Shown piece after piece: positions 1-64,000 of a DNA stretch of 64,000 nt (positions within the stretch are counted from its first letter, which is position 1; each line of letters opens with the position of its first letter). A model generated the notes under the pieces. It saw nothing but the letters and a program-made list of their open reading frames with translations, was not told the origin of the DNA and did no database searches. Made by a program: the position numbers and the translations under genes. The DNA is from Amphiscolops sp. MND2022 (Eukaryota): positions 52,826,001 through 52,890,000 of the forward strand of contig OZ076409.1 of assembly GCA_964187785.1 (NCBI GenBank), written 5' to 3'.

Positions 1-309
1 ATTTTATCAAAGGGTTCCCCCTTGAATTTTTTGTTGTCGGTTTGTAAAAAACGTTTAATGAGCCTAAAGGGTCTTTTTTGGGTTTTTCGGCATTATGCGA
101 CTTTTTTTACCAAATACTTTTTTGGAAAATTTTTAATTTTTTTCAAAGGCAAATTAGTTTTTTTCTGATGTTTCCAGTGAAGAAAAAACTTTGAGTTTTG
201 GGGAAAACCCTTTCGGGATTTTTCGGCGCTGTGTGATAAATGAAAAAGTTTTTCCTTGAATATTATTGAACCTTAGATATGACGCTGACTTGACCGTTCC
301 CGGCTTGTT
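1..309 (+). mobile_element. 3' part of DINE-1/Helentron-like non-autonomous element, family A
   Basis: Ends in ccttagatatgacgctgact-tgaccgttcccggcttgtt, the family 3' subterminal repeat plus hairpin. The body closely matches 45620-45857. Confidence 0.7.
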
Positions 310-909
310 TTTCAATCCGGTCGAAGTTACCATTCCGTGCCGAATTCCAAAATTCTACAAAAATTCTGCAAATTGGTCGGAATGGTCTCCTCATTCTTAT
401 TATTCAGATTATTGAGGAATTTGAGTGTTTTTTCGAAAAAAAAACATTCTATTTACCAAGAAGTGTCTCTACTTCAGTTTTTAGTGTCCCTACGAAACGG
501 GTGGGCTTATCAGTTCCGATGTTTCGTTGCATTCAAATATCGAAAGAAAAGCACCCTATATCTAAATTTTTGACATTATATCCGAAGTAATTGATGTTTC
601 TGATGAGCATAAAAGCAAAGAGGCCTTTTTAGGCTCCAAAGGGTCCTCCTTTATGTTTTTTTTGGAAGAGGTCCTCCCTTAGGTTATTTCGGTACTGTGA
701 AATTGATAATTTATTCAAGTCATTGACGCTTTGAAGTACTTTGGCTCTTTTTGAGCCTTAAGCTGCTCGCTGACTCTTAAACATTTCCTTATTTGTTCTA
801 TCGAATTCTTAAAACCAATTTTGCATGCTTTTTAATTTTCAAAATTCAGCTGGAAACCAAATGGTAGAAGTTGTATTCCGATTTTTTGTATACCTTGTTT
901 TTGTTATAG

Positions 910-992
910 CCTTCCCCTGGAGGATCCACAGAGAGTGGGCAGTATGCCTTGCAAGGTGATGCCATATCTCAAAACTCACCTTCTAGATTGAG
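910..992 (+). CDS. Candidate internal exon of an unidentified gene
   Basis: ttgttatag acceptor, open frame PSPGGSTESGQYALQGDAISQNSPSRL, gttagt donor. Its phase does not join directly to the 2454 exon, so an intervening exon would be needed. Confidence 0.3.
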
Positions 993-2061
993 GTTAGTGT
1001 AACTCTTAACTACTAACTCGTCCCCTGATGCGCTCTAGAGGCTTCAAATGCCCAATCAGTAGCCTAATAACTACTAACACCTAACCTGGTTGTTTCAGTC
1101 TTTGATACGATAGTGAATGTTCCTTCCACCTTCTCACCGAAGTATCTCGATGATGCACAAATGATGTCGTAATGTTTCAGCATGGAACAGGTGATATTTC
1201 TATGGAGATTTTCAGGTCATAATGTCATCAAATTGAAATTCAGTACTAAATGCCCAAGAAACTCGAAATGGTGTATTTTTTGTTAGTGTAAGATTAATTA
1301 TAGAAGAAATAACTTTTATTTCTGTGATGTTTTAGTGACGCCACTTTGATGACTGGTTTTCACCCTCCTATGAACTCTGCTAGAATCTCTGATCAGCCCA
1401 AACCCGCTTTGGACACAATACAGCACTTCATAGAAAACATGTTGAAAGACATTTCTCAAGGTACACACTAACTTCAAATACCACAAAACAGTTTTAAAAA
1501 GAAAAACTGCATTTGAATTCTGAATTTTCGGACATCGCTCAGTATCTTCAAATTCCAAATTGTTACCTTAATTTTACTGTTGATGAAAAGTTTTAGTATG
1601 GATGTGACAGTTTTTTTCATTTTTTTCCGATAGCATCATTTTTAGCTGACTCGCTTTCGACTAGCGGTCAATTTTTTTACAGCAACTAATTGTTGAGAAA
1701 TCAGATTGTAAAAGATATCGGTTGTATGCAAAAGCTTTTTGCTTCTAGTTTTCCAATTCATTCGATTGAATATTGGGAGTTTTAATTTATTTCAGAGAAT
1801 CTGTTACTTTTTACAAATGGAAGATCTGCTCTAATTCTGTTTAAAAATAGCTTTTCTTACAATCTTTTTTACTGCCGAACTTGGATTTTTAACAGCGCAT
1901 CGAAAATTTGGTCATTAGTTGTGGTTTCGAATGTAGCTAATATTGTTCTGCCGTTTTTCTCGTTTTATACACTTCTTTTTCGCGCGATGTGGCGAAATAG
2001 GCCTGATAAACGGGATATTTTTCATTCGGCAGTGATGTGTTTTAAACACCTTAATTGAGAG

Positions 2062-2288
2062 AATTCGTTCAGAATTTTGATTGTCAACCAAACATTTCAA
2101 CATTTCTGATTCAATAATACTCTGGTTTTTCTTCTGCAACAATGTTCAGATCAATCGAGAACCAAGATCAAGAACCACTGGGATCTTGGTTCTCGATTGA
2201 TCTGAACATCAAAAAAGTTTCAAAAGAGAAACCAGAGTATTATTGAATCAAAAATGTTTGGTTGACAATCAAAATTTTTGAACGAATT
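2062..2288. repeat. Long imperfect inverted repeat (hairpin)
   Basis: Perfect 28-bp inner arms at 2142-2169 and 2182-2209 around a 12-nt loop. Outer arms aattcgttcagaattttgattgtcaaccaaacattt / aaatgtttggttgacaatcaaaatttttgaacgaatt. Confidence 0.9.
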
Positions 2289-2453
2289 TCAAAATTCCGC
2301 ACGGTTTTTTGGCTGTGAACAAAGTTGAAGCTTCTATTTCGGGGGTGTCTTATATTGAAGCAAGCCATAAAATTTGAGAAAGTGTCTTACATTCGGAGCC
2401 TGCCTCATAATAGGAGAAACTGTATATATAATATACCCTTTTGTAATTTCTAG

Positions 2454-2680
2454 TGGTGGCAGGGGATAGCTCCTCTCAGAACTTGGACCTGAGCACTTCT
2501 CTGAATCTTCGCAACTATCGCGAGCTGGAGAGGAACGCAGAAAGAGAAGTCATGGGTCGCGTGATGCGTGACTCGGACTGGGATATGTACACTGATGCAG
2601 ACAAAAGAAGGTATAAACAGGATATACAGAGTCTAATTGACTCTGCTTTCGAACAACAGTATCTCGACACTTACCGATGA
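2454..2680 (+). CDS. Probable terminal coding exon of an unidentified gene
   Basis: ttgtaatttctag acceptor, GC-richer open frame (V)VAGDSSSQNLDLSTSLNLRNYRELERNAEREVMGRVMRDSDWDMYTDADKRRYKQDIQSLIDSAFEQQYLDTYR*, then AT-rich UTR-like sequence. Confidence 0.6.
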
Positions 2681-4639
2681 AGGACACTTGTACCAAAACC
2701 CAAAAAAAATCCGGCAGCACAATGATACAATCTGTTCTCGCCTGTAAAGAGTTTGTGAATGGTAAAAAAAAGGTTCATTTCATCGGTGTCAAATGTTTTC
2801 AAACTTGGAAGTTACTTTGAATTGCCCAGTTTATATATTTTTCATGTGTATAAATGGTAGCTCATCTGTAAATATTGTTAGACGGTGAATTGTACATTTT
2901 CGAGAGATGTTAATAGCTGTAAATTTTGGAATTGAATAATTATCTTGCATGCCAGTTTTTGTGAAGATCACTGTTTCCGTAGAATTTCCATTGATTTACC
3001 TTATGCACTAAATGGCTTAGCTCGGTTTATTCAGAAATCCTATCATTGTTCCCAATTCATGTTTTTTATATCAAACCAAATTGATTTTCTGGTGATGCAT
3101 TTCAGATTTTGATGAACTTAGGCATCGAATTCTTCATTGTCGCGAGCTTTGGTAAGTGAAAATATTTTTTGAAATATTTCTGAGTCATCTTTTAATGTCT
3201 AAATGACAAACAACCACTTGAAATGGTTCTTGCGACACCCGTAAAAGTGTTTCAGAATGTCCATTACTCTTCGCAGTAATAAATTCAGCGGATTTCGCTA
3301 ACATAATATTTATGTATTTGAATGATTTTCGGACTTCCCTGAAGTAGTGGATTCGGCAAACAAGCTTCGCATGTAATGCGTTGGTTGCATCAAAGGGTTT
3401 TTTGCTATTCCCCCAGCCTACGGGCAAAAAGATTTAGGTTTTCATTCATCTTCGGATTCATCGCTGTCCACTGATTGCACTTTCAAATTTTGAGACCATT
3501 AGTGTTTACACGTCCGAAGAAAATCGACTATTGGACCATATTTACGTGGACCACGGATTTGTGATTATCTTTTTCAAATTCAACTGAAAAAAAATCCGAG
3601 AAACTTTTGTTTCTCAAATTTTGGAAAGTTAGACGGCTCTTGAAAAATTCGTGAAATCATTAGGCGTTACAAACTTAATTACCAAATAGTTCCATTCTTT
3701 TATCACAGGACTATCGTAATCAGAGTACACCTTAGGTAGTCGAGAAAGCGACTAGTCGTTAAACAGACTACTTAGTGTATAACTTACGATTAGAGCATGA
3801 GCATTATTTTGTTGCCTTGCTTATATGGGTATTGAAAACTTCGTATGTTCCACCCTTTAGGCGGGCAATCTGTTGGTACTCGTGACGCACTCCAAATGCA
3901 TCAACTTTGATTTGAACAAGACGCAACTGTAAATTTTATTGGTTGAAACTTCAGGTTGATCACATTTGCAATATGATTTTTTTCAGTTGGTACGATATGA
4001 TTACTGATTGGTAACAGAAACTGTAAGTATCAATTTCGTAAGCGCGGCAACAACGGAACAAGGAAACTTCACTTACCATTCGTAATTTCAAGTGAAAATA
4101 AGTATAATGGCATATGAGACGAAAGTCATTTGAAAACAATATTGCTTTTACAAAGGTGCGGTTCTGATTACGCCGCGCGATTTCACCTACTGTATTGTAT
4201 GTGAGCAGTTACTGCATTAGTTGTCACTAACTGGTGGGAGGGTGTATGGTCAGAATACCTTTCCCTAGGAAATAACAAGAGACCCGCAGCGAAGTGCACG
4301 GTTTCAGACGATATCCAATGAAAAGACCGCGCTTAAAATTTCATTATTTGATGTGATGCAGTCTAGAAACTGTTTGGAAAAAATCCAGGCAATTTTAACG
4401 AGAAATTTCGAAAACAAAGGCTGAAAAGGCTGATACACCTTTCAAATTTTAGTTCTCCCTTGATCTAGCACTTGTACTGAGCTAAGTAAAAGCTCGAAGA
4501 AAAAGCAAGAATTACAATTGAACTTGAAATTTTGAAAGAATTATTCGTCACTGAATAGTAAATAACGCAAAGAAAATCATCACATCACAAAAATTGTTTT
4601 GAAAACAGTTCTGAGATCCATCAAAATGGCGTATTAAGA

Positions 4640-6175
4640 TCTCAAACATCGGAGTTCCAAACAGACTGACAGCTTGTTTCTCCAACGATACTTGATCTAG
4701 AGCTGTTGCAACCAAGAACTGACTCCTAACTCGATCAGGCATCTGCAATTGCTGGAGAGCACCTCGATGGCAGGGCCTGAAACAAAACATAAATCTACAT
4801 AGTTGTAAGGGCCCAAAAGAAACCGAAAAGTCCTAAAATCCGATGGTGACTCACACGTCTCATGCAACCCATTACGATACACATCCCGGTAACGAACTAG
4901 CAGGATCCTGCTAGTTCGATTTTTGTCCAATCAGAGCGGGAATAATTTTCTTGGAAGTTTTCCACTTGTCATACATTACACGCATTGATAGGACGTTACA
5001 CTAGTTGACACAGCTTCGAATGTGCTAATGGCATTGAAAAATTGGGAACTATAGTCAACTTAAAAAGTGCTTCCAACTCGAGGAAACATGACAGTTCAGA
5101 AACTTCAGACTATGGATTTTTTTACGAAACCGACACCAGAGAAAAAACGTAAATATAATACCCAAAAACGCATTAGACTCGAGCTTCGAAGTTTCGGACA
5201 CACTGACAGCTTGCTCCTCCATCAACGACACTTGAGCTAGAGCTGTTGCAACCAAGGACTGACTCCGATCTCGATCAGGCATATACAATTACAGCAGAGC
5301 ACCACGTTGACAGGGTGTGAAATAAAAACAATTCTCGTTAATTGTCAGAGCCCAAAAGAAACCGAAAAAGTCCTAAAATCCGATGGTGACTCACGCGTCT
5401 CATGCAACCTAGAATGTGCTAATGGGATTGAAAAATTGGGAACTATAGTCAACTTGAAAGTGTTAGAGAACTCGAGGAAACATGACAGTTCAGAAACTTC
5501 AGACTATGGATTTTTTTACGAAACCGAAACCAGAGAAACGTAAATATAAAAACAACAAGACGGGAACGTCTAAAGTCGGCGCTATATCTAAGGCTAAAAA
5601 AGCGCAAAAAAAATTTTTGAATATTTTTTATTTCAGAAAATGTCGCATAGTGCCGAAAAATGTAAAAGGGATACCCTTTGGGCTTTATCAACATATATTC
5701 TGTTGCAAAATATCAAAAAACTTGAAAGGGGGACTCTTTTGATACATTAAAAAATTTTTGAAAAAAGTCGCACAATGCCGAAAAAAAATTGAAAGGGGGG
5801 ACCCTTTAGTCTCGTCCGGTTTTGAAGGCTACGGTAAAATAGTAAAATATGAAAGGGGGGACCCTTTTGCACTGATTTCCGCTGACCGGACTTGGCCTTA
5901 TGCTAGTAGTTTTAGTAGTTTCGATTGTAAGAAAAGTGGCCCAATCAGCGTGAGATTGTAGTCTGACGAAAAAAAAACTAGCCACTGTAAGTGTCGGGCA
6001 CTTTTCACTAGAAAAGCGCCGACAAAAACGCATGAGACTCGAGCTTCGAAGTTTCAGATTGACTGACAGCTCGTTCCTCCACCAACGAGACTTGAGCTAG
6101 AGCTGTTGCAACCAAGGACTGACTGTCAACTCGATCAGGCATCTACATTAGCAGGAGAGCGTCATGTTGATGGGT
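4640..6175 (-). pseudogene. Locally duplicated decayed fragments of an LRR-like (F-box/LRR-type) gene
   Basis: Three related segments (~4640-4870, ~5165-5410, ~6030-6175). Minus-strand translation includes LCFVSGPAIEVLSSNCRCLIELGVS, resembling cysteine-containing LRRs. Stops and frameshifts are present. Confidence 0.4.
5554..6028 (-). mobile_element. Helentron-like non-autonomous element, family A
   Basis: Near reverse complement of 44884-45385. The paralogous empty site at ~5150-5175 shows insertion into an A/T run with no clear TSD. Confidence 0.8.
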
Positions 6176-6219
6176 TGTTGTTCCCAAGAAACCAGGTTTC
6201 TCAGAACAATCAAAACAAG

Positions 6220-6819
6220 TCAAACAACAGATTTTATTACTCTTTGAAAGAGACGGACAGCATGGGGTATGTCAACTTCATGGTTTAAGTGAACACCATC
6301 AGGTTCAAAATGTAAAATGACCATAAGGATTAATGTACTTGGGGCTGACACAAGATTAATTGGATCAAGCTAAAACATTAGTTTCTTGTGCAATGAATCT
6401 CGCGACATCAGGCCTGGACATTGGACCAAATATTCTATCAGCACGAGGATAACGCCATCGGACTTCAGTTTTGAAGTTTGCCAGACTGAGAGCTACCTCC
6501 TCTGGACTTTTAGCAATAGCGTCGGTTTCTAAGGATGAGGAGTCAAGTCATTGTTTCCGCACCAAACAATGACTGCATCGTATTTTGCAGCCATTTCAGA
6601 GAAGTCGAGCGAAAATTGCGCTCGCAATCCGCTTCTAGGGCACCAAAGAACCAAACCAGTCGGCAGTCAAATAACAAGTAGAGAGAGAACAATTAATGAA
6701 CTGGAACAAACACTTACTCTAGGCGCAAATAGTCCGCAAGATGACTATCTTATGCGAATTTCGGTACACATTTTTTCAGCTTAGAGTCACCCAATCTTAA
6801 CACAGAGCAACTTCCCCAT
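6220..6819 (-). pseudogene. SGNH/GDSL hydrolase pseudogene (first of 12 tandem copies; last copy 18506-19103)
   Basis: Minus strand, across frameshifts: MGKLL..LGDS(N)L (GDS 6791-6783); GTAAGT donor 6717-6712; LVWFFGALE; YDAVIVWCGNNDL (GNNDL 6558-6544); SPEEVALSLANFKTEVRWRYPRA..GPM.RPD; HFEPDGVHLNHE (DGVH 6300-6289); RLFQRVIKSVV*. SGNH blocks I, II, III and V occur in the correct order. Confidence 0.8.
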
Positions 6820-9800
6820 CGAAACTGTTTGCTTGCTTATGTGAAAGGGAGGCAATGCGTATCCGTTACACTCAAATTATTTTGATTACGCAGAACTCAC
6901 GCAGAATTTGCGCTAACCAACAGCTTTTGCGGCACCAATAACGGCACTGTTAAAAAACCTGTCAGCTGTAAAAAAACTTATTAGGAACAAACACGTAACC
7001 TAGGAGCAAGTAGTCAACAGGATGACTATCATTTACGGAATGCTGTACACATCTTTTCAAGTTAGAGTCGCTCAATATTTACACTCTGGAAGCAACTTTA
7101 CCATCGAAACTGATTGCTTGCTTATGTAAAAAGGTAGCAATGAGTATCCGTTACCTCCAAATTATTTTGCAACCAAGGACTGACTCTCAACTCGATCAGG
7201 TATCTTCATTAGCAGGAGAGCGTCAAGTTGATGGGTTGTTGTTCTCAAGAAACCAGGTTCTTTCAGAACAATCAAAACAACAGTCAAACGACAGATTTTA
7301 TTACTCTTTGAAAGAGACGGGCAGCATTGGGTATGCCAACTTCATGGTTTAAGTGAACACCATCAGGTTCAAAATGTAAAATGACCATAAGGCTTAATGT
7401 ACTTGGGGCTGACACAAGATTAATTGGATCAAGCTAAAACATTAGTTTCTTGTGCAATGAATCTCGCGACATCAGGCCTGGACATTGGACCAAATATTCT
7501 ATCAGCACGAGGATAACGCCATCAGACTTCAGTTTTGAAGTTTGCCAGACTGAGAGCTACCTCTTCTGGACTTTTAGCCATAGCGACGGTTTCTAAGGAT
7601 GAGGAGTCAAGTCATTGTTTCCGCACCGAACAATGACTGCATCGTATTTTGCAGCCATTTCATAGAAGTCGAGCGAAAATTGCGCTCGCAATCCGCTTCT
7701 AGGGCACCAAAGAACCAAACCAGTTGGCAGTCAAATAACAAGTAGAGAGAGAACAATTAATGAACAGGAACAAACACTTACTCTAGGCGCAAATAGTCCG
7801 CAAGATGATTATCTTTTGCGAATTTCGGTATACATTTTTTTTCAGGTTGGAGTTACCCAATCTTAACACTGAGAGCAACTTTCCCATCGAAACTGTTTGC
7901 TTGCTTATGTGAAAGGGAAGCAATGCGTATCCGTTACTCTCAAATTATTTTGATTACGCAGAATTTGCGCTAACCAACAGCTTTTGCGGCACCAATGAAC
8001 GGCACTGTTAAAAAACCAGTCAGCTGTAAAAAAAAACATATCAGGAACAAACACGTAACCTAGGAGCAAGTAGTCAGCAGGATGACTATCATTTACGGAA
8101 TGCTGTACACATCTTTTCAAGTTAGAGTCGCTCAATATTTACACTCTGGAAGCAACTTTACCATCGAAACTGATTGCTTGCTTATGTAAAAAGGAAGCAA
8201 TGAGTATCCGTTACCTCCGAATTATTTTGCAACCAAGGACTGACTCTCAACTCGATCAGGTATCTTCATTAGCAGGAGAGCGTCAAGTTGATGGGTTGTT
8301 GTTCTCAAGAAACCAGGTTCTTTCAGAACAATCAAAACAACAGTCAAACGACAGATTTTATTACTCTTTGAAAGAGACGGGCAGCATTGAGTATGCCAAC
8401 TTCATGGTTTAAGTGAACACCATCAGGTTAAAAATGTAAAATGACCATAAGGCTTAATGTACTTGGGGCTGACACAAGATTAATTGGATCAAGCGAAAAC
8501 ATTAGTTTCTTGTACAATTAATCTGGCGACATCAGGCCTGGGCATTGGACCAAATATTCTATCAGCACGAGGATAACGCCATCGGACTTCAGTTTTGAAG
8601 TTTGCCAGACTGAGAGCTACCTCCTCTGGACTTTTAGCAATAGCGTCGGTTTCTAAGGATGAGGAGTCAAGTCATTGTTTCCGCACCAATGACTGCATCG
8701 TATTTTGCAGCCATTTCAGAGAAGTCGAGCGAAAATTGCGCTCGCAATCCGCTTCTAGGGCACCAAAGCAGTAGGCAGTCAAATAACAAGTAGAGAGAGA
8801 ACAATTAATGAACAGGAACAAACACTTACTCTAGGCGCAAATAGTCTGCAAGATGACTATCTTTTGCGAATTTCGGTAAACATTTTTTCAGGTTAGAGTC
8901 ACCCAATCTCAACACTGACTGAGAGCAATTTTCCCATCGAAACTGTTTGCTTGCTTATGTAAAAGGTAAGCAATGAGTATCCGTTACTCTCAAATTGTTT
9001 TGATTACGCAGAACTCACGCAGAATTTGCGCTAACCAACAGCTTTTGCGGCACCAGTAAAAGGCACTGTTAAAAAACCAGTCAGATGTAAAAAAAACTTA
9101 TTAGGAACAAACACGTAACCTAGGAGCAAGTAGTCAGCAGGATGACTATCATTTACGGAATGCTGTACACATCTTTTCAAGTTAGAGTCGCTCAATATTT
9201 ACACTCTGGAAGCAACTTTGACATCGAAACTGATTGCTTGCTTATGTAAAAAGGTAGCAATGAGTATCCGTTACCTCCAAATTATTTTGCAACCAAGGAC
9301 TGACTCTCAACTCGATCAGGTATCTTCATTAGCAGGAGAGCGTCAAGTTGATGGGTTGTTGTTCCCAAGAAACCAGGTTCTTTTAGAACAATCAAAACAA
9401 CAGTCAAACGACAGATTTTATTACTCTTTGAAAGAGACGGGCAGCATGGGGTATGCCAACTTCATGGTTTAAGTGAACACCAGCAGGTTAAAAATGTAAA
9501 ATGACCATATGGCTTAATGTACTTGGGGCTGACACAAGATTAATTGGATCAAGCGAAAACCTTAGTTTCTTGTACAATGAATCTCGCGACATCAGGCCTG
9601 GGCATTGGACCAAATATTCTATCAGCACGAGGATAACGCCATCGGACTTCAGTTTTGAAGTTTGCCAGACTGAGAGCTACCTCTTCTGGACTTTTAGCCA
9701 TAGCGACGGTTTCTAAGGATGAGGAGTCAAGTCATTGTTTCCGCACCGAACAATGACTGCATCGTATTTTGCAGCCATTTCATAGAAGTCGAGCGAAAAT

Positions 9801-12800
9801 TGCGCTCGCAATCCGCTTCTAGGGCACCAAAGAACCAAACCAGTTGGCAGTCAAATAACAAGTAGAGAGAGAACAATTAATGAACTGGAACAAACACTTA
9901 CTCTAGGCGCAAATAGTCCGCAAGATGACTATCTTTTGCGAATTTCGGTAAACATTTTTTCAGGTTAGAGCCACCCAATCTCAACACTGACTGAGAGCAA
10001 CTTTCCCATCGAAACTGTTTGCTTGCTTATGTGATAGGTAAGCAATGAGTATCCGTTACTCTCAAATTGTTTTGATTACGCAGAACTCACGCAGAATTTG
10101 CGCTAACCAACAGCTTTTGCGGCACCAGTAAACGGCACTGTTAAAAAACCAGTCAGCTGTAAAAAAAAACTTATTAGGAACAAACACGTAACCTAGGAGC
10201 AAGTAGTCAACAGGATGACTATCATTTACGGAATGCTGTACACATCTTTTCAAGTTAGAGTCGCTCAATATTTACACTCTGGAAGCAACTTTGACATCGA
10301 AACTGATTGCTTGCTTATGTAAAAAGGAAGCAATGAGTATCCGTTACCTCCAAATTATTTTGCAACCAAGGACTGACTCTCAACTCGATCAGGTATCTTC
10401 ATTAGCAGGAGAGCGTCAAGTTGATGGGTTGTTGTTCCCAAGAAACCAGGTTCTTTTAGAACAATCAAAACAACAGTCAAACGACAGATTTTATTACTCT
10501 TTGAAAGAGACGGGCAGCATGGGGTATGCCAACTTCATGGTTTAAGTGAACACCATCAGGTTAAAAATGTAAAATGACCATATGGCTTAATGTACTTGGG
10601 GCTGACACAAGATTAATTGGATCAAGCGAAAACCTTAGTTTCTTGTACAATGAATCTCGCGACATCAGGCCTGGGCATTGGACCAAATATTCTATCAGCA
10701 CGAGGATAACGCCATTGATGTTTGCCAGACTGAGATCTACCTCCTCTGGACTTTTAGCAATAGCGACGGTTTCTAAGGATGAGGAGTCAAGTCATTGTTT
10801 CCGCACCAAACAATGACTGTATCGTATTTTGCAGCCATTTCAGAGAAGTCGAGCGAAAATTGCGCTCGCAATCTGCTTCCAGGGCACCAAAGAACCAAAC
10901 CAGTCGGCAGTCAAATAACAAGTAGAGAGAGAACAATTAATGAACAGGAACAAACACTTACTCTAGGCGCAAATAGTCCGCAAGATGACTATCTTTTGCG
11001 AATTTCGGTAAACATTTTTTCAGGTTAGTCACCCAATCTCATTACTGAGAGCAACTTTCCCATCGAAACTGTTTGCTTGTTTATGTGAAAGGGAAGCAAT
11101 GCGTATCCGTTACTCTCAAATTATTTTGATTACGCAGAATTTGCGCTAACCAACAGCTTTTGCGGCACCAATGAACGGTACTGTTAAAAAACCAGTCAGC
11201 TGCTGAAAAAGCCTATTTGGAACAAACACGTAACCTAGGAGCAAGTACTCAGCAGGATGACTATCATTTACGGAATGCTGTACACATCTTTTCAAGTTAG
11301 AGTCGCCAATATTTACACTCTGGAAGTGACTTTACCATCGAAACTGATTGCTTGCTTATGTAAAAAGCAAGCAATGAGTATCCGTTACCTCCTAATTATA
11401 TTGCAACCAAGGACTGACTCTCAACTCGATCAGGTATCTTCATTAGCAGGAGAGCGTCAAGTTGATGGTATGTTGTTCCCAAGAAACCAGGTTTTTCAGA
11501 ACAATCAAAACAACAGTCAAACAACAGATTTTATTACTCTTTGAAAGAGACGGGCAGCATGGGGTATGCCAACTTCATGGTTTAAGTGAACACCATCAGG
11601 TTCAAAATGTAAAATGACCATAGGCTCAATGGACTTGGGGCTGACACAAGATAAATGGGATCAAGCGAAAACATTAGTTTCTTGTACAATTAATCTCGCG
11701 ACATCAGGCCTGGGCATCGGACCAAATATTTTATCAGCACGAAGATAACACCATCGGACTTCAGTTTTGAAGTTTGTCAGACTGAGAGCTACCTCCTCTG
11801 GACTTTTTGCAAAAGCGACAGTTTATAAGGATGAGGAGTCAAGTCATTGTTTCCGCATCAAACAATGACTGCATCGTATTTTGCAGCCATTTCAGAGAAG
11901 TCAAGCGAAAATTGCCCTCGCAATCCTCTTCTAGGGCACCAAAGAACCAAACCAGTCGGCAGTCAAATATACAAGTTGAGAGAGAACAATTTTTGAACAG
12001 AAACAAACACTTACTGTAAGCGCAAATAGTCCGCAAGATGACTATCTTTTGCGAATTTCGGTAAACATTTTTTCAGGTTAGTCACCCAATCTCATTACTG
12101 AGAGCAACTTTCCCATCGAAACTGTTTGCTTGCTTATGTGATAGGTAAGCAATGAGTATCCGTTACTCTCAAATTGTTTTGATTACGCAGAACTCACGCA
12201 GAATTTGCGCTAACCAACAGCTTTTGCGGCACCAGTAAACGGCACTGTTAAAAAACCAGTCAGATGTAAAAAAAACTTATTAGGAACAAACACGTAACCT
12301 AGGAGCAAGTAGTCAGCAGGATGACTATCATTTACGGAATGCTGTACACATCTTTTCAAGTTAGAGTCGCTCAATATTTACACTCTGGAAGCAACTTTGA
12401 CATCGAAACTGATTGCTTGCTTATGTAAAAAGGTAGCAATGAGTATCCGTTACCTCCAAATTATTTTGCAACCAAGGACTGACTCTCAACTCGATCAGGT
12501 ATCTTCATTAGCAGGAGAGCGTCAAGTTGATGGGTTGTTGTTCCCAAGAAACCAGGTTCTTTTAGAACAATCAAAACAACAGTCAAACGACAGATTTTAT
12601 TACTCTTTGAAAGAGACGGGCAGCATGGGGTATGCCAACTTCATGGTTTAAGTGAACACCATCAGGTTAAAAATGTAAAATGACCATATGGCTTAATGTA
12701 CTTGGGGCTGACACAAGATTAATTGGATCAAGCGAAAACCTTAGTTTCTTGTACAATGAATCTCGCGACATCAGGCCTGGGCATTGGACCAAATATTCTA

Positions 12801-15462
12801 TCAGCACGAGGATAACGCCATCGGACTTCAGTTTTGAAGTTTGCCAGACTGAGAGCTACCTCTTCTGGACTTTTAGCCATAGCGACGGTTTCTAAGGATG
12901 AGGAGTCAAGTCATTGTTTCCGCACCGAACAATGACTGCATCGTATTTTGCAGCCATTTCAGAAGTCGAGCGAAAATTGCGCTCGCAATGCGCTTCTAGG
13001 GCACCAAAGAACCAAACCAGTCGGCAGTCAAATAACAAGTAGAGAGAGAACAATTAATGAACTGGAACAAACACTTACTCTAGGCGCAAATAGTCCGCAA
13101 GATGACTATCTTATGCGAATTTCGGTACACATTTTTTCAGCTTAGAGTCACCCAATCTTAACACAGAGCAACTTCCCCATCGAAACTGTTTGCTTGCTTA
13201 TGTGAAAGGGAGGCAATGCGTATCCGTTACACTCAAATTATTTTGATTACGCAGAACTCACGCAGAATTTGCGCTAACCAACAGCTTTTGCGGCACCAAT
13301 AACGGCACTGTTAAAAAACCTGTCAGCTGTAAAAAAACTTATTAGGAACAAACACGTAACCTAGGAGCAAGTAGTCAACAGGATGACTATCATTTACGGA
13401 ATGCTGTACACATCTTTTCAAGTTAGAGTCGCTCAATATTTACACTCTGGAAGCAACTTTACCATCGAAACTGATTGCTTGCTTATGTAAAAAGGTAGCA
13501 ATGAGTATCCGTTACCTCCAAATTATTTTGCAACCAAGGACTGACTCTCAACTCGATCAGGTATCTTCATTAGCAGGAGAGCGTCAAGTTGATGGGTTGT
13601 TGTTCTCGAGAAACCAGGTTCTTTCAGAACAATCAAAACAACAGTCAAACGACAGATTTTATTACTCTTTGAAAGAGACGGGCAGCATTGGGTATGCCAA
13701 CTTCATGGTTTAAGTGAACACCATCAGGTTCAAAATGTAAAATGACCATAAGGCTTAATGTACTTGGGGCTGACACAAGATTAATTGGATCAAGCTAAAA
13801 CATTAGTTTCTTGTGCAATGAATCTCGCGACATCAGGCCTGGACATTGGACCAAATATTCTATCAGCACGAGGATAACGCCATCGGACTTCAGTTTTGAA
13901 GTTTGCCAGACTGAGAGCTACCTCTTCTGGACTTTTAGCCATAGCGACGGTTTCTAAGGATGAGGAGTCAAGTCATTGTTTCCGCACCGAACAATGACTG
14001 CATCGTATTTTGCAGCCATTTCATAGAAGTCGAGCGAAAATTGCGCTCGCAATCCGCTTCTAGGGCACCAAAGAACCAAACCAGTTGGCAGTGAAATAAC
14101 AAGTAGAGAGAGAACAATTAATGAACAGGAACAAACACTTACTCTAGGCGCAAGTAGTCCGCAAGATGATTATCTTTTGCGAATTTCGGTATACATTTTT
14201 TTTTCAGGTTGGAGTTACCCAATCTTAACACTGAGAGCAACTTTCCCATCGAAACTGTTTGCTTGCTTATGTGAAAGGGAAGCAATGCGTATCCGTTACT
14301 CTCAAATTATTTTGATTACGCAGAATTTGCGCTAACCAACAGCTTTTGCGGCACCAATGAACGGCACTGTTAAAAAACCAGTCAGCTGTAAAAAAAACAT
14401 ATCAGGAACAAACACGTAACCTAGGAGCAAGTAGTCAGCAGGATGACTATCATTTACGGAATGCTGTACACATCTTTTCAAGTTAGAGTCGCTCAATATT
14501 TACACTCTGGAAGCAACTTTACCATCGAAACTGATTGCTTGCTTATGTAAAAAGGATGTGTATCCGTTACCTCCAAATTATTTTGCAACCAAGGACTGAC
14601 TCTCAACTCGATCAGGTATCTTCATTAGCAGGAGAGCGTCAAGTTGATGGGTTGTTGTTCTCAAGAAACCAGGTTCTTTCAGAACAATCAAAACAACAGT
14701 CAAACGACAGATTTTATTACTCTTTGAAAGAGACGGGCAGCATTGAGTATGCCAACTTCATGGTTTAAGTGAACACCATCAGGTTAAAAATGTAAAATGA
14801 CCATAAGGCTTAATGTACTTGGGGCTGACACAAGATTGATTGGATCAAGCGAAAACATTAGTTTCTTGTACAATTAATTTGGCGACATCAGGCCTGGGCA
14901 TTGGACCAAATATTCTATCAGCACGAGGATAACGCCATCGGACTTCAGTTTTGAAGTTTGCCAGCCTGAGAGCTACCTCCTCTGGACTTTTAGCAATAGC
15001 GTCGGTTTCTAAGGATGAGGAGTCAAGTCATTGTTTCCGCACCAATGACTGCATCGTATTTTGCAGCCATTTCAGAGAAGTCGAGCGAAAATTGCGCTCG
15101 CAATCCGCTTCTAGGGCACCAAAGCAGTAGGCAGTCAAATAACAAGTAGAGAGAGAACAATTAATGAACAGGAACAAACACTTACTCTAGGCGCAAATAG
15201 TCTGCAAGATGACTATCTTTTGCGAATTTCGGTAAACATTTTTTCAGGTTAGAGTCACCCAATCTCAACACTGACTGAGAGCAACTTTCCCATCGAAACT
15301 GTTTGCTTGCTTATGTAAAAGGTAAGCAATGAGTATCCGTTACTTTCAAATTGTTTTGATTACGCAGAACTCACGCAGAATTTGCGCTAACCAACAGCTT
15401 TTGCGGCACCAGTAAACGGCACTGTTAAAAAACCAGTCAAATGTAAAAAAAACTTATTAGGA

Positions 15463-15725
15463 ACAAACACGTAACCTAGGAGCAAGTAGTCAGCAGGATG
15501 ACTATCATTTACGGAATGCTGTACACATCTTTTCAAGTTAGAGTCGCTCAATATTTACACTGTAAATATTGAGCGACTCTAACTTGAAAAGATGTGTACA
15601 GCATTCCGTAAATGATAGTCATCCTGCTGACTACTTGCTCCTAGGTTACGTGTTTGTCATCAGTTTCGATGTCAAAGTTGCTTCCAGAGTGGCACTCTGG
15701 AAGCAACTTTGACATCGAAACTGAT
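15463..15725. repeat. Two adjacent perfect palindromes (fold-back duplications) within one array unit
   Basis: 97-bp arms at 15463-15559 and 15561-15657; 33-bp arms at 15659-15691 and 15693-15725. Each has a 1-nt centre. Confidence 0.95.
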
Positions 15726-15872
15726 TGCTTGCTTATGTAAAAAGGTAGCAATGAGTATCCGTTACCTCCAAATTATTTTGCAACCAAGGACTGACTCTCA
15801 ACTCGATCAGGTATCTTCATTAGCAGGAGACCGTCAAGTTGATGGGTTGTTGTTCCCAAGAAACCAGGTTCT

Positions 15873-16353
15873 TTTTAATATTTCTGCTTTAGCAGGAATG
15901 TTATTGTAACCTCAAAGTTGGTCCTTTTTTTTTTCAGTCGTCAAATTTCGTCCTACTGAATAATTCAGATATTTTGTTCGGCAGTGAGTGTAAGCGTGGG
16001 AAAGCTGCCGACAACAATTCAATTCTAGTGCGATAGAACGAGCGAGTGGTAATTATCAATTCGTATGCTGACGTCATTGAGATGAAGCGAATGAGTGTTA
16101 ATTATTCGTTCGTTGAGAGCTTCGCCTGCATTCAAATGCGAATGCGAAACTTCGTCTACGCTTAGTTATATTTTCTTTAGTCCGAGAAGAATTAAAGGCG
16201 GTGTAAACTTGTACAGTGATTAATTGTGCTCTAAGTAATGATTAAACAGGAGTGTATTGGTATTCCAGATATGATTCTTTTATTAATGATTTTTTGTTTT
16301 AAAAAAATAAAGATTAAAGCAGAAATAGTACTGAGCCCCGGAGGGGCCTATTT
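15873..16353 (+). mobile_element. DINE-1/Helentron-like non-autonomous element, family B, inserted in the array
   Basis: Subterminal inverted repeats atttctgcttta / taaagcagaaat and 3' hairpin gccccggaggggc. Inserted in the T run of ggttcttttagaac without a TSD; the other units show the empty site. Confidence 0.85.
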
Positions 16354-19300
16354 TAGAACAATCAAAACAACAGTCAAACGACAGATTTTATTACTCTTTG
16401 AAAGAGACGGGCAGCATGGGGTATGCCAACTTCATGGTTTAAGTGAACACCATCAGGTTAAAAATGTAAAATGACCATATGGCCTAATGTACTTGGGGCT
16501 GACACAAGATTAATTGGATCAAGCGAAAACCTTAGTTTCTTGTACAATGAATCTCGCGACATCAGGCCTGGGCATTGGACCAAATATTCTATCAGCACGA
16601 GGATAACGCCATCGGACTTCAGTTTTGAAGTTTGCCAGACTGAGAGCTACCTCTTCTGGACTTTTAGCCATAGCGACGGTTTCTAAGGATGAGGAGTCAA
16701 GTCATTGTTTCCGCACCGAACAATGACTGCATCGTATTTTGCAGCCATTTCATAGAAGTCGAGCGAAAATTGCGCTCGCAATCCGCTTCTAGGGCACCAA
16801 AGAACCAAACCAGTTGGCAGTCAAATAACAAGTAGAGAGAGAACAATTAATGAACTGGAACAAACACTTACTCTAGGCGCAAATAGTCCGCAAGATGACT
16901 ATCTTTTGCGAATTTCGGTAAACATTTTTTCAGGTTAGAGTCACCCAATCTCAACACTGACTGAGAGCAACTTTCCCATCGAAACTGTTTGCTTGCTTAT
17001 GTGATAGGTAAGCAATGAGTATCCGTTACTCTCAAATTGTTTTGATTACGCAGAACTCACGCAGAATTTGCGCTAACCAACAGCTTTTGCGGCACCAGTA
17101 AACGGCACTGTTAAAAAACCAGTCAGATGTAAAAAAAACTTATTAGGAACAAACACGTAACCTAGGAGCAAGTAGTCAACAGGATGACTATCATTTACGG
17201 AATGCTGTACACATCTTTTCAAGTTAGAGTCGCTCAATATTTACGCTCTGGAAGCAACTTTGACATCGAAACTGATTGCTGGCTTATGTAAAAAGGAAGC
17301 AATGAGTATCCGTTACCTCCAAATTATTTCGCAACCAAGGACTGACTCTCAACTCGATCAGGTATCTTCATTAGCAGGAGAGCGTCAAGTTGATGGGTTG
17401 TTGTTCCCAAGAAACCAGGTTCTTTCAGAACAATCAAAACAACAGTCAAATGACAGATTTTATTACTCTTTGAAAGAGACGGGCAGCATGGGGTATGCCA
17501 ATTTCATGGTTTAAGTGAACACCATCAGGTTCAAAATGTAAAATGACCATAGGCTCAATGGACTTGGGGCTGACACAAGATAAATGAGATCAAGCGAAAA
17601 CATTAGTTTCTTGTACAATTAATTTGGCGACATCAGGCCTGGGCATTGGACCAAATATTCTATCAGCACGAGGATAACGCCATCGGACTTCAGTTTTGAA
17701 GTTTGCCAGACTGAGAGCTACCTCCTCTGGACTTTTAGCAATAGCGTCGGTTTCTAAGGATGAGGAGTCAAGTCATTGTTTCCGCACCAATGACTGCATC
17801 GTATTTTGCAGCCATTTCAGAGAAGTCGAGCGAAAATTGCGCTCGCAATCCGCTTCTAGGGCACCAAAGCAGTAGGCAGTCAAATAACAAGTAGAGAGAG
17901 AACAATTAATGAACAGGAACAAACACTTACTCTAGGCGCAAATAGTCCGCAAGATGACTATCTTTTGCGAATTTCGGTAAACATTTTTTCAGATTAGAGT
18001 CACCCAATCTCAACACTGACTGAGAGCAACTTTCCCATCGAAACTGTTTGCTTGCTTATGTGATAGGTAAGCAATGAGTATCCGTTACTCTCAAATTGTT
18101 TTGATTACGCAGAACTCACGCAGAATTTGCGCTAACCAACAGCTTTTGCGGCACCAGTAAACGGCATTGTTAAAAAACCAGTCAGATGTAAAAAAAAACT
18201 TATTAGGAACAAACACGTAACCTAGGAGCAAGTAGTCAACAGGATGACTATCATTTACGGAATGCTGTACACATCTTTTCAAGTTAGAGTCGCTCAATAT
18301 TTACACTCTGGAAGCAACTTTGACATCGAAACTGATTGCTTGCTTATGTAAAAAGGAAGCAATGAGTATCCGTTACCTCCAAATTATTTCGCAACCAAGG
18401 ACTGACTCTCAACTCGATCAGGTATCTTCATTAGCAGGAGAGCGTCAAGTTGATGGGTTGTTGTTCCCAAGAAACCAGGTTCTTTCAGAACAATCAAAAC
18501 AACAGTCAAATGACAGATTTTATTACTCTTTGAAAGAGACGGGCAGCATGGGGTATGCCAATTTCATGGTTTAAGTGAACACCATCAGGTTCAAAATGTA
18601 AAATGACCATAGGCTCAATGGACTTGGGGCTGACACAAGATAAATGAGATCAAGCGAAAACATTAGTTTCTTGTACAATGAATCTCGCGACATCAGGCCT
18701 GGGCATCGGACCAAATATTTTATCAGCACGAAGATAACACCATCGGACTTCAGTTTTGAAGTTTGTCAGACTGAGAGTTACCTCCTCTGGACTTTTTGCA
18801 AAAGCGACAGTTTATAAGGATGAGGAGTCAAGTCATTGTTTCCGCATCAAACAATGACTGCATCGTATTTTGCAGCCATTTCAGAGAAGTCAAGCGAAAA
18901 TTGCCCTCGCAATCTTCTAGGGCACCAAAGAACCAAACCAGTCGGCAGTCAAATATACAAGTTGAGAGAGAACAATTTTTGAACAGAAACAAACTTTTAC
19001 TGTAAGCGCAAATAGTCCGCAAGATGACTCTCTTTTGCGAATTTCGGTAAACATTTTTCAGGTTAGAGTCACCCAATCCTAACACTGAGAGCAACTTTCC
19101 CATCGAAACTGTTTGCTTGCTTATTTGAAAAGGAAGCAATGTGTATCTGTTACTTTCGAATTTTTTTGATTACGAAATTTTTTTGCTCCGATATCGCATA
19201 AATGCAGGAACATTTCTGTGTCACAAAGTTACTAAGGGACAGTAACCGTTTATTTTTCTGTGGAAAGTGTCGACGAGTTGAAATCTTTAACAGTTAAAAC

Positions 19301-19944
19301 AAATGTTCAAAATTTTTCCCAAACAGCCAGTGCTGTGTTTATAACCATAGTAGTCTCACGAGATGCGTCAGAGACCTAATGTAAGACAGAGTTCGCAGAC
19401 ATTCCCGAGACCTAATGTGAGTTACATCATATTCATAGATGGAGGAACAGTTAACTTGTTTAGTTCTCGAGCTCCCTCATCTAACTGCGATTTCGCGAGT
19501 AGCTCGTAAATCTAAGCGTTGAAGGAGCTTCAGAAGATACTAAACCGAAAACCGCCACTCAACCTCGCAGTCTTCAGCTTTTTGTGAACAGCGTTCCAAA
19601 AGTCTAACATACGGCTGAACAGAATGGGGAGAGTCACTGAGTGGAAACCAAGGAGATGGAATGCAAAACTTTTACCACCGAGACAGCTGGCAGGTTTCAA
19701 TGGCCCGGATTTTTTTAATCGAAAGTGCATTATATTCGGTTCAAAATGAGTTAGTTTTTAACAATTCAAATTGTTTTTTTCAAAAAACTTGGCAAACACA
19801 GCCAGTGCTGTGTTATTGACCATCGTAATCTCTCGGGATGCATTAATGCATTAGAGACCTAATGTAACAGTTACCTATTGGTGTGGATTTAGGAACAATT
19901 TATTTAATCAGTTCTCGAGCTCCCTCATCTGAGATCAAAAGAAA

Positions 19945-20135
19945 AGTCGAAGACCAGAAATTATTGCTTTTTGAAATAGACGGGTAGTATGGCAGATATC
20001 AAACTCACTCTTCAAGTGAGTACCATCAGGCTCAAAATGGCATGAGGAATAATGCCCCTCATGCTGAAGTTTGTTCATTTCATGGAACCAAGCAAAAACA
20101 AATTAGTTTCTTGTACAATGAATCTCGAGTGGTCA
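19945..20135 (-). pseudogene. Diverged SGNH hydrolase C-terminal fragment
   Basis: Minus strand reads HFEPDGTHLKSEFDICHTTRLFQKAII. It shares ttagtttcttgtacaatgaatctcg with the array unit. Confidence 0.65.
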
Positions 20136-20299
20136 TCAAATCTTGCACAGGCAGCAATGAGTAGTGTTCATCGAATTGGGAGATCTCATAGTGGAAAATT
20201 GCCGAAGAAATGACACACTGGTGACCGAGAACGGTCATATTTAACAATCGCCGTGGTCTCATTTTTGTCCCATGGTCTCATTTTTGTCTTCCTGGTGAT

Positions 20300-23200
20300 A
20301 CACAGCTACAACAGCAAATCTGCCTGTTTTGGTTTGCGCAATACATTCGCTCCAATTTTTAGATTAGGATAACGATAATGTCTAGTGTAGGATAACGATG
20401 CTATATTTCGAAAACTTTGTAAAGAATGTCGACTGCGAAGGTGTCCCGGGCCACATTCCAAGAAAGCAAACCTCCAACAATCAGCAGATACATCTGTGAA
20501 ACGGTTGTCAAGCTTCTGCAGACTGTCTTTGCGCTCAATCTCAATCTTTTGGCGCAAAAGAGAGTTATCCGAAAGACGAGATTAAACTCTTCATGGTTCC
20601 TTGAACAGAGCTGAACAAGAAATGATTCGCTGACTCGAAAGCAGACGCTGAATTTCTCCACAAAGGCCCTTTACGACGGATTTGATCGCAGAGATGCCTA
20701 AGACGGTGAATGTTGAACTCAGCTACTCTTTGCCGTAGAGTTTCACAAAACACCCCTGAAATTCTATCTGACGCTCAGCCTCATTGATGGTATCTCCAGT
20801 GACCTTCTTCATACATAACAGCTGCATGGCAACATGACCAGCATCCAACATTTGCAACGATTTCAAATTCTTGGAATTGTCAATCAATGCAGCCACTGCC
20901 GCATTGTAAGATATAACTAACGTACCAGCACTGGTGTCTGAAATACAGGATCCACCTACCATCCCTAAAAACTGGATTCCTTGTTTAAAATCATATACAA
21001 TGAACGATTTTAAGAAGTTAGTCTCGACTTCCTCTTGAAACGTTAAACTTCTGTCAAGATACACACCGAGATATTCAATGGAATTGGTTGCTTTAATGGA
21101 TTGGCCTTCAAGTTTCAAATTTTCCATCACTCGATTTTTGCGAGGTTTACTGAAGACAATGAATTCGGTTTTACTAGCATTTATTATGAGTAGGTGACTT
21201 TCAAAATAGCGTTCTAGAGAAATAATATTTTTCTCCAGGGCTTTCAACGAGACTTATACATCTTTGTTAGATATGAAAATCATGGTATCATCTGCATATT
21301 GCAGAAGGTTGCCCGAATTGTCAATTGTTTTATATTATCAACATAGATTTTGAATAGAGAAGGCCCTAAAATAGTCCCTTGTGGAACACCTTGATAAAGC
21401 TGAATCCTTCCGATGAAGTCTTTTGAGTTTTTTTAAAATCCAACTCAAATCGTTTTCATTTTCCCTTGATGATCATTATGACCCACGTATCCAGGTTTGT
21501 TTCTTCTATTAAAACAAGGAACATTTATGACAAAGATTTATTCGAACATCACTGATTACAAACTAACTCGCTGGGACAATCGAGAAGAAGGTCTGCCTTG
21601 AAAACTTTCCGAACCTAAACATAATATCATTCAGATACAGGAGGACTTTATCTGCAAACAAGAGCTTAAAGTGACATTTCAAGTGCCACATAATCAGGCG
21701 TCACAATAACTTCATTCGACAGCCAGTGCTGACATGAATTTTATGGAAACCTTGACCAGCATTTAACTTTTGCAACCAATTCGTTGGAATTGTCGATTGA
21801 CGAAACCAGTGCCGCATTGTAGACATAACTTTCCAGCAGTGTTGCCTAAAAGAATGGATCCATTTGAAATCCTTTTTTTATAGATGCTTTCAATTCTATA
21901 AATGTCACCTTTTTGAAACCCAATACGAAATCCTTTCATTTTTGTCTGGTCGAATATTGGAACACATCCACAGATTCGTCGTTTCTTCCATTAAAGCGAG
22001 AAGCATGTAAAAAAACGAGTGAACATCTCTATTTCAAATTATTTTTATTACTAACAATCGACGAAAAGTCTGACGTTTTTGCGCCATCGCGGTTCGCGTT
22101 TTTCGTGAGCGCAACGGGACTGCTCTATTTTGCTCTCAAGACATGCATCATGCAGCGCAGCAATAGCTCCATTGTATTGCTCCCAACAGTTCAAAGAAAA
22201 CTTTTGAGTAATAATTTTGGCCCGAGCACTTTTGTCCGCAAAACCTACCATTTTTCAGAGCATTGCAGAATTCGATGGCACTTCAAGAGCAGGAGTATCC
22301 ACAGTCGAATCTAACTAGACAGTTCCGTTTTTGATGCGGTTGTGTCCAGACGTCATACTCATTGTCGGATGCGTTTACATCCTAATTTTGATGAATTATT
22401 GGGCTTGTATAGCACTCACGTTCGATGCGTTCTGTATTATTCAAACTGGCACCCGAAAGATTTGTTCTCAACTTCAGCATGACTGCCAAGGAACCAGACT
22501 TTCTTTCCCTTCAAAGTCACCGTTCTTACAACGGATCATCAATTTATCAGACTTTGCAAGTCCTAGCCGCTCCGCCAGGTCTAGTGCCAAAAAGCTTTAG
22601 GACTTGATCGAGAGCAACGAAAGTGTTGTCTTGGGGAAAGCGAATAATGACGGCGCTGTCATGATTCCTAAACTCTTGAAAACCTCGATTCGGACGATTG
22701 GAGCTGAAAATGAAACTTCATTGCTTATTGTGCGTAAAGGACGAAACGTTCAGAGTAAATTACAATTAAAAACAATTATGTTGAAAAGCCCCAGAAAATA
22801 TAGTCAGTGCTTTGTCCCGTAATTGAAAGAAAGGGGTGAAGAAATGAATGAATGAAAAGCTGAAGTCTGTTACAATTATAATTGATTAATGTAAAACAGT
22901 TAGTCTAAAGACAGCCAGTGCTGTGTTGAAAACAACTCCCCTTGCGAGCGAGATCTAAGAGTTTTTGATTTACTCAAATTTCTCATCAAATTGTCAGAAC
23001 ACTTGCAGAAAACTTTTAGCAACGAAAGATCCTCGGAAACACCAAACTGAATGCGGCCGGCCGGGTTCCGGCACTCAAGAAGTACTATTACATCACTCAC
23101 GGCTGCAGCTGAGATTAACAACCGGAAGGTGTCACATGGCAAGCACAGATAATAAACTAACCCAACGAAATATCAGACTTTGTAAGTCTTAGCTGCTCCA

Positions 23201-23550
23201 ACTGTCTAGTTCCAAAGTTCTCGGTAGCTTGTAGTCGCGAGCAACGAAAGGCTTGTCTTGGAAAAATCGAATGATTTTGTGGTCAATATCCTTAAACTAT
23301 CAAACATCGACTCGGTCGATTGGAGCTGAATGTTAAACTGAATTGTTTATTCTTTGTTAAGGATGAACCGTTCAGAATACATTAGAATTAAAAACAAATC
23401 ATGTTGAAGAGGCCGATAAAACAGCCAGTGCTGGGTCCAGTATTTGATAAAATGAGAGTGAAGGAATGAATGAATAGAAACTAGTCTCTTATACTTGAAT
23501 TTATTTAACGTAAAAGAATTCGTCCAAACACAGCCAGTGCTCTGTTGAAT
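20300..23550 (-). pseudogene. Cluster of decayed paralogous gene fragments (LRR-like)
   Basis: 20870-20955 is homologous to 21785-21862, and 22540-22940 to 23170-23550. Translations include YNAAVAALIDNSKNLKSLQMLDAG and LEQLRLTKSDIS. There are many stops, and the family call is weak. Confidence 0.35.
21025..21415 (-). mobile_element. Non-LTR retrotransposon (LINE) reverse transcriptase fragment
   Basis: GVPQGTILGP, QYADDTMIF, LIINASKTEFIVF and YLGVYLDRSLTF motifs, with frameshifts. Confidence 0.9.
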
Positions 23551-24852
23551 GAGGCGCCCCTAGTGAGCACTTGATTTACTCAATTCTGGAAGAAGCTCAG
23601 AGGTATCAGAGCGACATCGTAGCTGCCGATGGGAATATTAGAAGATGTCGGAAAGCTAATTGCAAGTACCGAATAACGAGCGCAGAGCAATCGAGCGAAG
23701 AACGAGCAAACACTTGCAGAGAAAAATGCCAACTTTGAAGAGAAAACCTAACAAGCAATATTATACGGAGAACCACGGGTCAAGGAGTTGGACAATTTCT
23801 CTACTAATTGATCAGTTTAACCCGGAATGGCGTATGAATTTTCGGGATTCATCCAAAATTCTTATCTTAAACTTTAAACAATATCTTAAAGTGTTCAAGT
23901 TCGACAAACTACTTTTGGCCGCACTGGCTCCGGAATTTGCGCCAAAACTTTGTACGCATCGTGTCACTGACTGCATTGCAGCATGTTTCAAAACATGCTA
24001 GGGTCTCTTTGAACCAATCTTGTCTGCAGTGAGATAAAGTGGCCACAAAAGAAAACAGGAAGAACGGAAATTTTGGTCTCAATTTTGATTTTTTGCTCCC
24101 GTTTTTTTTATTTTGGAGACACCAAGTTAACAATCCGTGAAAATGCATGCAATGCGATTTAATATTGTCTGAAATTCTTATTCAAGACGTTTCTTTACCA
24201 TACCAGCTGGTGCCTTTGAAAGTTTGCAGACCTTCAGTGGTGCAAATACGTACCACGATGCTAATTAGGGTTAAACAATGCTGGGAACGGTCCAAGACGG
24301 CGTCCCGCTAAAAGTTCGAAAGAGGGAAGTTTTCTAAATAGGCAAGCGTCACTTTTGTCAAATGTTTATAAAATTGAGAGCTCCGGAAAGTACCAAAAGT
24401 GTTTCGCATAAGACTGGAACACCGCTTTTCTATAACTTGAAGCATAAAAAACTGATTTTTTGAAGTTTTTTCTTCGTGCAAAAGTCCTATAGTGACAAAA
24501 AAGAAGCTTTACGCTCACCAGACGCTTTTCAGGCCGAAAAGATCAATCGGAGAGAAGGGGGTACCCTTCGACCAAATGAAAACCGTATTGAAAATAAAAT
24601 TGCAGTGTCAAAAAAAACTGGGTCTTATCCACAATAATTGAGAAAACTCATCAGTTCCACAAAATGAAAAAACTCAAAAGTCTCATTGTGGGCTTTTTAA
24701 TCATCCAGTTGGGTGCAAAACAACAAAAAACAAAGAAGGGGCCCTTTGGCCCATTCCATATGCTTCCACCAATCGTATAATGAAACGTAATTGAAATTGA
24801 ATGGGAACAAGACGCCCGCTAAGCACTGGGATTTTTTCCGCTTAAAATGTAA

Positions 24853-24924
24853 CGCTTCGGCCCGGGTTCGAACCCATGACCTCTTGCCTGGCAGGCACAC
24901 GCATTACCAACTGCGCCAAGACGC
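24853..24924 (-). repeat. tRNA-derived (Gly-GCC-like) SINE-type head
   Basis: A box tggcgcagttgg, ctgccag loop, B box ggttcgaacc. The acceptor stem does not pair, and it is embedded in repeat sequence. Confidence 0.6.
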
Positions 24925-26154
24925 AATTTCAGTTACTTGACTATTATAGTTACTAGTAATATATTTACTGGTAAAGTGGTCAAGTAACTAAGTTGAGTGG
25001 AGATAAAGTGGAGTTTTGGCAGAACTTGGAAACGCAACACAGATCATGATTTTCCTCCCCCATTTATGTGGGCGGAAAATAATAAATATAATAAAATAAT
25101 ATATTTTTACATTCGAATGAAAATTTTTGACCTGTTAAAATGAAAAAAATAACCTTTAGATAACTCGCCTAAATTGAGTTTACTTCAACGCGTCGACAGC
25201 CAAATAAATCCGAGAAATCTTAACCCATTGAACTTCGGGTCGAAAATTTTTTCAAAGACTAACAAAAAATATTGGTCTGTTCGTGATGTGATGTTCAGAG
25301 CATACTTTAAGTTTTTGTTGATATTTGTTTCTCGCTAACAATAAAAGTAATTATTGTAGCACAAAATAATGAAATTATTTATTTTTTCCACCCTGAAAAT
25401 AAAATGATTCATTTTTAGCAATAATAAGATTCGAATAAAACACTGAACACCCATGGATACAAGTTTTTAATTTGATTTAAACTTGTAAAAGTTTGAGCAT
25501 AAATGTATTTTCTATATAATGTGTAAAAATTGTCAGCAAATAGTGGGTTTCGGAGAAAGAAGAAATAGGTAAAATCAGTGAACGCATAAAAATGCTCTTT
25601 CGGGTTGGTAGATTGATGCCATGTTGGAAACGGTTTGATGAAGAATTGAAAATCAACAGAACTCTGAAAATATTCGAATTGGGTAAAACGTGATTCAGCC
25701 ATACACGAAAAGGTGCAAATAATTTCAACCAATCAGAACCGTTCAGTAAACGTTTTTGATATAAACAAAATAGGCCTCAGTATTATTCCTGCTATGTCTG
25801 TTAGTTTGAAACGTAACGTCATACAGGTTACTCCCCCACACACCCTCACGCACACACTCACATCCATGCCCCGTCTTCGTGCACAGAATTCAACAATACT
25901 CTACCAGTATTCATAAATAACTTAACATGACATGTGAGTGTGGTGTGTATGTGTGGAGTGGGGGAAAGAAAGTTATGACTTCTGCTATAAAATGATTCCT
26001 AACTTTCCAGATCTAAATTCAGGGAACAGGAATAGCAAAACACTTTTCAGACGTTATTTCTCAGACATTATTCAGATTCTAAATTCAGAAAATTTTAGAA
26101 ATTATTAAATGTCAAAACTTATTATTATGATCTTAAATCTAAGGATGGAATATT

Positions 26155-26432
26155 ATCTAAAATTTAGGGACCGGAATACGATCTAAAGGAAATAAGGTCT
26201 AAAACTTAAGGGCCGGAATAAGATCTAAAGGGAATAAGATCTAAAACTTGAGGACCGGAATAAGATCTAAAGGGATTAAGATCTAAAACTTTAGGACCGG
26301 GATAAGATCTAAAGAGAATAAGATCTAGAACATAAGAACCGGAATAAGATCTGAAGGGAATACGATCCAAAACTGAAATATGATCTAAAGAGAATAAGAT
26401 CTAAAACTTAAGACCGGAATAAGATCTAAAGG
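26155..26432. repeat. Minisatellite, ~42 bp unit built from ggaataagatctaaa sub-repeats
   Basis: Repeated ggaccggaataagatctaaagggaataagatctaaaactt variants, about six units. Confidence 0.9.
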
Positions 26433-27303
26433 ATATCTGCGGTGTTCCTTTAGACGTTATTTCCGGAAGACTCTTAGACGTTATTCGCGCTACTACTAAA
26501 TTTCAATATTTGAGATTTTGCACCCGTTTTGCATTTAGATGCTATCCTTTCTCGCCGGCGATTTGAACTGGAGATTTTCATAAGTTTGACTTTTTCCTTC
26601 AAATTTTTCAAAAGAAAATCGATTACCTTTATCAAAAAAAACTTGATAATTTGCAGAAAATTTGATTAGAAATGATCAGAAAAAACTTTTCAAAAGGTTT
26701 TTTAAAGATTTTTTCAAGGATTCGTGATTCAAAAAAGTATGAAGAAATTCAACCAATCAAAACAGCTGATTTTAATATTCCGCTCTCAAAGTAATTCCCT
26801 AAAAATACCGTACAGAACTTCAAAATGAAAACGTTTTTGTTTTTCTAAACCCGAAAAGTTTGCGAGCAAAAAATTTTCCACCAAAAAATATCAGTAATAC
26901 GAATTTGTTTGCAACACTGGCACTCGTATACTAGTTGTTTACGTCATATTGTAGCTTCTGTGCTCAAAATTCAAGGCAAAATACAAAGTTTCGCGGGTAT
27001 TTTGGGTTTAATTTCCTTGATGTTACTCTGAAAACCCGCCAAATTGTAAAGGAATGCTAGTAAATACCTGAAAAATTAGTGACGTAGCATTAAAATTTTA
27101 AGCATGAAATTTTCATCAAGCAGCTCCCAAAAACCTAATAGATATGCCTTGCAACCTATAAAAACATGTAAAACTTTCGAGCACTTTCAACTATGGCTGA
27201 AAACGCATTGTACCAGTTTTCCCTTCATCTTTGAGAGACTTTCTGCTTTTCTCGGACTTCGTGTTTCGAAGAATTTACTTTCTGACCAATGAATATTTTT
27301 TAG

Positions 27304-30300
27304 CGGCTTGTGTGACAGGAGAAGTAATTTATGCAAGTTTTGTGGACGTGAGTAACAATAACAATCCTGCTCCATCTGAGAATGCGCAACAGACCAATTT
27401 CCGCCTACCACCCAAGTCGTACTCTGGTAAATATTCTTGGGATTAAAGTTTGACGTAAACAGTCCCTTTTTTCGGGTTTTCTAGATACATGTGCAAAATC
27501 AGCCCTTGAGTCTTAAGAAAAGTTTTTTTTAGGAAAAGGTGGCACTTTTTAAGCCTCAAAGGGCAACAAGACGGGTCGTTTCTGATCTTAATTCAGGGAA
27601 AATAGATTTCTCGAAACGAAAGTTTTTGACGAACTTGGCATTTTCAGCTTTCCAAATACCGATGAAACTGAATTTTTCATCGTCGTAGATAGATCCATAT
27701 TAGGGATGTTATAAAAAAATAAAAGCTTTGCAACCCCCCGAATTCAGCTTTTTATTGTCATGCTGGTGGGTCAACTGATAATGGCCAGTGATGTTCTAGA
27801 TAAGTATGAATATTGATAGCCGTATTCCTCAAGTTTTTTTTGTTTTAAAAGTCAATAATAAAATCGTCGTGATCATGGATTTATACTTCAGGGCCGGAGC
27901 ACTTGAAGTTTTTCGGAGAGTTTTGCATGAAGAAAGTGTCAAACAACTCAGTTTACTCTTACACAGTCTGCCCATATTATAACGTTACTCAATTGGATAC
28001 CAACGTGGCTGAATCAGTCGACGTAGCCATCGGGTTAGGTCTCCTCCAAAACTTCTCAATGTATTCAGTGTCCACGAATGACATCTTGTCAGCTCTCGAA
28101 ATGGAATTTCTTTGCAGTTAAAAATTGATAGTATTCGTTTGATCTTTTGATATTTGTCTAGATCTTGGCATGGATGGATCATTGAGAACAACACATACCG
28201 TGGCTGGCACTTCTATGCGGGAGATCCCTGCAGTGGAGATCCCAGACAGGCTTTCGTTAGTCATGTTTTCTCTCCATTCTCAAAAACTCAGTCATCGTAG
28301 TTTATGGGTTGCCAATGACCAAAGTTTAATATATACCTCTCGAACACCTCCAAACTAGTAGCTTATAAAGTTTCCCAAAACTGTTTTCAATTATTGTGCT
28401 TAGTTTGATGTTCATTATGTTATCTACATATAAAATTTTGTCGTTCATTTATGCGATATATCGGTTTTGGTTGCAGGTTCATTTCGAATGTGGAGTTTCC
28501 AACCTGTTGAGCGCAGTATCTGAACCTCAAAAGTGTCAATATCATTTCACAATGACAGGTCCTACTTTCTGCAATTCTGACGCAATGCTAGGTAACTTTA
28601 TCTATGCTTCTTGATACCTCTATGTTGATTCTCATATGAGTTTTATGCATCTCTGTGAGCAATGTAATACACTATGGTACCAAAAAGCTAGACACTCGAT
28701 TTCACTAACATAAAGTTTGAAATCGCAATAAATTTATACTTAACCATTTGACACAAAAATCCCAATAGAAATACAGAGCTATTGTTTTGTTTTGAAATCA
28801 AACAAAATTACAAAATTTATAACACTTAGCTTATTTTTGACATTGGGCATTTCCGAATTCTATCATGCAATAATCTCGAAAACCGCCGTTCGTAACAAAA
28901 AATGCCTTAAACAACCTTTGCTTCAGATCTCTATTTTGACTCAACCACTTTCTGAAAACGACCTCCTTCAGAAATCATTCTGCAAATTGATCACTAAATG
29001 TGAAAATCTATTTTATTCCGTGAAAATATAGTTTCGGTCGAATTAGATGGTTTTTGGCGGTTCATTTTTCAAGAAAGCTTTCAGAAAAAGTTTTGAATAT
29101 AAAATTCGAGAATTCTATCAAGAATACAAAAATGATCGAGAGGTTTTTCTTCTGACCAGTAGTTTTTGAGATATTGCATAATAAATTAGGAAAAACTCAA
29201 AATACTATTTCACATAACCTAAAATTTTCATTCGACTTCAAAACAAAAATTATCGTTGTAATTCTGATCAAAATTTCAAAAAAAATTTTGCTATCGAGTT
29301 TTGTAAAATGAATATTATAAAAGAGAATGCGCTTTGAAAAGCCAAATCGAGTGTCTTTAGATTTTTAATACCATAGTGTAGAAGACGAACTGAAAAAACG
29401 GTTCAGAAGGAGTGACATTACTTAGCAGGGTGGCCATTCGGTCTCCTTTTGTAGACCTGGTCTACTATGGTCTCTTTTGGTCTACTTTGATGGTGTTACT
29501 TAGAAAGGGTAGTTGTTATACAGTTCATTTTCGTTTTTGCTTTAGTGTACCCCTACTTAACCAAAAAGCAGCAGCAGAAATGGGACGTCCTGTACACTCA
29601 TTATATGAACAAGGATATCTCCAAAGAAGTGAGATCAGTTTTATTGTATTTCTGAGTTGTCCTTGTAAAATCTAATAATTTTGTCTAGCCTGTGAGTCGA
29701 AGTGTTTTCTCTTAAAATTCGAAATCACTCTAGTTTTTATGCAAATTTCGAAATTGAAATTTAGGATTACTCTCATGAGTTAGTTTGAGAAATTGGGCAT
29801 TCTGATTTTACGACCAAGGAGAAAATTATTAGGTATAACACCGTTGTTATTTTCGTCAACATCCGGATATTTGCTATTTTTAAATAGTTTCTCTTGCTGT
29901 TGAAAAGTTCAGGCTTTTAACCAAGGTTTTTTTTAACCCAGTTTGCGTTTCCGGTGCGAAATGTTCCAAAAGTGCCAAAAATGCATTTGTCGCAATTTTG
30001 ACAATTTTTAGAAGTTTCCGCTGATTAATTTTTCCACTTTAATTTTCTGGTTAGGGTGCCAACCGAAAGCTAACTACCTTCAGATTTATTTACGTGGAGC
30101 TGATTTTTGAGATTATTGTTTCATTTTCGAGGTGTGCATGATTGAAAGTAGCAAAACATGTTATTTTTTAACGGATTTCAAGATAGTTTTTCCTAGAAAT
30201 TGTTCCAATTAATTAATTCCTTTCAAAGTTTAATCGCAAGCCTATCATGAATATCGAATCAAGTGAACCAGTTTGTCGCACTTTGGTTCGTTATTTTTCA

Positions 30301-33300
30301 GAATCACGGGAAATTATTATTATTTCTGCGATAGTAGAAATATTATTGAAATCCCAAGATGTCTACTTTTTTTCAGTACAATTCTTCGCACGATACTGAA
30401 TAATTCAGATATTTGTTCGGCAGTGACTATAAGCGTGAGAATTAACTTTCTCAAGCTGCCGACATTTCAATTCTCGTGCGATGGAACGAGCGAGTGGTAA
30501 TAATGCATTTGTACGCTGACGTCTTTGAGATGAAGCGAGCGAATGTTCGTAATTATGCGTTAATTATTCGTTCGTTGATAACTTTGCCTGCATTCAAATG
30601 CGAATGCGAAACTTCGTCTACGCTTAGTAGTTATATTTTCTTAAGTCCGAGAAGAATTAAAGACGATGTAAACTTGGATTACGTGCCAAATAACATGAGA
30701 GCAAATAACATAAAAACAAAATTAGTTTCAAATAACAAAAATTGAAACGAATGCCCGGTTAAACAATCGAACTCACGAAATTTTATTTGTAATTTTTATA
30801 CTTTTTTCAGTGAATCTTTTTAATTGTGAATGATTTTGACCAGTAAAACTTTCTCGTAAACAATTTTATTTTTATGTTTAGTGAAACTCATTTCATTTTT
30901 GTTCTTTGAAACTAATTTTGTTTTTGTTATTTTCTCATGTTATTTGGGAATTCACCGTAAACTTGTACAGTGATTAATTGTGCGCTAAATTATGATTAAA
31001 CAGGAGTGTATTGGTATTCCAGATATGATTATATTATTAATGAAAGATTAAAGCAGAAATAATAATGTGCCCCGGAGGGGCCTATTTTCCTTTAAATCAA
31101 AATATCAGTTTTAAGAAAGATGTTTGGAGTCGTCTATCATCATTTTAGTTAGCAGTCAATTTTTAGTCGGCGCTTTTCGAAGAAAAACGCAGACTATAGT
31201 AGTGACTTTTTAAGACCAACGAACTGACAGATTTTATAAATTTTATAAGTAAGCACTAACACTGCTGTCTGGCACTAACATTGTCTGGCACTAACACTAA
31301 ACCACACTGGCATAGAGGTTACGGCTTTTTGAGGTCTGCCAAGCGGAAGGACATGGGTTCGAGTCCCGCCCTTGACCAAATTTTTTTGTGTAGATTTTTT
31401 TCGGCTTTGTGAGACTTTTTCGCAATTTTTTCAATGTCTCCGAAGGGTCCACCCTTCATTTTTTGTCCTATTTTGCAAAAGAATGGATGTTGAGAAACAG
31501 CCAAAGGGCCCCTTTTACATTTTTCGGTACAATGCGACTTACCAGAAACTTCAAAAAAATTCAAAAAAATTTTGGAATTTTTTTTAGGAGTCGGAAAAAA
31601 ATTTTCGACTACTTATGCAATCGTGTTGTTTTTTTTTTCTCCCGACCTTTTCATGAAAATTTCAAATTTCTCAAAAACTGTCCATACGCTTTTCACGAAA
31701 TTTTGCACAGTCATTCTACACCCAAAGGGGCCCCTGCCTGTGCAAAGGCATCAAAATCGTATGGCTGGGATGTGAGAAACATAGCCAAAAGTGGCCAAAA
31801 AACAGCCATTTTTCGACTTTTTTCGATTTTCTCAAAAACTGTCCATACGATTCGAACGAAATTTTCTACAGTTATTCTACACCATATTAGAGTCCTATAT
31901 GTGCAATGGCATCAAAATCGTATGGCTGGGATGTGAGAAACATAGCCAAAATTAGCCCAAAAATGGCCAAAAAACAGCCATTTTTCGACTTTTTTCGATT
32001 TTCTCGAAAACTGTCCATACGACTCGAACGAAATTTTCTACAGATATTCTACACCATATTAGAGTCCTATATGTGCAATGGCATCAAAATCGTATGGCTG
32101 GGATGTGAGAAACATAGCCAAAATTAGCCCAAAAATGGCCAAAAAACAGCCATTTTTCGACTTTTTTCGATTTTCTCAAAAACTGTCCATACGATTCGAA
32201 CGAAATTTTCTACAGATATTCTACCCCATATTAGAGTCCTATATGTGCAATGGCATCAAAATCGTATGGCTGGGATGTGAGAAACATAGCCAAAATTAGC
32301 CCAAAAATGGTCAAAAAAGGGCCATTTTTCGACTTCAGAAAAAAAGACCTCAGCCGACTCCTTTACCGCACATGCGGCTCTGGTTTGGGTACTGTAGAGG
32401 AGAGTACTTGACACTTTGAAGTCCTTTTGCTATTTTTGAGCCTTAGATATGGCGCCGACTTGGGCCGTTCCCGGCTTGTTTCAGCTAGCAGTTAATTACC
32501 AAGGAAACACGTCCATCGGTTGTGTGCAGAAGAACCTTGTTGCCTCTAGTGTGAAATGGATTCCTAAATATTAATTAACTCCAAAATTCTAATATGCAAT
32601 GTCTAAGAATTCCTTTGGAACATCTACGAGAAAGTCGGGAATACACATAAGACTCAAAATCCACATTTTCCCTAACTCGAAACATCCTCGAGAATTTTTT
32701 TCGGAAAAGTCGCATAGTGCCGAAAAACCCAAAAGGAGACGTTGTGAGGCGAAATTTATGAAAATTTATAAAAGTGATCTTACAGGGTGACTGAAAAAAA
32801 ACTTGCCACTGTAAAAGTCTTGCACTTTTTACTAAAAGCGCCGACTAAAAACATGGTGTATTTCAGGTGTATGATGAACTGCTGAATCTCTTTTTTGCAC
32901 AGCAAGGTCTTTTACTGTCAGACGCAGACAAAGATGCATTCTTGGAAGCTCTGCATCGTGAAGAACCCAAAAAGTTTGACGATTTGGCTTCATGTGAACG
33001 GGTCAGTTAACATTTGCTTCACAGAAATAACCAAGCTTGTCATTTCGGTGTTAAATTGTCAGTAGTTGCAAATGATTTGGAAACTGACAGAATCATTGAA
33101 ATTTGCTTCGCCCAGTAAGTCAATTGATGTAAGAGATAGTTTCCCGTCTTTGGTCGTTTGTTTTTTTTCAGACCTTCTGTACCAGTATTCGCAATAATTT
33201 GAATCAGGGTTTTCCAATAACATATCATGTCTAAACAAGTTATCTTTAATGTATTCTCTCGTCGCAGCTAAGCTATTCCAACTTAGTGGAAACACTTTTA

Positions 33301-36300
33301 TTGACAAATTGAACCGTTTACTAAATTATCGTTCGATGTGAACCTCGCCTGCATTCAATTAAGGCAGTCTTTTCGATCTCAAGTAACAAAGCTCATTGGT
33401 CAAATTTTGAATACATACTCTTAATTAAAATTACTAAGTTCGCATTTTCGCAAATTTCTAAAATTGAAAACAAGTTCTAAAAATTTTTAATAATCCTGGC
33501 TGAAACTGCTTGAACTTTTTACAAATTTTTAGTCGGCGCTTCTCGAAGACTATAGTAGTGACTTTTCTTTTTTTTCTTTTTTTAAGGCCAACGAACTGAC
33601 AGATTTCATAAGCTTTATAAGCTGCGCCCGCTAACTGCCACACTTGTAACTTCTACTGCCAATTAGCATAGATGTTAATTAGGATAGTTTTTGATGTCTG
33701 CCAAGCAGAAGGACGTGGGTTCGAGTGTCCCGCCCATGACCAAAAATTTTTTGTGCAGTTTTTTTCGGCTTTGTGAGACTTTTTCGCAATTTTTTAAATG
33801 TCTCCAAAGGGTCCCCCTTCATTTTTTTCCAATTTTGCAAAACAATGGATGTTCAAAAACTCCCAAAAGCCCTCCTTTTACATTTTTCGGCACTATGCGA
33901 CTTACCGGAGACCAAAAAAAATTCGAAAAAAAAACAATTAAAAAAAATTTTATAATTGGAATTTTTTCCTCAAGCGGGTACTGTAGAAGAGAATACTTCA
34001 CACATTGAAGTCCTTCTGCTATTTTTGAGCCTTACATATGGCGCCGACTTGGGCCGTTCCCGGCTTGTTATAGATTGTCAAAGAAATTCGGGGGCTTTTC
34101 ACTCGGCAGAATATCCACTTGTCCAAAAAAAAGGTTTCACACAGCCGAAAGCTACTTAGCACTGTATAATTCTCTGCAATCTGATTGGCTGACGGGGTCG
34201 AACCGGAAGGAAGTCCGTTCAAAGATGAAAAAATGAATTTTTAAATTTCCCCTAGTCAGCTGTGTTCACATACTCCTAGTGCCCTAAATGCAGGAGCGAA
34301 GCGGGGCGACGTGCCATATGGCTATGCCTCAATGTTGCTAGTTGGCGAAGGGAGCGACGCTACCGAGCCATACAACAAATATGCTAAGTTTTTTTTCGAC
34401 TAAGTGAAACCTTTTTTTTTCGACAGAGTGTGAATTTTTTCGGACAAGTGGATTTTCTGCCAAGTGGTTTCATTGTGATTTTACAGTCTTCACGGAAATT
34501 TTCAGGCATTGAAATTCCACTTCCAATTGAATTTGAATGATGCATCCTAAATTTGGCGGCAATTCAGAGCCATGAAGTCTTGCAGGTTTCATTAAGGAGC
34601 AGTTCTATTTTTGAATGTAGCCAAGAACTCATTTTACCATTTTATTGCAAATCAACTTCATGTTATAAATTTCAAATTAGCGTCATCTTCAGGCTGCAAT
34701 CTGACAAGAACATTACCAGATCTGTAGAAGAACTTTTATTGAATAATTTTCTTCCCTTCTTAGAATAGAATAGTTAATTCAATTGGGTAGATCAAAACAT
34801 AGTTGCACTATTGAACTTAACTCTTAAATTGAAACCCTACCAGGATGGGAGATGAGCATAAATGCTCTTCTAGTTCCCACGCTCAAGAACCAAATGTGGC
34901 ACAATTGTAAACCTTATTGGAAAGCTTCCATCAAGGAACAAAATCAAATAATCTTTAATAATACATTGAAAAAGATGTCTATGGTCAACAACGTACAAGG
35001 AGACTAAGTTTCGGATATATTGTCTTACTTGCAGTCTAGTCATGTTTTTTAAGTTCGTGGGCAGCAGTTTCAATTCATTAAATCAATTGTGGGCTTTGCG
35101 TAAAGCATTGGCTAGTGATTTTTTCTTGGTTAATGTTCTACTGTAAATCGAAGGGAGTAATCTTTCAGTCTTTCCTCTGGTATTAGTTGAATTACTTTCG
35201 GAAGTTTTCGATAGATAGTTATTGGGGGCTTGAGACCGAAGTTGTCTGAATAACTCTTTCAAAAGCTCTGCGAATTATAATTCATGTACAGTTAAATTTC
35301 CTATATCTCGCAAAAATATGTTATGGAGTCCATTTTTTCTTGAAGAAAATTGCTCTCGTTATTCTTCGTTGTGCCATTTTGATTTTGCTCAGATATTCAA
35401 TATTCTCCGTGCAAACCAAAATATTTACAATATATTTTACATCGGATTGGTCTAATTTTCAGTGGATGTGGATTTCCAGATCCAAAACACATCTTTTCAC
35501 ATTTGCCAATGTTGATCGTTAACTTATTACTCGTCATCCAGTCAGAAATTGAAACTATTGCCGGTTGCATTGTGAAACTTTCATTTTTCTTTGCGTTAAA
35601 TATAGTATCATCTGCAAACATAGACACTTTACTATTTCAGCTGGAAGAATCCAAGTTATTGATAGAAAGTAGGAAGAGGAAAGGCCCTAAGATGGATCCT
35701 TGTGGAACACCTGTTGTGATCCGTTTTTGATTTGTTTCGTTTCCATTCATGTCTACATATTGCCATCTATCACTGACGTAACTTTTCATCATATCATGAA
35801 TCGAACCTCTATATCCATATTTTTTCATTTTTTGTAACAAGATATTGTGATCCAACGTCTCAAATACTTTCTGCAGATCTATGACACAAGCCTGTCCTAG
35901 AGACGTTCTGTCGATTTCCGTTCTTATGAATTCGGTAATAGACACAATTGCATCTATGCAACACCTTTTTGGCCGGAAACCATATTGATTTCCAGAGATA
36001 ATACTTTTTTTCGCAAAATTTGATCATGCGTGATTGGAGCAATTTCTCAAGCACTTTACTTATAGAGCCTAACAAACTTATTGGTCGATAATATTCTTTT
36101 TTGTCAACCAGTGTGGCTAGAGTGTGCCCCATTTTTCCGTAAAGGCGTTTTTTATCAATTGATGAATTTTACATTACCACTAAATGCAATTATTTCTATA
36201 ACGTCTCCATATAATAGGTTAAGCATTATGAGGTTCTCTTGTGACAGCTTTTTGTATAGTAAAGGAAAAAATGTCTCTTGTCATCATGAGATGCAAGTAA

Positions 36301-39300
36301 CCATTCTGACCTACCAATTCAATGAAATCTCAGACATCATTTGACTGAAGATAAAATCAAATCATTGTGAGGACCTAAAATGTCAAATATAGTGAATTTC
36401 AGTTTCATCCCGATTTTTTTTCGATTCTTAAATTAGAATTCAAAGAACCTAACTACTCTGATTTCAGTGAAGAGTTTTTGCACATGACGAAGTCAATGTA
36501 ATGTGCATTGCAGTCCAGCTAAGAAAGTTTTTTTTTCCACTATAGTCAACTTCATAATGAGCGCTTTTTAGAATAAAGCCAAAACCCCAGAGATTCGAAC
36601 CTGCAGCCTCCCGATTGCACGGCATAAGTGTTGACCACTGTGCCATAGGGACGTTATTGAACAAAGTTGAACTGTTGAATATATACGCATGTGATTAAAA
36701 TAATATATATACGCATATTAAAATAATCGATGTCTTCGTCATGTGTTGCGAAGCACCGCTTCGCCTCTGTGTTGAAATTTTGCAGTGGTAAAAATTGTTA
36801 ATGAAGTTTTGGTTTGTGAAACTTCGATTACGTTATATCATTTTTATTAAGGAGGTATTTTATTTCTGAACCGTTACACGAAAGACCCTATATTCTCGAG
36901 AAGCGATTTAACGATCCCTTTTGAACAGAGTTGGCATGTTTTAAACATTGTTTTTTTGAATGTTTTTTGTACGTTTTTAGTCGGCGCGTTTTCCTTTTAA
37001 GGAAAAATGCCCGACTATAGCAGTGACCTTTTTTTTTCTTTTTTTCTTCAGACTACAATCCTCACACTGATCGGTCCACTTTTTACAATCCTGCGCAGAG
37101 CACCTGAGGCAAGTCCGCCCAAGGCAAACTTTACTCCAAAGGGTCCCCCCTTTCATTTTTTACTTTTTCAAGGAAACATACAAAACCGGACGTGCCCAAA
37201 GGGTCCCCCCTTTGGATTTTTTTCGGAACTGTGCGACTTTTTTTCGAAAATTTTTTAATGTCCCCAAAGGGTCCCCCCTTTGAGTTTTTTGATATTTTGC
37301 AACGGAATGTTTGTTAATAAATCCAGAAGGGTCCCCCCTTTTACATTTTTCGGCACTATGTGACTTCTTTTGAAAGAAAATTTTTTTTCAAAAATTTCAA
37401 TTTTTTTCCAAAAGTGTTTTACGCTTTTTGAGCCTTAGATATGGCGCCGACTTTAGACGTTCTCGTCTTGTTTTCTAATGGTTTGCTCAATGTTTGGAAT
37501 ATTTTTGCGCCTCAAAATTATGTCGTAGTAGAGCAGTTGGGGGCGGAAAATACCTCGCTTGTCAGCGGGCGTCTTTTTTTTGTTTTCAACTGTTGAAAGA
37601 TGCTGAACTCTTTCGATGCTAAAATTTGTTGAATTTCAACAACAAAAACATCCAAAAACTGTAGAAAAACTGCTCAAAATGGTAAATTTTTGGGGTAAAA
37701 TCAGAGTTTTTGGGACCATTTTCCTAACACGAAAAAATGATGTTTTAAACATGTTTTAAACGTTTAAAATGTTTTAAACGTTTTTTTTGTAAAAAAAACA
37801 CATTTTGACCAACACTGCGTTTAAAGTATCATTGTGTTCACAGGAGTACAACTTATTGAAGAAAGAAAATGATATCCTCAAATCTATGACTTCCAAAGGT
37901 TAGTGCCTATGAACAATGTTATAATCCTAACATCTATTCAATAAATTAGACACTGAAGTTAATCAACTGAAACATCGGTTCAATTGACTCAAAGGTACTG
38001 ATCTGAATTGAGATGATGTGTGATAACTGCTATTAAATGAATGTAAATTAAATCATAATAATTATTACGCAATGATGCCTAGAAATTCAGACCTAATGCC
38101 CTGTTGGAGCAGCCAGAAAACATTTCTGATCAAGGCCGCGACTTTCGTGCGTAAAAAACAGTCCTATGTGATTTAAAAGACAGGCAAAATAAGCGTTAAA
38201 AGAGGTTTTTCAGAAGAAAAATCGGACCATGTGTTCAATTTTCCCCCAGGTACACCTTGTTGCGAATCCCCCCCCCCCCGACACGAAAGCACATTTTGTT
38301 CTTGAATAAAAATATTTCACTAATAAGAGAATATTATATGAATGTGAATACTTGAAGGATTGTCTCTACAACTGTTTTGACACTTCAGGCAAAAAATTAC
38401 CCTAATTTTTTGATAATATTGTCCAAAATAGCAGAAATCCACGTTTGGAACGAGCTAAAATCGTATAAATTGGCCCCTATTTCAACGCAAATTTTCTCCA
38501 TGATAAAATCTAATGAGCAATTTCTAACTGGCAGTCAATGTAATGGATAGGATTATGTCGTCATCAATTATTTTATTGGACCAAAATTCTAACACAAACG
38601 ATGTCGACATTATGGTATTTGAACCTTGTGTCTTATTTCCCTCCTGCGGCCGCTCGAAATTTTTTCATTGCAACAGTTTGTTACCAATAAATTACAGCAT
38701 ACTTCTTCAAATTTTCGGGTCAAAGTGAAAGTCTCTGAGGTCCCTGAAATTCCTCAATGCTAGAAAATGCTCTTCCCACTTCTGCCGACAAAAGGAGAAT
38801 TTTTGAATTTAAGTTCATCCAATTGGTCAATAGGATCTGTGGGCTGTTTTCCGTCCAAAATGTCCTTGAAGTATGCCATTTTCTTTAAATCGGGATTCTT
38901 TTCTATAACATTGTCCAATTTTTCTTGAAATGGCGTCACTGAGATGGAATCTTTAGCTTTCCCCAGAATATTCAGTCTTTCCTGAATATTTAGACGCCCT
39001 TGGATTTTTTTCAATTGACTCAATTTAAAGACAAGTTGGCACCATGGATAGAAGGTCGCAAAAATAACGGACTCCTGAAGCATAAAAACTTCTTCTTGGA
39101 GCATAAAAACTATAAATTGTTCAAAAACGTCAAATTTTCTGTGAAGAAGAATACGCACATCAACCAAGTGTTCCAACGTGTAATAACAGGCTTTGGAGGT
39201 GATGGCAAACCTGTAATTTCTTTGTAAAGTCTCTGTCTTCGCGGCGAGTTCTTGAATACCTTTTTAATTTTCATCCAAAAATTGTCAACCAAACTGCTTC

Positions 39301-39999
39301 GAGCGAACTAAATCAGACACACGCGATAAACCATGGGCTAAGCACGTAATATTCTGGTTGAAAGAAACAAATTAGAGGTCAAATGTGCGTGTAAAAGTGC
39401 GTTTGTGATTACGTAACTGAGTCGCGGCCTTGTTGCTGACAAAAACAGTAGTGTCGCACTCATGACCGGATTCTAATTTCAAGGGACTAGATTGAAGCAA
39501 TTTTTTAAAGCAAATTTAATCAAAACGAGCGGAATTTTCCTTTTTTAAACTTTTCCCTTTTTCTTCATCATTTTTCAACTTTTTAATAAACAGAAAGGGA
39601 CCGTGCGTATCGAAACCTCAAGGTGAAATGATGAAATCAAATATTGCATTTGCCCTTTGAAAAGGAGCTCCTCGGTAAAGTTTCTTAGAATTGTAAAAAT
39701 CAACATTTTTGGAAAATTTTGTCCATTCGGTGATTCCGTATTATATGAACATACTGAACTGATTGATATGACTACAAATTATATCAACATTCGCAGGAGA
39801 TTTGGACACTTCCCTCTGACTGATGAAAAGTTTTTGACCCTGTATTTCAGATTCTCTCAAAGATCTGGAAACTCAGATGGCTGCTCTGAGGAATCAAGAA
39901 TCTGCCCTTGAAGGTCCCGGAGGTCGTCATCCTGGAATGGATTATGTAGATTATGCGCATCGCTTTGATTACGGACGCTTCAAGAATAGAGATCTTTAA
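27304..39999 (+). CDS. GNPTG: N-acetylglucosamine-1-phosphotransferase subunit gamma-like (MRH domain), spliced; first (signal peptide) exon not located
   Basis: Phase-compatible GT-AG exons: 27304-27426, 27892-28033, 28162-28255, 28477-28591, 29546-29628, 32867-33001, 37844-37898, 39851-39999. Protein: SGPEHL..C..YSYTVCPYYNVTQ..GSWHGWIIENNTYRGWHFYAGDPCSGDPRQAFVHFECGVSNLLSAVSEPQKCQY..FC...MLVYPYL...QQKWD..FDDLASCEREYNLLKKEN. It is colinear with vertebrate GNPTG as recalled, and the MRH Q/R/E/Y residues are retained. Confidence 0.88.
28670..29378. mobile_element. MITE with TA target duplication (Tc1/mariner-type)
   Basis: TIRs cactatggta..agacactcgattt / aaatcgagtgtct..taccatagtg, flanked by TA on both sides; lies in a GNPTG intron. 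Confidence 0.8.
30313..31087 (+). mobile_element. Helentron-like element family B with a nested MITE
   Basis: Same body and 3' end (taaagcagaaat...gcccggaggggcctatttt) as 15873-16353 and 55030-55497. Confidence 0.85.
30676..30956. mobile_element. MITE with long TIRs and 8-bp TSD
   Basis: TSD gtaaactt at 30668-30675 and 30957-30964. TIRs ccaaataacatgag...aattagtttcaaa / tttgaaactaatt...ctcatgttatttgg; termini GG..CC. Absent from the other family B copies. Confidence 0.85.
31161..32480 (+). mobile_element. Helentron-like element family A with tRNA-like cassette, interrupted by a family C element
   Basis: 5' ttagtcggcgc; internal tggcatagaggtt...gggttcgagtccc; 3' ggcgccgact plus hairpin gccgttcccggc-ttgtt. 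Confidence 0.8.
31584..32385 (+). mobile_element. Helentron-like element family C with internal 172-bp tandem repeats
   Basis: Subterminal repeats aggagtcgg / ccgactcct and 3' hairpin ccgcacatgcgg-ctctggtt. Internal period 172 bp (31906 vs 32078). Confidence 0.85.
33526..34069 (+). mobile_element. Helentron-like element family A with tRNA-like cassette
   Basis: Same termini and body as 31161-32480 (without the insert) and 51878-52334. Confidence 0.8.
35060..36110 (-). mobile_element. Decayed LINE ORF2 fragment (RT domain and C-terminus)
   Basis: YRPISLLGSISKVLEKL, IDLQKVFETLDHNILL, GVPQGSILGPFLF, MFADDT and LTINIGKC, spread over several frames. Confidence 0.92.
36575..36655 (-). repeat. tRNA-derived SINE-like head
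   Basis: tggcacagtgg A box and caggttcgaatct B box; cloverleaf incomplete. Confidence 0.5.
36974..37472 (+). mobile_element. Helentron-like element family A
   Basis: ttagtcggcgc ... ggcgccgact-ttagacgttctcgtcttgtt termini; internal aagggtccccc repeats. Confidence 0.8.
38131..39432 (-). mobile_element. Internally deleted hAT-superfamily DNA transposon with transposase remnant
   Basis: 13-bp TIR caaggccgcgact / agtcgcggccttg; imperfect 8-bp TSD tttctgat/ttgctgac. Minus strand reads ITCLAHGLSRV (CxxH) and IKKVFKNSPRRQRLYKEITGLPSPPKPVITRWNTWL. Confidence 0.85.
38224..38650 (+). mobile_element. Truncated MITE copy nested in the hAT element
   Basis: Highly similar to 55509-55925. Confidence 0.8.
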
Positions 40000-40718
40000 T
40001 CTCTTTTACTTCACGGCAGTCACAGAAATAATTGAGATTCTAAATACTATAGATCCCGTATATGTATATAAGAAGCCCCGCTTATAAAAATACCCGCTTA
40101 TAGTCAATGCGTATATTGCCTCCGATTGCCAATTTAATTCCTTTTTGAACCCACATATAAGAAAGCGATGGTAAGAAACACCATTAGTCGTTCCACTGAT
40201 GTTGATTATATCCGGGATCCCCTGTAGTTGAGACTAGAAAGAAGTCACTTCGCTTCCATTTATGAGCCAATTTATTCATTTAAAGGTTGTTTTGAAGTAC
40301 CTTTCATTTGAGTTGAAGTTTCCTACTGATGCGGTCATGGATACCGAAAAATTTTCCCTGATTTATGGCAATATGATTGGATTTTTTTCTGTATCCCTGG
40401 ATGCAATTATTTTAATTTTACGCTGTTTCATATTCTTTTTTTCTCACTCATTCTGCGCACTTTGTAAATTGAGGTAATTTAAAAGGTTTCTTTGTGTAAT
40501 GATAAATACATATCAATAAATATATTGTCTAAATTTGATCAGTTTTAGCACTCACATGGAAAAGTTTTTCCTCATCAGCGCACAAGATTTTTGAACGTTT
40601 GAGTGCAGATTGTGCCAATGTGAATAAAATAGTACTGAGACATGTAATGAATTGTTTTCTGCGGCCAAGTTCGCGTGCGTTTTAGTTGTCCGAGTTATTC
40701 AAATGAGCTGAACTGAAA

Positions 40719-41265
40719 AACAAGACAGGAATGTCTCAAGTCGGCGCTATACCTAAGGCGCAAAATATGCTCAGGACGTTTTTTTAATGAAAAAAAAGTT
40801 TCACCCAAAGGAAGCCTTTCGTGCTCGGAAAACGCTTCAGCAGTTCGGATATAGCGTGCTGGGACAAATGAGAGCGCCCTTGATTTTGAAGCTCCGCCTC
40901 CTCTTTAGTAAAAGGCACTATAATTCGGATATAACGTCAATAATTCGGATATAACCTCAAAAATTCGGATATAGGGCTTAACTTAATAAATTGAGAAAAC
41001 CTTTTTTAACCTTCATTCTGTTGCAAAATACCAAAAAAATGAAGGGGACCTTTTGGATACATTAAAAATTATCTGAAAAAGTCTCACAAAGTCGAAAAAG
41101 GGGAAGGGGAATCCCCTCTGCTTTGGAATGGTGTTGTATTTCATGTAAGAGGCTTTGGATGCGTTCAGAATCAAGTACTAAGTACTTATGTTAAAAGTGC
41201 ACAGTGCCAGTGCACAAAAAGTGGACGATTCAGTGTGAGGCTGACAAAAAAAACTAGTCACTGTT
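40719..41265 (-). mobile_element. Helentron-like element family A, diverged, with internal 20-bp repeats
   Basis: aacaagacaggaatgtctcaagtcggcgctata is the reverse complement of the family 3' end. aattcggatata repeats occur at 40922-40975. Confidence 0.6.
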
Positions 41266-42880
41266 TGAGTTTTCCTTTAAAGTCTATGGTCGTTTCAAAA
41301 TCAGAAGCTGATTTCATGTCATGGCTCTGCATTTTATGATATTACCGCTCAACAAAAACTAAGTCCTGCAATTTTAGATGTCTGCTGAAAATCGACGCGA
41401 ATTTATCATGTTTGACTTGAAGATATAAGTTCTCACAAAAAATTGTTCATCGGATCTCGTGGTACGAAAACGTCAGGAAGAGGATGAAACATATTTGTGA
41501 AAGTTAAAAAGTAACTCAACTTGCACAGCACTTATTTAGAAGCTGAAAGGTTTTTGGTCAAGACATCTGTCAATTTTGTTAATTATTCAAATTAAGCCGT
41601 TTCTATTCGAATTCAATCTTTGATTTCAGTTCAAGGATATTAGTCTTATCTCTGTGATAACTTCGATGATATGATTTTATTTAATTGCTTCAGTTTGGTT
41701 GCGTGTTTCATTTCTACGTGTAGTACACTTCTACTAGTAGATGTGTAGTAAGTCCACTAACTAAACAATGTCATCGTGTATCAGTTGTTACGAAGTGATC
41801 TCCAATGGACCTCTAATCTTTTCACAGCCTTGAATCATTTTTCCGTATTGATTGAAAAAATAGTTACCGCTCATTTTTCTGTCCTCTTCTCGTCATTTGT
41901 TTAATCAGTATAGAGAACCACCGTGAAAATTGTTCCTCTCAATGTTTAACTGTTCGACGAGTTATGTTTTGGTTTTCATTTATTTGATAATCAAATTTTA
42001 TCCTAAACATCGTCCTCATACTGTGTCTAATGTTTTCAGTTCAGGAAAAAAACGTCTTTCGAGCCTAGAGTTTCCCAACTTTGGGTTTTTCGACGCTGTG
42101 CGTTATTTTTCGGGATATTTTCTTCCATTTCTTTTTTTGACCCAGTTTTAAAAAGCGTTTTTCAAGCCTTTATTGCTCCCTTCGTATAATTTCCATAGCT
42201 ATAAGTTTGGTGCCGACTTTAGATGGTACCGTCTGGTTTTTACTCAAGGTAGACACGGATGCGACGAAAATAGTTAGCGTGGCTGTTATGGTTACAGCGG
42301 TGACTTTCGAAGCTGAAGGACTGGGTTCTATTCCCGCTAGGGTCCAGTTTCACATTTTATTAACGTTTCTGAAGTATTATTCTAAGGCCGCCAAGGCCAC
42401 TGTTTTCCTCATCTTCTTGCTTCACCAAAACAACATTAGGTAATTTGTTGAAAATAAGCGATCGCAGGTTGACTTGAGATATTTGTTCGCTGACAGCTTT
42501 GAAAAAAATGCACAAGTTCATTTACCTTAATGAAGCTTATAGTCTCAAATTTGGATAATTCCAGTGAAACCTAGTTGGTTCACATTTTTGAAAAATTTAA
42601 ATTTTATAATTTAAGTTTTCAGCAAGGTTAAGGAATAAATCATAATTCACGACTTATTCGGTGAATTAATTATTCGATGATAAACTCAAATAGAATTCCA
42701 AAGCGTCGCCAGATACCAAGTTTTGCATTATTTAGATTGTTCCGCTATTTTGCTGAAATGTAAATAGCAAATCTTGGACTGTCATTTTAATGGAGAAGAA
42801 CGTACAGAGTACATGGGAGAATATTGAAAATTCGTACTCTCCAGTTTTAACCCGAATAGTTCATAAGAAATTAGAACTTT

Positions 42881-43348
42881 TTAGGAGTCGGAAAAAATTT
42901 TCGACTACTTATGCAATCGTGTTGTTTTTTTTTTCTCCCGACCTTTTCATGAAAATTTCAAATTTCTCAAAAACTGTCTATACGATTTTCATGAAATTTT
43001 GCACAGTCATTCTACACCCAAAGGGGCCCCTGCGTGTGCAAAGGCATCAAAATCGTATGGCTGGGATGTGAGAAACATAGCCAAAATTAGCCCAAAAATG
43101 GCCAAAAAACAGCCATTTTTCGACTTTTTTCGATTTTCTCAAAAACTGTCCATACGATTCGAACGAAATTTTCTACAGTTATTCTACACCATATTAGAGT
43201 CCTATATGTGCAATGGCATCAAAATCGTATGGCTGGGATGTGAGAAACATAGCCAAAATTAGCCCAAAAATGGTCAAAAAAGGGCCATTTTTCGACTTCA
43301 GAAAAAAAGACCTAAGCCGACTCCTTTACCGCACATGCGGCTCTGGTT
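42881..43348 (+). mobile_element. Helentron-like element family C
   Basis: Nearly identical to 31584-32385 but with fewer internal repeats. Confidence 0.85.
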
Positions 43349-43682
43349 AAATTTGATTCCAAATTGAACAACCCTGGTTGGAAGAAATCTACCTGAATTA
43401 AGATTAATGTCCGCAACTTTTTATAAAAGAATTTAATTTTAAAAAAAAAAACCGTAAAAATGACTTGAGCTCCGGAGGGGCGATATTTGAATGACAAAGC
43501 TTTATGCTACCATCCGCACTGTGCGACTTTTCAAGATTTTACTTGATTACTGCCAAGGATCTTTTTTTGAAACACTTTGCACTGTTTGAGCATTGAGCGG
43601 GGCGCCGACTTTGAGCTGTTTTCGACTTTTCTTTCTATATTAAAGGTAATTTTGTTGCGATGTATATTTTTATAGGTGAGAC

Positions 43683-53850
<10,168 letters not shown>

Positions 53851-55029
53851 TGAAACGATTAATAGAAGCTGCACATAACTCAAGCATATATTGAAAACAA
53901 ATTGATCTAACGCTGGCGTTAATGATACTGTAATCTTTTCTATTTGTTATTTACGGTTGATCTTCATTCATCTGATCATGCTGCTAAATTTATCCAAAAA
54001 AGATGAGAAACTACTTTCAACGTTGGTCCAATGATTATGGTAATCGTCTCGCTGTAATTTTGTTGAATTGTAGAGAAAGATCTGATCTCTTGTTGTCTAT
54101 TAGATTTTGGAATCTAATGAAATGTGATGACCACTTGATAAGATTGATATTACCTTTTGAAAAGATGTACATTGACTGCCTTTAACTATAACCAAATATG
54201 TAAAAAACCTCTATACAGTTATATTTTTATGCAAACCGTAAAATTCGAAATGTGTGATGAGAAATTGAGCTAAACCGTTCTCTTATCTTGTACGCATCAA
54301 GAAAATCACATCTATGATTTCTATCAAGTTTCTAGTACAGTGCCCTCAAAGTCGAACCACTCGAAGGCCTTGCTTCCTCAGTAAATTGGTTACTGCACAT
54401 TTTGTCAAAATAATGTAACTTATTCAACAAATGATATTCAGAACAAAGCTAAAAAGTTAAAAAACACTACAATATGTACTCGGCTGGCGTCACCCACTGA
54501 GAAATTGAGAAAATATGAAAGTTGGTGACATGGAACTTGAGCGTTTCTGTAAACTTATACCAGCTCTTTACACGGGTCTTTCACGGTGTGAGGTGAAATG
54601 AATATCGAGTGAAATGATTGTGAACCGTCTTTCCCTGATTGAAATTAGGTCTGTTGTAGCGAGATTGTATTGAGTTCAAACTAGCGCATTTTTATATTTC
54701 TGCGTAAGAATGATTAAAACGTTAAGTGGTTGTTACTTCTCATTTGTTCTCTTAACGTCATGTCTAACTTCCAGAAGCAAGGGAGGCTTTTATTTACATG
54801 AAGCGAACGAGTATTTTTTTTCTCCATTACGAATTGATATCAATAGCACCGAGGCCAAAATGTCCATGTTGCCAAATCAAACTAAACTAAGGGTTGGTGT
54901 GCGTGGCTAGAAACCAAGAGTACATTGGCTTGAAACCCGCAATGAATTAAAAAGTTTTCCGAAAGAATTAGATTATCGCCCATTCTATTTTTTTCAACGG
55001 CAGACGAAAATTCCTAGTTAGCAAATCGT

Positions 55030-55497
55030 TTTTATTATTTCTGCGATAGGAGGAATATTATTGAAATCTCAAGATTACTATTTTCAGTACAATTCGCACG
55101 ATACTGAATAATTCAGATCTTTGTTCGGCAGTGACTATAAGCGTGAGAATTAAATTTCTCAAGCTGCCGGCGACATTTCAATTCTCGTGCGATGGAACGA
55201 GCGAGTGGTATTTATGCATTCGTATGCTGACGTCATTGAGATGAAGCGAATGAGTGTTAATTATTTGTTCGTTGAAAGCTTCGCCTGCTTTCAAATGCGA
55301 ATGCGAAACTTCTACGCTTAGTAGTTATACATATTTTCTTTGGTTCGAGAAGAATTAAAGGCGGTCTAAACTTGTACAGTGATTAATTGTGCGCTAAATA
55401 ATGATTAAACAGGAGTGTATTGGTATTCCAGATATGATTCCATTATTAATGAAAGATTAAAGCAGAAATAGTAATGTGCCCCGGAGGGGCCTATTTT
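55030..55497 (+). mobile_element. Helentron-like element family B
   Basis: Same body, subterminal repeats and 3' hairpin as 15873-16353. Confidence 0.85.
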
Positions 55498-55508
55498 CCT
55501 AAATTGTT

Positions 55509-55957
55509 TGGACCATGTCATCTATCCCCCCCAGGTACACCTTGTTGGGAATCCCCCCCCAACACGAAAGCACATTTTGTTCTTGAATAAATATATTTCA
55601 CTAATGAGAGAATATTATATGAATGTAAATACTCAGAGGATTGTCTCTACAAATGTTTGGACACTTCAGGCAAAACAATTACAATAAATTTTTAATATTA
55701 TTGTCCAAAATAGCCAAAATTCACGCTTGGAACAAGATCCAATAGTATAAAAAGGCCCTTATTTCACGCAAATTTTCTCCGTGATAAAATCTAATGAGCA
55801 AGTTTCAACTGACAGTCAATGTAATGGATAGGGTTATGTCGACATCAAATATTTTATTGGACCAAAATTCTAACACGATTTCGACATAATGGTATTTGAA
55901 CCTTGTGTCTTATTTCCCCCGCCGCAGTTTGGGGGGGGGAATTAATGACATGGTTCA
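55509..55957. mobile_element. MITE
   Basis: TIRs tggaccatgtcat / atgacatggttca with inner poly-C and poly-G tracts; second copy at 38224. Confidence 0.8.
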
Positions 55958-57438
55958 ATTTTTTCAACCGGTTTTCAGCTTTTTTATAAAGATATTCATG
56001 CGTAGAATTTTTTGAGCAGAGCCAATTTATTAAGTTTTGATTTTATCTAGAAATGATCGAGAGGCAGGCAATAAATACAAGAGCGTCGACTCTGGACACT
56101 TTTGAAAGACATTAATCTCAATAATTTTTCTTTCATTTTCTTTGACAGTGGTCAATTCGAATAATAAGCTTTTAAATTGATTTAGTTGGAGCCAATTTTT
56201 GAGCGTTGCTTTTAAGAGAAAAAATTGAGCTGAAGTTACAAAAAGGTCATTTTTGACAAAATTGAGAATCGCTTCTCACTCCTTTCAAAAGTTGTTTCTC
56301 ACTCCTTTTTGAAGAAGCTTATTTTAACGTTCTCAATATGCAGATTCAATGAAAGGGACCGGTTTTACGCAGGTTTATTTACTCTTGGGTATGTTAGTCG
56401 AAAACAGAAACAGCATGTGACATCTTACGCTCGTGAAACAATCATTTTGTTTTATTTTTACTCATTTTCTCTGGAACTGGTCTGATTCAGAGCTTAAATA
56501 GCTTGTAGTTAAGTGGAGTAGAGCATTGACAGTTGGTTCCAATTGTGAGAAGTACTTGTTCGAAAGCAGTGTTAAATGCTAGCTTTGGACGACTTGAATC
56601 ATTTTCCTTGAAATTGAGGTGTTCAATTCTTTTCCAGGAAAGCCTAATCGAAAACGTTTCAAATAAAGATTCTGGGAACCGGCTTTGCTCAATCAATCCT
56701 GCTCTACTGCAAACCTTATGTGCCGGAAAACTGAAGAACTAGCATATCACATCTTGGTGTCATACACAAAATCGTTGATAGGTTTTGAAGTTTTTCGAAC
56801 AGCCTCCTTTTGAACCAACATTTTTTTGCCACAGGGAATTCTTTAGACAAGCAATCAATGCCAAAAAACATTTACTTCAGTCGTATTCAAAAGCACTTGA
56901 ACCAAAGGCTCACCTTCAAGAAAGTGCTTTTTTAGCTCAAAACTTCACCCACTGCATTGTCCATGTTCGACACCGTGGATAATTTTTGAGTTTTCAGGAA
57001 ATCTCATCCCACCAGATTGTCATCTGTTTTTTTTCTTTAATCAACTGTCTCAGCCTGTCAGCTGTGCTGGGTCCGAAGTGCAGCAGTGAATGAAGGAGAA
57101 CAGAAAAAACTTTCACCCCGATGATTAAAACTGACACTAACCACCCAATTCCTTCTTGAAAACTTGCATAAACAGTTTAATTGGGGGTTATTTATTTGAT
57201 TTGTCATTTTGAAAGATGCTAAACAAATATCTTAAACAACCCTTTTTGTAATAAGTTTGTAATTCCTATGCATCAAAGGAGAGCTAAAATGCATTAGAAC
57301 TTGAGACAATTTACCTAGAAAGGTCATTGCATGACTAATAGATTACGTAATGATATCGTTTTTTGAACTCAACACCATTAAATGAACATTTGTGCTGATG
57401 ACTATGCGTCATTATAGCTTTTTGAGCGTTTTGAGCTT

Positions 57439-57920
57439 TGTTGAAGAATCACAATCATGCGTTTTTTATAATTGAACTATGCGGCATCCTACAGTCCGAT
57501 GCCTGATGATTACTCGTCACTATGCGGACTACCACAATGCGGTACCCCGCGGTGTGATAAGTAACGTATACTCGTCAGTATGCGTTTTTAGCATGATAAC
57601 CATTCAAAACGAGATGTAACGTTATACATTTCAATTATATTTCCCAGTACGCTCTTGACAGTCTCTAACGCGGTTTTCCAGGGTTTTATTGGACCTATTC
57701 ATCATTTTTGAATGTGATATAAATACTCTGACGTAATGATGATGCTATCCTATTTTTGCCTCCCAGGCCAGCGTGATTCCTCTAAAAAGGAGTGTCATGC
57801 TCCCAATTTTCTGAAGTAAAATAACTTTAGCATAGATATTCATACCAATTTTGACCCTCACCGTGATCAGTTGCTATAATCATCACTCTAACTAAACTGT
57901 AAAAGCAGTTTTTTCCAACA
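57439..57920 (+). repeat. Probable 5' LTR of the Gypsy element
   Basis: Begins tgttgaagaa and ends ttttccaaca (TG..CA inverted termini), followed by a degenerate PBS-like ttagcaccg 100 bp before gag. The second LTR would lie outside the window. Confidence 0.55.
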
Positions 57921-58020
57921 TTAGCACCGTTTCTTTGAAATATCTTTTGGTATTTGGAATACTTCAAGACAATTCAAATTCTTCCCCAACAACCAAAATA
58001 CACCTTTTCGCTTGAGCAAG

Positions 58021-59685
58021 ATGGGAAATAAGAGAAACAGAAAGTCCAGAAGACTGGCAACACCATCTCCTGACAGGGAATTGAGCGTAACACAAGTAGA
58101 AACACCTAATCCAGGTAATGAGACTCTAACTAAATCTAATGTTAATGTTCAAGAAGGTTTAGGTGAAAACAGCTCTTTAAATCAATTAACTGAACCCGGT
58201 TTACTCAGCAGTGAAATTCAAGTATGAACCCAAATAATGGAACAAAAGAATGATAGCAAAATTGAGAAAATGAGAGAATTGGACAGTAAACTTGAGGCGA
58301 TTTTGAGAGAAGTTAAATCAAATAAAACTGCATCAACAATGACAAACCCAAGGTCAAATTTCAACGAAATGCAAGATTTTCAACCTTCATGATCCAAAAC
58401 AGCCAAGTCTATAGGAGTTCACTCATCTAATAACGAAAACTCAGATTCTGAAAATGACGATTTTCCTCTCAGAGATTCTAAAATGAGAGATCTAAAGCAT
58501 CCTGCAAAACCGCTATTCCAGAGCGAATCTGATGTAGATGCAACTATACATTCAGACAAAGAGTCTGATATAGAAGAGGATTATCACTAGGTGACAGGAG
58601 CCAACCGAAAACTCCATAGACAAAGTTCTCAAAACCCAAATGATACAATAGGATCCCACGCAGAACAAAATCTGTCGCATTTGACAACAAAACCACTTGA
58701 TCCAGTCAACCAAATTGCAATTGCAATCGAACGATTGGCCAACAAGAACACACAACCATCACTTTTCCACCCAAAAAACACACTGACTTTCAACGGGAAA
58801 AATAATAAAAACGAGAAATTCGAATACTTTGAAGACCTGTTTCACACAACCCTAAAAGTGCAACCAAACCTAACTGGGGATTTTCACGCGCATCTCAGGG
58901 GTTTGGCACTCGAAACGTTTAACAACATCCAACGAACCCCCACGACGACCTTAGAAGACATCTTAAAGGTCTTTCACAGAAAATATGTTAAACCGGAATC
59001 TAGTGCGTCAGCGAAACACAGATTCAACAGACTTGCATTCGACCCAGAAAATCAGAAACTTCCAGACTTCTTAGAAGAACTCCAAGAGAGTGCCGAGAAA
59101 GCCTTCGGGGAAAATGCATATCAAATGATAGAAAATCTACTCTATGCCAAAATGTCTCCCCATCTAAAAAAGTCCATTAATCAAGCATACCTTGAAAATG
59201 GAACCTCTGACCAAATTGTCAAACATCTCGAAAGAGAGATGGAGCTTAATGGCTTAGAATCTGACGAACCTCTGGTCAAAACCCGGATGACGGTTACGAA
59301 AAAAAAACAAAATGGCAAGAAATCCAACAAAAAACAAAATGAAAAAGCCAAAACACAGACACCAAAAACAGTACCTAACAAAACCCTCAAAAATGACCAA
59401 TGCCGTTACTGCAAAGAGACAGGTCACATGATGGCTGACTGCCCCAAATTAGGTAAACGGCGCAAACTTGAAGAAGACCTAGACGCCGAAAAATGCCAAA
59501 ATTGCAATACACCCGGACACGATGCAGAAAATTGCTATTTTGGTGCAAACATGGAAAACCGACCACCCAAATGGACTCTAACAGAAGCCCAGAAAAAGGT
59601 CATTGAAAACTACAAACAAGCTAAAAAACCAATAAAACCGAAAATGGAACGACAACAACAATCCTCTTTGAAAGATTTAAACTAG
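58021..59685 (+). pseudogene. gag: Gypsy gag with two CCHC zinc knuckles (premature stops)
   Basis: CRYCKETGHMMADC and CQNCNTPGHDAENC. The reading frame from ATG 58021 is broken by in-frame stops before 58591. Confidence 0.88.
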
Positions 59686-60015
59686 AAACGCCACGCCTTA
59701 CAAATACAAGCGAAGAACCACCGAAACCACAAGACGACTGGCAGCGTCAAGTCGCTTCTATAAGTATACAACTCAAACAACTGACGACTGAACCCGACTC
59801 ACCTCCAACTACACCACAAACAACCGAACAACACATCCCCCAGGAGTCCCTCTACGAACTCCTGAGCAATGCACCAGACAATTGCTTCACAAACCCACAT
59901 GAACCACATCACCCAAGTACGGACGTAACTCCAAAAATTCACCACCACACCATCACAAATACCTGTGAAGCAACAAATTCTTCTTGCAATGAACCCAAAC
60001 AACCCCTTTTAGACG

Positions 60016-63000
60016 ATGATATTGCTAATCACATACAGTTCGACAAAGTCTTACTTACCGATCTCAACCTCTCTAACATTGAAACGAAAACGTCATACGT
60101 ACTATATGCCGATGGATTTCGAAAAACTCACACTTGATGGACTCATCGATACAAGAGCCCTGACAAGTGCAATATCTGAGCAAGACTCGAATAAAATCAA
60201 ACTGCTCGCCAATGAATCAATACAAGAAACTGGCACACAGCCAAATTTTCAAAATATGGTGGCCAATGGACAACTAGATGTTCCAATCGGCACACTACTC
60301 TTGGAATTTGAAGTCGCTGATTTCATGTTACGAGAAAATTTCATCATTATGAAAAATCTGCCCAACCCTTTAATTGGTCTCTGTTTTCTTCGCAGAAACA
60401 ATGCATTTTTTGATGTCACCCAAGGCATCTTGACTTTCCCATACCTCTCAATGCAACTCAAACCTGACACTCAAGTAGCAATACGACAAGCAACCCCACT
60501 GGTTGAGGAAAGCACATATACATTGCAACCGGGCGAAACTCTCGCCATAGCGAGCAGAATGCCACACCTGTTGGACCATGACGCAACAGGAATAGTCACA
60601 CCTTCAACCCAATTTGAACACCACGATAGTATTTTCATAACATCATCCCTCAGTACAGTAAATAACAATGCTATCGGGTACCAAATCATCAATTGCTCTG
60701 AGCTCCCGTACACAATAACTTGTGATACTCACCTAGCGGATTTCAAAATCCTTACCCCAGAACAAATCAAACATATACAACCGGTGGATCCAGCGATGCT
60801 ATCCTTCATGATACAACACGAAGATACAACCGAGATTTACATAAATGAACTTTTGAAAGCTCCTTCTCAAAATTCAGAACAAGAAGCCTATTGGTTCCCG
60901 ACTCCATAAGACCGGGGGATCCTACAATGTATACTCCAATACAACAACGAATCTACACAGAACTTCTAGAACTCAAACAACTCGAGAAACTCAATGCTCA
61001 AGACAATGAGGCATCGAAGGAATCATTTCTTTCAAACTTTGATTGGTCTGACACAACGCTTAGCCCAGAAGAACGACAACAAATTGAAGAAATACTCATT
61101 GAATTTCACGACATTTTTGCCAGACATCGTTTCGACATCGGCACAAATCGTGAGTTCAAAGTCAAACTCACACCAAACGATGATAGACCGGCATACAGTC
61201 AAAGCCTTCCAACACCAATCAATCTCAAAGACGACATCACAGTAGAACTTGCTCTTCTACACAAATATGGAATCATCACCACTCTACCATTTTCAAAATA
61301 CGCTAGCCCTATTTTCGCTCAACGAAAACCCAATGGGCGTCTTAGACTTCTAGTCGACCTCAGGAAAATCAACAACTTAATCACAGAAGACTACATCAAT
61401 AACAACCACCCGGTGAGCACCTTATCGGATGCAGCACAACACATGGCAGGAATAACTTTTCTGCAAACTAGACTGCTCCCAGGCTTACCACTGCCTTCAA
61501 ATGGCCGATTATCAATCCATTTCAGATGCTTGCTTTCAATTTTGCAAGCCGAACATTTGCTTACCGCAGACTTGCTCAAGGACTGAGCAGATCGCTCTCT
61601 GCATTTTCAAGCTTCATGAGAGAGTATCTCGATAAAGCTATTAAAGCCGACCAATGCGCACAATATGTAGATGACATCGGAATTGCAGCGAACGATGCAA
61701 AACAATTATGTGCAAACATCAGGACTGTGTTCGGGTGCATCAGAAATGCCGGATTGAAACTCACAATGTCCAAATGTCACTTCGGAGTCAAGCAAGTCGA
61801 CTTCTTGGGCCGTACAATCACACCTGAAGGTGTCTCTCCGTAAGCCGACAAAGTCGAAGATTTCTTGTCAAAACTGAAAATTCCTGAATCCAAAAAAGCA
61901 CTTCAACGGTATATAGGATTCTTAAACTATTACCGCAACTACATTCCGAGACTCTCTGAACGATTATCACCGTTCTTCAAACTCCTCAAAGAAACCACCA
62001 AGTTCTACATAACAACGAATTTGGTTGAAGAATTCACAAGCCTCAGTAAACACCTCGAAAACTCATGTCAATTAGCTCTGAGGCAACCCCTCAAAGACAA
62101 GCAACTCAGAGTTATGTCAGATGCAAGTTTCACAGCAGCAGGATATGCTATAATAGAAGAAGACGATCCAAACCAAAAGCTACAATCCAAACGCAAAACG
62201 TATGCGCCTATAGCGTTTGGATCCAAAACTTTCAACCCAACACAAACAAAAATGTCAAAATATGCGAAAGAATTCCTTTCCATATATTTCACCTTTGTCG
62301 AATTTGGACACCTCATGTGGGGTAGTACATTCCCCGTCATAGTGTTTACAGATAACAGATCAGTGACACGATTTTTTCAAGCAAAACTTATCCCTCCATT
62401 ACTCTGGAATGCATGCGATTATGTTTTGCAAAACAGTTTCGTAATTGCCCATGTTGCTGGATCTATGAACACCGCAGCGGACTTCCTCTCACGAACGGAA
62501 GTCAACCCCATCGAAAAACTTGAAATGAACATTCGCAACGATATACAAACTAAAGCGATCGAAGTCAACATACAATCGACAGGCATCGTCGAAGAAAAAC
62601 AAATCTACATTCTTCCCGATGATGAAATTGAAGAAAACCAAATCTGGCAAGAAAAACTTAATGTACGCAATCAAGCTCAAAACGAAACACACAATGAACC
62701 AAAAAACAGTGTAACAGAACTCCAAATTTTCCATAAACCAACATCTGGCTCAAATACCTGCTCAGAAGGCCACTTCAAAGACTATGCCAGAATCAGACTT
62801 GAACAAAACAATGACATAATCCTCAGAAACCTTAGAGCTAAACTGGAAGGCAATCCCTTCGATGAAAATGACCTAGCATCCGACTACAGATATCAACACT
62901 ACCTGCAAAATATCACCCGAATTGAAATCAAACAAGAAGTCCTAACACGACGATATCACACTAACACAGGAACAACATCACACTACCAAATTTTACTACC

Positions 63001-64000
63001 AGTACAGCTTTTGGAGGAACTCCTCCAAGCGTTACATGGACATAACTCAAACCACCCTGGTATCACTAAAATGATTCAGGAAGTTCGGCAAAAACATTAC
63101 TACCCATGTATTGCCAAATACATCAAAAAATGGGTTAGTAACTGCCAAATCTGCATCCAGACGAAAAAAATAAACAACGACCTCCTCCTCAAGACCGAAT
63201 TGCTGAATTGCACTGAATGGGACCTAGGTCCTGAAGACATCCTACAAATGGACATCCTCCCTAACCTCCCTAGTGGAGGGTACGATCACATTATCACGGC
63301 AATAGATGTTTTTTCACGATACTTGTTTGCCTATCCAGTAACACGCATTACTGCCACTGCAGTAGCACTAGTCATAATGGACATTCTCTGCAAGCACACA
63401 TACTTGCCAACAACCCTAATCACCGATTTGGGCACTCAATTCAACGCCCAAGTAACTCACGAAGTAGCCGCAATTTTGGAAATTGAACTCAAACACGCGA
63501 CAATGAAACACGCCAAAACAATTGGAATCCTAGAAAGGACACATGCTTCCGTAAAAACACAACTCAAAGCGGCAACGGGAGATTTCCGACACAACTGGCA
63601 CAAATTTCTCCCATTAGCAGTACTAAATCATAACACAACCTACCACGCATCATTAGGTTGTGAATCTTTACGAGTTTTTCATGGGAGAATACCCCATAAT
63701 ATACTCGATTACAAACTCGAATACAACCCTAACCCAAAATATCTACCACAAACAGATGTAGCAGAAGAGGTACAGCGACGCATGAAGGTACTTCTTGACC
63801 AAACGAAAAAGAATATAATGCAATTCTATCTCAAATACAAAGCCTATTACGATAGGAAAGCAAAAGCTTCCCCACTCGAAACGACGGACTACTGCTACAT
63901 ATTGAACCCGAAAGCAGATACTCAAGCAACAAAAATACCCTTTCGCGAATTCAGATGGCAAGGGCCATACAAAGTCGAAAAAGTGCTTCCAAACAATAAC
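60016..64000 (+). pseudogene. pol: Gypsy pol (protease, RT, RNase H, integrase), disrupted
   Basis: LIDTRA (decayed DTGA); YASPIFAQRKPNGRLRLLVDLRKIN; YVDD at 61664-61675; VMSDASF; VFTDNRS; LHGHNSNHPG..CQIC; LQMDIL; ITDLGTQF; ILERTH. Frameshifts near 60905 and 61455, stop at 61841. Confidence 0.95.

Follow-up and report, generated by a model that had tools for sequence, protein, structure and literature searches.

We analyzed a stretch of 64,000 nucleotides (the window) and found that it carries a tandem array that is very probably non-coding and derived from a gene. Twelve head-to-tail units with a period of ~1.06 kb lie on the minus strand, in agreement with a preliminary description that had reported a 13-kb array of such units (Table 1). 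That description had also proposed a gene-derived array, and we could indeed trace the units to an SGNH hydrolase gene. It has the look of common duplication debris and belongs to a known class, the tandem arrays derived from a gene. Judged from its sequence, it would produce no enzyme and in all likelihood has no function.

Table 1. Positions of the array, its modules, and neighboring features in the window
Feature	Positions	Strand	Description
Tandem array	6106..19174	-	12 A-modules and 11 B-modules; minus-strand order A, truncated Y, B, repeated
Module A, unit 1	6220..6819	-	Disrupted SGNH hydrolase gene from the ATG at 6819 to its stop; 76% identical to P0001 over 145 codons
GTAAGT donor-like site	6712..6717	-	After the block-I segment in 11/12 A modules; carries an in-frame TAA
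Module B	6890..7166	-	5' part of an older paralogue, ~75–80% identical to A; ends shortly after block II
Module Y	6008..6142	-	Open frame of 44 codons (MPDRV...), just past the 3' end of the gene
Local inverted duplication in a B module	15463..15725	.	Perfect 97-bp arms (15463–15559/15561–15657) and perfect 33-bp arms (15659–15691/15693–15725)
Insertion, HINE/DINE-1-like	15872..16354	+	483 bp; 16-nt subterminal inverted repeats, GC hairpin at one end, T-rich target
SGNH-family paralogue relic	19950..20134	-	C-terminal 60 codons; 54–56% identity to P0001/P0002
Older decayed duplicated modules with CAGCACTGGCTG	19300..23560	-	6 matches versus 0.13 expected

Pairwise identities between the units range from 92.6% to 99.6%. 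Units 1–4 match units 7–10, indicating a later duplication of a 6-unit block, and the twin pairs u2/u8, u3/u9, and u4/u10 are 99.4–99.6% identical (versus a median of 96.3%). Units u7 and u11 are mosaics. The run of units is not clean: the inverted duplication and the 483-bp insertion interrupt it at 15463–16354. Nevertheless, a long head-to-tail array with higher-order structure, as in macrosatellites, is present. An assembly artefact was rejected as the main cause because the differences between copies (0.4–7%) are structured and copies have insertions of their own. The DNA around the array is rich in repeats and animal-like in character.

The second, diverged N-terminal module reported earlier corresponds to module B. 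Its donor position is altered, and a CTGAC-T6-AACAG acceptor-like site (G at 6947) is found in nine of the ten B modules examined. Internal units keep only the first part of module Y, of which two further diverged copies start at 5282 and ~4742. The LRR-like piece (LIELRVSPWLQ) of the preliminary description did not hold up: its LIEL frame hits a stop in all three flanking copies, and the other frame of the same DNA (MPDRV...) is open in all three. Paralogue relics occur on both flanks of the array, and a LINE RT fragment at ~21060–21400 interrupts the decayed CAGCACTGGCTG modules. Pfam gave no match for any of 11 flank pieces or 7 broken pieces from the window.

The array copies are 72–76% identical to P0001, an uninterrupted 155-aa ORF. 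All 16 PDB sequence matches of the family profile are either named as SGNH/GDSL-type or PAF-AH proteins or were designed on that scaffold. The predicted model of P0001 (pLDDT 91.5) has PAF-AH as its top Foldseek matches, and that of P0027, a full-length relative (pLDDT 93), matches 1yzf (VIA Z 19.2, rmsd 2.1, 163 aligned); both models adopt the SGNH alpha/beta fold. PAF-AH Ib and bacterial GDSL-2 esterases (PDB 1bwp, 1yzf) are the best structural matches among those listed, at an identity of 17–21% that denotes the same superfamily but not the same family. The kinship with P0001, the PDB matches, and the predicted folds together confirm the proposal of an SGNH-hydrolase-derived unit. A profile or structure match had been suggested as its check; the predicted structure provided one, but Pfam alone was weak, with Lipase_GDSL_2 below the curated cut-off (E=0.032 for P0001). 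In Oskar, the SGNH fold of the OSK domain is joined to a LOTUS domain and has lost the catalytic residues. The relatives found here keep the catalytic motifs, and OSK ranked only 39th in the structure search with P0027 (Z 13.5 versus 19.2 for the best match).

At E up to 0.001 we found 35 relatives with the catalytic residues kept, several of them as many near-identical copies. Three intact-looking paralogues (P0001–3) lie on contigs that are all 198,808 bp long, which fits a natural cluster. A weak search for longer fused relatives found none among 8000 candidates. The viral fold library gave no match with E≤0.001 (the best one reached 20% identity) and thus no sign of a viral parent. The window contains a Gypsy pol; this pol, P0001, A3, P0027, P0041, P0023, and a flank ORF had no matches in viral contigs. 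Neither P0001 nor the 21-nt unit pattern had matches in JGI metagenomes, and neither A1 nor P0027 had any in GTDB genomes.

The catalytic motifs described earlier are present, but three-frame translations of the 12 copies showed that they form a composite over copies and not a single-copy protein. By these translations, block I GDSN occurs in 5/12 copies, block III YDAVIVWCGNNDL exactly in 1/12, and block V FEPDGVHLN in 6/12; the ATG reported for each unit shares its reading frame with the block-I segment in three of the 12 copies only. FFGA, which had been taken for block II, is an off-frame reading: block II is CPRSGLR, and the frame aligned to the intact relative reads VLWCPRSGLRAQF, with RSG. 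Likewise, FIGAA of module B is off-frame and the aligned frame reads TADWFFNSAVHWC. The GDS serine of block I is found in 5/12 A modules and in nine full-length relatives, and the window's block-I segment aligns weakly to profile positions 7–29 (E 0.02). In alignment A3, G43, D46, D130, and H133 are invariant and N44/N45 nearly so; the block II Gly, block III GxND, and block V DxxH are all found there.

None of the 12 array copies has an uninterrupted reading frame. Relative to P0001, all 12 share four lesions: the reading frame shifts near residue 57, a gap of codon length follows near 83, a stop and a gap lie at 105–113, and sequence is inserted at 123–128. Over 78 lesion-free codons, the copies differ by 19 non-synonymous and 4 synonymous variants (pN/pS 1.33; p=0.80 against neutrality, a test with little power because it rests on these 23 variants only). 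The shared lesions and the neutral-looking variation support the view, already put forward in the preliminary description, that the gene was dead before amplification. P0001 runs uninterrupted across these shared breaks, and we therefore rejected the idea that they reflect programmed frameshifting or tiny introns.

The parent was probably a spliced esterase gene of an SGNH family without a name, with a sister clade that resembles mobile-element cargo. The preliminary description had argued from the apparent intron to a cellular or captured gene and away from a LINE ORF1. The first part of this argument is weak. Five of ten sister-clade clusters are multicopy, as mobile cargo would be, so the presence of an intron does not favor a cellular origin, and spliced genes are also described from mobile elements, namely the ORF3 esterases of LTR retrotransposons and the texim genes borne by Helitrons (PMC5408684, PMC4021074). 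A LINE ORF1 origin found no support: the window contains no esterase-then-ORF2 order and no open frame upstream of the esterase, and no ORF2 was found downstream of the esterase at the locus, where Y modules and repeats lie and the RT fragment is upstream.

We see an even chance that the parent was accessory cargo of a mobile element (an LTR ORF3-like esterase, an Ngaro-type hydrolase, or a Helitron-borne texim-like gene), the array being amplified transposon debris. The five multicopy sister-clade clusters have 4, 5, 8, 12, and 14 members with 90–99% identity, and the contigs that carry them almost all differ in length, although some members might be alleles that stem from several assemblies; by contrast, each of 12 near-clade clusters examined has only 1–2 members. 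The N-terminal extensions of P0041 and P0050/58 resemble, from the protein letters only, the translated end of an intron immediately ahead of the GDSN segment. They look as they would in an acceptor-led ORF. Rotifer LTR elements are also described as carrying spliced ORF3 GDSL esterases (PMC5408684). However, flank-versus-flank blastn revealed no LTR, TIR, or split direct repeat bracketing the cluster, and no recombinase, helicase, or pol relic was recognized beside the gene among the window ORFs and flank pieces of this decayed locus. No Helitron gene was seen among the window ORFs. Mobile cargo would describe the parent and is compatible with a gene-derived, dead array.

Alternatively, and more tentatively, the parent may have belonged to a cellular, lineage-specific esterase family that forms tandem clusters and is not mobile, the array being a pseudogenised cluster member. 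The local clustering of paralogue relics, the co-occurrence of P0001–3, the probable intron, and the separation of the near clade at 100/100 support are all consistent with such a family. The near-identical, multicopy sister clusters are not, and many near-clade members are truncated or frameshifted; moreover, none of the 22 clusters of relatives examined has a named or annotated member.

An intron between blocks I and II of the parent gene is likely from the spacing and the splice-like motifs. The array has ~20 extra codons between these blocks compared with full-length relatives, nine of which have a fixed spacing of 28–29 residues. The GTAAGT donor is present in module A, as stated earlier, and the matching acceptor, described earlier as looking decayed, is absent from 12/12 A modules; an acceptor is retained in module B only. 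It is rather unlikely that the extra codons are instead a coding insertion and GTAAGT a nonsense change that resembles a donor by chance. In favor of a coding insertion, some B modules have an open frame that runs from block I through VHWC (ORF 7905–8138), P0001 and P0004, which are 52% identical overall, share WFFSS, and residues 14–21 of P0004 align with the helix end of the full-length relatives. Against this, the spacing in full-length relatives is fixed, GTAAGT occurs outside the array at 0.18 per kb per strand, and the CTGAC-T-tract-CAG pattern, defined after it was seen, does not occur in 50.9 kb outside the array. A phase-2 GTAAGT donor also forces an in-frame stop, which would explain why P0001–3 are called from the Met just after it. 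GDS is found in 0/14 near-clade proteins, but 8/12 far-clade rows also lack it through start choice.

We propose that the dead array arose from an old cluster of SGNH-hydrolase paralogues and neighboring small modules that decayed in place, leaving the relics on both flanks. The amplified 1.06-kb segment would comprise broken gene A, the start of downstream Y, and the 5' stump of the second paralogue B. From the structure, amplification may have occurred by unequal exchange between homologous paralogues, with a first expansion to about six units before the observed duplication of the six-unit block; the mosaic units reflect crossover or conversion. A template-switch inversion and the HINE-like insertion would have come last because both are absent at the twin position. 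The features of the insertion are as in PMC4067079, and other copies lie at 55029–55497 and 30314–31088.

The inverted duplication forms hairpins from the gene's 5' sequence that are far more stable than a same-length stretch of another copy (-234.5 versus -67.0 kcal/mol). These 97- and 33-bp hairpins could be a source of small RNAs, and the array might then be a selected silencing locus in which hairpin or both-strand transcription represses intact family members. We consider this improbable: the hairpins, although perfect, occur once, are younger than the amplification, and are an ordinary product of template switching; B-module sequence is only ~80% identical even to A; and none of six sub-threshold Rfam matches, five of them on the hairpins, reaches the gathering score. 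A mobile-borne SGNH esterase family, not yet described, in which a single clade acquired an intron and came to lie in tandem clusters while the hairpins of the dead array silence still-spreading relatives through small RNAs, would be a very long shot.

The array resembles tandem arrays that contain or derive from genes, such as the D4Z4/DUX4 macrosatellite, and satellite HORs in its kilobase unit taken from a gene, its block duplication, and its mosaic units; HOR formation and unequal crossing-over are treated in PMC5615363. It differs in that 12 copies over 13 kb are seen and every copy was broken before amplification; the 64-kb window gave no evidence of a macrosatellite-type function or genome-wide abundance. 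The Helitron-associated texim/teximY genes of fish, as described in PMC4021074, are likewise multicopy, clustered SGNH genes of an animal genome with truncated pseudogene copies, and they are spliced, as the array's parent probably was. By that description, texim has 15 exons, lies in expressed copies 80–280 kb apart, and adjoins a Helitron coding region, whereas the array consists of head-to-tail dead copies of a compact gene with no Helitron gene seen. The GDSL ORF3 of bdelloid Vesta LTR retrotransposons (PMC5408684, which describes expression of such ORF3s from spliced messages) and the Ngaro SGNH ORF (10.1101/2021.08.05.455354) are reported as multicopy, stand-alone SGNH ORFs of ~180 aa; around the array gene, neither a pol or recombinase nor LTRs or split direct repeats were recognized in the decayed locus, and the gene has a probable internal intron. 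The CR1/L2/RTEX ORF1p esterase (ZfL2-1), as presented in PMC3905857, shares the SGNH fold and catalytic motifs, but neither an upstream coiled-coil ORF nor a downstream ORF2 was seen at the array, its sole RT fragment being upstream of the gene. The 50 structural matches listed for P0027 included no LINE esterase, which excludes nothing.

The array is a clean worked example of a pseudogene-born tandem array in which decay, amplification, block duplication, inversion, and insertion are legible. The protein family offers a more useful lead, with its 35 catalytically conserved and partly multicopy relatives. If their flanks share an element, it would be a new esterase-carrying mobile element and would bear on why unrelated transposons repeatedly capture SGNH esterases.

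By eye, the block-I segments of A and B showed no excess of synonymous change. In the same A versus B alignments, the sequence upstream of the ATG seems better preserved than the coding segment, which could reflect recent conversion or constraint.

Self-comparison of the window revealed the tandem array reported in the preliminary description: nine units up to 15561, then a rearranged stretch, then three further units. Each unit, read on the minus strand, contains the broken gene (module A) followed by the 5' portion of module Y, which lies downstream of it. Module B completes the unit; it is a 5' stump ~75–80% identical to module A and corresponds to the second, diverged N-terminal module seen previously.

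Pfam matched none of seven pieces of the broken gene. A search with the longest natural frame, which spans 108 codons with a single stop read as X, retrieved two proteins with 70% and 57% identity; in a full HMMER scan, 35 relatives lay at or below E = 0.001. One relative, P0001, is a 155-aa ORF without interruption; the longest listed contig is 198,808 bp for each of P0001–P0003. No named member was present in the 22 clusters of relatives examined (20 ENA, 2 Logan). Pfam support for the family was weak (Lipase_GDSL_2 in 10/21 members, best E 0.0035), yet the family profile matched SGNH-type PDB chains only, the P0001 model (pLDDT 91.5) matched PAF-AH plus other SGNH enzymes, and the model of the full-length relative P0027 (pLDDT 93) matched 1yzf (Z 19.2, rmsd 2.1, 163 residues). 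Atlas look-ups concurred. Because profile matches and models alike point to SGNH, the array gene is of SGNH origin, as first proposed. P0001 and P0002 are identical over their first 49 residues and far more diverged thereafter (77% overall), a pattern that suggests gene conversion between intact paralogues.

The SGNH motifs ascribed to every unit proved to be a composite over copies: GDSN occurs in 5/12, YDAVIVWCGNNDL (block III) in 1/12 and FEPDGVHLN in 6/12. FFGA, quoted as block II, and FIGAA lie in frames neighbouring those aligned to P0001; the aligned block II frame reads VLWCPRSGLRAQF. With frames corrected, the observation is largely real. The LRR-like piece did not survive: its frame runs into a stop in each of the three flanking copies, and an overlapping 44-codon frame (MPDRV...) is open in all of them.

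We then aligned each copy to P0001 in a frameshift-aware manner (72–76% identity). Four lesions, near residues 57, 83, 105–113 and 123–128 of P0001, are common to all 12 copies; an 11-nt loss at residues 8–11 is found in nine, and the other three have a further gap there. Among 78 codons outside the lesions, with codons next to a lesion dropped, variants at codon positions 1/2/3 numbered 7/8/8, with 19 non-synonymous and 4 synonymous changes (pN/pS 1.33, p=0.80), showing in this small sample no coding constraint among copies. The gene was dead before amplification, as had been suspected.

The 12 A-Y segments are 92.6–99.6% identical (median 96.3%). Because unit pairs 2/8, 3/9 and 4/10 are 99.4–99.6% identical and 6/12 cluster together, a block of six units must have been duplicated. 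The affinity of units 7 and 11 shifts from one part of the unit to another, as expected from crossover or conversion. The block duplication preceded the 483-bp insertion. This insertion carries inverted repeats in subterminal position and a hairpin at one end, and its target is T-rich; excerpts of PMC4067079 list these features for HINE elements. The hairpins formed by the arms of the inverted duplication reach −234.5 kcal/mol versus −67.0 for a control stretch; they are the sole array feature that could supply small-RNA pathways, as candidates only.

Is the gene spliced? The block-I Gly and block-II Gly are 28–29 residues apart in nine full-length relatives, and the window gene has ~20 codons more. 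GTAAGT lies at this extra segment in 11/12 module A copies (background outside the array, 0.18 per kb per strand); an acceptor was found in 0/12. In module B the donor position is altered, and CTGAC-T6-AACAG is present in 9/10 modules examined (the 11th, rearranged, was left out), 52–54 nt downstream and phase compatible where T-run length permits. This acceptor pattern, defined post hoc, is absent from 50.9 kb outside the array. A phase-2 GTAAGT makes an in-frame TAA, and this would account for the calling of P0001–P0003 from the Met that directly follows. Against an intron, some B modules are open throughout the block I–II segment, and WFFSS, common to P0001 and P0004, aligns to a helix end of the relatives. 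The reported donor-like GTAAGT stands, and the putative intron between blocks I and II is rather probable. The N-termini of P0041 and P0050/58 suggest, at the protein level, another acceptor 8–11 codons before GDS, at the aacag noted earlier; the ATG may therefore not be the true start.

The intron had been taken to suggest a cellular or captured gene. This does not follow, because spliced SGNH ORFs also ride mobile elements: excerpts of the respective papers describe SGNH ORFs in LINE ORF1p (PMC3905857), LTR ORF3 SGNH ORFs expressed from spliced messages (PMC5408684), SGNH ORFs in Ngaro elements (10.1101/2021.08.05.455354) and texim SGNH genes linked to Helitrons (PMC4021074). In a tree of 26 relatives (short fragments left out), a near clade of 14 rows split from its sister clade, the far group, with 100/100 support. 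Each of the 12 near clusters consulted comprises 1–2 members, many of them truncated; 5/10 far clusters have 4–14 members, 90–99% identical and on differently sized contigs. The far pattern suits mobile cargo, although alleles from several assemblies could contribute to the pattern, and the family may be mobile. Within the window, we found no element marks around the gene (the sole nearby RT fragment is upstream) and no terminal repeat common to both array flanks. A non-exhaustive literature search returned nothing on this family or any SGNH-derived array.

The flanks show an older, decayed paralogue cluster, with an SGNH relic and three diverged Y modules in the MPDRV... frame. Y modules have no family match; an AG or pyrimidine run directly precedes each ATG. 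In diverged duplicated modules upstream, CAGCACTGGCTG recurs on a single strand, with six occurrences against an expectation of 0.13; it reads NTALAVF in one frame, within a short palindrome, and VATALAQV of Y modules resembles NTALAV of these modules. Pieces such as DEGARELIK and LKSLQMLD, which we take to be leucine-rich-repeat-like, had no Pfam match. A weak tblastx match to sequence just behind the SGNH stop hints at one further decayed paralogue.

Taken together, the array is a gene-derived tandem array of known kind whose source was a pseudogene in an unnamed SGNH family, and it is most likely without function. A broken segment of the old cluster would have been amplified by unequal exchange and then block-duplicated, inversion and insertion striking last. 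The window as a whole (GC 32–43%, rich in repeats) looks eukaryotic and animal-like.

Features of the array and its surroundings
Feature	Position	Strand	Remarks
Tandem array	6106-19174	minus	period 1.06 kb, 12 copies
Inverted duplication			two pairs of perfect arms, 97 bp and 33 bp; separates unit 9 from unit 10, absent between twins 3 and 4
483-bp insertion	15872-16354		between units 9 and 10, absent between twins 3 and 4
HINE/DINE-1-like non-autonomous element	15872-16354, 55029-55497, 30314-31088		three copies, 78-81% identical
Y modules	4641-6178	minus	
MPDRV... frame	6008-6142		
SGNH paralogue relic	19950-20134		
CAGCACTGGCTG modules	19324-23542	minus	
Weak tblastx match	21466-21516	minus	E 0.04
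LINE RT fragment	21060-21400	minus	RVT_1 E 0.095
LINE RT fragment	35637-36023	minus	RVT_1 E 1e-15
Gypsy-type LTR retrotransposon	58591-64000	plus	with frameshifts; gag, zinc knuckle, protease, RT/RNase H, integrase; runs past window end, any ORF3 would fall outside
172-bp tandem repeat	31660-32335, 42956-43298		within dispersed element
42-bp tandem repeat	26129-26432		x7; subunits 16 and 25 bp
Dispersed 500-bp element	5548-6028, 36972-37473, 44885-45391		75-90% identical; one copy between two Y modules
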